Positions 1 to 64,000 of a stretch of 64,000 bases of DNA are shown one piece after another (positions within the stretch are counted from its first letter, which is position 1; each line of letters opens with the position of its first letter). The notes under the pieces are model-generated. The model was not told the origin of the DNA. It worked only from the letters and a program-made list of their open reading frames with translations, and did no database searches. Position numbers and translations under genes: made by a program. The stretch spans positions 2,294,001 through 2,358,000 of the forward strand of contig OZ374562.1 in assembly GCA_977862235.1 (NCBI GenBank). Reading direction: 5' to 3'. The DNA is from Dudresnaya verticillata. Taxonomy: Eukaryota.

Positions 1-900
1 GAGCAGTACGCGTGCACGAACGCCCAGCTCCTTCATGAAATGTTCAGCTACACCGTTGCTCTCTGGCGCATACGGTGGGCTAGGCCCCAGACGAATTCCG
101 TTAGCAAGAGCGAAGTCCTTAACGGCATTGGACATATTTTCTCCTGCAGCATCCATCCGAATATTGATGAGCTTATAATGCGTCACATTCTCTGGTCTCT
201 CTTTGTAGTACTTGAGTGACAAGAAGAGTCCATCCTTGGTCTTGAGAAAATGAGTGTCTGACTTAGCGGTGACGTCGTCAACGAAACCCACAGCGTATTG
301 GCGCCCTCCAATAGACGGGGTATTAATCCTTCCAGTAATGTCAATATGGACGAGCTCGAGTGGATTGACTTTAATGCGTGTACTTGATCGAAGAGTTCCG
401 CGCTGTGCCTTGTAAAGTTGGCATGGAACACAAAGCATGCCCAGCAGGTCACTTCGCGGAAACGTAGGAACGTCATTGAAAATGTTTGCCAACTGCAAAT
501 ATCGCTAAGGATGAGGGTGTCCTGTGCGACTGTACCACTCCAGAGCGAGGTTTCTTTGCGACTTCCTTGCAGCAATAGCCCTTGGGCACTGAAAACAGAC
601 TAACTCCTCGTCAACTTCATTCTGGTCCAGGAGGGACATCTTGACCTGACCGGAGCTGCTGCGCTTTTTGATGCGATAAAGCCCGTACTCGTTTATCTGA
701 ACTGCCTTGCTCAGCTCCTTTGTCTCTCGGTCATATAAGACGCAGGTGCTTATGTTGTTGACAGCCGGCGGGTCCACTGTAAAAAGAATGCTGAAGTGAG
801 CCGTAAGCAGACCTACCGACAGAATGTTGGTCTGGAAGTTCGGTGCGTGATATGTGTCCAAGTAGAGACCTCCAGCTAGTTCGATGTAGACTTGGCCTTT
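1..900 (-). pseudogene. Copia protease C-terminus / GAG-pre-integrase / integrase fragment
   Basis: ORF 505-987 continues in frame past a TAG at 505-507 into CVPC and integrase DDE motifs, up to the window edge. Confidence 0.88.
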
Positions 901-1804
901 TGTGGTGCAAGGGGGGTGAGCCCCTTTTCGCTGAAAGGAGCAAAAAATACGTCGACCGACGGAGAAACCGCCACCGGCGCTCACCACCGCCGTTGGCGTA
1001 CGAACACGTCATCGACGGCTCACTGGGGCGCACGCACACGTTGCGCGCCGCGCGCCATACGGGCACTGTACGGTGATGGGCCGATATGGCGCCCCGGGGC
1101 ACTGTGACACGGATCTAGATGGGATCTGGATCCGGTATCCAGATTGACTATATGGATCACCTGCGCTGTAATGTAGGCGCCTGTAAGGCTGCGAGTGTTC
1201 GCATTGCTGGCCCGGATCCGGACGGGGATCGGGATCGGACAGGTATTGGATTAGATCAAGGGCGCGCGCTCTACAGTACGCGCGCGCACAGCTGTAAGGC
1301 GCACGCGTCCACGTGTGTGTGTAAGCGCCCACGCAGGGGATTGCGCGGCAACCTGTCAGGCGCGCGGCTGCACATGATGGGTGCTCTGTCAGATGCGCCT
1401 CGGGACGACACATGTCCCGGGTTCCCGCGCTACGCACCCGCACCGCCGCCGCCGCACCGTCGTGCTATACTTAGGTAAGCCGTCCCAGACGTAGCAGTAA
1501 ACGCCCGGACAAGCCGGCCTTGGTCCAGACTTCCCCGTTCCGCACGCGCGTACCCTCCGCTACCGCTGACTACGGCTTAAGAGTCTACCTCCCGTGCTTC
1601 CACGATCAACCACCGTCGTTGACGTGTTTCCTTTTTGTTCTCTTTTGTTCTTCCTTTCCGCCTCGGGCGTTTACAGTCCGCCCAAGGCGTGTCAACCGCT
1701 CTACCACAAGCCGCCCTAGGTGAGGTTACACACCGCCACGGGCGTCGTTACCCAGCGAGCCCTGAACTGCTCGGCGGTGTTTCGTCCAGGACGTTTGCAC
1801 CACA
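901..1804. mobile_element. Solo LTR (904 bp)
   Basis: Termini TGTGGTGCAA...TTGCACCACA; 5-bp TSD CCTTT (896-900 and 1805-1809); homologous to 19431-20331. Confidence 0.95.
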
Positions 1805-2727
1805 CCTTTTCCGACTAGAATAGACTTCTCAGAAGCGGCCTGAACATCAAGAACCTAAATATTCTCATAGTTGACGAATAACGACTTGTCATGGCAAAAG
1901 TGGTGGGAGCCGCCGGAGTGAATAAGCCAGTCCTTCGATTTGACCGCACTAAACTTGGCGACCGTGCTTTGAAACTTAATTGCAGCGATGAATCCATAAG
2001 AATGGCCGTTACCCCTTGATCCAGCGCCCCCACTGTAGTTGCCCTGGTAGTTCGGAGGCTGTTGGTCAGGTACTTGGGCTTGATTGGCAAAGGGACCGCC
2101 ACTTCCATCCGGGCTCGGAGCTCCTGACTGCTGCGACGGTCTTTGATGCTGTTGATGGTAGGGCTGCTGGCCAGACGGTCCACCCGGTGAGCCCCAAGAT
2201 TGGCCATGCGGCAAGTATCCTCCACGGCCACCACAGCCGCTTCAAAAACTTCCACGCCAACGCTCACGACCGCCACGACCGCGACCGCAGGTTGGCATCT
2301 GGCCATTATTGCCGTTCTTGTCGTGCCGGTAGAAGCAGTCCTTAGCCCTATGATTCAGGCGACCACAAACCCAACATGGGCCGAAGAACTTGTTGCTGCC
2401 GTTTCCCTTCGAAATTCGTCTGCCACGAACACTTTGACCGGAGCTTTTGTTGCCTCCTCCAGCGGAGTTGGCTTTCGGAACTTGAACGGTGGGCTTGTCT
2501 GAGGACCTGGACTTGTGGCGCGAGTTCTGAGTTTCGATGGCATTGACAAGCTCTTCAAATTTCATCTTGGCTGAAACCATAGCGAGTCGAGCAAACTGCT
2601 CTGGAAGGGTTCGGATGAGCTTCGAAGACTTCTCCTCCTGCGGGACAGCCTTATCAAGGGAGGCCAACTTGCCTAGTAGTTCGTGCAATTTGTTCACGTG
2701 ATCCTCCCAGTTTCCACCATCCTTGAA

Positions 2728-3326
2728 TGTGGCACAACGGCGATTTGCGCCAAGTGGGCGTTCGACGCTGTAAGTCGTAACGGGCCAATGCCCTGTAAGA
2801 CGCTGTCATTGCTGGACTGCGCCATGATGCGACACGTGATTGGCGCCTGGCGCGAAATCATCTGCGCCTCAGACGCGCAATTGGCGCCTGATCATTGGTG
2901 CGGCGCTGGGATATTTCCCGATTATACGCCGCCACAGGGGCGTAGATCCGCCTCCCATTGCTCAATGTAATTCGTGTACAGTACACTGTAGTAGTTAGTA
3001 TTAGCACGGACACAAGCCCTATTTATTGGTCCCCTGAGTAGCAGGGCACCCCTGATTGAACCCTACGGGGATTTTCTCGGTCTTGACCATTTTCTGGATT
3101 CCGGGCGCTTCCCGTTCCCTTTCTGGACGCCAACTACAGGCTCGTCACCGTACGGCAGGTTCCCCGCGGAATACCGGGTCGCGTCCCCCTTTTCCTTTTC
3201 CCTTTTCCTGGCCTAGTGCCATTCTACCAAGCCTCTACCACACCCGAGCTACCTGTGAGCACGACGGTTCCGGACAGGTGTCCTTTGTTCTTTTTGCTCT
3301 TCCTGGGCTGGACCCGTTGTGCTACA
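2728..3326. mobile_element. Solo LTR (599 bp)
   Basis: Termini TGTGGCACAACGG...CCGTTGTGCTACA (13-bp inverted repeat, 1 mismatch); TSD TTGAA (2723-2727 and 3327-3331). Confidence 0.92.
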
Positions 3327-3548
3327 TTGAACTCCAGCGATTCCAACTCTTGAAGAATGTTGATGCCTGTTTGCTCGTTAGATGTTGTATACAAACGTAC
3401 CAGTGCATCCCAGATGTCCTTAGCAGTGCTACCATCCGAGTCGATGATCGAAGAGGTCTGTGCCTTGGGCCCGATGCCAATAGGGGACACTATGCCATAC
3501 TTGGCCTTGAAAGTGGCCTTTCGCCAGCGGGTAAGGTTTCCAGCGGAT

Positions 3549-5183
3549 TGTAGCAGTATGGCACCGGCCAGAAACAGCAAAGAACAAGAAAAGACAGCTG
3601 TCCGATGTCACACGCTAATGTGTGGTAGCTCGAAGGAGGCTTGCTAGAGGCTTGGAAGAAGGCGGGCCCTGATGACCCGAAAGGGGGGGTGCGAAAGCAC
3701 GGTAAAGACTCGGCGCGACCGACTGAAGGAAGATATAGAGGTTGCGACCCGGTATTTCGTAGAGTACTTGTCGTACGATGTCCGGGCCTGTACCGGGCGA
3801 CCCCTGCAGGCACGGAGCGTCCGGAGGACCAAAAACTGAGGGCTTTCCGAACATCTCCGCTGAGTGTTTATTCTGAGGGCGCCGGCTATTCCGGCGCCCA
3901 TAAGTAGGGCTTGACAGCCGAAAACTCTATCAGCCCGAAAGGGGGTCTAAGTTAGTCTGTGATTATTGTGGTGCAAGACCCCGGGGGAAAACCCCGTTTT
4001 ATATCGCTACACCCGCCCGCGCGGTGAGCGGACGACGGTACGCGCGGATCACCCGCGACTATAACATACGCCGATTACCGACAGCTTGGATGGGCCTGGG
4101 CGCGGATGCCGCGCGTGCGAGATCCGGCCAATGGGGACCGCGCCCTTGGCACGGTGCGCGCGCGCCCGTACAGCACGCGCCAACAGCACACACGGGCGAC
4201 ACGTCTCCACGTGTACACGCGTAACACGCGCGCCGAATATATCCGAGGGAATCCTCCCTCGGGTGCGCCCCAGCAATGCGCACCCTTAGATTACACTGAT
4301 TTACAGTGCGGTAGTAGTATTTCTACGCTAGGTATTTTTTGCGCGATATTTTAGTGAGCTCGCGGTGCGCGCGCATGCCAAGTGTCAAGCGCACGGCGCC
4401 ACACACGCGCGCGCATCTCCCGCGGGGGATACTTAGTATACGGGGTGAACCCCCCTCACAGTAAAGCGCCAAGCAGGCCTAGGAACTCGAGGATACCCCC
4501 ACCTTCACATCTGGTGACGACACCGCGCGCGACTTGGGCTTACGTACCCCGTTCTACTGCCTGGCTTCAACAGCACTCAGCGGCGTAATCGCCTTCATCG
4601 TTCTATGTGCACTACGGTACTCCAACGTGGGCCGGGGGTTTACAGTCGACCCCGCCCACGTTTCCACCACCCGGGGCACACCCCGTGTCCCGAGCTCTAC
4701 CACCCAACCGGCGTCGGCCTCACCGTCGTCGCCTGCTACCAACCCGTGGGAGGACCACTCGGACTCTGGTTCTGGGGTTGCGCCCTTGTTCGGGCGTTGC
4801 ACCACAATTATAGTTACAAAGATTAGTACAGTCAGTACAATGTAAATAGGGGAATGCGTTCCAGTTAGAGGACTTGGTGGCGGGTGCGCCGGTGTCCAGA
4901 CTAGGGTCTCGGCTGCATTGTCGATACCCTGAGCGCAGAGGTGCCCCTCGTTCGTGAGTAGGAGCGCAGCGGCGCGTCATAAATCAGCCAATACAAGGTG
5001 TCCAACTGGCGTCATTACAATGCCACGTGTACAGCTGTAGGGCCACGTGTGCACACGTGTACCTATGTGTCATCCACGTGTACCGCGATAAAGGGACAGC
5101 TGTCCTGATTAAGGGACAGTCTGTCCCGCGAAAAGGAGTGCGCTCCTGTAAGCCCTCCTGCTGACAGCGTCCATACTGCCACA
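3549..5183. mobile_element. Solo LTR (~790 bp net) carrying a nested solo LTR
   Basis: Termini TGTAGCAGTATGG...CCATACTGCCACA; TSD CGGAT (3544-3548 and 5184-5188). Confidence 0.92.
3967..4806. mobile_element. Solo LTR (840 bp) nested inside another solo LTR
   Basis: Termini TGTGGTGCAA...TTGCACCACA; TSD ATTAT (3962-3966 and 4807-4811). Confidence 0.93.
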
Positions 5184-5390
5184 CGGATGTGCCATCCGAT
5201 GGATGCCGATCGAGCCTCAAAAGCTCTATGTCGTCCTTCTGAGTGTAGGCCTTGATGCGGCGACGCCACGGAATAAAATCCTTCGCACCCGTCAGCTTCG
5301 GAAGCTTACTGACCGAGTCGGAGTCGCCCGCCATGTCCGCGTGTTCGGGAATAACGGTGTTGAGTTGTTGTTTTGAGATAACTCGAGCGA

Positions 5391-5398
5391 TGCTACCA
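5391..5398 (-). promoter_or_regulatory. Putative primer-binding site (TGGTAGCA, initiator-tRNA-Met-like) of the Copia element
   Basis: Minus strand reads ...TTACA|TGGTAGCATCG, about 57 nt upstream of the gag ATG. Confidence 0.6.
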
Positions 5399-5649
5399 TG
5401 TAAAAAAGTTGTTCACGATCATGGGTTCTTCCCCCTCGGGTGCCCCCCCAACGCCCCACGACGTCTCCTCTTTATTGGCCCTCGGCGGTCCTCTGCATTC
5501 CAATTATTCAGTAACCCTCGGGGAGATTTCCTCCCGCACCCCCGCGTGCCAGGGTTTACAGTACTTAAGGTCCCTTGGGGCCGAACCGGCCATGCCCCTC
5601 TGCGGGCAACTGAGTGATGACTACGGCCGCACGCAAGAGGACTCTAACA
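5399..5649 (-). repeat. Probable 5' LTR of the Copia element
   Basis: Minus strand TGTTAGAG...TTTTACA adjoining the PBS. The partner LTR is outside the window, so the right boundary is uncertain. Confidence 0.5.
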
Positions 5650-5665
5650 CTTAGCAGATAATACT

Positions 5666-6356
5666 TGTAGTAGTATGGCGCGACGAGCCAGTAGCCCGCT
5701 AAACGGCAAGGACAGCTGTCCCGTGCGCGCACACACCCTAACGAGGGAAGCTCAATGGGGAGTTGGTAGAGACTTTGAGGGAAAAGGGGAAGAAGGCTAG
5801 CGTGCCTGAAAGAAAGGGAAAAGGGGCGGCGCCACCCTAACACTCGTAGAGTACAAAGCCGTACGAGGCTAAAGCTTGTAAAGCACCTAGAAGGGGGAGT
5901 ACGGTGAGCCCGTGTAGACCAAAGAAAGGGGTACAGACCCGAAACCCACCGTAGGGTTCTATTCAGCAGACCCCTGCTAGTCAGGGGCGCAATAAATATG
6001 GCGAAGGCCGAAAGCGCCTTCGCCGCTATTCCTACTCTAAGCCATTGAAGTTAGCGTTAATAATTACAATGAGGTAGTGAGCGGTCGTACTCCGCCCTGC
6101 GCACGTAAGGTGCTTATAACTCGGGCGCGCTCCGGGCGTAAGGCCATGGTAAATCAGCCAATCACGGCTAGCCATCTCATTGGCGCCGTGCTTTTCCCAG
6201 CAATGCCATACAGAGTGGCCAGCAATGCATTGGGCCTTACAGCGCACCAGCACGTGCAGCGCCTTACAGGCGCATGCCACGCGCAATATTACCCGCGCAT
6301 TACAGGCGCAAAACACGTGTACGTGCTTACAGCCGCTGGCGGCTCATTATACCCCA
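5666..6356 (-). repeat. 3' LTR of the outer Gypsy element
   Basis: Direct repeat of 32119-32811; preceded on the minus strand by the polypurine tract AGAGAGGGGG (~6360-6369). Confidence 0.95.
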
Positions 6357-7166
6357 CGGCCCCCTCTCTAAAGCTGAGAGACCCACGAAGCCAGCAAGGC
6401 TGTTTCCATTTGTGGCATTGGCCCGGTTGCGGCCGACGTGCAGTGGGCGTCCCAAATGGCCCGTTGAGGGCAGGTGTAACCGCCACCAAAACGTCTGTCC
6501 CGGCGTCGGGCTTCTCGTCTCGACGGGCATGCAGTATCGCTTTCGCGCGAAAGCCTCGACCGGCTGGTTGAAATTATCGCGTGTCGGCGCGTTTCCATTT
6601 CTCGATTTGCCCGTTTCGGCATAACGAGCAGTGTTTCTGGCTATATCCCGCACTCGGGACGTAGATTTCAAAGCAGAATTGACTATAAGTACGACGACCT
6701 GTGACGAACAGCCAAACCAATCCTCAGGGTAAATGTGTGACCCTCTCAGGTATCCGAACGAGGATTCACGTACACTTAAATTGTGTGCAGGCCGGGGTAG
6801 TCAACGGCGTTACTGACTTTTTCTTTGTTTTCGTTCAGAACTTCGTAACGAGATGTACGGTGATACCGATCAGGTGTCCAACTGAATCCGAGGTTTGCAT
6901 GGAGTAATCGGTCCACAATGTGGCCCACTTGGTCCAATTATATGACCCACTCGGTCCAACAGGTCCACTGGTGGTCCAGTCGGTCCGGACCGCTGTAATG
7001 CAGGCTTACAGTAGCCCCCGGGTACCGGATCTTTATTCAGGGCGCTCCGGGATCCGGATCAGGCTCAACAGCCGAGTCCGACGAGGATGGCTGCGTAAGT
7101 CGCGCTCCTGACCACACCTGGTCTCGATTACCCACAGCGTCGAGGTGTTAGTGCCGAGGGGGCGTT

Positions 7167-7556
7167 ATGTCAGCATGGGCGGCTCCTCCGCTTGGCGGTT
7201 CTTCCGCGACCAAGCCTATCGAGGCGAAAGGGGGAGGTGTTGTACCCCCAGAGGCGGCAGTCGAGCCGATGACGTCTGCTCCGACGACTTCTGAAGTCCT
7301 CGTCAAGACTGAGCTCCTTCTCAAGAAGGAAGACGAGGTTGAACCCATGGAGGGCGAGAGTGAACGCGCCGGTTCGGCCATGGGTATAGAAGGCCAGAAC
7401 GCAGTCGCCTATTCAAGCAGCGAGGGTTTTGGTGGTCGTCGCTGTCGCGGCCCTCGTCGTGGGCGTGGAGCGCGCATTGTGCGCGAAGTGCGCCGCGTCA
7501 TGACGACGCGTGCGCCGTCTGGGCCTAATCCTCCGCTCGAGGAAAATGAGGTCATT
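7167..7556 (+). pseudogene. C-terminal remnant of an extra antisense ORF of the outer Gypsy element
   Basis: Low-complexity acidic/Pro-rich ORF. Removing both Harbinger insertions extends it to ...PPLEENEVIDLLSD-stop. Confidence 0.5.
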
Positions 7557-7756
7557 TGAGACTTTACGCAATCAGAAATCTCGTACATTTCTCGTGAAAA
7601 GGTATTACAAATTGAACACCTATAATAAACATACGAGATTTACTCAGAGCCCACGAGAACTTTCTCGTCAGATCTGTCAAGTACACGAGAAATGTTTCGT
7701 GTGTTTTCGCGCGAGTTCGGCGCCATATCAGCACCGACTGTGTCTGCCCTGCCCAC

Positions 7757-8716
7757 GTGGTCACCCTCAGAACCAAGTCGCCCCAACATGGCGTGCGGTT
7801 CCACTCGTCACCCCGACCAGCCTGCCCCTTCCCCGCCAAGCACCGCTTCCTCGCATGTCGCCCCCATCACCCCATCCGCCCCTCCCCTCCAGCGGCCCCC
7901 TCTCCCGAAGCCGCCCCAACCGAGCAAGCCTCTGCCCCGCAAGCGCTGAAGCGCTTTCGATTCACATCACAGCTCGATCTCATCTTGCTGAAGGCTGTGC
8001 GCACCACGGACGCTCACATAGCCAAGTGGGGTCAGACCGAGGCGCGTTTCAAGGAAGCGTTGCAGCCCTTCCTTCAAGAAGCCCCTGCCGTCTTGTTCTC
8101 CATCCAGCAGAAGCCAACGTTCAAGACGTTGTGCAACCGCTTCAAGCGTCTCGTCGCGCAGCGCCGCGAGACCGTCAAGCGAACTGCAGGGGCGTCGGGA
8201 ATCTCGGAGAGGCATGGAGAGGTGGAGCTGCTCTTGGACGACCTGATTCATGAGCTTGACGAAGAACAGGAGCGAACGCGGCTCGAGAAAGAACAAGAGA
8301 CGGAAGCGGAGCGTCGGTTGGTTGAGGCAGGGGAAAGCGTGCGAAAAGCTGCGTTGGAAAGGACGCCACGGAATCGCGAGGGGTCTGACGGAGAGGAAAG
8401 CGGGCGGAAGAAGAAGAGGGCGCGCATATCGCCCGACGCGGACGATGAGGTTATGCGAAACCTTCTCAGTGAGATGGAAGGTCGGCAAAGAAACGAGAAC
8501 CGTCGACTCGAGTTGGAAGAAGAGCGGATCAAGATTGAGAGCGAGCGCGTAAAGAAGGAGGCAGAGCGATTTGAGCGCATGCAGTCAACAGCAGACCGTC
8601 GGCTTGACTTGGACGAAAAACGCTTCGCTTTGGACAAGGAGGAGCGCAAGGTGGCGGCAGAGGAGAGAATGAGGATGATGGATATTTTGGGGGCGCTCGC
8701 AAAGAAGCTGGCGTAA
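7757..8716 (+). CDS. Harbinger accessory Myb/SANT-like DNA-binding protein with coiled-coil tail (start uncertain)
   Basis: RFRFTSQLDLILLKAV...FKTLCNRFKRL helix pattern, NLS-like GRKKKRAR, E/R-rich coiled coil; lies inside the TIRs opposite the transposase. Confidence 0.8.
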   Translation: MVTLRTKSPQHGVRFHSSPRPACPFPAKHRFLACRPHHPIRPSPPAAPSPEAAPTEQASAPQALKRFRFTSQLDLILLKAVRTTDAHIAKWGQTEARFKEALQPFLQEAPAVLFSIQQKPTFKTLCNRFKRLVAQRRETVKRTAGASGISERHGEVELLLDDLIHELDEEQERTRLEKEQETEAERRLVEAGESVRKAALERTPRNREGSDGEESGRKKKRARISPDADDEVMRNLLSEMEGRQRNENRRLELEEERIKIESERVKKEAERFERMQSTADRRLDLDEKRFALDKEERKVAAEERMRMMDILGALAKKLA

Positions 8717-8887
8717 TCGTTGTTTTGACGTTCTCCGGCTCACCATAGTGAATAAGTTTGCAAGTAAAGCACTCAACCTGCGTGGCTTCTAGCTCGCTAC
8801 GCTCGTCTTTTGCAAGGCGCTTCCCTCCGCTTCGCTCCGGGGGGCGTGCCATGCAAAGACTTTGCCCTCGCTCGCTCCGCTCGTCTA

Positions 8888-10018
8888 TCACGCTACATAC
8901 TCCTCGAAGCTAGGCGCAGGACAGCTGAAGTAGGTCGACACCTGTCTGCCCCTTTCGATGCACGTCTTGAAGTTCAACAGAAGTGCAGAGCCCACATATA
9001 GAAGCGCAATAGGGGCTTGGCGCACTTTCAGCATGCGTGCGTAGTCGTTGCGGGCGAACATTTGCTTCAAGTCCTTATAGTTCCATTCCACTGCCACGTG
9101 AACGGCACTCATCCGCTTGTTGAATAGTGACTGTTGTACTGTCACACCAGGGAACGCCACTTGAATCCACGAACGCAGCATGTACGCTGCATCGCCGTAA
9201 ATATAGTACTGCACCCCGTCGATAAGAAGGCAGCTATCCAGTACTTCTATGAGACCGCTGCGACGTAACAAGGTCATGTCGTGCCTTCTCCCGACCTCAG
9301 GGCCAAACAAAGAGAATATCAATCCATCCGGTGTTGTAATAGTCTGGTAGATAAGGCAGTGCATTCTCTTATGTCCCGAGTAGCATGATCTTTGTACTGT
9401 CCCATGTCCACCAGGACGACTCATCCTTATCTTTGTGCAGTCGATAAATCCAACACATCTATCCAAAGGGGCGCCCATGCCACTTATAGCACTGGCGTAC
9501 GTCGCAGCCCTTGCCTGCAGTAGACCAACCCTTACGTCCGCTACTAAATGTCCCTTGCTCGACACAAAGCTCTCCAGAACCTCCCAAAAAACCTCACTCA
9601 GTGCAGAACTGTGCATCCCAAACTTGGTCTCCATATCATACCATGTAGTAGCAGAGCTGAGCCTCTTCAGTACTACGCAGCAAGCTGTAATAGGATCGCA
9701 GCTGTAGCGATTTCTTTTTGTTGAGCCGGTTGTCCACTGCATTGCTGTGCATACGCGGCCTATGTCTTTCAGGCGAAAGCGGAAGTCATGTAGAGCCTGC
9801 TCATCTGAGTATGAGTTGAGGTTGAACTGCGTGTGCGCTATTGTCGATGCACGAATAGAGAGATTCTGCACGTCTACTCTGGCACGCTTTCTCCGCTGAT
9901 AGGCACGCAAAACAAGCGCTGGGGACGCATCGTTCACAACGCACGCTAGAAGGGCAGCGTTGTAGCGTCTCTTGCGCTGGCGGGCGTTGCCGACGGAGTA
10001 GTCCTCTCGCCGCACCAT
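8888..10018 (-). CDS. Harbinger/PIF DDE transposase (DDE_Tnp_4-like)
   Basis: Motifs GFIDCTKI, YSGHKRMHCLIYQ, GPEVGRRHD, YGDAAY, VAVEWNY. The frame is open from 10150; ATG 10018 (MVRRED) is a plausible start. Confidence 0.93.
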   Translation of the reverse strand: MVRREDYSVGNARQRKRRYNAALLACVVNDASPALVLRAYQRRKRARVDVQNLSIRASTIAHTQFNLNSYSDEQALHDFRFRLKDIGRVCTAMQWTTGSTKRNRYSCDPITACCVVLKRLSSATTWYDMETKFGMHSSALSEVFWEVLESFVSSKGHLVADVRVGLLQARAATYASAISGMGAPLDRCVGFIDCTKIRMSRPGGHGTVQRSCYSGHKRMHCLIYQTITTPDGLIFSLFGPEVGRRHDMTLLRRSGLIEVLDSCLLIDGVQYYIYGDAAYMLRSWIQVAFPGVTVQQSLFNKRMSAVHVAVEWNYKDLKQMFARNDYARMLKVRQAPIALLYVGSALLLNFKTCIERGRQVSTYFSCPAPSFEEYVA

Positions 10019-10451
10019 TTTGCCGCCCTGCACCAGGGGCATCAAGGTCAGTACGCAACCTGGCGGGGTAGTACTTACAAATTGATCCACATTCGATTGC
10101 GTAAACGACACTTTATTTTTCCTACCAAATTTCTTACGGTACTCAGGCACGCATGTGTCGACGAGGATTCCACGAGATTTTTGGCGTAAAGTCTCTATTG
10201 ACCTACTTTCCGATTAGTCGTTTTTAATTAACAGAAAATGACACTAAACGCAGGCATATTTAGTCCATTGCACCAGACATCGTATTAATTAGGAACGCTC
10301 ACATCAGTTAAAATGTATGCTATTTTGCGTTTGCCTCGAAAACGACTGTTTTAGTCGGTGCGACCCAGCCGGAGCACACTATCTTTCTCGACTGTTCAGA
10401 TCCGCCGAGAGGCTTCCCTCCCTTCTGCCTCCTCCGGTATCTCCCGCCATC

Positions 10452-11279
10452 ATGACTTCCGAGTCGCCTTCCTCGGGCATCAAGTCTACATCCGCATCAC
10501 CTCCCCCTACTTCCCCTCCTGCACAGGCAGCCCCTCCGCCCACCCCTAACTCCCTTGAATCGCCCTCTTCTCGCCCTTCGTCTGCAGCTCCGTCAGCAGC
10601 GCAATCAAGCGTCACCACTCCGTCGGCGATACCCTCTTCATCGCGCGAGTCTCGCTTCGTTCCCAACAAAGTCGAGCGCGCTTGGCTTCTCACGCAGCTG
10701 GCCGTCTTAGGCGCTCCTGTACAAAAAGGGAGAACGCTTGAGGCCACGTGCGCATAGGTTGCAACAATGGCTCGCTCGCGTCACGTCAACGATGCATTAA
10801 TTGTTCAAGAGCAGCAATCCTGTGGTATGTCATGGAGGCGGGACTACATGGCTGCGACCAAACCAAACAACATCCTCTACATCGCTTCTATAGCCTTGAA
10901 GCAAGCTAGACAGGTCATCGTTGCAGAGAAGGTGGACGAGGATGGAAGTGCTGGTAAGGACGACGAGATAGAATTTGCGGCGGTTAGGCCTGGTGGTAAG
11001 GAAAGTCCTCCGCTTCGGTCGCCGACGGCTCCCTACGCTGCGGACTTTGCGCTCGCCGCTCCGCGCGCCGCTCGGGCGAACAAGAAACGAGGCATTTACT
11101 TTAATTCGACACCGCAGTCCTTTCTAGTTTCTCTTCGTAGCGCGATAGAGGCTGCAGTGCATACCCGCGAGCGTCAAATACCCAGTTGGCTACCATGCAG
11201 GCGGTCTGTTACGCTAGAGGGAATATCCCGTCCTCAAATGCCCAGCGCCCCAGGAACAATCTATGTCTGTTGTTTATAA
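10452..11279 (+). pseudogene. Accessory ORF of Harbinger element 2 with an in-frame stop at 10755-10757
   Basis: ORFs 10317-10757 and 10767-11279 are in the same frame; S/P-rich N-terminus as in the element 1 accessory ORF; 3' end uncertain. Confidence 0.5.
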
Positions 11280-12298
11280 AGCCAATCCCCCATTCGTTCA
11301 CCATGCGTTGCTTCCTTATATCGCGATTATGTGCCACTCGGTACATCCAGGATGTGCTTTCGTTGCGCTTATACGGCACAACGATATCCCCGTCGCCTGA
11401 AAACCCCATGTCTGCCATGCCGTGCTGTGCACCAGTCAAGTAGCTCTCTCGGTTCTGGTACACATCCGACTCCGTGTAGAGTGTGCGGTCAGACTCCGCA
11501 CCCTCGTCGGTGACCTCAACGCATATGACCAAAGAGATCGCAAAAGACGAGAATAGAGAAACAGTGTGCCTTCTTATATCCATCGTACGCTCGTTCCTGT
11601 GCCGCTGCGTCCTTCGGTCTCCACCTCTTGTTTTTGTTTCCGTCCACGAAGAACACACAGGACGGAAAACCTATCACAAGCTCTTCCATATCCTTTCTCT
11701 CTTCGTGTCCCGGCCATCTAATCAGCGCCGGGGACAGGTCGTCCAAAGCTTTGTGCAGTCCAACGAGCACATGTCGGAAATAGTTCGATATGGAGCCGAC
11801 AGAAAGCCCATACTTCAGAGCGACGTGTTCCAGCCCTTGGCTTCCCTCGTTCGCACCGCCTATAATGTCGAAGAACATGAATAATATTTCTACAGTACCA
11901 AGTTTGCGCTTTCGTGGCGTCCGCAGGACAGCGTCATTCTCGGCGCGCACATTAAATGCCTTCGCCAGTTCTTGTTGGCAGACGCCATGAAGAGCGTCAA
12001 ACGTTTCGCGGGAAAGATGTGTGATCTTCTCAAAGAGGAGTATGCCGGCATCTATCTCGCGCACAAAGTTATAAATTCCGGAAGCTGCTCTTCGGACATA
12101 TGTTGCCTTTCTTCCATCCACACAGTTGCCCCGTCCAGGCCCGACTTGTTCTTCTTCGTCCGACGGCTCGTCTGCTGGTAGGCGATTTGAAAGGGAGGAA
12201 AAGTGGAGGAGAAGGTTACTGGTGTGCTGCAGCTGGGCCTCGCACTGTTGGAACATGGCCAGAGCTGTTAGGATGTCGTCCTCGTCGTCAACGCTCAT
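11102..12298 (-). pseudogene. Harbinger DDE transposase, frameshifted near 11520 with an in-frame stop at 11209-11211
   Basis: FFVDGNKN, YDGYKKAHCFS, MADMGF and RMVNEWGIG motifs are split across ORFs 11516-12298 and 11209-11658. Confidence 0.87.
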
Positions 12299-13346
12299 GA
12301 CTGATGCTCCCCAGCACGGTGGACAGGAATGCGGAGCTCACAGGGCCGGGCGTGTTTACTTCGTACAGTACTGAATCTCGACTACTTCCCTACAATAAAA
12401 AATAACAAATGGACGTGTTTTGGGGGCATTAGAAATAGCACCTCTTTGCGGTAATTAAAAACAGCTATTAGCGCGTAGCGCGTTAACTCCAGGCTTCCTG
12501 CCTTAGACTTGCGAGCGGCTGGTCCGCTGTATAAATTCGTCTTGTATGCTTGGCTCCCTTGCCTTCGGAAGGCGTGCGCGGTGGCGTTGTGCGACCTGGC
12601 GACTCCGCCCTATCCCGTCGGGAACTTAGCGGATTTCATCGCATTGGGTCAGCGCCAGAATAGAGGCAGTGCGTGTCTTGAGCTTGCGTGCTGTGTGGAA
12701 CCAAGCGCCGTGGGACAACCTCTCATTGGGTGATCGGTCCGCCTCCCTGGTGCCACTCGTGGAGTGAGAGGGTGCCAGCAATGCTCTACCGCATGCTACA
12801 GTGGCTTTGAAGAACACTGTAGCCGAAGCTGTGAGACGCTGATTTAGAGACTCCCGATTGGAGCCCCATTCCGCCTCCCTGGCTGTGGTGACCTATCAGC
12901 GGCAGTTGTTCAGCTCTACAGTAACTAGTGGCAGTACTGTAGCGCTTTTTGGCGCGAAGCGAGCGCCTCGCAGGCTAGTCGCGCTGTTGAGCGTGGTTAC
13001 GCGGCCTTGGTTTCGCCCCATGCTCCAGGGGTTAGTGCCAAGGAGGCTTCCCTCAACCAGGACACCATATCTTGGAGGCTCTTCGAGCCTGCTTCGGCAT
13101 TCCTGCCGTAGCCGTAATGGACGCTCAAAGGGTTGGCCCTATTTCAGTTTGTAATGCCCCGTCGGGGGCGCGAAAGCGTGCACGCATACGTCATACTCGC
13201 GAGCAGCGTCACCGAGGTTGGACTTCGACGAAGTTGGTCAACTTATAACGGGGATCGCCCCGGGCATAGGCCCTCACTCAGGATCTAAATCCTCATGTCC
13301 CTCATACGAGCAACGTTCATGGTTCGCCTCTTATCCAGGTAGTGTA

Positions 13347-13463
13347 CAGCTCATCTATCCAGAATCTTAATTCTTGAGTCATCTATCCATTTCAACATCT
13401 ATCCATGTGGCTATACAGCTCATCTATCCAGAATCTCGATTCTTGAATCATCTATCCATTTCC
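13347..13463. repeat. Tandem ~68-bp duplication rich in CATCTATCCA
   Basis: CAGCTCATCTATCCAGAATCT...TTCTTGA.TCATCTATCCATTTC occurs twice. Confidence 0.75.
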
Positions 13464-13734
13464 AAAGTCTTAACTCTTCTATTTCCATCTATACAGTTTG
13501 TTGTTAGACAGCTCATCAGCTTAAAAGGGGGAATGGTCATTCCCATTTCCTATTGTTATACACAGGCCCATTGGCCGTTCTTGTTATCGCTACTGCAGAG
13601 CGTAGTGCTCGTCATCCACAGTGGGTTTACCTCGTTAGGCGCTTATTCGCAACTGCCACTTGCGTTTTCAGGGCCAGGTCTAGCCTCTTCTCGGCGAATT
13701 TGCTCTTCTTGAGCGATGTCCTAGCGTAAGACGC

Positions 13735-16700
13735 TTATAACGGGAGAGCGACCCCTTTGACTCGATGGTATCTTGCCACCAAGTTATGGGGAAGATGTTA
13801 CTTGGGCTCCCAGGTGTCTTCGGATGCTGGGATCTGAAACCACCGAATACGGTAGAGGCGTCGATCGGCGTCATAAGACACAATGCGGTCGTAAACTCGC
13901 TCGCGCGGCGGCGCTTTCTTAAAACGAGAAAACTTCGGCGGGGAAGAGGGGTCGTTCCGCATCGTCGCCGAAGTGCTGGGCGCGGCGGTTCCTGGATCGC
14001 GATCCGGATCGGGAGGGGCCGCAGCGACTGTCTCTTGGGGACTCGGCATGGAGGTTCCATCAGTAGGCGGCACCGCGAGAGTCGGATTATCCGTAATATC
14101 GGTAACTACCTGTCTCTCGGGAATGTGAGGAGCGGTATCCGCATTTGCGCCCTCAACTCGGCCGTCCGGCGACGTCGAGCCTTGTGGCGTGAGGTCCACT
14201 ACTGAAGGGTTTTGACCCTGCGCGCTTGGTTCTTCATGCGGCGAGGGGGCTAAGGTAACCCGGTCCAGAGATATCGTCTCTCTATCTCCTTTGATGTCTA
14301 GAACGACAACGTGCGTTCCACGTTCCAGAACCTTATACGGCCCGAGAGCCTTAGGGAACAACTTCCATTCGCGGGCCACACCTGAAGCGCCCTTCACCTT
14401 CGTTTCCCTCTCTAGGAAAACCCAAGACCCAGGTCTCACTTTCTGGTTAGCCGGTCGAATCCGATTATTGAAATTCGTTTCATAGCGCCGTTGCGCTAAC
14501 TTCATCCGCGGTAAGGCCGTATCCATCAGCTTCTCTAAGCGTAGAGTCAGCCGCTTCTTAACGTTAGTAGCCGGCACTTGGTCGACGTCCACTGTCTCTG
14601 CTTGTTCCATTAAGATGGATGTCGGCAGGTTAGATAACACCATATCGAAGGGCGCCAGGCCTGTAGCCCGATTTACAGTAGTGTTATACGCGTACGTTAA
14701 CGCAGAGGTAAACTCGTCCCAGTCTTTCTGATCTTCGGGGATGAAGTGTCGCAAACCCGCGAGGAGGGTACGATTAAATCGTTCTGTCTGACCGTTCGTC
14801 TGCGGATGATAGGTTGATGTAAACATATTCCCAATTCGAAGGATGTCGCACACTGCGAGGAAGAACTTGGACGCGAATTGCGAGCCATTGTCCGAAAGGA
14901 CGTAACGGGGTGGACCGTATATGAAAACCCAATGCTCGCAGAAAGCCTTGGCCACCGTATAGGCTGTGACTGTCTTCAACGGTATTGCTCTTGTGAGTTT
15001 GGAAAATATGTCAGTCATGACTAGGAGGAACTCATTTCATTTGCCTGAACGGGGCAGGGGTCCAAGGATGTCGATCCCTATGAATTCCAAGGGCAACGTT
15101 GCCGGGAATAACTTCATGCGGGAAGTGTGTTTTCGAAGTTGGACGCGCTCTTGAGCGCACTTGACGCAATTCCTTACTGTCGCGTACACGTCTAGAGACA
15201 TCTCAGGCCAATATACCTGTCGTCGAAGGTTGTGATACATCCTGGTGCCACCAGGGTGGCCGGCCAACTCCGGGTAGTGCGCTAGGTGTAGAACCTTTTA
15301 TTTCAGCGATCTAGGTACGCGTACCTGTAGCGCATGGTCTACGTACGACTTGCGCACCAGGAGTCCTCTCCTATCCTCGAGATAGCAACCAGGCTTACCC
15401 GTCTCGAGGTTCCGCCGGACCCAGATGCAGAAGTCGTCTGATTTTTGCTCTCGGAGCAGCTCCTCCACTGTTATGAGGGAGAGACCCTTCTGTGGTGATT
15501 CCTTGTCGGCCACCTGAGCTATTAGCTGTTCGTCATCCGAAGGGTCGTCGTCCCGAGGTTCGACTTCCAAAATCTCTAAGGGTCGGGGTGGTGCACCCGT
15601 TCGCGGTTTCCGCGTTGGCGACCGTTCGTCGCAGGCGTCCCTTCGATCGTCTTCGATTACAAAACAGGGGATCTCGAGGTCCGGTTCCCACTGGGGAAAG
15701 CCGTAGGTTGGCAGCCGAGAGACGGCATCAGCGATCTGATTCTTCTTTCCTTTTCGGTATTGTACCGTGAAATCATATTCCAACAGGCGTAGCCTCCAAC
15801 GGACCAGTCGCCCTGAAGCATCGGTCATGCTCATCATCCATTTTAAAGCTTGGTGATCCGTATACAGGTCGAAAAAGCGGTCCTGTGGGCCGCTCCAAAT
15901 ATGGACGAAGCATCTGCGTTGCCCAGACCACTGCTAGGCATTCTTTCTCGCCTACCGAGTAGTTCTTTTCCGCCTTCGTTAGGCCGCGGCTCCAAAACCC
16001 TATGGGATGTCGGGTGCCATCTTCTTCCATTTGCATCAATGCGCACCCGATTTGGTAATCACAGGCGTCCATGTCGACGGAGAAAGCCTTACCTTCTTAA
16101 GGGAGCCGCAGTATCGGCGGAGCGACTAATGCTTTCTTGAGAAGTTCAAACGCTTCTCGCTGACGTTCGTCGAACGTTGGCAACTCGAAGCCCTGATCCT
16201 TTTGTAGGAGTTCGTTGAGCGGGGCCGCCACGCGCGCGAAGTTAGGCACGAAGCGCCTGTACACATTACAGATTCCAATAAATGAACGTAACTGGGTCTG
16301 AGTCTTCGGCTCCTTAAACCCTTCGACGGCTTGGGTAGTCTTGGTTGCCACTTCTAGCAATCCTGGGCGGATCACGTGCCCTAAGTAATCAACGCTCTTC
16401 GTGAAGAAGTTGCACTTCTTTAGTTTCAGCGAAACGCCTGCTTCTTGAAGTACTTCTAGAATGTCCTTCACGTGTTTGAGGTGTTCGTCGACCGTCCTCG
16501 AGAATATAATGATGTCGTCCAAATAGACTAAACAGATTTTCCACCTGAATCCGGAGAGTAGGATATCAACCGTACGTTGAAAGTTCGCGGGAGCGTTACA
16601 GAGTCCGAAGGGCATTCTGCAAAACATGAAACATCAGGCATGGCAAGTGAAAGCCGTTTTGTGCTTGTCATCTTCCTCGACTGGAATTTGCCAATACCCG

Positions 16701-18010
16701 GAATTACAATCCAAGGTTGTAAAGTATTGGGCGTTTCCCAGCGAGTCCAGACACTCGTCCATCCGCGGGAGAGGATAAGTGTCTTTCACTGTGATAGCGT
16801 TGAGCTTGCGGTAATCGACGCAGAAACGTAGGGACCCATCGGGTTTCTTGACCAGCACTACGGGGCTTGCGAACTCCGTTCGAGCAGGCTCGATGACGCC
16901 TTCTTTTAGCATCTTGTCTACTTCGTCTTTTTCGACTTGTCTAGTTTTCGGGCCCGACCGATAGGGTTGCGAGAATACAGGTTTCGAACCTTCTTGTAGT
17001 TCAATTCGGTGCTTCGTCACCTTGATTGTTCCCAGCTGGCCGTCCCACATACCGACGAACGGTCGGAGCATTTTTCGTACTCGACGACGGTCCGGCTCGG
17101 ACAGGTGCTCCAGTGCCAAGTCATCGACTGACATAGGAGACGGTGTAGAGGTTGCTGTTTTAATTCCAGGCTTTGCGCCTTCGCTACCAAGAGCAGCAGC
17201 GAGTCCCGCCCCCACACATTCAGCTTACACCGGCGTCCGGGTGGGCGCCGGTACAGCCTTTCCGAGGCTTTGATTCTTCTGAAGCTGCTGCATGCGCGGC
17301 GAGAAGTTCGCAACCTTCACGTGGAAGAGCCGATTCGATTGTAGATCGACGATACCGTTGGTCACAACCACATGTTGACGGTCGTATAACCGTGGAAATG
17401 ATTCTAGGAAGTGCGTTACTTGGGCCGAGCAGGTCACGGCGACCCATGTTTCACTGTCCGGGGGTAAGTTAGTGAGTTCAGCAACGCGGATTAGTCGCGA
17501 GTTAGGTAGGGGTGGGACATCCATTGGTTCCGAAAGGGGACCCTCACGGGGTATGCCACAGCGGCGTCTTAGGATTGGGTGTATCGACCCGTCGCGGAGA
17601 ACGATGTTCTGTTTCCGAACACGTAAACCCTCGACGTGGGTATCGATAAACGTGCATCCCAGGATGGCGTCCACTGCAAGTGCCTTGACGACAACAAAAG
17701 GTTGTCGAACCGTGTATGACCCCACGCGTACAACCAGTGAGATGGTCCCTAGAGTAGTTAGTCTATGACTTGACGCAGACGTCAAGTTGACGATCGACCT
17801 GTTCGTCGAGATGCGTTTCCTTTCTTCCGGAGAAAGAACGTCCGCCCGGATCAGATTAGGGCCAGCCCCTGTATCCAATACGGATAGTACTCGAGTGAGT
17901 TTGTCCACAGAAGTCCCGACGGATGCAGCAACTTCATAGTTGTAGCGTGACAGGGAACAGACTGGGTCCTTACAATACTCGTCATACGTACGCCCACGGG
18001 GTAAGCCCAT
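13735..18010 (-). pseudogene. Gypsy pol (PR-RT-RNase H-INT-chromodomain) with multiple frameshifts and stops
   Basis: LDTGAGPNLI (PR); FCVDYRKLN and YLDDII (RT); DACDYQIG and GEKECLAVVW (RH); GHPGG...CVKC, SDNGSQF, HPQTNGQTER (INT); YDRIV...YRIRW...DTWEP (chromodomain). Confidence 0.95.
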
Positions 18011-18178
18011 GGGGCGGGTTAAGATGTTCTCCGGAACAGAAGCGAAATTCTCATGTGAAACCGGTCGATCCGTGGAGAAGCTGTCGAAGCTTGTGCTAGT
18101 GAAGCTGCGCTCAGCGAATCGATCGGGGGTTCCGATGTAACCTGGGTGATCAGGTCAACCGAAACCGGTTCCCCCTCT

Positions 18179-19430
18179 CTAGTTTTTCGCCTTGAGCGCG
18201 GGCGACCGTGGTAACGGTGGTGGCGGCGGAAAAGGTCGTGACCCTGGTCTTGGTGACCGCGGCGCTTGCCTTGGCGCGTCGATGGAGTGATTCAGACCCG
18301 GATGAAATTGAACTTGCCTATTTCCGCCGGCGCCCGTCCCCATATTTTGACGCGTTCCTGTCGGTGGCCCAATCGCTTGGCCTGTCGAGGCCGGTCCATT
18401 TGCGAAGTAGGGCAGTCGCCCCACAGTTGCCAACCATGCCTTCTGCTCATGCGAGAGCTCTTGGAACTGCTTCCTTTTAGAGTCTCAAAAGAATGTTCGT
18501 CCGTTCGCGCTAGGTGAGGGCAATTTGGCTTTTTATGGCCGACGCCACAACACTCAAAGCGGATGTCATTTGGTTGGTCCTCGACCGTCTCGCCATCCAG
18601 GAAGCTGTGTCTTTGTTGGCTGAGCCAAGGCTGGGAGCCTATGGTTGTAGTTTTGGATGGCCGCATCCACTTCGCCATAATATGGCTGGCCATAGGAGTA
18701 CTGCCCGGAGGACCAGCTGTCTGATTGGGTTGCCGTTGATGGTGGCGCTTCTTCGTCTATAGCCGCGACGACGGCATCTTCGTCGTCGTCCTCAGAGTCG
18801 CTACTCTTTGAGGATTCGGAGTCAGATGCTCCCGATCGCCTCGACTGGCGAATGAGAAGTGCCCGACCAGGTTTGTGCGTCCGTACCTTCGCGAGGGTTT
18901 TCTTGTGCAGCGTCGAGGTCGCTTTCTTCGCTCGGCCACCACCCACTAGGACACGATGAGAATCTCCCTGGGCGGTGGTGCGCTCGACATAATCTGTCAA
19001 CCGGGCCGTCCGTGGGTCCGGAGAGGTAGTGCTTAACAGCGGTTTCACCGCGGGGAGAAGACCCCTAATAAAGTGTGTTATTAAGTCTTGCTCTGTGTAG
19101 ACAACAGCGACTCGTCGCGCCTGATTTTGCAACCGTCGAGAGAAGGTGACCTCGTCCTCATTCGGCTCTTGTGCCATCGTGTCCATATCACAGACGATCC
19201 TCTCGATGTAGACATCTTTCGCATACGTGCGAAGAAGGTAATTGACGGCCTCGGCCCACTCAGTGAATCCACCATTATCATCTCCTGCCGCGTCGAAGTT
19301 CGCTTCAAACATGTCTTTGGCATCTTTCTCCAGAAATTCTGGGATGACAAGGATAGCTGCTCCTTCACTAATGTGAGCTTGGTCCAGCTGTCGTTTCAGC
19401 GTTGCGAGAAATCCAAGAATAATACCGTCG
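18179..19430 (-). pseudogene. Gypsy gag (continues at ~20337-20443 and ~31839 onward, across insertions)
   Basis: ILGFLATLKRQLD...EGAA...AVNYLLRTYA, homologous to the gag at 21947-23341; zinc knuckle CFECCGVGHKKPNC near 18520-18560. Confidence 0.85.
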
Positions 19431-20331
19431 TGTGGTGCAAGGGGAGGTGAGCCCTTTTTCGCTGAAAGCGGGCAGACCAAATACGTCGACCGACGGAGAA
19501 ACCGCCACCGGCGCTCACCACCGCCGTTGGCGCGCGAACACGTCATCGACGGCTCACTGGGGCGCGCGCGCACACTGCGCGCCGCGCGCCACGCGGGCAC
19601 TGTACGGTGATGGCCCGACGTGGCGCCCCGGGGCACTGTAATATGGATCCAGATGGGATCCGGATCCGGTATCCAGATTGGCTATCCAGATCGCCTAAGC
19701 CGTAAGATACGCGCCTATAAGGCTGCGGGTATTCGCATTGCTGGCCCGATCCGGACGGGATCGGGATCGAACAAGTATCGGATTAGATCCAAGGCGCACG
19801 CTCTACAATATGCGCGCGCGCACAGCTGTAAGGCACACGCGTCCACGTGTGCGTGGAAGCACCCACACAGGGGGTTGTACAGCAACCTGTCAGGCGCGCG
19901 GCTGCATGCGATGGGTGATCTGTCAGACGCACCTCGGGACGACACGTGTCCCGAGTTCCCGCGCTACGCACAGGCACTGCCGTCGCCGCACAGCCGTACT
20001 ATACTTAGGTAAGCCGTCCCAGACATAACAGTAAACGCCCGGGCAAGCCGGCCTTGGTCCAGACTTCCCGTTCCGCACGCGCGTACCCTACCGCTGCCTA
20101 CGGCTCAAGCGTCTACCTCCCGTGCTTCCACGTCTACCATCGTCCTTGACGTGTTCCCTTTCTGTTTCCTTTTCCCTTCCTTTCCGCCTCGGGCGTTTAC
20201 AGTCCGCCCAAGGCGTGTCCTTTGCTCTACCAACAAGTCGCCCACGGCGAGGCTACTCACCGCCAAGGGCGCAGCTACCCACCGAGCCCCGAACTGCTCG
20301 GCGGTCTATCGTCTCAGACGTTTGCACCAAA
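19431..20331. mobile_element. Solo LTR, same family as 901-1804
   Basis: TGTGGTGCAA...TTGCACCAAA; TSD CGTCG (19426-19430 and 20332-20336); colinear with 901-1804. Confidence 0.94.
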
Positions 20332-20448
20332 CGTCGTTTTCGGGGTTACGGGCGATTCTGGCCACGCAGTCTTTGCGTAATGCGCGCCAGTACAGCCCGT
20401 ACAAGGACGTATCATTTTGTACAGATATTACGATAACCTGTTGAGGTT

Positions 20449-21123
20449 TGTGGTGAAGTGAGCCGTGGCGCGCATGCGGCCCACCGACGGCGAGCCAACC
20501 GTAACGGGTGATGTGGCAATACGCCACGCTGATGATCTGGCAACGTGTAACCGTGTCGGATGTTGTGCGCATTGCTGTACGCCGGTACGCATTGCTGTAC
20601 AGCAGTGAAGCGCACCAACCATACCGGAGTATTTGTAGTGTTTATTCTTTATTTTTAGTGAGTATCTGTACAGTATGTAGAGTAGTGCGCCAGCCAATGA
20701 GAATGCTGCGCATGTCCGTGTCGGAGATTGGGACCAGCAGGGCCGATTCCACCATAGGACCAGACCACTAGGGTCTGGCCCCCACGGACTGGACCGCTCG
20801 GTGCCACCTTGACTTGTATATCAGGGCGGCACCGCAGCGGCTCCTAAGGTAAACGGGTAAGCAACCTTAGCCCAATCCTTTACGGTTTTCCCCGCGCCGA
20901 GCCCGTTGCGGTCTACCACCACCACCGTTACGGAGTCCGTCCCGGCACTCGTACCACCCCCTTGTCTGTTGCTTCCCAATATCCGTCTCGGTTAGCCGCT
21001 AGCTGTTCTCCCGTTACGGTGCGAACTGCTCTACCACCCCGTGGAAGTAGTGTTGCTCTCGTCCGTTAAGGAAAGTCAGGCCAGCTGTCCGTCTCGGAGT
21101 TCGTGGGTTTTCACTACACCACA
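20449..21123 (+). repeat. 5' LTR of the inner Gypsy element
   Basis: TGTGGTGAAGTGA...TCACTACACCACA; direct repeat of 31151-31833. Confidence 0.97.
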
Positions 21124-21271
21124 TCTTTTGGTCTCCCGACCTAGAACACCGTCACGGTTGGAAGAAACAGCCGTCGAAATCCGCTACGGTAGGAATTCGG
21201 CTGTACCGACAACCCGTTACGGAATATTGGATAGACAAGCAAGAACAACCGTTGTGTTCCGTTAAGGTATC

Positions 21272-23744
21272 ATGCAGAACGAAGAACACGCAGACCCTCC
21301 CGTTACGGAACCTAAAGCGGGTGGCACTACCCCGGCTGCGCGCAGTCTGCGCAGTGAAGGAGGTGAAATCCGTTCCGGAGTGGAGAACCCACAAGACATC
21401 CTAAAGGGTGCTGCTGGTAAAGCTCCCCGTTCCCGTGTCGGATCAGACGCCTCCAAGAAGGCAGCTCCGCAACCCAAGCCGGAATCCCATCGGGTCCACT
21501 GGGTCCTGTCGGAGGTCCTTCCTAGGGTGTTAGAGCATCTCCGATTGGAAGTACAACCTGGAATGGTAAAAGAGGTGGAGATATCCCTCTCGGAAACTGT
21601 TCCGTCTTTGGTTAATTCCTATCTGGAGCAGCACCTTCCTCGGATAGTGCAAGCTCTGATCCTACAGGAAAAGGTGGCCGCCGAGCTCGAGAGCCAGATT
21701 GCTCCCGGCATGGCAAGGCCTCCCGCTACGGAAGCTTTCACTGAGCAACCACCGTTACGGAATGACTTCCCGGTCGAGGGAAGAATGCAGCAGCCGCAAC
21801 AACCCCCCGTTATGGGATTGCCGCCGGGCACAGTACCCTCTGGGCCACTGTCACCGGCTCCCGTAACCGATTCTCAACATCAATAAGCCCCTACGGGACC
21901 AACACACACTCAGCCACCGTTACGGTATTCACCTGGACACGTAGATATGCCTACGCCAGGGCGCTATCAGCAAGAGCGCTATACCGTTCCGGTTCGATCA
22001 GGTGGAGGCAGCGACCATCTCAGCGATGCGTCCAGCTCACCCCATCCGAGTCGGAGGACCGGTCGAGGTCGGCATAAACGAGATGCCCGACACTCCCGCT
22101 CTGACCCTCCCCGTCGGTCGCACATGGGCGACCACACCCAGCGACGACGCCACCAATCCGGTAAGGAATCCAATGAGAGCAGCTCAGAGGATAGCCAACA
22201 CCGCCGCCGCAAGAGGAGAAACAGAAGATCGCGGAAACGCGAAAAAGGGCATGAGTCCTCTACCTCTACGGATTCAGACTTAGAGAGTTCTTCCATAACG
22301 GATAGAGAGAATAGGCACCGGGCCAGAAAACACGGTGCCAATTCCGGAAAGGTGAAGGTAATCCGGCCGCTACATGACAAGTTTGTCAAGGCGCTGGACT
22401 ACCGCACCTACCGATTGGATAAGAGGAGTAAGACATACGGCTCTAAGTTCTCACAGAACATGAGCCGTAGGAAGAAACTCGACGTCCAGATGTCGTCCCA
22501 TACATTCGATGGGACGGACCCTATTACCGTCTTGGGATTTCTCGCCAAGTTCCGTGACGGTTGTAACATCAACGGCATCGCCGAAGGGGTTGCCGTCTGG
22601 TGCTTGCAGTTTTTCCTTAAAGGACAGGCCGAAGCCCTTCTACAGGCTAGGCTTGCTGGAGGTACCACGGCGGTTGACGTGGAGCAGGCTGAGATGCTCC
22701 GCACATATTCCGAGGTGGTGAACTTTTTATTGAGAACCTACGCTACGGATGAAGTGATTGCTGAAGCCTGTACGGATGTCAGCAACTTCAGGCAAACATC
22801 CGCCATAACGGAAGAGCAGTTCTCGAACCAGCTTTGGGCCAAGGCTCTCCGTTGCGGTACAGTATTTTCCGATCGGGCATTGAAGTCACTGTTCGTCGAA
22901 GGACTCCTACCGGGCACTCGTCAACAGATGAGAAATTATCTGGCGACGCATTCCCAGTTGGATTATCAGGCCATCACTCGCTATGCGACTGGCCCCGGTC
23001 AGTCCCATCGGGCAGCTCGACGCCAAACCGTTCCGGCTCACGTCTTTGATGGGCGTAATAAAGCACGCCCGTCTAAGGTGTTGTCGCTGGATTCCGTATC
23101 GGATATACACTATGAGCCGCAAGGGAATCTTTCCGCTACGGATAATCAAGTGCTAGCCGTCGAGGGAGGCCACGGTGCCGCTACGGGAACGAGCACGGGG
23201 GTTACCTTTTCTACCCCGTACTCCTCGCCCCCGCAAAGCGTCCACCCTACTCCGCCCAGGATGCCACGCGCGCATGGTCCCCCCTATGGTGGATCTCGCC
23301 CGGCTCCTGGCCCCCAACAGCAGTCACCGTTACGGAAATAATGCCCACGATGGGCGAGGACAGCAGCAACCAGCACCTCCGCTACGGGATGAGTCGGATC
23401 CTCGGGTCCGACGCCTTTCAGGGAGTGGTAACTGTCGCATCTGCCTTTCACCAGAGCACGTTGTTTGTCCCTGAATACATGACTCCGATCGGGTTAGGCT
23501 TATGGAAGAGCGCGAGCGCAACTTCCAGAAACACTACCCTGTAGGTCGCAGGTTCGTAGTAGGAACCAGTTCGAATCCGCAAGGGAATCGGGGCAGGCCG
23601 CAAACGCCCCCTCCGCAACGGAATGCCCCGATACTATCGGTGGAGGACCATGACGGAGTGGAACTCGCAGAATTGCGCGAGCCCATGGAGGCGGATCCGA
23701 CTGGTGCAACCTTGAATTCGGAAAACTCAAGGGGGGATGCGTAA
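21272..23744 (+). pseudogene. gag of the inner Gypsy element (in-frame stop at 21884-21886, frameshift before ~23340, stop at 23472-23474)
   Basis: ORFs 21272-21886 and 21947-23341 share a frame; FDGTDPITVLGFLAKF gag motif; knuckle-like CRICLSPEHVVCP in a shifted frame. Confidence 0.87.
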
Positions 23745-23788
23745 GGGCGCCGCCATCCCCGCCTCACGGCGTTCCACCTCTCGCGAGT

Positions 23789-24454
23789 GTGGACCCGCCA
23801 GGGGATCGGCGAGATACCGTTACGGAACTCCCATTGGCTTATCAGACCAATGATACTATCTTCTTTATGCAACATCAAAATTACAAGATGCAAATTACCG
23901 TAGGACGGACAGATACCGTGATGCTTCCTTTAATCCCCGTCTTGGACTCTGGCGCTGGGCCCAATCTCATTAGTGCCAGGCGCCTTCCGCGCCAATGGCT
24001 CCCACTCATACGCCCAGCAGCCAGTCCTCCATTACGGGATGCGTCTAATCGCGCTATACGCCCTCTTGGTCAGATACAACTTTTCGTCCGTATCGGAGAG
24101 CTCCGTGCTCGCGTCCAGTTTCTAGTGGTCGCCAACTTGGCGGCTCCCTGTATTTTGGGAACTACCTTCATCGGCCGCTACGTGAAGGCAATACTCCCTC
24201 CGTTACGGAAAGTTGTTTTTCATCATTACCCACCGGTATCCCTTGTTGGTCAAGCCAAAATTCCGAAGACGGGAACCACTGCAACCCTACAGCCCTCACC
24301 TCTCTCTACCACTACGGTTTCTCAGAAAATTCGTTTAGCAAAATCTACCCTTATTCCCCCTATGAATCAAACCACCGTACCGGTTAATACCCCATGGGTG
24401 GGTTATGCTTTCTACAAAATCATCCTAAGCCGGCTTTTAAGCACCTTACGTTAA
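23789..24454 (+). pseudogene. Aspartic protease of the inner Gypsy element (frameshifted from RT)
   Basis: VLDSGAGPNLI and CILGTTFI retropepsin motifs. Confidence 0.9.
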
Positions 24455-24533
24455 TGGCTAATGGTATTATGGATGTTGTACCTAACAACCGTTTCGGATC
24501 TGGGTCTCTAATTTTTCTAACAAGCCGGTACGG

Positions 24534-27500
24534 TTGCCCAAATCTACTGTCGTGGGCCTCGCTACTGCTGCCCCCTCTGCTATTTTTACCGTTGACGGTA
24601 TACCTCCATTTAAGGAGGGGGGAGGAATTATTCAATCATTTAATTCTAACCCTACCTCCGAAAAGGCCAGCAGCATCTCCCCTCACGACAAGGAAGTAAG
24701 CAAACCCGTAACGGAAAATACAAATACTACCGACTGGAAGGATCAAGTCCAGATCGGCACAGAAGAAGCATCGCTCCGCAAACGGATTTTAACCCTACTC
24801 GAGGAATATAAGTCGATGTGGAGTGGCGATCTGGGCAACATTACAGCTGCCAAGCACCGCATCGAGTTAACTCCCGGAGCTAAGCCAGTATACCAAGCCC
24901 CATACCGTGCCGGACATAAGCAGCGAGATCTCGAAAAGGCAGAGATCGATCGCATGCTTTCCGCTAAGGTAATTGAACCAGCCTCATCGGAGTGGGCCAG
25001 CCCCGTGGTTTTCGTTCCAAAAAAGGACGGCACCATGCGGTTCTGTGTTGACTATAGAAGGCTCAATTCCGTAACGGTTAGGGACTCATATCCCTTGCCC
25101 AGGATGGATGAGTGCATAGATTCCCTTGGGGAAGCTACTGTATTTACCACCCTGGATTGCAATAGCGGATATTGGCAAGTCGAGATTCCGGAAGAGGAAA
25201 GGGACAAAAATACCTTCACTAGCCATTTTGGCTTATACCGTTTTCGGAGAATGCCATTCGGATTGAAAAATACACCGGCAACCTTCCAACGGGCAGTTGA
25301 TATAATCCTTTCTACGGTTAAATGGCAATTTGCCCTCGTCTACCTAGACGATGTAATTGTCTACTCAAAAACCGTTACGGAACATTTCCACCACCTGAAG
25401 GAAGTCCTTACGCTTTTACGATCCGCTGGAGTAACGTTGAAATTGTCAAAGTGTGACTTCTTTAACGCGTCTGTACAATACCTGGGGCATGTTATCCGTC
25501 CCGGAAAATTAGAAGTGGATAATCGAAATATCCAATCCGTTAAGGTCGCGAAGCCGCCGACTAACCAAACGGAATTGCGATCCTTCTTGGGAATATGCAA
25601 CGTGTATCGTCGCTTTGTACCCAACTTCACTCGGATTTCAGCTCCGCTAAATAACAAAACCGGCAAGGGCTCACCCTTTGAGTTTGGAATATTATCCGAT
25701 ACGGAATATGAAGCCTTCGAAGAACTGAAGAGACGCCATATCTCTCCACCTATATTAGATCTACCCCGTCACGGATATAAATATACGTTGGACACGGACG
25801 CATGTGACCACCAAGTCGGCTGTGTCCTTCTGCAGGAACAACCGAATGGCGATCAACTCCCTATTGGATATTGGAGCCGAAGCCTCACCGATGCGGAGAA
25901 AAATTATACGACAACCGAAAAGGAATGCTTAGCCGTGGTCTGGAGCATTTCAACACTCCGACCCTACCTTTACGGTGACAAGTTTATTCTCCGAACGGAT
26001 CACGATGCCCTGCGGTGGATCCTGAACCTCGCAGACTCATCTGGCCGCCTTGCCAGGTGGAGGCTCCGCCTATCGGAATTTGAATTTGAGGTGCAATACC
26101 GTCCTGGAATTAAGCATCAACTCGCCGATGGGATGTCGCGACTCCGAACGGATGGCGGTGACGATAGACCTTTGGATGAAGAGATACCCTGCTTTATCGC
26201 CGAAAATACCGTCGACGGATTATATGAGCATGGAGTTTCTTTAACCGATTGGGCTACATCACAAGAAACCGCTACAGAAAATAACGTAATATGCGCCGTG
26301 GAGCCCGCCAGTGGGAGCGCATCCGCCTCCCCTGATAAGCCCGACGCAATACCGTCACGGTTTACTGTAATCCAAGAATCCGACGTTAAGGATGAGACAA
26401 TTACCAGGGAGGAGTTCCTCGAAGCGCAAGCCAGAGACCCTTTCTGCCGTCTCAAAGCCGATACGGTAGGCTCCCCTGGATCACAGTTTGACTATGACCG
26501 TAACGGATTCTTGGTACGCAAGTCCCAATTGGATGGCGCTCTACAGAAGGTGGTGCCAAGCGAACTCCGTGGACGGGTATTGTATTTATCCCACTACACC
26601 CTGATGTCGGGTCACCCAGGCGGCATTAAGATGTATTATACACTCCGACAGGATTATTATTGGCCTCATATGGCCAACGACGTATTTGAATCCGTTCGGA
26701 CATGTCGCTCCTGCGTGAAGACAAAGGGAACCCGCTTTCGGAATCAAAGGTTTATGAAACTTTTCCCCGCTAGCGGACCTTTGGAGTTTGTCGCTATCGA
26801 CATTCTCGGGCCACTTCCGAAGACAAAACGGGGTTATGTCTACGTCTTGGTAATTACCGATCGGTTCTCTAAGCTGACGCGCTGTATTCCGTTACGGACA
26901 ACAACAGCCGTTGTGGTGGCTAATGCCTTTCTGGACTTTTGGGTGTACGCCTACGGCGCACCCCAATTTGTCCTAACCGATAACGGACCGCAGTTTACTG
27001 CTAAGTTCTTCGACGCGGTGTGTTCCTTACTCGGATTCAGGCACCTGCTCACAGCTGCCTATCATCCGCAGACAAATGGGCAAGCCGAGCGATTTAATAA
27101 GACAATCGCCCAACGGTTGCGCCATTACGTCGAGGATCATCACTCCGATTGGGATTTGCACCTGCAGCCGTTGACATATGCGTACAAAATGCAGGTACAC
27201 CGTATCACGGAAACAACGCCATTCAATTTGGTGCTGACACGCCACCCATCGGATATTGTTGTACGAGGGGCTCCTGTCGAGCATCAAGAAACCGTTACGG
27301 AAGGGCGTATGACCCCGGTGCTACAGAAGCGGAGCACCATGCGCCGTTTACGGTACGCGCTCCAGACAGCGCGCACAAAGCCGACAGTGGCTCAGCAAAA
27401 AGCCAAGGCACTGTTTGACCGTAAGGTGCGCTTTAGGCCCATAATCCGAAGCGGAGATCAAGTCTATGTCGACCGGCCGCCCCATAACTTGCGGCCGGCC

Positions 27501-28061
27501 GAACGCCGTGAGCGGGACCGATTGGAAGGCAAACCGGACGATGTGGGCGAAGTGGCTCAGGAAATGAAGAAACTCCTTCCGAGAGCCACGGGGCTTTATG
27601 AAGTGGAATCCGCAACGGAACATGTCGTGACAATCCACAAGGAAGGGGTATTGATCCCCGTGAGTATCGATCGCATCACGAAGGTTCCGATCGGAGTTGC
27701 GGTTCAGCCGGCACCCTTAACAGTGCCGCCTGTCACGCCATCAACCGTCTACGGAGAAGTAGTGCCACATCCAGAAGGTACTACAGTAGTACCTCCTTCT
27801 GAAGGTACTACTCCCTCCGCGACGGAACCACTGCAAGCCGATACGGAATATGTGATCGACAAGATTGTCGGTCACCGCGACGAACCTACTGGGATGACAT
27901 ACAAAGTCCGCTGGTATGGTTACCCTCCGGATCAGGACACTTTTGAGCCCGCGGAGGAGTTACCGCAGAACTTCATCTACCGATATTGGAAGCAAAAGAA
28001 AAATACATCCGCTAAGGGTAAGCCACGGCGACGTGCTAATCCAGCAAGTCACTCACCGTAA
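24534..28061 (+). CDS. Gypsy pol: RT-RNase H-integrase-chromodomain (1175-codon open frame)
   Basis: FCVDYRRLN, YLDDVIV, TDACDHQVG, TEKECLAVVW, H-x4-GHPG...CRSC, TDNGPQF, HPQTNGQAER, EYVIDKIVGHR...YKVRWYGY...DTFEP. Confidence 0.96.
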   Translation: MPKSTVVGLATAAPSAIFTVDGIPPFKEGGGIIQSFNSNPTSEKASSISPHDKEVSKPVTENTNTTDWKDQVQIGTEEASLRKRILTLLEEYKSMWSGDLGNITAAKHRIELTPGAKPVYQAPYRAGHKQRDLEKAEIDRMLSAKVIEPASSEWASPVVFVPKKDGTMRFCVDYRRLNSVTVRDSYPLPRMDECIDSLGEATVFTTLDCNSGYWQVEIPEEERDKNTFTSHFGLYRFRRMPFGLKNTPATFQRAVDIILSTVKWQFALVYLDDVIVYSKTVTEHFHHLKEVLTLLRSAGVTLKLSKCDFFNASVQYLGHVIRPGKLEVDNRNIQSVKVAKPPTNQTELRSFLGICNVYRRFVPNFTRISAPLNNKTGKGSPFEFGILSDTEYEAFEELKRRHISPPILDLPRHGYKYTLDTDACDHQVGCVLLQEQPNGDQLPIGYWSRSLTDAEKNYTTTEKECLAVVWSISTLRPYLYGDKFILRTDHDALRWILNLADSSGRLARWRLRLSEFEFEVQYRPGIKHQLADGMSRLRTDGGDDRPLDEEIPCFIAENTVDGLYEHGVSLTDWATSQETATENNVICAVEPASGSASASPDKPDAIPSRFTVIQESDVKDETITREEFLEAQARDPFCRLKADTVGSPGSQFDYDRNGFLVRKSQLDGALQKVVPSELRGRVLYLSHYTLMSGHPGGIKMYYTLRQDYYWPHMANDVFESVRTCRSCVKTKGTRFRNQRFMKLFPASGPLEFVAIDILGPLPKTKRGYVYVLVITDRFSKLTRCIPLRTTTAVVVANAFLDFWVYAYGAPQFVLTDNGPQFTAKFFDAVCSLLGFRHLLTAAYHPQTNGQAERFNKTIAQRLRHYVEDHHSDWDLHLQPLTYAYKMQVHRITETTPFNLVLTRHPSDIVVRGAPVEHQETVTEGRMTPVLQKRSTMRRLRYALQTARTKPTVAQQKAKALFDRKVRFRPIIRSGDQVYVDRPPHNLRPAERRERDRLEGKPDDVGEVAQEMKKLLPRATGLYEVESATEHVVTIHKEGVLIPVSIDRITKVPIGVAVQPAPLTVPPVTPSTVYGEVVPHPEGTTVVPPSEGTTPSATEPLQADTEYVIDKIVGHRDEPTGMTYKVRWYGYPPDQDTFEPAEELPQNFIYRYWKQKKNTSAKGKPRRRANPASHSP

Positions 28062-28356
28062 CGGACAGTTGGAATGCTGGGGTGTGAGAACACACAACGT
28101 TTATCGCAAGCTAAGATCGAGGCATAATGGAAACCGTTAAGGAGATCGTCGAGCTGTAACTCTAAGAGTTACGTCGACCCCGTTTCGGAGCAGGGGCAAC
28201 TGTATCTTCCTTGTTGCTCCCCTGACCCGTTCGTAGGCCGGGTTCCCCACTCGGATCCGATTGGAATACGCGCTGCGTAGTGTCTCCCAAGACGCGAACC
28301 GCACTGTCCATGCGCCGACGCTGACGACGGACCACCGCGCGGAGATGAATTACCTG

Positions 28357-30843
28357 TTACATCAGCCCCTCCGTTAAGGTTAACACTTCCTGAACGGATC
28401 CTGGTAATGGGAAGCGCTGCGTACGGCAAATGCCCCGTAGCACCTGTAACCCACTTTCCGTAGCGGCTAAATGAGCCGGAACCGTAACGGGGGGATCCTC
28501 ATCTTCTTGTAACTCTACCTTCGGGGAGATCGACGGCTGATCCCTAACCCCGGCTTCAAGTGAATGCTCCGTTGAGGAAACTACCGATACGGACGGTCCC
28601 GACTCGGGTGAAGGTACGTCCTTCCGCAGCGGTGGATCTGTGTCCTTCTCTGGCGAGGCAGTATCGCTTTTCCGTAACGGTTCAGGACTTGGCGCAAGAA
28701 CCGAGGGCTTGTCGCCAGTTGCCCCAACACTTGGGCGCCTTGCAGCCACTTCCGATACGGTGATCGACGCCGCATTCCCCGCTGGTGTGGGAGTGGGCGG
28801 CAAAAGCGGAGCACTTGGTGGGGGCGGTTCCGCGGCGGCAGGCATTTGCGTCGCAGGAGACAGTGTCGCCCGCACAGTATCCGGCGCCACTTCCGAAACG
28901 GTCTGCCCCTTTGAGGCCCCCTTCTCGGATGGTGCCGCAGACTTGGGCACCGCCATAGTCGGCGCAGCCACGCCCATGGGCGTTGGGGCCTTATCCGATA
29001 CGGGAGTAGTAGTCTCACGATCCACATCGCGCGACGTGGGTGTCGCGACCACCGGAAAAATTGGAGCGGGCGTCTTCTCGCTACCCGCTACCATCGAGGC
29101 GACGGGCGTGACCTCCTCCTGTTCTTCCAAGAAGGGGTCAGCTTCTTGCTGCCTCACCGTAACGGAATCGCGTGGGTCGATTGTACGCGGACGCCCCGCT
29201 GTCCCATGACAGCTTCCCCAATCTTCAGCCCCATCCAAACCGTCACGGTACGCATCCCTTGGTGCTTGGCGAGAGGCATAGTCCCGATGGGCCTGCACCT
29301 CTAAGGCCAACCATTCCGGACGCGGATCTTCTCGATGAAGGAAATATGGCTCACCCACCCCGGGCCTAAGCGGAGGCACCGATAGGACACGGTCCTCGTC
29401 CCAATTATACCCCAAGAATCCCGGAGTGCGTTGCCAATCTTGCTCTCCGTGTACGGATAAAAGACGCTCAACCCGATGGAGAGGGTATGCCGACCCCGTC
29501 ACCAAATCGGCTACGCCGACTTCGCGAATTAGGGCGATCACCGTTACGGGAAGTTGAAAAATACGGCCACAGTCTCCTCCAGGCAGGTCATCCTCATCCC
29601 GTGGGAAACATCGCCAGTCCGCTAACTTGGTGTTATACCGTACTCCGTAATAGGCCACCTGGAGCCACGAGAAGAGCACCAGCATGGCCCATTCCGATCG
29701 GAAGATTCGCCACAGTACATCGAGCTGATCTTGGTTCGGGGGACGTTCTCCGTTCGGATGCTTGTCGTTCCACTCCCGTTCGGTGAGTAAGTCCGCCGAG
29801 AAGTACGCTACGACGGACGGCGTGGGGACAGACAACCAACGGGTCACCTCATAACGCGCCCACCATGACGGAGCTGTAAGGTACAATTCACGACGCACCC
29901 GATACGGAAGATGGAAGAACTCCTTAGTGTTCCAATTATGCAGGATTGGCGAGCCAACTTGTATTCCGTCACGGGAAAGAGTTCGCAAACGGTGTTCCGT
30001 CGCGGCATCGTCCTTCCACCCATCGGCATAGCGGAACCAATATACCGATTGGTCATAGGGGCGGTCGAAGCAAATGAATTGCACTCCGACCGGCGCACCC
30101 CGAAGACGGAAACCTGTGGCCAACAGGTGACTCACCTAGGCGGTATATCCTACCTCCCCATGGCAGCGATACCACAACAAATCCGAAACGGTAGAGGTTC
30201 TCGCTTGACAATAGCCATGCACCCATCGGCTTTGCCACACAAACTCTCTCCGATTCGGAACAACGCCAATGCGTTGATTCGCCTTGAAGGGTTGCGCCAT
30301 GACGGCCTTGTACCTTCTCGCTTCCAAGACGGTTGGATACTTCTCAATGAAGAGGTCCACCGTCATCGGGGGCCTAATCTTAGCCCTTTCCGCATCGGTT
30401 CTAGCCGGGCGCCCCGCGCGATGGTCAAAGTGGTGTCCCGGCCAATAACCACTCGGGGCAGGGCCCTCTCCGTCACGGGTATGCACTAACGGCCACCAAG
30501 GCCCCGGTGCAGGTGGGTTGCTTTGCGGGGGGCCACGCATCCGTCTCGGTGTACTTGAGGAGGGATGAGGACTGGAAACCATCCTACGACTCGGCGTCGA
30601 TACCGGTGTCGATGGTGTCCGTAACGGAATGGCCGGTAGGTTTGCCAAGTTGAGCTCCTCGCCAGCACGACGGAACGCATCATCGCGCTCCTTGGTTGGC
30701 GCCTCTCCGTCACGGTGAGTCTCTGCACTCCCTGGTAGCAAGGGCCTTGTGGCAGCGCTCGCAGCAAACCGATTCGGATCATAGACAGACCACCCTCGGC
30801 TCGCTGATGGAGCCGGTGAAGGTTCCGTCACGGCAATGCTCAT
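28357..30843 (-). pseudogene. Extra antisense ORF of unknown function (~828 codons, one in-frame TAG at 30136-30138)
   Basis: ORFs 30136-31407 and 28357-30135 are contiguous and in frame; plausible ATG at 30843; Trp/Tyr-rich globular middle followed by a P/S/T/A-rich tail; lies between pol and the polypurine tract. Confidence 0.8.
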
Positions 30844-31150
30844 ACGACCGCCCGTCGCGGGTCGCGTCGCTGCCGCTGAGGTAGAAGCCGGCGCTTGCGT
30901 CGAAGCATCCGTAACGGTTCGCGCGCCCTGCGCCCGCGTAGTGGAAGCGGCGCGGGAACGCCGTGTCGGTTGAAAAGGCGACGGTGAGCGCTTGATCTTC
31001 TCCCCTGACGTGGTGGGAGAAGCGCGCAAAAAGGGGAAGGGGTTGATGAGAACACTTCCGTATCGGGCGTGGCTGTGTGTGGGAGTGGAAGAAAAGGTAA
31101 TCCGTGACGATGGGCGCCCGAGGACGTGGCGCCATTTAAGGAGGGGGGCC

Positions 31151-31833
31151 TGTGGTGAAGTGAGCCGTGGCGCGCATGCGGCCCACCGACGGCGAGCCAA
31201 CCGTATCGGGTGATGTGGCAATACGCCACGCTGATGATCTGGCAACGTGTAACCGTGTCGGATGTTGTGCACATGTGCGCATTGCTGTACGCCGGTACGC
31301 ATTGCTGTACAGCAGTGAGGCGCACCAACCATACCGGAGTATTTGTAGTGTTTATTCTTTATTTTTAGTGAGTATCTGTACAGTATGTAGAGTAGTGCGC
31401 CAGCCAATGAGAATGCTGCGCATGTCCGTGTCGGAGATTGGGACCAGCAGGGCCGATTCCACCATAGGACCAGACCACTAGGGTCTGGCCCCCACGGACC
31501 GGACCGCTCGGTGCCACTCTGACTTGTATATCAGGGCGGCACCGCAGCGGCTCCTAAGGTAAACGGGTAAGCAACCTTAGCCCAATCCTTTACGGTTTTC
31601 CCCGCGCCGAGCCCGTTGCGGTCTACCACCACCACCGTTACGGAGTCCGTCCCGGCTCTTGTACCACCCCCTTGTCTGTTGCTTCCCAATATCCGTCTCG
31701 GTTAGCCGCTAGCTGTTCTCCCGTTACGGTGCGAACTGCTCTACCACCCCGTGGAAGTAGTGTTGCTCTCGTCCGTTAAGGAAAGTCAGGCCAGCTGTCC
31801 GTCTCGGAGTTCGTGGGTTTTCACTACACCACA
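31151..31833 (+). repeat. 3' LTR of the inner Gypsy element
   Basis: Direct repeat of 20449-21123. Confidence 0.97.
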
Positions 31834-32118
31834 AGGTTCTCAAAGAAGGGGCGTCAATCCGCGACTAGGATGTGCTCGTTGAACTTAACAAACCACCACG
31901 GCGGTAGGGGTGCTTGCACTAGATTTGACGTGACTCCAGCGCTTGATATGAAGCTTAGGGACCGTTGTCACCCGGATGACTAGGGTTTTAACGTCAGGTA
32001 GTCGAACATTGAGATCTTGCAGGGACAAAACTCGATCCTTGAAAATTCCAAAGCGATGGACTGACGTTGAGGTAATAAAGGGAACCGACCCAGAACCGAT
32101 TCTAGGTCCGGAAACCAC

Positions 32119-32811
32119 TGTAGTTGTATGGTGCGAGTAGCCAGTAGCCCGCTAAACGGAAAGGACAGCTGTCCCGTGCACGCACAACCCTAACGAGGGT
32201 AGCTCAATGGGGAGTTGGTAGAGACTTTGAGGGAAAAGGGGAAAAAGGCTAGCGTGCCTGAAAGAAAGGGAAAAGGGGCGGCGCCACCCTAACACTCGTA
32301 GAGTACAAAGCCGTACGAGGCTAAAGCTTGTAAAGCACCTGGAAGGGGGAGCACGGTGAGCCCGTGTAGACCAAAGAAAGGGGTACAGACCCGAAACCCA
32401 CCGTAGGGTTCTATTCAGCAGACCCCTGCTACTCAGGGGCGCAACAAATATGGCGAAGGCCGAAAGCGCCTTCGTCGCTATTCCTATTCTAAGCTATTGA
32501 AGTTAGCGTTAATAATTACAATGAGGTAGTAGTGAGCGGTCGTACTCCGCCCTGCGCACGTAAGGTGCTTATAACTCGGGCGCGCTCCGGGCGTAAGGCC
32601 ATGGTAAATCAGCCAATCACGGCTAGCCATCTCATTGGCGTCGTGCTGTTCCCAGCAATGCCATACAGAGTGGCCAGCAATGCATTGGGCCTTACAGCGC
32701 ACCAGCACGTGCAGCGCCTTACAGGCGCATGCCACGCGCAATATTACCCGCGCATTACAGGCGCAAAACACGTGTACGTGCTTACAGCCGCTGGCGGCTC
32801 ATTGTACCACA
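32119..32811 (-). repeat. 5' LTR of the outer Gypsy element
   Basis: Direct repeat of 5666-6356; followed on the minus strand by G-TGGTTTCCGGACCTAGAATC (PBS-like). Confidence 0.95.
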
Positions 32812-33147
32812 ATACTGCAGAAGATTCAGGTCAAGATTGCGAGCGTGTAGCTCCGCGGCGATGTTTCTGGCCCATCATCAATCACGGTGCACCGAGCTCT
32901 TCGAAAATATTCAAAAAACAGGACGCTTGAATATCTTTGAGGGGATGCGCTTCGGGAGAATTTGCCCATCACGGCGCCGTGGTCGCAAGTCTGCGACTGT
33001 GCGCCGTGGCCTTTTTTGCCACCGGAAGAGCATCCTATCTGCCAATCATGTGCGTGCTCGAGCGTAGAAAGCGCGTGCTTCCGATTCCCGCAAATAACTC
33101 TGCGCCAAGCGTCGCTCCCTGCTGGCCCGTTAAGGCGACGCTCGTTG

Positions 33148-33624
33148 TGTCGTCCGTAGCCGGTCGACACGCGCGCGCGGCGTGAGAATGGTGTACAATC
33201 ACCGTTCTGCGGGCACGGCGCGCAGGGTCGCGGAACGCGGAGAAAGGGCGCGAGCGGGGCGAAGCGGGGCGCGAGCGGGGCGCGAGCGGAGCGAGGCGGG
33301 GCGCGAGCGGAGCGAGGCGGGGCGCGAGCGGAGCGAGCGGGTCAGAGAGGTGGGCGAGGTTAATCGAAGCAAGGGAAGAGGGCTACGGCAGACCACCGCG
33401 GCTGACGCAACGGACGTTCTCGTCAACGCTGCTTACTCTTCTACTTCGATCGTGCTCTCGAGGAGCGGGGGTGGTCTGCAGTGGTCAGCGGGGCTTGAAG
33501 TAGCCCAGCCAGTTGCAGTCGGGCGCGCGCGTTGCGCGCGGACGGCGCGTTGATCGCCGACGGCGGGAGCACTGTAAGGTATCTTACAGTGCAACTCTGC
33601 GACACAGATGGGTGCAAATCGACA
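33148..33624 (-). repeat. 3' LTR containing internal GCGAGCGG-type tandem repeats
   Basis: Matches 39789-40221; has one more 20-bp repeat unit than the other LTR. Confidence 0.88.
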
Positions 33625-34352
33625 CTCCCCCCTGTCGCAGAACGGTCGTCGGCGATGCGCGCATAGCTAATTTGCATTAGACATAGGCGGGAAGAATAGT
33701 CGGGCGCAGGGCGGCAATTTCCGGGCCAAAAATCTGGCACCGAAATCGTCCGATAGAAATTGCACACTATGATAATCATGAGGCGGGCAGATAAATCGGG
33801 CCCAGGGCGGCAATTTCGGGGCGGGAAATCGTGCGCCAAATGGTCGGGTAGAAAATATCACCTGTGATAATCATCAGGCGGGATATAAGAGGCCACTGGG
33901 TGTGCCTTCCTTCCCCTGCCCTGCCCTGCTCACGAACCAACCTGACCGCGCAGCACCCTATGGCGTCCTGGTTCGCTTGTGGACTCGTCTTCACTCAAAT
34001 GGTAGCTTGCTACCACTCCTTCTTGCCGATTGACCCATGCGGCGGGCTACAAGACACATTTGTTGTGCCGGTCCGCAGCTTCGCGCTCAACCTTGCGGGG
34101 GAACCCCAATGGGAGAGGTCCAATTCTCTACGCCATCCAAACGTCGTATGGGTCGGGGCCCAAAAGGCTTCGTGCCGGGTCCCAGTTGCAAGTTGGGGGG
34201 GCTTCAACCATCTTGGATGCTTGGGGTGTTTGCAACGTCTTCTTCTTGTTCGTGGGTATGCGAAACAATGCGAGACTTGCGAAAATGCCTCAGAATACTG
34301 ACAGTTTCTTTCTTCTTTGCGCGAACGGTAATGCGGTCATCGTGCGTCTCTG

Positions 34353-37300
34353 CTATTTGCGAACGATCCACTGCTCCGGCTGAATGTTTAGCGAACCGGA
34401 AACAACAACTTCTCGCAACTGTGCTTGACTCATCATCTTCGTCAAGCCATCAGCGATGTTGGAGCTACTGCGGACAAACCCGATGTCCGAGATCGTCTTA
34501 TCGCGGAACCCTTCGCGTGCCGCAGCGATGTCAAGCATCATCCTCTTCTCAGATGTTCTGGAGCCCTTGGATATGACGTCGAAGAGACTCTTGCTGTCGG
34601 TTAGAAGTTGGACCGGGACAGTCTTGTTGAGAAGAACTCCAAGCTCACCTGCGATGGCGATGGCGATGTCGATCATGTCGGAGAATGCTATAACTTCCCC
34701 GGACATTGCTGAGCGAGTCACCCGTCTTGACTTGTACGACTTGAAGCTGACCGGGACTGAAGATCCACTGTCGTCAGTGAGAAGTACAACGTGGCCAAGC
34801 TGGGAACTGAGATCCCTGTTGTTAGCGAACGAGGCATCAGAGAATCCAACCACCTTAATGGTGTCTGCCTTCAACCTTGGGACGCGTAGGCGGACTCGAT
34901 GGTCAACCGCGTACGTTACAGCCTTGTTGAGACGTCGGATGTTGGCTTGCCTGTTTTTGAAGAAGTCTTCCTCTGTGACTTGTGCGAGCTGAGATACTTC
35001 GAAAAGGCAGTCAGGGCGTGAGTTAGACAACCACGCCAGCTTCATGCGCATGGACCGGAATTCGCGAAAGGTTGCATCTGGATGCAGACATTCCAGCTTG
35101 CGGAGGTACGCGTTCTGGTCGATGTACATCGTGCTATCCTTATCGCGATCGATGACAAATCCTGTGAACTCTGCTGGAAGCTTGGACTCGTCCGTCATCT
35201 CGAAGCGTGCGTTGGTTTTCTGCGAGAGTTTTCGAAACATTTTGCTTCCGCAGCGGATGAGGTCGTCAACATAGCACCCACTCAAGCCTTGTAGTACTCC
35301 TTAACTCAGCAGGTAGTACAGTGCGGGATCAATGCGCATCGGCTTCATTCCCAACTCAAGGCGGTGGTGCTTGTCAAGCGTGGTATGCCACAGATCTCCT
35401 GCATCGCATAGTCCATATAGCGGCTTCAAGAGTTGAAGACACTGGTCAGGCTCAAGTTCAAACTCTGCAGCGGGCTTGCCGATGAACACATCTCGTGCCA
35501 ATGGTTCGGAAGCTTGAAGGTAGGCTTGCCTGATATCTGCTGTCAAGATGTCAAAGCCAAAGATGCCTGCCAACGCAAGAAGCAGTCTTACTGACTGAGG
35601 TTGAAAGGTTGTCGTGGAGTGCACCATCATGTCCTTCATCTTGTCTCGATGGCCTCCAATGACGTATCGGGCCTTATACTTGATCTTGCCGTCCAGCGAG
35701 GACTTGATCGCGAGTACAAATCTGCCGGGAAGAACATTCGCGTCTCTTGGGATGTCTTCCTTGAGTATCACCTTGAACGTACCGCGCTGCATGAGGTTGC
35801 GGAGTTCTACCTTCTTGGCTTCAGTCATCTCGTAGTGCTTGGCTCGTTCATCGTTCGGATCAAGCACTTCCGTCATGAATATCCCATGGTCTTCCATCTT
35901 CGGGGACTTGAACGGGTTCAGACTTTTGTCGATGTCTGCCATGAAGGTTTGTGCAAGAAGTTCGGGGGTGAAGTATGGTTTCACCTGCGTGACGCTGAAG
36001 GGCCGAGCGGGACTTCCTTCGATGTCTCGGATGAACACAAGCTTCTTGGAGTAGTCAACTGATTCTACTTCGAAGGGTCCGAGCCATTCTCCAATGCGGT
36101 TGGCAATGATCTTCTCGCGAAATACGAGCACGCGATCACCAGGCTCATAGCTACGCTCGGAAGCAGGTGGGACAGCGTAGTGAAGTGCTCGTCTGACCTT
36201 GAGCTCAGCCATCCGCTTCTCCATCTCCTCACGAGCAGCTGTAGCAATAGAAGCGCGTTCAGCTACCGTGGGTCGAGGTCCGGGCTCTTCAGAAAAGGTG
36301 GCAATTTGTGGAAATTCTCCGAAGACAAGAGCAGAAGGTACTAGGCCTTCGGGTCCAAGGGTGTCGTTCATTGCCTTCAAAGATGAAGCTAGAAGAATCT
36401 CCTTGCCTGCATGCGGGTAAGCATGTCGGAGCTTGCGGTATGTCGTTCGCAGCGGCTCATGGTACCTCTCGCACAGTCCAAGACTGGAGTGGGCTTCAAT
36501 GCCGGTGCGGTTGACTTCAACGTTGTTGACTTGGGCTATGTGGATGAACTGTTGTCCAAACTGTGAGCCTTGGTCAGTGAGAATCCTGTTCGGAAGTCCA
36601 CAGTAGACGAGAGCCCAGCATGACATCAAGGTTGTCCAGATCGTCTGCGTCGACACATCAGGGAGGAATCGTGCGGCGCTGAACTTCGTGGCTTCGTCAA
36701 CGATGTGGAGAACAGGCGCTGATTCAAGTGACATGATGTCAATGAGGATGAGTTCATTGAATCTTAAGTCTTCGGCACCAAACGATACACGGAAACGATG
36801 AGGAGCGTGTTGTATTCGTTGGCACGGGTCACAACGTTTCGCGATGTCTTTGAGCGTTTCCAGTGTCTGAGGTGTAGCTTCCTCTGGACGTGCTCGCTTA
36901 ATAAGGTTGTACAGCTTCTGTGCGCTTACATGGAAGAACTGTCGGTGAAGTCTTCGCAACTGTGGACGCGTGAAGTAGCTGGCTGTCGAGAAGTGCATTT
37001 GAGCATACAAGTGGTTGCTTCCAGAGCGGGTCAACGGCACCTGCCATTCATTGAGGTGCACCAGCTTCCCTTCTTTGTCGGTGTGTCTCGTACGCTTGAT
37101 GAGTTGGTTCGAGACAGTGCATGGAGTCAAGGAGTGTTTGTCCAGTACGTCCATGCCAAGAAGTGCGGGGATGTCGGCTTCGACAATGTCCATTTCAACG
37201 TCGATATTGCTTATGCCTGGTGGGGTCAACAGCGGTATGGAAATGCGACCGAGTGACTCGTACGTGGCGTCGGCAAAGCGAAACCTGTTGCGCGAGGGCA

Positions 37301-37562
37301 TGAGTCTTCGGGAATGTATGCCTGCAGCAGTAAGGATGCGTTGCATCTCTTTGCGTCCTACGACAGACTTTGGAGCCCCAATGTCCACACAGAAGCCAGC
37401 TGGTATTGTATTCCGTATCTCCTTCCCAAGAGAACCAACGTGGATGTCTAACATGAAGATTTCTGGTGGATTGGTGCTTTGGGATGGGTGGGAGTGCCTC
37501 GGGACTGCTTTGCGATGATGCTTCTGCCATCGCTTGTTCGCTCGGCGACAAGGCTGAGGCAT
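34353..37562 (-). pseudogene. Copia pol: PR-INT-RT (35301-37562) and RT-RNase H (34353-35285), one in-frame stop
   Basis: CVDIGAPKSVVG, LHRQFFH...CDPC, TDQGSQF, YKARYVIGGH, LLKPLYGL, YVDDL, FSDASFA, TDSKSLFD, NIADGLTK. Confidence 0.94.
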
Positions 37563-39704
37563 TACATGCTCTTGTCGCCTATCAAAAAATCCTGCGGCAT
37601 ACCAGCCGAGATGTGGTTGGTTACAATCTCCCCTTCCAAGTTCTCGATAGGGTCTACGAAGTTGGTCTGGATTCCGGTGTTGGCTAGAGCTGCGTCGAAG
37701 CGATCTAGTTCAGACTCTCCGGGTTCTCCATAGTGGACGTCCGCATCTTCCTGATCCTGAGAGCTGGTGAGTTCCTCCTCCATGTCTCCGACAAGAGAAG
37801 CAACGATGTGCGTGGCATCTTCACCACGAGCAATACGGCCCCGGATGTTGGACTGTATGGCTCCTTTCGCGCAACGATGACCTGGCTTCCAATTGGCAGC
37901 ACCACAGCGGAAGCACTGATTGCGACGTCTAGCATCAGCGAATGTGCGTGCAGCATTGTTTCGTTGCTGGCTCCGAAGTTGTGCAGCAGGGTCACCACCT
38001 TTGGAACTGTAGCGCGAGAGTTTGCGCGGGTTCCGACCGTACTGAAGCATATGAGTCTGGACACTGTTGCTATGCCGAAGGTTGTTTTCTTCGGTGAGTC
38101 CTGTGAAGGTAGACTGGCGCGCATCTCCACTTGTGAGCAACTTCAGCTGACGAAGATTCTGGATGGACTCGTGAAGCGTGGTGACGAACGCGTTGAAGCT
38201 GTAACCTTGCGACGTGATGTTCTGTATCGGAATGCGGGACCATTCTTGGAACTCAATCACTGCTCGGCGGAGGTAGTCAACCTTATGAGCATCAGAGAGA
38301 AAGTCCTTAGGGCATTGCGGTACAAGCTCGTTGATTGTCTCAACTAGCTTCGTCAAGCCATGTGCGACATCAGAAATATCGTTCTTGGTCATGAAGGTCC
38401 GGAGACGAAGAGTCTCAAGAGTTCCTTTGACTTGGAGCTGACGAGCGTCGGAAACATACTCCTTCATCATGACTTGTGTCTTCTCCTGATATGACATGTC
38501 CTCTCGCGTGTGTTCAAAGTAGAACTTACGCGCAGCGCCATCGAGCATGAACAAGAAGTTCCGCCTTGTGTGCCTGAGAGAGCTTGTACTGCTTTGAGCA
38601 GACGGCGTACAGCTTGAAGGTTTGATGGATGTCTTGAGCCAGGTGTCCGGAGAACTTGTATCCCTTGAACATCTGCTGGACGTAGTTAACCTTGCGAGGA
38701 TCGTCGCGCTGGTCATGATCATTGTCGGCAGTGTAGCCTCGACGTTGATCTGGGAAGCGGGTGGGAGGGTTTCGACCTCGGTCGTTGTGACCTGCTCCAT
38801 CTCCGAAGTTGTTCAGCGGGGGTCCCCTGTTCGGGCGATGAGAACCTCTTCCAAAACCTTGAAACGGCGGACTATGAGGCTGATCGCCACTACCGGGCTC
38901 GGGAGGTGACGGGCCGTACTTCTTTGGACCTTCATAGGATCCATACTGATGCTGTACCATGTTCGGATAACCGTGATACTCGTTGTTTCCCGGGGTATGG
39001 CCGGGATGATCAGCGGCGTTGGTGCTAACACCATGAAGTGTAACTTGGTTCTTGTCCACTCGGATATCTTGTCGCATCGGAGCTTCTTGGTCTTGGCGGG
39101 AGATGGTGTCTTCTCTCCCCTCAGCAACTGAGCTTTTCACAGTATTACTCTGGAAAGGAAGGTGCATGAGTGGGTTCGGAGATCCACGACAAGCCTTGAA
39201 CTGGCGTACGGCATCGATGGAGAACTCAGCCGTGCATCCCGTGAAGAAGCATAACCAAACGAGACTGACAAGTCCTTTGTTCTTCTGCTCAGTGTCTGAG
39301 AGGCTGACTTTGTCCCAATACTGTTGCGGGACATCATCAAACTCGTAGAGTCGGGCCACCTCAAACAGACTGTTGACTGGGAAAGTAGGCACCTCGAAGA
39401 AGTCTTCTGTGAATATCTTCTTGGGCAGCGGTAGAAGCTCCATCGCAAATCTTGCGGCCTTCTCGGTAGGAGGTTTGGCTTCCACGTCTTCGTAATCTCC
39501 TGTACTGCTCGCTGGGACATCTGGAAGCGGGTAGGAAGAGAGAACAGAAATGGCAACGTTGATCAGCTTCTGCGAAAGCTCATCAGTAAGGTTAGAATTC
39601 CTGAGGCAGCGGAGTAGGTTGGCAGCCTTCGTCTTGAACTCCTTCCTTGAGGTCTTCTTTTCTGCGGCCGAAGTCTTGGTATGACTGCGTGTGCTCGCAG
39701 TCAT
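37562..39704 (-). pseudogene. Copia gag, frameshifted near 38550
   Basis: ORFs 38526-39704 and 37562-38800 overlap; KFSGHL...LDGAARKFY matches the gag at 52759 (KFTGKL...FDGEAKRFY); knuckle-like CFRCG...GHRC. Confidence 0.85.
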
Positions 39705-39788
39705 TTTTTTTTCAGACGGTGTGGGTTACGATCGTAACAAAGTCTTGAGCGACGAAGTCGGCGCGTGGAACCGGGTAGGAATCCGGAT

Positions 39789-40285
39789 TGTCGTCCGTAG
39801 CCGGTCAAAACGCGCGCGCGGCGTGAGAATGGTGTACAATCACCGTTCTGCGGGCACGGCGCGCAGGGTCGCGGAACGCGGAGAAAGGGCACGAGCGGGG
39901 CGAAGCGGGGCGCGAGCGGGGCGCGAGCGGAGCGAGGCGGGGCGCGAGCGGAGCGAGCGGGTCAGAGAGGTGGGCGAGGTTTATCGAAGCAAGGGAAGAG
40001 GGCTACGGCAGACCACCGCGGCTGATGCAACGGATGTTCTCGTCAACGCTGCTTACTCTTCTACTTCGATCGTGCTCTCGAGGAGCGGGGGTGGTCTGCA
40101 GTGGTCAGCGGGGCTTGAAGTAGCGCAGCCAGTTGCAGTCGGGCGCGCGCGTTGCGCGCGGACGGCGCGTTGGTTGCCGACGGCGGGAGCACTGTAAGGT
40201 ATCTTACAGTGCAACTCTGCGCATTTGCTTTCGCCTCCGATCTCGTACAGTACTCGCGCCAATGCTGACGTTGAGCAATTCGACA
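39789..40285 (-). repeat. 5' LTR of the Copia element (right end uncertain, 40221-40285)
   Basis: Direct repeat of 33148-33601; GCAATTCGACA ending at 40285 resembles the GCAAATCGACA end of the other LTR. Confidence 0.75.
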
Positions 40286-43200
40286 TCTATCTGACCTTAG
40301 GGTACCATTATGCTTACAACCTCATTGTGTTCCCACTGATGAGGCCCAACCACCAACTGAACCCACCGCCCTCCTCAGATGATTTGGAATCGCCTGTCCC
40401 CGTGACACGCGCGTGCAGACCTCGAGCTGTCAACGAGGGATGCGACGCATTGCCGCCGTCGTCGCCATTTCTGCGAGTATCTTACCCGAAAAACTTCGCG
40501 AGAGGGTCGTCTAGAGACTCAAAGAGTCTATTAAATCTAGACTCTCTCGAAGAGACAATGTCGCTTGGGAAGTCAGTACAGTCTGGCTGCCCTGTGCCCC
40601 TGGTACCAGTAGTCTCAATCGTTGACAAATGGGAAGGGGGAGCACCGTTACCAAAAAAGCATTCTCCAACCTAAAGCAAAACATCTAACACCCTAAGAGC
40701 CATACTTCTTCTGCAATTATATGTCCGCGTCTAACCTCAGAATTCCTCCCGCATTGCTTTGGAGGTGCCTGGGTTCTTGTATCCACAGTTCTTCACCCGC
40801 ATAGTCGAGCATGTCCTAGAACGCTGCCTCAACAATCCCGCCACCTTCGCTTTGCGACATTCATGGAAGAAACAGAATCTATTCTGTCGCCAGCGCGAGT
40901 ACGACACTGTATGACAAATTCCTACAGTGGACTCTCCGTGCGTTGCTGTGTTTCAAAGCCTGTCCGTGACAATCCAGCTTCTTTTTCTTCTAGTTTGCGC
41001 TCCTGCTGTGAATATGATAGCCATAATTCTTGGGCTGGAGAGAGACGCGAACGTATCGTTCGTGGAGGCAAACATCGGCGGCATCGCGCTCAGACGCATC
41101 CAAAATCGTCGATTTCACGGTCAAGAGGCGGACCAAGTCTACGCTTGTCGCATGCAACCGATGTCTGCGCCACGCGGAGACGCCCAATACGCAGTTCTTC
41201 CTGTACTTTCTGGACGCGAGCAACTCAGACGTAAACGACGGGACATGACCGGAACAGTAGAGCTCAGCAGGAACAGAAAGCTGGCAAGAGTCCCTCTCGA
41301 AGCTCTGACCGTCAATATCGAGATTGAGACCGCCATAGGATTTGCGGCTTTGCATGTGGACATGCTCAGTGGTGGGAAGATGTACTGTTTGAGGCCCGAT
41401 GTGAGTGTGTGTGACGGGCATGCAATGTTCAATTGTGGGTCTCGGCTATTGAAAAGCGTGTGCTATTGCAACCTCACCGGCGAGCGCACTGAGACAAGGA
41501 GTCTGAAGGGTGGAGCTTGATGGCAGTTGTGCGTTGCGGGAAATGTCCTTCGAGAACGCTCACCGATACCCAATCGGCAATGTTATTCGACCTCGCACTC
41601 GAGGACTCGGAAAACTTGCAGGTATTTGTGATGCATAATGGGGTGGAACCAGAGAAATTTGTGTTGTTTGCGGATGGTAGAGAAATCGTCTTCCTGCGCA
41701 GAAGGCGAGGGCCTGCAAGTCTCGCACAGCTGTGCAGTACTGGCGGTTTTAGCATTGCGCATGATCTCGAGGGTCTTTGTATGCAATGACGTGCATATTG
41801 TTATCGAGCTCCTCTTCAGGGGAAGGCTTCGCGTGCCATGCGGTGATTCAACGCTTCAGCGCAACTCAAGGTTCAACTTTAGGGGGGAGATTGCGGAAGT
41901 CCGAGAAGTTGAGCACGAGCATAAGGCTGACAGAAAGGATACCACTTGTGATGAGGCAATACGGTATGGGAGACGTGAGTATTCTGAGTCGAAGTGCAGG
42001 CTGGATGAGACAGCCGTGCTTGGTACTCCTTCTTCTGTCATCAATTGCTTGTACAGAGGTCATTATGGTATTAGTAAAGACTAAGTTTGTATAAGCGTCC
42101 TTCACTATACTACTTGTATGTACCTGCCTGTCCGCTTCTGTCGGTACGTTTATTGCATAGTTGCACCTGATTCATATCATGGATGCTGCTGTCCTTTTCT
42201 ATTGCCAATATGAGACTACTCTGAATGAGTATATTGCATCCATCACAAGAGTGTGACATTAGGTGGTATGTTGGAATTTATTGAGTCTTTAACGTGCGAC
42301 CACATGAATCACCGACCAGGCTCAGTCCTATTTCGCCGCCAAAGATACAACGCAGTCGCCACAAGGGCCCGGCTTTTCGCGCACTGCCGTGGACCCTCTC
42401 CTCCTTCCCTGTCGCTTGGCGTGATGCCCGGTTACCACCGCCTGTCAAAGGGTTAAGCAGGACCGCAGGGACAGCAGAATTCTTTGAAAAGCCGTTCTCC
42501 GTTCTGTTGAGCCGTTTTCTGCCGCGTCCCAGAAAAAGAGCACTTCGACGCTCGTCCGGCATTCTCGTTGCCACGGCGCGGGCACGCGTACGGTAGAAAG
42601 CGTGAGGCTAGCGAGAAATTTGAGAAAAGCTGCAACGTTTTGGGTTGGGGAACAAACAGGTGGTCAAGCGGACGACCATTTGCTTCGGCCCCGTTTATCA
42701 AGTCTTGTCTGGGCAACTCTGACAAGCTTGACCTTGTCTAGCACGATCTCGAACAACGTTCACGCTCCGAGGTTATCAGCTCAGAATGTTGAGACGTATC
42801 TGCAGCGCTGTCTGCCGTGAGCTGCAGCTGTTCAAGGACAAAAGGAAAATTAGCTTCGCCAATGAGTATGAATGCGGGAATGTTGGTCACTACGGGCTGG
42901 AAAGGACAGATCTGGCGGAGGTGGACAGGTTCCAATCGGTTTTGGCTGAGACATCTAGAGTCTGGAAGTTGAGAGCATCGAAACTTCTGCTTTGTTTGTC
43001 GCATTGGGTACGAGTTCATTTGCATAGTCCAAAACTGTGCGGCTTTTGTTGCGGTGGTCGTATCACCTGCGATTGCAACGTGTTCCTCATAGTTCCAGAA
43101 GAGCGGGAAGGAACGGCGTGATGGGGTTTGAGATAAGCGAGCATTGCAGCTCAAACGTGATTTAGTTATTTCGAGTGCGTCTGCTGCGGCAGCACGTGCT

Positions 43201-45078
43201 TACGAGGAGCCAGCAGACTGCTCTTATTAATTACAACAAGTGCTCGATTCTGCAATGTGGATATATTTCTTATTGCCCTTTTGGTAGCACTCAAAGGTTG
43301 AAGCCATTCGTCGATAGGCTTTGTCTATCTCGCAAAAGGGTAAAAGCCGGCTCGTGCTTTCTTTGGGAGCAGAGATTATTCGTCTTGTCTTTGGTCCGTA
43401 CGCAAAGTCAAGACCGAGCAGTGTAAAGTGTCTAAAGTCTATGGCGTTGAGTGACAATTCGGGCTTGCTCCCGATGCATGTGATGTAGATAGTTGTGTGC
43501 ATCTATGCTTTCCACCTTTTCTTTCTGCTCTCAAAAGTTGAAAACAGCGTCCTTTGCTTATAGCGATTGCGACCCGCATGTCAACAAAAGGCTGCGGCGT
43601 GGCGTGCTTGATGTTATTGATTTAGAGGTGCACGTACATCGCAAGCTGATCTTCCAAGACGGCAACAAAGGGGAGAAGCAAGAACAACAAGTGTGTGCGA
43701 TGTCACGAACAACACACCTTGAAACTGATCGGCTTTGTCTAACTTCTCCAGGCGCAATTCCATGGGTCACGGCAGCAATGCCGTCGGTCCACAGCCTGTC
43801 TGCCGAACGCGTACGAATTCCAACCTAAGACACAGACGAGGCGCGCTGCGGGCTTTGCCCCGATTTAGGAAACGAGCTTTCCATGTCCATTGCCACGTAC
43901 GGCCCCCGCTGCGACGGCGCTTTAATATGGCCCCCGAGTGGCACAAGTCTTAACCCGCTCGCGTTACGTCAACAGCATGTCTGCGCTTTGCTTTGCTCGC
44001 TACATGTCCAAACTGGACACTAACGCGCTCAACCGGCAGGATCACTCCCTCTTTCCCAGCCGGCAGCCTAGCGTACCCGCTTAACATGTTTGCAACGAGG
44101 TGCCTCCAGCCTGCGGATTGAGGAATGTTCCGTGCGCAGGTCACGGCTGTGAACATTTTCCATACATACGCACAACCAGGCAACTCTACCCCCTGTAATA
44201 AGATTCCAGCGGCGGCGTAAACGTCTACATGCTGGACGCACCTTGTCGGACGTGGCGAGCTGTTGTAACTTGACAATGCGATAACAGCCTTCTTATCTTC
44301 ATCTTCGCATGTTCGCTTCCTCGCCCCACCGTCGGCCACATCACACGAGAGCGGAGTCTGAGACACGGGACAAGAGCGCTTTGTGTGCGCGAGTCACAAA
44401 CTCGGATTAATAATGCAAGACATGCAGTGCTTGTTGTCAAACTTGGGTTCTGCTGCTGCAGTTATCGTTGCGCTGTCTGCCATAAGCCTCTCATGTGAGC
44501 ACGCACGCGGTGTCGGGTTGTTCGCAGAAGGCGAGGCGCGCGCGCGCGGCACGGCATGGCGCGGGAAAGTGTTCGTTGGGAGGGTAAAATCACGGGTTGG
44601 CACAGTATTTGCGTTCAACCATGACGTGCGCGCATGTCCATGGAACGGCTGACCACAGCGCCATAACAGCGATACGGGTGTATCGACGGGCGCGCACTCG
44701 GCACGGCCAAGTAGTCGATGCGCGGGCGTCTCCAGCTGTTGTTTGCTGTCTGCTCCGACCGGCCTCGCGCGTTTTCCTCCGCCGCTGTGCCTCTGCGGCG
44801 CGAGTTGGAGACAACAGACAGACGTGGAGGCGGACGTCGGTCGTGCGAGGAAGAGAGTCGCTCGGCGAAAAGTTTCGATACTTTGTACAGTGCTGAGCTG
44901 AGCTCTCTGCGAAAGTACAGCTGCACCGTGCACGCCGAAGGCGGCGACGCCTGTCCGGCTCGTTTCTCCGCGTCCTGACTCCATTGCGCCGCCTTGGGCA
45001 ACAGGTGAAGAATAAGTGCGCCCGCCCGTGTAGAGATATCGCATTAGACCGCTTGGTCTGGTGAGGAGCGTGCACGGC

Positions 45079-45108
45079 CACACACACGCACACACACACA
45101 CACACACA
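45079..45108. repeat. (CA)n microsatellite
   Basis: Direct reading; further CT, TG and CA tracts at ~45436-45480, ~45737-45762 and ~45969-45993. Confidence 0.9.
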
Positions 45109-46154
45109 TAGTTTGACCTAAGTGCGTGTTGTTCGCGTTTGCTCTGAAGAATATATCAGATGGTAGATAGACGCGGAGTGTCTATAAAAGAAGCGACACC
45201 GAGTCATCGGAAAAGCAGTATCAGATTGGGTATCGCGGAGAGGTATGCGCTTACAACGAGCGAGAATGAGAATACTCAAAAGGTATTCGCAGCTGGAGAT
45301 CTCAGGAGCATTGTTGCTTCCTACTAAGCCACTTGCTGATATCAATAGTGCATACGACTTTGGCTCCTGTTTCTGAATATCGCCGCTTCTCTCGAACTTG
45401 TTTGGGACTTTAAGAGCTTACTCTGTCATTCTAATCTTCTCTCTCCCTCTCCCTCCCTCTCCCTCCCTCTCTCTCTCTCTGCAAGACGCATACTGTAAAA
45501 CTCTGGCTGCATGAGCCGACTGGCGGGTGACAAAGAGGAGGTTTATGTGGCTGGGGCTGTGCGTTCTGAATATCTGCGGAGACGCTCTACAACACAGCTT
45601 GAAACAGCGCGAAATGCATGACAGTTGTTGTTGATGGTGCTGTTGTACAGCCTGAGACTGTGATATGTTACGCACGTCAGAGACGAGTGCGTGATTAAAC
45701 GCTGGTGCTTGCACACGGTTGGCGCAAGGCGTGTGGTGTGTGTATGTGTGTGTGTGTGTGTGGTCAGCACCGGGACAGGTAGTACGTATTGATAAACACA
45801 GCGCGCGCTCATAAACGCTGTGCCGCGGGGTTGCAGGCGGGCAGGCCGCGCAATACTGCATGGGATCGGATCGGCGTGGGAGAAGATGCGGGCCGCGGCC
45901 GAGGTGCGCATGGCGTCGCAACCAGGTGCGGGGCATGTTGTTGTTGCTTGCGACGCCCCGGCGGGAAGACACACACACACACACTCTCTCTCTCCGCAAC
46001 TCTCTGCGCCTCTCTGCAGCGCCCTGCAACGCTCGCCGCGGAAATAGGCTCTCCCGCGCCCGCGCCAAGGGCGTGCGAAGCGCTTGGCGACAAGACGGAC
46101 AAGTCCAAATACAGCTGCATCGAGCCGTCGCAAACGCAAAACGTGAACGAAGGA

Positions 46155-46275
46155 ATACACGTGCACAGCGCAGCCGCGCTCCCAATGCACGTGTACGTAA
46201 AGCCATTTCCCTCCATTTAGCCCAATCAGCGCTCCCCGTCTCTCACACAGTCTCGAGACACCCGTCGTATAAAAC
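46155..46275 (+). promoter_or_regulatory. Putative Pol II promoter (two CACGTG boxes, CCAAT, TATAAAA)
   Basis: CACGTG at ~46158 and ~46188, CCAAT at ~46222, TATAAAA at 46268-46274, about 100 nt upstream of ATG 46376. Confidence 0.5.
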
Positions 46276-46375
46276 AACGTCCGCCGCCCTTTCTCTTCGT
46301 TCCCGCTCCGCCCCCCCCCCCCCCCCCCCCCCTCCCGACCCCATCCGCCGCACTCCACGGCACCCGCTCCATCCG

Positions 46376-48487
46376 ATGTCGTTGCCCGGCGGCGACGCCG
46401 ACGCCGACGCCGGCCCGCCACCGCCGCCACCGCCACCGCCACCGCCACAGCCGCCGCCGCCGCCGCACGACCTGCCGTCGCTGCTGGCGCGCTTCTTCGC
46501 GCCCTCGTACGCAAAGGGCCGCTTCTCGCCGTCGCGTCTGGACACCTTTGTGCACACGCTGTCCGCGCAGGGCGTGCTGCACATCGTGGCGGCCGGCTGC
46601 GACGACGCCGTCATCGCCGCCACGCGCGAGAGCTGGGACCCGGCCACGCACGAGCTGCGCGACCACTGGAAGAGCCTGTCGTGGCGCGTGGCCGTCGAGC
46701 GCGTCGACCTGTCCGGCCTGCACGCCACGCAGTACTACCGCTACACCCCGCTGCCGCCCGCGCTCGCGCTCTCGCACGACGCCGCGCTGGCGCTGGCCGT
46801 GCTCGCGCGCATCTTCATCGTCGCTATGCCGCGCTTTGACAACCGTCGCGGCGACGAGCGCGACTGCGTCAAGATCGCGTCTGGCATCGCGGACGTGGTG
46901 TACCGCGCGACTACCTTTGTCGCACCGGCCGTCAACGCCTCCAGAACACTCGCCCTGCTGCAAATCCCCGTTGACGAACTCAACCGCATCGGCGGCCGCA
47001 CCTTTCAGGCCATTCTGGACCCCATTGTCTCGTGCCAGGTTCTGGGTAATGAACGCCATCTCGTTTCCCTCCCGTGGGAGCTCGTCTGTTTGCGCGCCAT
47101 TCAAAACGGAGTGCTCAACCTGCGCGTGCTTCGCGCCATCGTCTACATCGAGTATGTCCTGCAGCGCAACGCCCCAATCACCAACGAAACACTGCACAAC
47201 CACGAGGCCTACGACGTGCTCGTCGAAAATGCCGATATCGTACTCTACACCATCGGCGTCGAAAAGTATGCTATCGACTTCTGTGTCTTCCGTCTGTGCG
47301 CGATCCTCGAGGGCGCGTCCACAGACACAATGCCCCTCGTCGACCAGCTCCATTCGTGTGACCTCGGCCCGAAGAGCATCTACGATTCCGAGGCCGCTCA
47401 CCGCTCCACCACATACAAGACTCGCGAACAGCCGCAGCGTGCTGCTGTCGCTGCGCAGGGCACATCTGCTGCCCCGGCGTCGTCATCAACAGCCAATTTC
47501 GCACAGCGACCCGCAGGCGACCCTCTTGGTGGTGTTGGTGGTGGTGCTGCTGCTGCTGGGACTGGACTTGCCTTTGCGACTACTGCAGCAGGCGCAGCCC
47601 GCGCACAACCGCCTCGCGTGTACGATGCGCCCAACGAGGAAATTCCGTGGAACCACGCCGTGTACGAGGTTCAGACGCGGCAAACACAAATGAAAGCGCT
47701 TCGCAAGGCTCCGTCACGACCTTCGCGCAGCGGCAGGGCCGCGGCGGATACGCGAACGACGCAAGGCGCGGACTGGGCGTCTACATTGTATCAACACCAG
47801 CAGCAGCACGGCGTGGCTGGAGGCGCAGGCGTGGGCACAAGGCCTCCATTTCGAACACCACCACCGCGTTGCTGCGCTGGCAAGCTGAGGCTCGGGCCGC
47901 CGGCGATGCAAACTCTGGGATTGGACAAGGATGTGGCCAGCACGGTGCCGTCCACGATCGAGGGGCAGCGGTTCTTGCTGCGCGTCGGGAAGGGGAAGCT
48001 GCTTGTGCGGACGCGGAAGACGATGCAGAGTTCGTATATAGAGACATGGTTGAAGAGGATGAGCGGGGTGCGGGTAATAGAGACGGACCGGATGACGTCG
48101 TACCAGGAGGAAAGCGAGTGGCATGGGGCGCTGATTTCGGAAGTGTTGCGCGGGCTGTTTGGGTCGGAGGCATCTAGATGGCTTTTGTCTCACATTTGGA
48201 GAGGGACGGTAAAGATCTCATCGGAGTCACAAACAAGGTGCTACTGCCCTCATACGACGGATGCCAGCGGATACAAAATAAGAGCTCTTATACCGTTTGA
48301 CGTCGTTCGGACGAACAAGTTCTTCTATTGCCCCGAGCTGGACAAAGTATTCTGGCTGCCAAGGGAGGGCGACGATCCTCGAGAAGTTATAGTATCGAGA
48401 CGAGGGTCGATATTCTTCAGGGAATGCAACCATCTCCCCAACAACATGGTGCCCTGTTCTGTAGATTCGAGTAGAAGAGTTGGGTAA
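46376..48487 (+). CDS. Intronless hypothetical host protein (~703 aa) with a poly-Pro N-terminus
   Basis: Long uninterrupted frame with strong third-position GC bias from ATG 46376, downstream of a TATA box; no TE motifs; no family recognised. Confidence 0.8.
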   Translation: MSLPGGDADADAGPPPPPPPPPPPQPPPPPHDLPSLLARFFAPSYAKGRFSPSRLDTFVHTLSAQGVLHIVAAGCDDAVIAATRESWDPATHELRDHWKSLSWRVAVERVDLSGLHATQYYRYTPLPPALALSHDAALALAVLARIFIVAMPRFDNRRGDERDCVKIASGIADVVYRATTFVAPAVNASRTLALLQIPVDELNRIGGRTFQAILDPIVSCQVLGNERHLVSLPWELVCLRAIQNGVLNLRVLRAIVYIEYVLQRNAPITNETLHNHEAYDVLVENADIVLYTIGVEKYAIDFCVFRLCAILEGASTDTMPLVDQLHSCDLGPKSIYDSEAAHRSTTYKTREQPQRAAVAAQGTSAAPASSSTANFAQRPAGDPLGGVGGGAAAAGTGLAFATTAAGAARAQPPRVYDAPNEEIPWNHAVYEVQTRQTQMKALRKAPSRPSRSGRAAADTRTTQGADWASTLYQHQQQHGVAGGAGVGTRPPFRTPPPRCCAGKLRLGPPAMQTLGLDKDVASTVPSTIEGQRFLLRVGKGKLLVRTRKTMQSSYIETWLKRMSGVRVIETDRMTSYQEESEWHGALISEVLRGLFGSEASRWLLSHIWRGTVKISSESQTRCYCPHTTDASGYKIRALIPFDVVRTNKFFYCPELDKVFWLPREGDDPREVIVSRRGSIFFRECNHLPNNMVPCSVDSSRRVG

Positions 48488-50310
48488 AAGCAGGACGCAT
48501 AGTAGACTTAGAAGAAAAAGAAGAAGAAGAACGAGTACACTCTATAGAGGACCGGATACATCTAGACAAAGTTCAAGCTGCAGCTGAAATGTTATACTAG
48601 TTGGTTTCCAGGCTGCTCCCTGTGAAGGCATAGAGTCATAGGAGACATGAATCCATAACGATACGATATACATGATACAATGGTACAGTAGTTAATACTA
48701 TGCGTTCCAGGCGCACCTGGACTTGTTGCACTTGTTGCGATATATTACAATCTTGTTGTATTAGATTATGTACTATACTACGCATTAACTCTTCAACCAA
48801 ACAATATGTGGTAAAGGAGCAAAACGTCTCTTCTTCGACTTTGACGAGTCGTGTATACGCCGCAAGGGCCGTCGTGGGTGCGGGTGGTCTTTCTCGCCTG
48901 TTTGAGTTGAAGAGACGGTGGGTCACCCACACACGGTTTGAGCGTAAAGCGGTGCGCGTTGGGGACGCCTGGCAAAGTTTAGAATGGAAGAGATACGTGC
49001 GCACTGTCCAACAATGACTGCTGAGATCAATCCTTAATCGCAAGTGGGAGGCAATGTGAAGACACCGTCAGGCTGGGCCGCCTCCCATCGTGGTCTCTCA
49101 TCTGGGGCTGGGACGAGATGCACATGTGGAAGCATTGATTGTCCTGTCGTGTCGTAATAATGCTTTATTCTCGCTATGACAACTGGGACCAAAAAGGGTG
49201 CACACCCCCGGGCGGAGTGCCCAAGATGGGTATGTTCAGGGTACACACCCGGCGCAATTGAACGCGGAGCGAGCGACGGCCACTCAGCTCCGCAGCGGCA
49301 AAGCACTGTCATGGCGGGCGGGTGGGTGCGCGTGGCAGCGCGGCGTACGAAAACGGGGTCCGGGCGCTCTGCCATGGCGAGCTGCACGAGCTCGCTGCGC
49401 CAATGGCAGCGCAACAGACGGGTGGCGCATGGTGCAATATGAGCGGTCGGTCGGAAAGTCGGCGGTGCGCAAGCGCGGCGTTTTTTCGTCGCAACTGACT
49501 GAGTTTTGCTCGCGTTCGCATCGTTGTTGATAGCCGCAGAGATGTTATTGCTTTGGTCGAGGTTCGTGTTGTCTAATCAACACAGCTTTCACAGCGAGCT
49601 GACACACAGCTGCTGTAGCAAACGATTCCATGAGTCAGCTACACATGACGCTGATCGCCGACGTGCGACGCACGCACGTGTATTATTCTCGACAACTGTC
49701 AAACTGCGGTGCAGGAGCAAGGGGTGGTTGACAGTGGGACAGGCGTGAAAGGAAGGCGCGCGCCATTGTCGAAGACTGTCGACACGTTTGTAGTGTCGAA
49801 GTGAGCGCGCCATCACTTTGCACTCTTTTGTTGATATCTCTTTAGGCCTAGCTAGTAGGAAGCGACCAGCTTGAATTGGTGCTTGCGCAAGTGTTACTGT
49901 CAGACATGGCCGACTTGGAAGACTGCGCGCTTTATTGTATCTCCGCTCTACTTGTGCGTATCAGCAATCACCGCCGCCTCCCGTAAGTCTATCTGTCTTC
50001 CTGCTGCCTTAACACACGGACGGCAATCGACTCGCGGGTTCTAGTGCTTGGCCACAACACAGGCACTGCATGTGAACAGGCGCATGAGACTGCAGGTCTG
50101 TCCGTGCCGCGCCGTCCTCGGCCAGCAGCTCTGCGCGGCAACAAAGCGCGCGAGCGCTCGGAACTCGCGCCCATCCAGCGCTGTCGCCGCGCCATTCGCC
50201 GTCTCCGCGCTCCATTGCGCCCAATCACGCGGCTCGGCGCGCGTTTCGCGCATGCCGCGGAACGTGGGAAATAGTACGGGTACATTTGGGCGGGCGTTTT
50301 TGGGGTAGAT

Positions 50311-50465
50311 TGTCGGTTCAGCTTGGGGTTGTTGGTCCGATGTCGGCCCGAAGTGGGCACAGGTTGGACCGGAGGGGTAGTTCTTGAGATGATAACCGGC
50401 CTCGGCACGCGGTGTGCTGCGTACGGAGGTCGAAGCACACGCCGAGGGCCGGGGCGTATCGTGCT

Positions 50466-50515
<50 letters not shown>

Positions 50516-51584
50516 AGTCTGAACGGCGCGTTGGTGCGGCGGTAGGACGAGGTTGTGCTTTACTTGTTGTTGTTCTTGGTTGCTGGGTGTACGACGCCGC
50601 TAGTCGGCAGGGGTATAAGTACGGTAGAATTGAGCAAGTTTGTCTAAGCGAACTCGGTAGTCTGTCCGCGTCCTGGGTGGTCTGGGCTCGATATAGTATA
50701 CTAAATCGCCCGTTTGAACCACCCAGGGGCGGTGCGCGACGCCTTTCGTCGCGCAAAACTACTGTTAGACTATCCTACGAGCAGCTTTTGTTTAGAAGCA
50801 GCATGTTGCTTCTTTCTGCTATACTTGTACTGATATACCTCTCGACTAGAATTCTACTGATATGGTTCGCGACCGCAACCAGTCCCGTGACCCCTACTGG
50901 GTCGCGAGGACCTACCCATACGCTGGGTGGTCTTCTACAACGACACTCCCAAAACTTTTTCGCTTGACAAACCATTCTTCATTCTATCTATCCACTGTTC
51001 TACTTTGTGGTCAAGTGCTGCCTTGCGGAGCGATGTGCTGAGTATTTCACATCGAGTCTTCTTCGTCAATCCGTCAGCTAAATTGTTCTCTGAACGAACG
51101 AACCCTACGCACTCTATCTCTTGCTGCTTGTATGCTTTCTTAACCACCTTAAGGTCTATCATTAGTCCTTTTTCCGATGTAAGTGAGGCCTTAGTAATCA
51201 CGTCAAAGAGTGAAATACTGTCCGCCATCATCACTATAGGTATGTCTTTGTTCGTCACCTGCTGTAGGTCATGCTTTATGGCGTATGCCATGTCGAATGC
51301 ATCAGCAAAATCCATGGTCTCGCTGCCGAGTACAGATCTTGTCACGCGTTTAGACTTATGTGACGACCAGTAAATGGTTGACATTTATTGGTAGCATCTG
51401 CTAGAAAGATAATGTGCCCTAGTTGTGATGAACCGTCGTGGTTGTTTGCGTACGAAGCATCGGAATATACTTGCATCCTTAGTGTCTCTTTGTCCAGCTT
51501 AGGGTACCTTAAGACCAAGTCTTTGTTTTTTCGTAGGACTCTTATGACTGCATTTAGAACTTTGATGAACGAGGCGGGATCTTT
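50311..51584 (-). mobile_element. Copia 3' fragment (RT end, RNase H, complete 3' LTR at 50311-50945); inverted copy of 56751-57975
   Basis: Reverse complement of 56751-57975; YSDASYA and NLADGLTK motifs; LTR TGTCGTTG...CCGACA. Confidence 0.93.
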
Positions 51585-52128
51585 TGTGGTGAAGCGGCCG
51601 TTTCGGAGTGCGGACGACGGTTGAGCCGATCCGCGCCCGGCGCAGTGGTGAGCTGGCGCCAAAAGCCGAAACGGAGTGCAGCGACATAGTTGCACTGTAC
51701 GCCTTGGTGGAGTCTGCGCGCACCACCAATAGGAGTCAAGTGGTTGATTTATTTGTACTTAGGTAATTGTAATGATGCTGTACAGTACGTAGTGTCAGCC
51801 GGCCAATGAGAATGCCGAGCATGTCCGCAACGGTGACCGGGACCAGTAGGGCCGGACCCACCTGGTGGACCAGACCCATTGGGGTCTGACCCACACGGAC
51901 CGGACCGCGGGGCGTATCTCCCAGTATATTAATGGGTGGCCACCGCGAGTCCTACAGTAAACGGGTACGCAACCCTGGGCAAAGTGACTTACCCTAAGCC
52001 TTACCCTCATACTCCTTTACGGTTTCCCCTCGCCAGCCCCGTGCACGGATTCCTCTTACCTCCGTCCCGGTGTAGCTGTCCTGGCACTGTACCGTCCCCC
52101 TTGTCTGTTGCGTCCCTTTACTCCTTAC
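51585..52128 (+). repeat. 3'-truncated Gypsy-type LTR, same family as 58417-59091
   Basis: Starts TGTGGTGAAGCGGCC and is colinear with 58417-58959, then breaks off. Confidence 0.9.
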
Positions 52129-52464
52129 TCCAAACGTGCAAAGCAGCGTTCAGCTCGCAGCACGACCTCGACGGTCACTTGCGAGGCAAACGCCACCGTC
52201 AAACCGTACAAAACATAGAAACTAAAAAGCAACTAGAACGTGTTAGAAATAATTAGCTAGAGAAAAAGGCCCTGAAAAAAAGGCGAAAGCCACAAAAAGG
52301 GAAAAGAAAAGAAAAAACCCTCAAACAAGGTCAAAATATATATAGCAAATCAATTGAAAAAGGGGAACGACATTATAATTGACGAAAGGCAATTGACAGG
52401 GGCAATTACGAAAGGCAATTGAAAAATTAAAAAAGGGCAATCGCAAGGTCACAATTACGACACT

Positions 52465-54180
52465 ATGGTAACCTTAACGGCAGTTAGGGGGTCACTAAAC
52501 AGTTATGCCCCCACTACGCAGGCCCAATTGGACCTTAAGGCGGCATTAGCTGTACACGTACTTGCGGACCCCCAAACACCGGACGCAGAGGCAATAGTTG
52601 CCCTACGATAAGATTTCCCTGTCGAGACACTATACTCGCTGGAAACCATCAAGGGCCCTGCTACCCTCTACCGCGTAATCAGAGATTACCTTGCGCTCAA
52701 AGGCCTTACCTACACCCAACACTCTCAAAGCAATAGAGTCGCTTACGGATTACCGGCAATGCTCTACACGACCGAGGAAGAGCAAAACAGTGCAACAGCT
52801 AGACTGATCGCTTCTGCTACAACAGGTAGCCGGAGCTCACAGCCCGCTGCTGATGGAAGCCCCCCCGCCGAAAATGGCTCAACATCTGGAGGACCTCAAA
52901 CTATCACCACTATCACCGATGAAAAGAAGCTCGCCCACAACATAGCGACTCGTTTCAAGAAAGGAGATAAGTTTACTGGAAAACTCGGTGAAGATCTATC
53001 AGAGCACATCAACAACTACCTCGACGCTGCGAAGGACTACGATCTCACCAACTCGCAAAAGCTCCTCTTCTTCCATAACATCTTCGATGGGGAGGCAAAA
53101 AGGTTCTACCGCGAGAAAGTAGCCGATCGATGTGACACCTTCGCATCCGCAGTAACCCTCATGCAAAACGAACTCAACAATATAACCCGTCAGAATCGTG
53201 TGCGAAAACACCTGCAGAGCCTACGACTCAACTCCATAGTCAAGGCAAAGAAATGCACTATAACGGAAGGGCTTGAAGAACTTCGAGAGACTATCACAAA
53301 GTTCGCTCCTCAAGGACCTAAAACGCACCGTTCAGAGGAAGACAAAGTTGAATACCTCTATAAGGCAGTAGTTGGAGCTAACTGGGCCAAGGCACCGCTC
53401 TCTAACGCTCAAGCGGCAAATCCACTATGGGATTTCCAACAGCTATACACAGCTTTAGACGCTGCATGGCTACAAGAGCAAGAAGAGGAGGAAGGTCGAA
53501 AGAAGGATGGCTCTAGTAGTAAATACGCCCCTCCGTCGGATAGTAACATACCTGGACTGTATTATCAGGGACAAGGCATGTATGGGAGGCCTCGTAAAAG
53601 TGGATCCCGCTCCTCAGCCCCAAGAAACTACCAGTCTCAACAAGGTACTCGTTTCAACAGAGGTAGGGAGAGTGCTATCGGAAAAAATGGGACAGACAAA
53701 TTCGGAAAGCCGAGAAAGTGCCACAACTGCGGGAGCTTAGACCATTTCATCAGAGATTGCCGTCAAGGACGTAATCTACTCCGCAATGTCGGCAGAATGG
53801 TCAAACAGAACCCCAATGGCACAGCACAGATGCTATTCGAGCTTTGTGTCCAGGTAGAGGATGCCCTCTTCCAAAACGACGATGAGGTATTCGAAGAGTT
53901 CTTTGCGGAGAAAGAGAAGGATCAATCTTCGGAAGATTCTAGTACATCAGACTCAGATGGAAACACAGCAGATAACGTCGCTGAGAACTTCCACGAACGC
54001 CTCATAGAATCTGAAGGGAAATATTCCGTGGACCAGAAGGGACTTACCGAACTTCTTGACCCTACAGATTTTTGGGAGGAGGCAGTTATCTGCATCGACG
54101 AAATTTGCGACCAGAGAAGACATCACGACCACTCAGCCCATTTTTCGAAACTGTCCTCCGGAAGAAACGATGCCGAATGA
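52465..54180 (+). pseudogene. Copia gag (in-frame TAA at ~52609)
   Basis: ATG 52465 is in frame with ORF 52759-54180; zinc knuckle CHNCGSLDHFIRDC. Confidence 0.85.
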
Positions 54181-57100
54181 AAAGGCGAGTTAACCGTACG
54201 AGGTCCACTAGATCCAAACTTCTTAGGAAAGAGAAGTACAAAAGAAAGAAGAAAGGGGAGAGGAAGACATTCGGGGTCTTCGAGACCAATGTAGCAGGTA
54301 TCAAGCTTAAATCGTCGGTAAAGAACAAATGGCATGGCGCTTGCATCGACACAGGAGCTCAGAAGACAGTCATTGGACTAAATCAAGCCAAAGCATATTG
54401 TCGCTACATGGGAGTTAAATTTAAGTCAAAGAAGAATAATAACTGCTACAAGTTCGGAGAAGACCAACAGCCATCTTTTGGATCGATTCCCATTAGGATA
54501 CCTCTCTCTACAAGTTCGTTTGCCATGATCAACGTAGACGTCGTTACTGCAAACGTCCCTTTTCTAGTTGGACTAGACATTATGGACTCACTTGGAATTT
54601 ACGTTGATACGGTTAATAATGTGTTGCGCTGTCCCAATGGAGAATGGAGTACACCCGTCGTCAGGAAACTAGGCCACGTATACTTGGAATGGAATCAATC
54701 GGATCACATTCTCTTTACGAAAAGTGAGCTCGTAAAACTGCACCGTGGTTTCCAACATCCTGCCAATGACAAACTACTCAACCTCCTCAGGAGAGCACGC
54801 CCAGAAGAAATGAACAAAGAAACAATTGAGATCCTGCGCGACATCGCAAATAAATTTGATACCTGTCAACGACTTGGACCTACTCCACTCAGGTTTAAGG
54901 TAAAGATGCCTCATACAGACGAACTCATATTCGGAGAAGAAGTGTCACTGGACTTAATGTTCCTGGACTCTAAAGCAGTGCTACACGTCGTAGATACTGC
55001 CACAAGATTCTCCAGCGCGACGTTCCTTGATGCCCTTCAAGTCGACTACGGGCAGAGTGTCGAAGGAGTATGGAGAGCATTCGGCGAAACATGGTGTACT
55101 ATGTACACCGGGTTTCCAAACCGCATTAAGACGGATGCAGGATCCATCTTCACCTCCCCCCGATGGAAAGCAATAAGTGATGCTGTGGGTATTGAACTTC
55201 AAACATCGGGAATCCAGTCTCACAACTCTTTAGGTATAGGAGAAAGACTTCATGACCCGTTAAGAAGAATATACAACAAGGTACAACTCAATTATCCACA
55301 CGAGTCACCTAATATTCTACTTCAACTTGCAGTTAAGGCAATGAATGATGCGATAGGGGAAGACGGACTCGTACCTTCACTATTAGCCTTCGGTGTCGTA
55401 CCGAGATTCCCTATTATCAATTCTCAAATGCCCACGCAGCAAGAAAGAATGAACATTCTCAATGAAGCGGGAAGGGAAATGAATACTATCATAGCCGAAA
55501 GAAGGATACTAGCCGCACTCAAGCACAAAGTACCCTTAGCTGCAGATAGGATTTACCTTCCTGGAGATGAGGTAATTGTTGCAAGAGAAGGAAAAGGGAG
55601 GAATAAATGGTTTGGACCCTATCGAGTAACCGACTTCGATTTTGAAGGAAGAATGGTCACCATTCATAACTCAGAGACGAAGAACATGGAACGATACAAC
55701 GCACAACAGATAAAACCATACTACAGAGGGGAAGAAACCGGCAACTAAGAGCCGATCCATCCAGATGAGTTTTATCACAATATGACAAAATCTTTCAGGA
55801 CAGACACACGACCGAGTCCACCTCCCTTCTCTGCATATCTGACAGAAGTAGTCAAACCGGGAGACCCAAGAGCCCGAGACGCACGCTTCGATAAAGCTAA
55901 GAAAAAGGAGATACAAGGTCTTATTGACAGAGGAACCTGGAAAGTGGTACTTAAAAGTGAAGTAGAAGATAATGCCAATGTACTTGGAGGAAGATTCGTC
56001 CTCGCAATTAAGGATGAAGGGACAAAAGAAGAAGTTTGGAAAGCAAGATATGTAGTTCAAGGGTATAGAGACCGTCTAAAGACTTCCCTAGTCCATGACA
56101 CTGCTACTGCAAAACAACAATCCACGAGAATCCTGATTGGTTTAGCCGCCATCTTTCGTTTCCGCCTTTACTCAACAGATGTAAGACAAGCTTACCTTCA
56201 AAGTGCTGAAGGTCTCATGAGAGATGTGTACATCAAATCGTCCGGTGAATTCGAGTTAGGCGAAGATGAATTGCTTAAACTTTTAAAACCTCTCTACGGA
56301 TTAGCAGATAGTGGCGACTACTGGGGAAAGACACTCTACGACCACCTGCGCCACGACCTTGGAATGGAAACGACTACGTCAGACGGAGCATTCTTCTTCA
56401 GGAAAATAGATGAGAAGCTGGCAGGCCTCTGTGTAACCTACGTAGATGACTCACTTCAGGCCGGGAATACAAATTTTCAAGAAGAATCCAGAAAAACTGA
56501 AGAAACCTTCCAATGTCGAGAACGAGTGTATGACAAATTCCAGTTTGTAGGAGTGGAGGTAGAAACAAAGGGAACGGAGTTTCAAGTGCATCAAAAGAAG
56601 TACGTATCCAAGCTTCAACTACTGAACCAAGAATCAAGTTTCAAGGACTATAGATCGCTTAGAGCAAAGTTGTCTTGGGTAACAAATACCAGACCAGATA
56701 TGGCGTTTGCGGTTGCCCAAAGTGCCCAGGTGACTGAGGAAAGATTCAGAAAAGATCCCGCCTCGTTCATCAAAGTTCTAAATGCAGTCATAAGAGTCCT
56801 ACGAAAAAACAAAGACTTGGTCTTAAGGTACCCTAAGCTGGACAAAGAGACACTAAGGATGCAAGTATATTCCGATGCTTCGTACGCAAACAACCACGAC
56901 GGTTCATCACAACTAGGGTACATTATCTTTCTAGCAGATGCTACCAAGAAATGTCAACCAATTTATTGGTCGTCACATAAGTCTAAACGCGTACAAGATC
57001 TGTACTCGGCAGCGAGACCATGGCTTTTGCTGATGCATTCGACATGGCATACGCCATAAAGCATGACCTACAGCAGATGACGAACAAAGACATACCTATA

Positions 57101-57399
57101 GTGATGATGACAGACAGTATTTCACTCTTTGACGTGATTACTAAGGCCTCAATCACATCGGAAAAAGACTAATGATAGACCTTAAGGTGGTTAAGAATGC
57201 ATACAAGCAGCAAGAGATAGAGTGCGTAGGTTTCGTTCGTTCAGAGAACAATTTAGCTGACGGATTGACGAAGAAGACTCGATGTGAAATACTCAGCACA
57301 TCGCTCCGCAAGGCAACACTTGACCACAAAGTAGAACAGTGGATAGATAGAATGAAGAATGGTTTGTCAAGCGAAAACGTTTTGGGAGTGTCGTTGTAG
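54072..57399 (+). pseudogene. Copia pol: PR-INT (54072-55748), RT-RH (55782-57059), frameshifted RNase H tail
   Basis: CIDTGAQKTVIG, LHRGFQHP, TDAGSIF, WKARYVVQG, LLKPLYGL, YVDDS, YSDASYA, NLADGLTK. Confidence 0.94.
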
Positions 57400-57975
57400 A
57401 AGACCACCCAGCGTATGGGTAGGTCCTCGCGACCCAGTAGGGGTCACGGGACTGGTTGCGGTCGCGAACCATATCAGTAGAATTCTAGTAGAGAGGTATA
57501 TCAGTACAAGTATAGCAGAAAGAAGCAACATGCTGCTTCTAAACAAAAGCTGCTCGTAGGATAGTCTAACAGTAGTTTTGCGCGACGAAAGGCGTCGCGC
57601 ACCGCCCCTGGGTGGTTCAAACGGGCGATTTAGTATACTCTATCGGTCCCAGACCACCCAGGACGCGGACAGACTACCGAGTTCGCTTAGACAAACTTGC
57701 TCAATTCTACCGTACTTATACCCCTGCCGACTAGCGGCGTCGTACACCCAGCAACCAAGAACAACAACAAGTAAAGCACAACCTCGTCCTACCGCCGCAC
57801 CAAAGCGCCGTTCAGACTACCCCCCCAGCACGATACGACCCGGCCCTCGGCGTGTGCTTCGACCTCCGTAGGCAGCACACCGCGTGCCGAGGCCGGTTAT
57901 CATCTCAAGAACTACCCCTCCGGTCCAACCTGTGCCCACTTCGGGCCGACATCGGACCAACAACCCCAAGCTGAA
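57389..57975 (+). repeat. 3' LTR of the Copia element
   Basis: Inverted copy at 50317-50945. Confidence 0.9.
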
Positions 57976-58416
57976 GTAGATGGGGTCTACGGTGAAACCC
58001 TTGAAGGGTACCGCGCTAGTGTAGGAGTGGAAGGAGCGCGTGTGTGGAGTTGGCGGAACGCGTGGGTGGCTATGGAACGTCTGCGGCGGTGGTGAGGGCA
58101 GGAGCGTTACGCGTTACGCCACGGCGAGTAATTGCAGTAATTGTAACGCGGCGGCAGAACTCAGAGGTCTGAGTGTCGCAGTTCCGGGGGGTTGAGTAGC
58201 GGGTTACTCCAGACAGGTTGTCTGGCCCGATGATTACCGGCAAAGGTCCAGCGGTAGGTTGCTAGACCTTGTCGGAGCGCACTTAAACGACCTTTGCGTG
58301 TAGCGCTAAGCCCGAATCGGGTAGACAATGGAAGCGGGAAACTTTATTCTGAGTTCTGGTTGTAATCTGTGGTACCTCTTTACTGGGCAGCAGCCAGACT
58401 GAGCACCTTTCATAGT

Positions 58417-59091
58417 TGTGGTGAAGCGGCCGTTTCGGAGTGCGGACGACGGTTGAGCCGACTCGCGCCCGGCGCAGTGGTGAGCTGGCGCCAAAAGCCG
58501 AAACGGAGTGCAGTGACACAGTAGCACTGTATGCCCTGCTGGAGTCTGCGCGCACCACCAATAGGAGTCAAGTAGTTGATTTATTTGTAATTAGGTAATT
58601 ATAACCATGCTGTACAGTACGTAGTGTCAGCCGGCCAATGAGAATGCCGAGCATGTCCGCAACGGTGACCGGGACCAGTAGGGCCGGACCCACCTGGTGG
58701 ACCAGACCCATTGGGGTCTGGCCCACACGGACCGGACCGCGGGGCGTATCTCCCAGTATATTAATGGGTGGCCACCGCGAGTCCTACAGTAAACGGGTAC
58801 GCAACCCTGGGCAAAGTGACTTACCCTAAGCCTTACCCTCATACTCCTTTACTGTGTCCCCTCGCCAGCCCCGCGCACGGATTCCTCTTACCTCCGTTCC
58901 GGTGTAGCTGCTCTGGCACTGTACCGTTCCCCTTGTCTGTTTCGTCCCTTTACTCCTTACAGGTGTTGCCGCTCGAGGTACTCCCTTCGGTCTACGAACT
59001 AAGCTCTACCACCCCGGTGCCGTGTGAGATCACTCCTTATTGGGATTGCCTGATCAGCTCTCCTTGCAGGTGTGCCTTTCACTTCACCACA
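58417..59091 (+). mobile_element. Solo LTR (675 bp), distant relative of the inner Gypsy LTR
   Basis: TGTGGTGAAG...CTTCACCACA; TSD ATAGT (58412-58416 and 59092-59096); shares blocks (CCAATGAGAATGC, TAAACGGGTA, CCCTTGTCTGTT, CTCTACCACCCCG) with 20449-21123. Confidence 0.94.
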
Positions 59092-60090
59092 ATAGTGCTT
59101 GTCCAGCTACCTAGACTAGTTCGCTGTACTCTAAAGGGTAGGATATTGGTAGCAAATGCGCAGGTGCTACCCAGGAATATCACTCCAAAATACTACAAAC
59201 CGTGGTGCCACCCACGTCTTCTGCCGCTTTACTATGTTCTGCATCCCCACGGACGTTTCGATGCTTTGTCTGAGCGAATAGGGAGCTATCCACTGGGTGG
59301 CTGGATGCAGTGGCCGGTTTGCATCCAAACTGCATGGGTGGGTCGCCATTTTCCCTATCTGTTAGGAACTCACCTTTTAGGGAAGATGGGCGACCGGCTG
59401 GGTTCTCCAACACTGAGAGGGCCCGCCGTGTCCATACGGACTGCCTTCGTCGTCCTCCAGTACAGCGCTCTGTAAATAGAAAAAAAGGCCACTGTAAACG
59501 AGACGTTCGGAACCAATGACGTCTGTACGATTGACCGTTGAAGGAGGTACACTTTTCCATGTCAAAGTGTACCTCTGGTCATTGGATGCACCCCTCTCCT
59601 ACTTGAAACAGTAAGGGCCTGTCGGAACAGCGAGCTATTGCGTCGCACCCCCCCTCCCGCGACTTGGCTCAATGCCAGTGGTGCGCCAATATTAAATTAA
59701 ACCGCGACAGAACTGTGCTGGACTCTCGCGGCTTACAGCCTTGCACAGCGACTGCGGCCAGCGGGAACACTTGTCGCGCCCAGAAGCAAAGCCCTCCACG
59801 CTCCGTGACGCTGGGCAGACACTTGTCCTAAATCCGTGCGGTCAAATGCCCCTGTCCGATCCAGATCCGTGTTCAAAAGAAAATACAAATATTGCGCTCC
59901 CCTTCGAACCGCGGTGTGTGCGAACGCCGCTCGACTCTCGTCGAAGATCGAAAAGACACCCAAGCAAACGCAACTCTCGGACTCGCGCTTTGAGCCAGTC
60001 CGAACCTGCCAGAACCAGCGAGAACCCCCCTCGCACTTTCCTTACGACAGCGCGCGCCACGACTAACCAAAATCATCTTTCCTAACAGAG

Positions 60091-61680
60091 ATGGTGCTTC
60101 AAGACGCCGAAGCAGTCTTGTCTTCACCTCGCAGCTCCGAAGCTTCGCCCCTGCCAAGGCGATTACCGCGGTTCGCTCGAAAGCGGCCGCGAGAAGACGA
60201 TAAAGCTTATTACAACGTTCCTGCTGTCCGATGTAACGCAGATTCTCTGGACCTAGGACTAGCACCGTCCGTTGAGCAGAATTCTCTGGACCAAGGTGGT
60301 GCTCTCTCAGAGGAGCATGGTTCTTTTGCGGAAGGTCCCGTCGTTTTAGAAGCATGTCCACAAGTTTGTGGAGAGCCGTCCCTATCTCATGTCTACCACT
60401 GCCTATCTGACCTGACCAAGAATGACCTCAAGTCAATTGCGAGGGTTTGGAAACGCAAAATTAGCGGTGCGAAGAAGACGCTCGTTTTTAGACTCTATCG
60501 GTTCTTACAATACCAGGTGTAGGAGCTAAATCGCGAGTTGCTGGTTGTTTTGAGTGCCAATAAGTTCTTCCCGGACATCCACGAGCGCATCACAATGTGG
60601 ACAGAACTTGATGGCGTCCTCGCCGACCCACCGTCTTCTGCCGCAATTGAATTTGAGTTAGAGAAGAGCGGTGACCCTGCCGAAAGCTCCTTTCAGCCAT
60701 CTCCTACCCCAGAGCCCTCAGTAGGAGAACCAGCGGCATCCGGAGACCGGGAGTACCAGGCTTCTGAGCCTGGGCCTGGACAAGGTGAGAAAATTCCCAT
60801 AATCTCTGGCGATGCAGCGACTCCTGACTTCTCTATATCAAAATTTGCGCGTCTAATTGTCGTTCTGAAGGAAGACGCCGTCGCAAGGCGGGCATTGTTT
60901 CAGCTCTCGCAAGAGTTGAATTGGATGCAGTTGGATGCTGGGGTGTCGCGGGACGATTTTTGGGCAACTATCGCAGGACGCTTCAACGACGAGACTTTGC
61001 GACCGCGTTTCTCGTTCGCAAGCTCGGTAGACGACGCGGATCCATCTCTGCTCCCTCTGGTAAGTCGCAGCGCTGGGACGCTCAAGTCCTACTTTCAGCA
61101 AGGTCGTTCTAAATTTACTGTGTTCAAGGAAAGATGGGCGGTTTCCGGTAACAACGACCCTGCAACATTCCCAAACTTTCTAGGGAGAGAGAATAGTGGG
61201 CAAAAGTTGACTATGATGTCGAAAAGAGCGTGGATTGCTTTTATTGTAGCGCACGTGGGCACTGTGAATGAAGACGGGGAGTTTCTCCAGAGCTCCTCCA
61301 AGATTATGGCTCCGGGCGTGGGCTATGAGGAAGGCGTAGAAATCAGAGCAAACAGTGAGGATAGGCATAGGCGTCGAAGCAAGTCACGGGATGGTGTGCC
61401 TTCTGTTGGCGATTTGTGCGGGGAAATGAAAAATGTGGCAAGCGCAGTGAAGGAAATGGCAAACAACGACGCAATGAGCATGCGCGTATCAGGCATTTCA
61501 TCCGATATCCAAGAGGAGGAGGATCTCGAGAAGCTTCTCGACATGTTGGTGAAAGATGAGGAAAGGCTCGAAAAGATGAGGGAGAAGCTGCCATCCACGC
61601 TGCAGAGTCAACTCGTGGCACACTTGCAGACGGTCGCTACCAGCGCGTACTTCAAAAGTACATCCAACGCTCAAATGTGA
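60091..61680 (+). pseudogene. SAP-like plus Myb/SANT-like protein, probably DNA-transposon-associated; in-frame TAG at 60520-60522
   Basis: ORFs 60091-60522 and 60538-61680 share a frame; LTKNDLKSIARVWKRKISGAKKTLVFRL is SAP-like; DDFWATIAGRFND...RSAGTLKSYF...ERWAVSGN is Myb/SANT-like; coiled-coil tail. Confidence 0.55.
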
Positions 61681-62152
61681 CTACTGGAGAAGTCCCGGCT
61701 GGTGCACCGGCGCATGCGCTGTTGCAACAGCCGTGACACTACACTGACTACTTGAATTCTAGTTTTCTTTCTACTTCTTTATTTTCGTTTGCCAAGTTGT
61801 GCGGCGTCGCTGTGTTGTGGCATGGCCGACGCCGGGTGGTGGTGGGATTAGCTCACGCCAATGTGGCGTGAGCTTGCACAACTTTGCGAAGTCCGTTCGT
61901 CGCGATGTATTCAACTGCAGTTGCAGCTACATGTATCTCAAACTCTAGAGACATAGCACAGTGGGAATTCAAGTTACTATTTACTGCGGGAGGTCGTAAG
62001 TGAAAGCACTTTTCCGTATGAAAAAAGGTTCGTTGTCATCACAATGACCAAGCTCGCCAGCGGCGCCGCGAGTTGCGCAACTAGTATCTCGCTTGGTGCG
62101 TTTCTCTCGCCACTACTAACCTATCATCAAGGAATGTCTTTTTACGATTTCA

Positions 62153-62851
62153 TTATGTTCTCTTGGCGCGACTGATGCCGTGCATGCGGGATGTGAGATG
62201 TTTGCTCCATGGCTCGGGGCCTGTGCATGCGACGTTGCACAAATCGCACTTAAATTGCGCACAGCCGAGCTCTGCGTCCGAGGGAAGCATTCGCAGGTCG
62301 CGAAACGTTCGGAGCTGCCGCGCTAATCGCTTGCGAATGTATGCAGGGGCCCCGGGTGTAGCTTACCAACCATCTGAAGAGTGCCAAAAAGATTCTGCAG
62401 CGTCAAAAAAGGTCTCCACATCTTCTATCACTGGCTCCTCCACGGTAGCCCCCTTGCCTTCCATTAAAACGTCTTCGTGCTTCTGCTCCCGCGCCCCAAC
62501 AGCGAAGATCTCTCCTGTTTCTGCGGAAGCGCGGAAGCGCGAATCAATCTCTTCGTTCTTAAGAGACGGCTTGTCAACTTCAAGTACTACAGATGAAAAA
62601 CCTGCTGAGCCTGATGCGATATCTATCGCCGCCTCGGACTTCGGCTTTTTTCCCGCGCGCGGTGCATCAGCGAAGCGGGAACGGCGAGACCTCGCTGTCC
62701 TTCGAGCCCGTTGATCGAGCGCAGACGAAGCTTCGTGCAGCGCGCCTGCTGGCGCCGGCCGATTTCCCGGGGCATCAGCAAATCGAGACGGGCGCTTATT
62801 CCTCCTTTCGCGTTGACAAACAAATCTAGCAGCTCCGTCTTTTACGTCCAT
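62153..62851 (-). CDS. Hypothetical protein with a C-terminal U1/matrin-type C2H2 zinc finger (spliced or pseudogenised)
   Basis: ORF 62363-62851 continues in frame past TAA to FKCDLCNVACTGPEPWSKHLTSRMH; the TAA sits within a GTAAGC donor-like site. Confidence 0.5.
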
Positions 62852-64000
62852 GACGGGGGTCCCTCTACCCGCGGCAGCCCCCGGCTTATATTGGCGTTGC
62901 TCAAAAGGATCAACAGGGTTGCCACAAACAGGAATGCTGTCTGCAGGGTTGCTGGCTTTTGAAGCCTGGGCATCGCCCTGGACTTATCGGATTTCTAGAA
63001 GATCAATGGTAGAACCGGCCGGCCTCCTGTGCCTGTACAGTTCCTGCATAAAGTTTAGTAAAATAGTACATCTGAATTAAACAGTTCCATGCTGGAATGG
63101 CATGACATGGGCCTACATGCATGCATATCTGCAGATACAGACCGGTCTATAGCCGCATGTGGGTAGCGCCACCGCCATGGTTGCAGAGAGGGATTGTAGC
63201 GACGGGGCCTCGTCATCACCGAGGTTGATGCTACGAAAGCGCGTGGCTTTAGAGAGGGGTCGAGATGCGACGGCAGCGGGCGCGGGCGGGCGGGGGGTGT
63301 GAGAGCTCGTTGGTGGTGTGGGTTGAAGTCGGGCGCGGCCGCGCCGCGGGGCGGCAGTGGGGCATTGTGGAGGTCTGAGGTGGAGCTAGTATCTATACAT
63401 ACTATAGTTTGGGTACGATAGTACCCGTCGAAGGGATGGAGCGCGTTTGTTGCGAGAGCAGCTTCTCGCGACGAGCTGCTTGAATAAAAGGCGGCGATCT
63501 GCACTTTCAAGTTTACACCGCGAGAAGACGCGGCAATCAGCAATCCCACACCCGCCCCCCGCTCGCCCAGAGCAGCTTCCCTCCTCGCCGCAATCCCGCC
63601 TGCACAATGCCACCCCGCTGCACACGTGCGGGAGCTCCCGCCTGCACAGTGCCGCTGCTGCAGCTCTCCTCAAAAGTCCTATCGCCGCCACCACCGCGCC
63701 TGCACTCCCACTTCGCCCCTCTCCTCACGCACCTGCGAACCGCCTGGCTACCCCCCTCCCTCTCCCCACGCTATCCTCGCGCTCCTTCCTGGCAAAAATA
63801 TACACCACGCAAGCCACCGCCATCCAGTTCCTGCCTTCCTGTACACCTACCCCTCGACCGCCCACCCCGAAACGCACCACATCAACTCGCGCCTGCTCAC
63901 GCCCACCTTCTCGTGCGCGCACGCCTCCACAACCTGCGGCGTGGGCCTAGGCCAGTGAGGTGACACCTCCGTCTGCCGCCACCTTATCCCAACCCAGCTC

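What the first reader, a model, noticed from the sequence alone, without database searches (positions are those of the whole stretch)
20449..31833. One LTR retrotransposon is tagged end to end with a private palindromic DNA motif, CCGTWACGG
Seen: about 25 exact copies of CCGTTACGG/CCGTAACGG, counted by eye, plus roughly 20 one-mismatch variants (CCGTCACGG, CCGATACGG, CCGCTACGG) in LTRs, leader, gag, pol and the antisense ORF. I noticed no exact copy in the other 52 kb. Uniform-base expectation is 2 x 11385 / 4^9, about 0.09 copies. Inside pol the motif occurs in all three codon phases (acc gtt acg g = TVT; ccg tta cgg = PLR; c cgt aac gg = RNG), so it is a nucleic-acid signal, not a protein repeat. 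Established: Arabidopsis VANDAL transposons accumulate short family-specific motifs bound by their own VANC anti-silencing proteins; CCG-Nx-CGG is a typical dimeric-factor site; TAACGG is a MYB core. Inference: this is a self-recognition barcode for an element-encoded factor (best candidate: the antisense ORF) or a host factor, acting in anti-silencing, activation or packaging. I know of no description of this in a Gypsy element.
Basis: partly seen in the sequence, partly recalled or inferred. Interest (0 to 1): 0.92.

Follow-up and report, generated by a model that had tools for sequence, protein, structure and literature searches.

The report
Retrotransposon barcoded with symmetric docking sites
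A jumping gene, likely from a red seaweed, carries about ninety copies of one short mirror-symmetric DNA word inside its own genes and ends, and these are likely docking sites for a protein, most likely an unknown one that the element encodes on its opposite strand, which would let it recognise its own copies.

Summary
Observation confirmed and stronger than reported. The 11.4-kb chromodomain Ty3/Gypsy element holds 25 exact CCGTWACGG (0 in the other 52.6 kb). The real unit is CC(G)-N3-(C)GG: 84 CCG-N3-CGG in 10.7 kb, against 6.4 in dinucleotide shuffles. It uses 17 of 22 coding positions that allow the exact motif (0.6 expected), and the antisense protein is bent towards motif-compatible peptides. 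The sites are read by sequence, not as hairpins, are not MYB cores, and did not arise by tandem repeats. A 75%-identical solo LTR keeps the arms of three sites and changes their middles, so the motif is not strictly private. The antisense ORF, broken here by two stops, belongs to an unnamed family (107 clusters; Gracilariopsis members) with a confident model and no fold match. It lies downstream of pol in related elements. Relatives carry other two-fold symmetric signals (CG-N3-CG, 12-bp palindromes, long hairpins), but some with the antisense gene carry none. Best reading: docking sites for an element-encoded, likely dimeric protein, a VANC-like logic in an LTR retrotransposon (about 0.4). 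Binding and function are untested.

The parts
20444..20448 (+). target-site duplication AGGTT, left copy
20449..21123 (+). 5' LTR (TG...CA); 10 CCG-N3-CGG, 3 of them exact
21129..21146 (+). candidate primer-binding site (starts TGG just after the LTR; not matched to a tRNA)
   Evidence: sequence
21266..23341 (+). gag-like ORF, interrupted by one in-frame stop at 21884-21886; 15 CCG-N3-CGG; no Pfam gag hit but homologous to the ORF before pol in related loci
23654..24454 (+). protease ORF piece (weak gag-asp_proteas, E 0.013), in a different frame from the RT ORF
24486..28061 (+). pol: RT, RNase H, integrase, chromodomain; 19 CCG-N3-CGG, 6 exact
28162..30843 (-). antisense accessory ORF from ATG 30843, broken by in-frame stops at 30138-30136 and 28359-28357; the frame runs on to a basic, NLS-like end; 25 CCG-N3-CGG in 28357-30843
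29329..30381 (-). conserved globular core of the antisense protein (about 350 aa; model pLDDT 88.5, pTM 0.90; no Pfam, PDB-sequence or fold match)
31138..31148 (+). polypurine tract before the 3' LTR
   Evidence: sequence
31151..31833 (+). 3' LTR; 668 of 675 aligned columns identical to the 5' LTR plus one 8-bp indel; 10 CCG-N3-CGG, 2 exact
31834..31838 (+). target-site duplication AGGTT, right copy
20499..31729 (.). dispersed array of the dyad CC(G)-N3-(C)GG, consensus W-CCGTWACGG-W: 25 exact copies, 94 CCG-N3-CGG counting both LTRs, mean gap 127 bp
58417..59091 (+). solo LTR of a sister family (TSD ATAGT; 459 of 614 aligned bases identical) with 4 CCG-N3-CGG, 3 at orthologous positions with arms kept and middle changed
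51585..52128 (+). truncated second copy of the sister LTR, 4 CCG-N3-CGG

Best explanation
The element carries a dispersed array of two-fold symmetric sites, CC(G)-N3-(C)GG, in its LTRs and in all its reading frames, and these are likely docking sites on double-stranded DNA for a likely dimeric protein, most likely the element's own antisense-encoded protein, which would mark copies of this family as self and would likely keep them out of host silencing. Shown: the array, its excess over codon-preserving controls, its sequence grammar, the unrelated flanks of its copies, its absence from other elements, and a conserved antisense gene.
For: Selection inside coding sequence: 17 of 22 positions that allow the exact motif carry it (0.6 expected), against 0 of 19 in 11 control sets; such positions occur at 2.5/kb vs 0.2-0.6/kb. 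The antisense protein has 22 motif-compatible peptides vs 5.2 expected; the best of 44 other family sequences reach 8 vs 3.4 and 9 vs 3.5. Sequence read-out: outer-arm variants are depleted, wobble-type ones included (TCG..CGG 1 vs 4.3; CTG..CGG 0 vs 3.4); tolerated inner variants are not pairing-biased; flanks do not covary. Density follows freedom from coding constraint: LTR 14.8/kb, leader 21.1, antisense ORF 10.1, gag 7.2, pol 5.3. Arms are kept and middles changed at 3 orthologous sites of a 75%-identical solo LTR. Family specificity within one host: the window's left Gypsy and two Copia elements lack it; 3 exact copies in 121 related loci of 993 kb. L001, of the same tree clade, has the same geometry with another half-site (CG-N3-CG 68 vs 31.2, maximum of 300 shuffles 43). 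The antisense gene is conserved (107 clusters), lies antisense downstream of pol in relatives, diverges faster than pol (L084 vs L155: 30% vs 59%), and has a predicted C-terminal long helix in P0121 and basic tails in 18 of 41 long members (no background control). Precedent for the logic: VANC21 and VANC6 (PMC5735166).
Against: No binding, expression or chromatin data. The core has no known DNA-binding fold to lean on. The antisense gene is present in L062 and in the L003/L009 family, which show no significant dyad or hairpin excess, so the gene does not require a barcode. In other relatives the signal is structural rather than a fixed word: arms covary in L084/L085 (14 of 25 and 18 of 25 vs 6.5), and L157, L086, L158, L160, L082 carry long perfect hairpins. 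This points to a clade-wide pressure towards inverted repeats that a Gag-, RT- or mutation-level process could also explain. Five of the six pol sites lie on peptides that at least one of 11 relatives also has, so part of the pol opportunity is inherited. Two inner positions of the solo LTR changed to CCT..AGG, which also fits pairing. Only one full copy was seen, and its ORFs are broken.
Confidence: 0.4

Rival explanations
1. The dyad is a site for a host dimeric DNA-binding factor (for example a Zn2Cys6-type factor, whose everted CCG-Nx-CGG sites are recalled from fungi, not tested here). The element would have hijacked it along its whole length to stay open or expressed.
For: The grammar is that of a transcription-factor dyad with A/T flanks. 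It is shared by a sister LTR family in the same genome. Density is highest in LTR and leader.
Against: Other LTR elements of the same window do not use it (0, 0, 2 and 0 CCG-N3-CGG in four other terminal repeats). Related elements binned in one assembly (G001) show different signals, though those contigs may come from more than one alga. The MYB version fails: YAACGG outside the dyad 8 vs 13.0. Activation would not need sites deep in pol (inference).
Confidence: 0.22
2. The sites act on the genomic RNA or on single-stranded cDNA as dispersed recognition signals for Gag/nucleocapsid or RT (packaging, cis-preference), as the hairpin-rich relatives suggest for the clade.
For: Many relatives are saturated with perfect stem-loops inside coding sequence, some with a loop preference (L160 CCGA 7 vs 1.1, reverse 1). 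Nine of the ten LTR sites lie beyond LTR position 100, six of them beyond position 450, and the leader is densest.
Against: For this element: no flank covariation; mean predicted pairing of the arms 0.16 on the plus and 0.14 on the minus strand; no hairpin excess once the motif is masked (z 0.8-1.3); G-U-type outer variants depleted; inner variants split evenly between strands. In the long-hairpin relatives L157 and L086, G-U stems are not enriched (z 1.3, 0.3), though they are in L084, L155, L160 and L072 (z 3.6-4.0).
Confidence: 0.2
3. No reader: the sites come from a sequence-biased mutational process of this lineage (for example RT template switching that perfects short inverted repeats) or from local duplication.
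For: Perfect Watson-Crick inverted repeats without G-U enrichment in L157, L086 and the window's left Gypsy fit a mutational origin. The clade as a whole tends to inverted repeats.
Against: Template switching is sequence-independent (established knowledge, recalled), yet here one word explains the whole excess (198 vs 147 three-base arms at spacer 3, against 63 vs 9 for the motif). Flanks of the 23 exact sites are unrelated (mean 6.4 of 24 identical), and only one tandem repeat without the motif was found. Amino acids are shifted towards the motif. The codons involved are not over-used outside the sites.
Confidence: 0.1
4. The antisense protein reads the sites, but to repress or limit the element (copy-number control or timing), not to protect it from silencing.
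For: Same anatomy as the best explanation. Antisense ORFs of plant elements are proposed to be regulatory, with function unknown (PMC7264820).
Against: No data on the direction of the effect. The only characterised precedent read here is anti-silencing (PMC5735166).
Confidence: 0.08

Closest known systems
VANDAL21/VANC21 and VANDAL6/VANC6 anti-silencing systems of Arabidopsis (PMC5735166; abstract and second half of Results read)
   Same: A short motif at high density in one transposon family and rare elsewhere; an element-encoded accessory protein as candidate reader; different motifs in related families; motif also found in a second element. A coiled coil is predicted to dimerise VANC21 (PMC13547354, passages), and a long C-terminal helix is predicted here.
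   Different: VANDALs are Mutator-like DNA transposons. Their motifs are mainly non-coding, in one orientation and multiplied by tandem repeats. Here the motif is a two-fold symmetric dyad written into gag, pol and the antisense ORF without tandem repeats. The protein shows no Pfam match to VANC domains. Binding and demethylation are proven there and untested here.
Antisense additional ORFs between pol and 3' LTR (aORF-3R) of plant Gypsy elements: Grande gene23, RIRE2, Retand TRP28 (PMC7264820 parts 1-2 of 3; PMC11963269 abstract)
   Same: Position and orientation; conserved across families; function unknown; nuclear or DNA-binding role proposed.
   Different: Retand is a non-chromovirus lineage with a Pfam domain; this family has no Pfam match and sits in chromodomain elements whose named relatives are red algal. 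The parts read describe no element-wide binding motif.
Chromodomain-bearing Ty3/Gypsy elements (chromoviruses; PMC3605345 and PMC2864245, search listing only)
   Same: LTRs, 5-bp TSD, RT-RNase H-integrase-chromodomain order.
   Different: Extra antisense gene and motif array; placement against named chromovirus clades was not tested.
Haemophilus/Neisseria DNA uptake sequences and cyanobacterial HIP1 (recalled, no call)
   Same: A short word accumulated inside coding sequence strongly enough to skew codons and peptides.
   Different: Those are genome-wide in bacteria; this one is confined to one transposon lineage of a eukaryote.

Membership tests
Ty3/Gypsy LTR retrotransposon with chromodomain | Two LTRs with TG...CA ends and a target-site duplication | tested here: met
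   20449-21123 and 31151-31833, TSD AGGTT
Ty3/Gypsy LTR retrotransposon with chromodomain | RT, RNase H, integrase, then chromodomain in pol | tested here: met
   Pfam RVT_1, RT_RNaseH, Integrase_H2C2, rve, Chromo above cut-offs
Ty3/Gypsy LTR retrotransposon with chromodomain | Placement in a named chromovirus clade | not tested
   The tree (quick method) held no named reference elements; nearest named protein is from Chondrus crispus (P0016)
VANDAL/VANC anti-silencing system | Short motif at high density, specific to the family | tested here: met
   shared with one sister LTR family
VANDAL/VANC anti-silencing system | Mutator-like DNA transposon as carrier | tested here: not met
   LTR retrotransposon
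VANDAL/VANC anti-silencing system | Motifs mainly non-coding, same orientation, in tandem repeats | tested here: not met
   63 of 84 sites are in ORFs, two-fold symmetric, with unrelated flanks
VANDAL/VANC anti-silencing system | Accessory protein with VANC domains (DUF1985, DUF287), by sequence | tested here: not met
   0 of 105 family members match such a Pfam family at E <= 0.01; only four coiled-coil families hit one member each
VANDAL/VANC anti-silencing system | Accessory protein with the VANC/MAIN fold | tested here: inconclusive
   Fold searches list no match; an unlisted family is not excluded
VANDAL/VANC anti-silencing system | Protein binds the motif and removes silencing marks | not testable with these tools
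   needs binding and chromatin assays
aORF-3R antisense accessory gene | Long antisense ORF between pol and 3' LTR, conserved across related elements | tested here: met
aORF-3R antisense accessory gene | TRP28/Transposase_28 domain as in Retand | tested here: not met
   no such Pfam hit in 105 members
aORF-3R antisense accessory gene | Antisense transcription and nuclear localisation | not testable with these tools
   only NLS-like tails seen; no sequencing run was listed
MYB (YAACGG) binding site | Core enriched independently of the second half-site | tested here: not met
   8 vs 13.0 +/- 3.3 outside the dyad; 10 CCGATACGG, 9 CCGTCACGG and 6 CCGCTACGG lack the core
Zn2Cys6-type everted repeat site (recalled) | CCG-Nx-CGG with fixed spacer | tested here: met
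   spacer 3 only; the third base is looser than the outer two
Zn2Cys6-type everted repeat site (recalled) | A host or element Zn2Cys6 protein that binds it | not testable with these tools
   no host genome; no such domain in the element ORFs scanned; the term was not found in PMC8304369 main text
Dispersed RNA hairpin packaging signals | Covarying stems, G-U tolerance, strand-specific loop | tested here: not met
   for this element; partly met in relatives L084, L085, L160

The most novel reading that the evidence does not exclude
A lineage of algal chromodomain Gypsy elements runs a self-recognition system: a previously unnamed antisense-encoded protein with a fold that has no solved match reads two-fold symmetric barcodes that each family has written into its own coding sequence. 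Protein and barcode would diverge together (CCG-N3-CGG, WCG-N3-CGW, 12-bp palindromes, hairpins), giving an LTR-retrotransposon counterpart of VANC anti-silencing and a natural library of new sequence-specific DNA binders.
Probability: 0.33. Interest if true: 0.92.

Novelty: new variant of a known kind. Interest (0 to 1): 0.78.

Why it matters
The function of antisense accessory ORFs in LTR retrotransposons is an open question (PMC7264820), and sequence-specific anti-silencing has been shown, in the papers read here, for VANDAL DNA transposons. This locus pairs a candidate target motif with a candidate reader in one element, and supplies relatives with different signals for swap tests, so the question becomes directly testable. 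Even without the mechanism, a transposon whose proteins have been reshaped by a DNA word, and relatives saturated with palindromes inside pol, were not found in the nine literature searches on this topic.

Tried and rejected
No host genome is held, so genome-wide counts and family copies were unavailable. No sequencing run was listed; this is no evidence on expression. Viral-contig scans found no relative. The word-index search with the downstream ORF piece found nothing, while the index-free search found 107 relatives. A third search covered only proteins of 1758-5000 aa and was uninformative. No Pfam, PDB-sequence or Rfam match. Fold searches of the core model gave no match: Foldseek PDB and viral 0 at E <= 0.001; VIA best Z 3.2, rmsd 6.2, 116 aligned. 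The P0121 model matched only generic long helices (best Z 5.0, rmsd 3.2, 49 aligned). The Atlas gave no usable hit. None of this proves a new fold, and sub-domains were not folded alone. Even spacing of sites is weak: P 0.06 for all sites, 0.07 for exact sites, 0.014 for one subset; not claimed. My first reading that L084/L085 carry a fixed second word (CTC-N6-GAG) was revised: their arms covary. CCC-N5-GGG in L081 partly lies in internal repeats, GGCGCC in L083 lies in local repeats and vanishes in the ORF test, and CGA-N2-TCG in L062 fails the codon control; none is counted as a barcode. The LTR pieces at 51585 and 58417 first looked like Copia LTRs; they are sister-Gypsy LTRs. A splice donor next to the first antisense stop was considered; homologues run through that point, so a broken ORF is the simpler reading. 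Peptide footprints in 120 pol relatives were not informative (mean 1.9 vs 1.7). Literature searches listed no description of this motif or of an element-wide motif in a Gypsy element; the library lacks most subscription papers, PMC9016345 was not held, and no supplements were read.
Full report
Observation. The window holds 25 exact CCGTWACGG, all in 20449-31833; 54 of 69 one-mismatch variants are also inside. Without the second LTR there are 23 exact copies against 0.21 expected from an order-2 model of the element itself. The unit is wider than the 9-mer: CCG-N3-CGG occurs 84 times in 20449-31150, against 1-16 for the twelve other spacers and 29 in the 52.6 kb outside, and 6.4 in dinucleotide shuffles (0 of 40 reach 84). 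In the ORFs it occurs 63 times against 9.1 in synonymous-codon shuffles, far beyond the best chance dyad. All three codon phases are used in pol.

The element. LTRs lie at 20449-21123 and 31151-31833 (668 of 675 aligned columns identical), with TSD AGGTT. Pol has RT, RNase H, integrase and a chromodomain. Named relatives are from Chondrus crispus and Agarophyton chilense, and P0016 from Chondrus is among the three nearest rows of a quick tree, so the host is likely a red alga (inference). This copy is broken: a stop in gag, a frame break between protease and RT, and two stops in the antisense ORF.

Grammar of the motif. The outer CC and GG are fixed: single changes there occur 0-5 times against 3.4-10.1 expected. 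Positions 3 and 7 tolerate change: CCA..CGG 15 vs 6.0, CCG..AGG 13 vs 4.8, CCG..TGG 8 vs 4.4, CCT..CGG 7 vs 3.9. Complementary alternatives are not favoured over these mismatches. Flanks prefer A/T but do not pair with each other (25 of 84 vs 29.8 expected at the first flank position). Predicted pairing of the arms is low on both strands (0.16, 0.14), and masking the motif leaves no hairpin excess. The MYB core alone is not enriched (8 vs 13.0). The 23 exact sites have unrelated flanks and lie in no tandem repeat. I read this as a strand-neutral site recognised by sequence and gained by point changes (inference).

Strength of selection. Of 22 coding positions whose amino acids allow the exact motif, 17 carry it (0.6 expected); in 11 control sets 0 of 19 do, and such positions are 4-12 times rarer. 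The antisense protein has 22 motif-compatible peptides against 5.2, unmatched among 44 other family sequences, some of them near-duplicates. Against this, 5 of the 6 pol sites lie on peptides shared with at least one relative. A solo LTR of a sister family (58417-59091, TSD ATAGT, 75% identical) has 4 CCG-N3-CGG against 0.31 (0 of 300 shuffles); at three orthologous sites the arms are kept and the middle has changed, while most other sites are lost or reduced to CC-N5-GG. The window's left Gypsy and two Copia elements lack the motif. The 121 loci (993 kb) hold 3 exact copies and the 18 contigs none. DNA of the nearest protein relatives was not available.

The antisense ORF. It starts at 30843 and its frame ends in a basic, NLS-like stretch near 28162. 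Its core has 107 relatives at 50% clustering, among them multi-copy hypothetical proteins of Gracilariopsis chorda, and the family profile spans the first stop. Homologues lie antisense downstream of pol in L062, L084, L155, L016, L072 and the L003 family. The core folds with pLDDT 88.5 and pTM 0.90; an intact relative adds a disordered linker and C-terminal helices. No Pfam, PDB-sequence or fold match was listed. It diverges faster than pol (L084 vs L155: 30% vs 59%; L084 vs L085: 43% over the shared C-terminal part vs 74%).

Relatives. L001, in the same 14-row clade, has CG-N3-CG 68 vs 31.2 without covariation: same geometry, other half-site, modest strength. L084 and L085 have CTC-N6-GAG 23 vs about 3 each, with 10 shared and 20 unshared sites in aligned parts and weakly higher arm conservation (20 of 28 vs 739 of 1577, P 0.012; P 0.05 for matched codons). 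Their signal, however, is a 12-bp palindrome whose arms covary. L157, L086, L158, L160, L082 and part of L016 carry 4-8 perfect hairpins of 7 bp or more per kb, against 0.7 here. L062, L003 and L083, the distant Gypsy elements and the Copia elements show no such excess. So two-fold symmetric signals are common in this lineage and differ by family, but they are of several kinds and do not track the antisense gene cleanly: L062 and L003 have the gene without a signal, and most long-hairpin contigs end too early to tell. These loci come from metagenomes and contaminated bins; G001 may mix hosts.

Mechanism. The best reading is an array of docking sites on duplex DNA for an element-encoded, likely dimeric protein, most likely the antisense product, which would protect the element along its whole length (0.4). 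Rivals are a host dimeric factor (0.22), recognition on RNA or single-stranded DNA by Gag or RT (0.2), mutational bias (0.1), and the same reader acting as repressor (0.08). Binding, dimerisation, expression and chromatin effects are untested.

Comparison. It would work like VANDAL/VANC, where short motifs at high density recruit the element's own anti-silencing protein (PMC5735166, abstract and second half of Results), but it is not a member: carrier, motif layout and protein domains differ. By position the gene is an aORF-3R, a class of unknown function (PMC7264820, parts 1-2 of 3; PMC11963269, abstract), without the Retand domain. Nine literature searches listed no report of this motif or of such an array in a Gypsy element (listings only). 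An earlier unchecked note of this scan reports a similar motif-saturated fungal retrotransposon; it is a lead, not support.

Verdict. A real and strong feature, a new variant of a known kind, with a concrete candidate reader and clear tests. Interest 0.78.

Noticed in passing
L157, L086, L158, L160, L082, L016:6900-16280, L072:1-3800: Related Gypsy elements are saturated with perfect inverted repeats (stems 6-15 bp, loops 3-10 nt) inside gag and pol, z 5-15 over synonymous shuffles where tested. L157 and L086 show no G-U enrichment; L160 loops favour CCGA on the genomic-RNA strand. This may be a finding of its own.
   Followed up: partly
L084, L085, L155, L156, L161 (contigs of G001): Short fixed-size palindromes with variable sequence: 4-bp arms with a 4-nt centre and outer C-G in L084/L085; 4-5-bp arms in L155/L156; 4-bp arms around a 3-nt centre, often GCN/NGC, in L161.
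   Followed up: partly
window 13801-19681 (-): A second, degraded chromodomain Gypsy element without the motif and without a detected antisense homologue, but with a hairpin excess (5-bp stems 76 vs 26.9).
   Followed up: partly
window 50317-51588 and 56747-57975: A 1.27-kb inverted duplication (94.8%) of the 3' end of the Copia element at 52612-57059, ending exactly at a truncated sister-Gypsy LTR at 51585; it includes a G-run of about 50 nt at 50465-50514. Could be a rearrangement or an assembly artefact.
   Followed up: no
window 5666-6356 and 32119-32811: A 690-bp direct repeat (96.7%, TG start) 26 kb apart that brackets the studied element and the left Gypsy; possibly LTRs of an older element with nested insertions.
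   Followed up: no
window 8888-10213 (-): DDE_Tnp_4 (Harbinger-like) transposase ORF.
   Followed up: no
window 45815-48487 (+): An 890-aa stop-to-stop ORF in a GC-rich region with no Pfam match.
   Followed up: no
G001 (record titled as a bacterial MAG), also G002-G005: These bacterial genome bins contain many eukaryotic LTR-retrotransposon contigs (31 pol matches in G001), which looks like binning contamination.
   Followed up: partly
window 30108-30147 (-): A perfect splice-donor-like GTGAGT directly follows the first antisense stop; homologues run through this point, so it was not pursued.
   Followed up: partly

Follow-up and report, generated by a model that had tools for sequence, protein, structure and literature searches.

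Results

A chromodomain Gypsy element with an ORF running antisense between its pol gene and 3' LTR

The 64,000-nt stretch of Dudresnaya verticillata DNA analysed here (hereafter the window) carries a Gypsy LTR retrotransposon at 20449-31833 on the plus strand, with a large ORF on the opposite strand between its pol gene and 3' LTR (Table 1). The element has the paired TG...CA LTRs, 5-bp target-site duplication, polypurine tract and PR-RT-RH-INT order of pol that place it in Ty3/Gypsy, and its integrase end carries a Chromo domain (Pfam E 1.9e-10, residues 1122-1169), as in chromoviruses. The LTRs are 97.8% identical, with 7 substitutions in 675 columns. This copy is broken by a stop in gag and by a frame change at the protease-RT junction, and a Pfam scan of the gag region returned no gag match. 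Chondrus crispus supplied one Pol relative among the 120 matches listed, and it grouped with the window element at support 99 in a quick Pol tree that had long-branch outgroups and was built without named chromovirus reference lineages. The grouping points to a florideophyte red alga as the likely host.

Table 1. Features of the Gypsy element and its antisense ORF, in window coordinates
Feature	Position	Strand	Basis or remark
Target-site duplication AGGTT, 5 bp, left copy	20444-20448		identical 5 bases at 31834-31838
5' LTR (TG...CA), 7 CCGWNWCGG	20449-21123	+	7 substitutions in 675 columns against 3' LTR
Palindrome CCG-N3-CGG, n = 94 (64 CCGWNWCGG; 25 CCGTWACGG)	20499-31807		in LTRs, spacers and all ORFs
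Primer-binding-site-like stretch, begins TGG	21129-21141	+	putative role, from position
gag region, 1 in-frame stop at 21884-21886	21266-23341	+	putative gag, from position
Aspartyl protease region, frame differs from RT in this copy	23654-24454	+	weak gag-asp_proteas match, E 0.013; frame shifts relative to P0003 and P0010
pol: RT, RNase H, integrase, chromodomain	24486-28061	+	Pfam RVT_1, RT_RNaseH, Integrase_H2C2, rve, Chromo
Antisense accessory ORF of 893 codons, interrupted in frame by stops at 236 and 829	28162-30843	-	frame reading, family profile, stop simulations
Basic C-terminal cluster, NLS-like (predicted)	28165-28185	-	sequence
C-terminal helical hairpin and start of coiled-coil helix, common to homologues	28300-28464	-	profile match across stop; P0123 model helices 458-474 and 482-535
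Second premature stop TAA, codon 829, earlier taken as ORF end	28357-28359	-	family profile read across
Conserved core of ~360 aa, residues ~135-495, mostly helical	29359-30441	-	family search, alignment, model; no known family or fold matched
Premature stop TAG, codon 236, within conserved core	30136-30138	-	39 of 117 blastp matches span it
Polypurine tract	31138-31148	+	sequence
3' LTR, 7 CCGWNWCGG	31151-31833	+	paired with 5' LTR
Target-site duplication AGGTT, right copy	31834-31838		same as left copy

Other mobile-element sequences surround this locus. An element at 51585-58960 was called Copia-type by eye from its gag zinc knuckle and from an integrase that precedes RT. The sequence immediately upstream is a 1.27-kb inverted duplicate of its 3' internal part (50317-51588 against 56747-57975, 95%), accompanied by a long G run, and represents either a rearrangement or an assembly artefact. 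ORFs for DDE_Tnp_4 (PIF/Harbinger-like) transposases were found at 8888-10213 and 11516-12337 (minus); the ORFs at 7616-8716 and 60523-61680, without Pfam match, may be transposase partner genes, and an 890-codon frame at 45815-48487, also without Pfam match, is probably a host gene among transposons. Two LTR-like pairs, 901-1805/19431-20332 (87%) and 5666-6356/32119-32811 (97%), are interleaved and not nested, which makes independent insertions or solo LTRs the probable explanation.

The antisense ORF spans 893 codons and two premature stops

A preliminary description of this locus had reported about 830 codons broken by a single TAG. Reading the minus strand from 30843 to 28357 indeed yields 828 residues, interrupted by a TAG at codon 236, but the TAA that had been taken as the end of the ORF is premature as well. 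Past it, the frame continues for 64 codons to 28162. The family profile scored 7.7 bits on the C-terminal helix before the TAA and 14.7 bits when this stop was read as X, and the extension ends in a basic cluster, which 9 of the 26 full-length representatives of the family also show, compared with 6 of 535 control ORF ends. Because the 64-codon extension matches both the family helix and the basic end, the gene is best read as 893 codons with two stops. The remaining outline was as first described: the ATG is 308 nt inward of the LTR start at 31151 (about 300 nt had been given), the ORF converges on pol, and both the aromatic- and Arg-rich core and a P/S/T-rich tail are present. Upstream, the frame stays open into the LTR, up to 31530; outside the LTR, its first ATG is the one at 30843.

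In the region separating pol from the 3' LTR, the ORF frame contains 4 stops compared with 26-35 in the other five frames, and every one of 200 Markov simulations produced at least 6 stops per 893 codons; the ORF is therefore not a chance frame. Two stops in the gene are nevertheless somewhat high, since LTR divergence is estimated to predict under one new stop since insertion. The gene may already have been lost in the parent copy, or the excess may come from assembly errors.

The ORF belongs to a conserved protein family

The ORF had been called an orphan, and this view has to be given up. An exhaustive HMMER search with the 320 residues after the first stop recovered 107 protein clusters (defined at 50% identity) at E<=0.001, 20 of them at E<=1e-10, whereas word-indexed searches at the protein level gave nothing beyond the query itself. 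When the stops were read as X, 117 of 119 family proteins matched the ORF, and 39 aligned across the TAG, so both halves belong to one gene; some family counts leave out P0145, a repeat-rich match. Among 30 representatives looked up, two bear species names: a Gracilariopsis chorda member, of which five loci have nearly identical copies, and a Gracilaria changii member, an ORF from a transcriptome. PXF39757.1 of G. chorda is an intact homologue. Loci from a degenerate-pattern scan (4 viral, 66 metagenome) all proved to be chance matches by profile search; related-locus scans of viral contigs gave none that was confirmed.

Family members share a layout of a disordered start, a core of ~360 aa in which Asp, Arg, Glu, Pro and aromatic residues are conserved, a disordered linker, a helical hairpin with a coiled coil and, often, a basic tail; the four ORFs P0245-P0248 have basic clusters at all four ends. 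AlphaFold2 modelled the window core from 33 sequences with a pLDDT of 85 and a pTM of 0.87, and a model of the intact homologue P0123 has a confident core whose helices follow the same order. A Pfam scan of the ORF matched no family, and scans of 33 and 51 members gave only coiled-coil-type or isolated weak matches among the best 25 of 81 families. The best E against PDB sequences was 0.27, Foldseek searches of PDB and BFVD left the core without a match, and a VIA fold search of the core against 48,161 chains reached a best Z of 2.8, with residues 295-365 barely covered. Fold searches with the P0123 model returned only generic coiled coils, and the ESM Atlas held no usable match. As modelled, the core is probably a new fold, a missing match alone being no proof of novelty.

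Homologues occupy the same antisense position in other Gypsy elements

A Pol scan of prokaryote genomes returned 38 loci, including Gypsy contigs that contaminate bacterial bins. ORF homologues occurred in one of five such genomes searched, G001, at three places. This bin is titled Algimonas and has 33 Gypsy Pol matches on ~20 contigs, evidently eukaryotic contamination. At two of its loci, gag and pol are followed by a whole antisense ORF, of 1007 codons in L114 and 853 codons in L112 (E 2e-22 and 1e-15, respectively, against the family profile). Contig ends cut two others, leaving the C-terminal half of the ORF in L075 and the ORF tail in L115, and L113 is a contig with the ORF only. L112, L114, L075 and L115 (G001 contigs C50, C60, C90 and C65) formed one clade, separate from the window element, in the quick tree. 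The ends of L112 overlap by 55 nt, a feature expected of a collapsed multi-copy element. At the other Gypsy loci no ORF was visible, though most of them stop 0.4-2 kb after pol.

Over 427 codons, the ORFs of L114 and L075 differ at 0.47, 0.34 and 0.65 of first, second and third codon positions, with dS saturated; the highest value at third and the lowest at second positions is the pattern that purifying selection would leave. In addition, 3 of 45 ORF records equal Pol records in exact source-contig size where 0.3 would be expected, a coincidence that lends indirect support to linkage. Conservation of the family, the recurrence of its antisense placement in four further Gypsy families and the codon pattern together indicate that the gene is an old, maintained part of these elements, and so bear out the proposal that it is an accessory gene.

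A short palindrome is dispersed through the whole element

The preliminary description had drawn attention to the motif CCGTWACGG. It occurs 25 times in the element and 0 times in the remaining 52.6 kb of the window. The wider palindrome CCG-N3-CGG was counted 94 times in the element compared with 8.7 expected, strictly at a spacer of 3, and CCGWNWCGG 64 times in the element compared with 7 elsewhere in the window. Within coding regions there are 43 CCGWNWCGG sites, in all three phases, compared with ~3 after synonymous shuffling; the palindrome is embedded in three reading frames through codon choice. Its density is highest in the LTRs and around the antisense ORF. The sequences flanking the copies are unrelated (mean identity 0.33), and the only tandem seen was a single unrelated one of 27 bp; tandem duplication is therefore not how the copies spread. 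Furthermore, the inner and flanking positions of the 94 sites lack covariation between the arms, and the motif thus behaves like a duplex site read by a symmetric protein.

The motif also leaves traces in the encoded peptides, at 9.7 per 1000 aa in the window ORF compared with at most ~4 in any of 40 long homologues, and its imprints in Pol relatives fall partly in shared columns. Of the seven CCGWNWCGG sites outside the element, four fall within LTRs of the Copia element (51585-58960), an element devoid of this ORF. These LTRs (51585-52128 and 58416-58960) contain four CCG-N3-CGG sites each and are 75-76% like the Gypsy LTR over 205 and 107 nt. The LTR likeness and the shared motif suggest either LTR exchange between superfamilies or one factor used by both.

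ORF-bearing relatives carry a different symmetric element

No copy of CCGTWACGG was present in the four ORF-bearing relatives, and the motif is therefore not a family-wide target. Instead, L112, L114, L075 and L115 carry a perfect 12-bp inverted repeat, CNNC-N4-GNNG, that runs through coding sequence, with 34, 37, 46 and 20 copies in the four elements compared with 4-6 expected; the ORF-only contig has 6 compared with 2.3 expected, and each of 18 sequences outside the clade, the window element included, has 0-6. The arms of this repeat covary (14/25, 18/25, 14/20 and 9/12 complementary), which fits a hairpin better than base read-out. G-U and A-C pairs on the sense strand were nearly balanced (99/100, 119/114, 71/84 and 154/148), and with little or no G-U excess the signal looks strand-symmetric.

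A strong private symmetric element is hence present in each of the two lineages that showed the ORF in context. An ORF-motif link appears suggestive on this comparison of two independent lineages, in both of which the pattern was picked post hoc. Looser inverted-repeat excesses were found in the window's second Gypsy element (12400-20332) and in Gypsy loci without a visible ORF; in this element and in L116, L117, L119, L076 and L078, short perfect inverted repeats with loops of ~3-10 nt are enriched (z up to 10). This excess is absent from the window's two Copia-type elements and from the element at 20449-31833.

Discussion

Proposed function of the antisense gene

The window ORF is best read as a conserved accessory gene in a decayed state. 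We propose, with a probability of roughly 0.4, that its predicted nuclear product would bind the symmetric sites of its own family and keep that family active. The gene belongs to chromodomain Gypsy elements, likely those of red algae. An antisense transcript would start from the 3' end of the element, the basic tail would direct nuclear import, the coiled coil would allow oligomerisation and the core would bind the palindrome; the bound protein might then activate the element or counter silencing. With many sites per element, family specificity could arise from site density, in the manner described for VANC21 (PMC5735166). More tentatively, the product may be an antisense-encoded DNA-binding protein of new fold, specific to a lineage of red-algal LTR retrotransposons, that reads family-private palindromes made by point mutation across the whole element, coding sequence included. 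Such a system would be a retrotransposon counterpart of VANC self-recognition and anti-silencing, in which the protein and its motif would diverge in parallel from one family to the next.

Relation to known systems

That Gypsy elements can carry antisense accessory ORFs was recognised years ago, with no function assigned to these ORFs (PMC11963269). The closest in position are those of Retand/Tat elements (TRP28; maize Grande, rice RIRE2), which are kept across families, for which DNA binding and regulation were proposed, and whose Grande product is nuclear (PMC11963269). Like TRP28, the window ORF is antisense between pol and the 3' LTR. However, Retand elements are non-chromoviruses of flowering plants and contain tandem arrays, whereas the window element has a chromodomain, groups with Chondrus crispus Pol and contains dispersed palindromes; TRP28 was absent from the Pfam results for the ORF and from the best 25 of 81 families listed for its members.

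In its logic the proposal resembles VANC and TE-borne PMD proteins (PMC5735166; PMC6719617; PMC5418596; bioRxiv 2024.09.27.615353). VANC is a transposon accessory protein of VANDAL elements paired with a dense, family-private motif of 8-9 bp to which its binding was shown (PMC5735166). The window motif is likewise short, family-private and dense in its element, and here binding is proposed. VANDAL elements, however, are DNA transposons and not LTR retrotransposons, and their motifs are non-palindromic, mainly non-coding and tandem-spread, whereas those of the window are palindromic, lie in coding sequence at 43 sites and have unrelated flanks. No match to DUF1985, the VANC domain, was seen. 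PMD-A is encoded by Gypsy elements, and host PMD-C has been tied to DNA motifs, with an anti-silencing role proposed (PMC5418596; bioRxiv 2024.09.27.615353). The PMD domain (PF10536) is of similar size, with 347 profile positions, but PF10536 gave 0 matches at E<=1 in G001, where three long homologues lie, and none among the Pfam results listed for the ORF and its members. As to fold, the models had no match in the PDB, a library that may lack PMD and VANC structures.

Among accessory genes of red-algal transposons, Plavaka PAG1-3 are also comparable, and PAG3 adjoins inverted-repeat arrays, with binding to the element that encodes it as the proposed role (bioRxiv 2025.02.11.637652). Plavaka elements differ in being class II, and our Pfam scans showed neither the methylase nor the SET domain that PAG2 has. 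The ORF family thus matches Retand TRP28, VANC and PMD in position or logic and none of them in sequence.

Alternative readings

The gene may be genuine yet unrelated to the palindromes, a reading that we consider possible though doubtful. The motif would then be read by a host transcription or chromatin factor or be the product of a mutational drive, and the protein would do another nuclear job, such as helping integration or blocking silencing generally. The relatives that keep the ORF without CCGTWACGG and the sparser peptide traces of the long homologues are in keeping with it, and a host factor explains equally well the motif in the LTRs of the ORF-less Copia element. Against it, both in-context ORF lineages have a private symmetric element and other loci show neither pattern; moreover, non-element DNA of the window lacks the motif.

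An improbable alternative is that the protein binds short hairpins in element RNA or single-stranded cDNA, either in a Rev/Tat-like manner, a comparison made for the Retand antisense ORFs (PMC11963269), or as an aid to packaging or reverse transcription. The repeat of the related clade, with its 4-bp stem, 4-nt loop and covarying arms, would suit such a role, CCG-N3-CGG could fold as a 3-bp stem with a 3-nt loop, and the core is rich in aromatics and Arg. The lack of covariation at inner and flanking pairs of the window's 94 sites and the strand-symmetric signal in the related clade speak against it.

That the ORF encodes an env-like or structural protein, or is a captured host gene or an unused transposon piece such as Plavaka PAG1, is very improbable: red-algal accessory genes reportedly move between transposon families and PAG1 has no known domain (bioRxiv 2025.02.11.637652), the window copy has two stops and genomic context is established for a minority of the 107 clusters, but open frames of 850-1000 codons hold the same position in divergent Gypsy families, ORF and Pol records coincide in contig size more often than expected, and the gag-pol of the window copy is likewise broken. 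An env identity had already been discounted in the preliminary description, and the ORF has no membrane anchor; this exclusion rests on hydropathy (best 19-residue Kyte-Doolittle mean 1.58, no strongly hydrophobic segment), antisense orientation and the basic tail, with signal peptides judged without a dedicated predictor.

Significance

In the literature covered, that outside subscription journals and repeat databases, the ORF family and the motif are undescribed in red algae. To judge from sequence, this is a real accessory-gene family with a testable candidate target. The antisense accessory gene here comes with such a target inside its own element, a 9-bp palindrome present 94 times, which opens the question of its function to a binding assay. 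The family would contribute what is probably a new fold, together with a set of naturally paired proteins and motifs. Should the ORF product turn out not to read the motif, it would still have to be explained why a single retrotransposon family has a palindrome forced into three of its reading frames.
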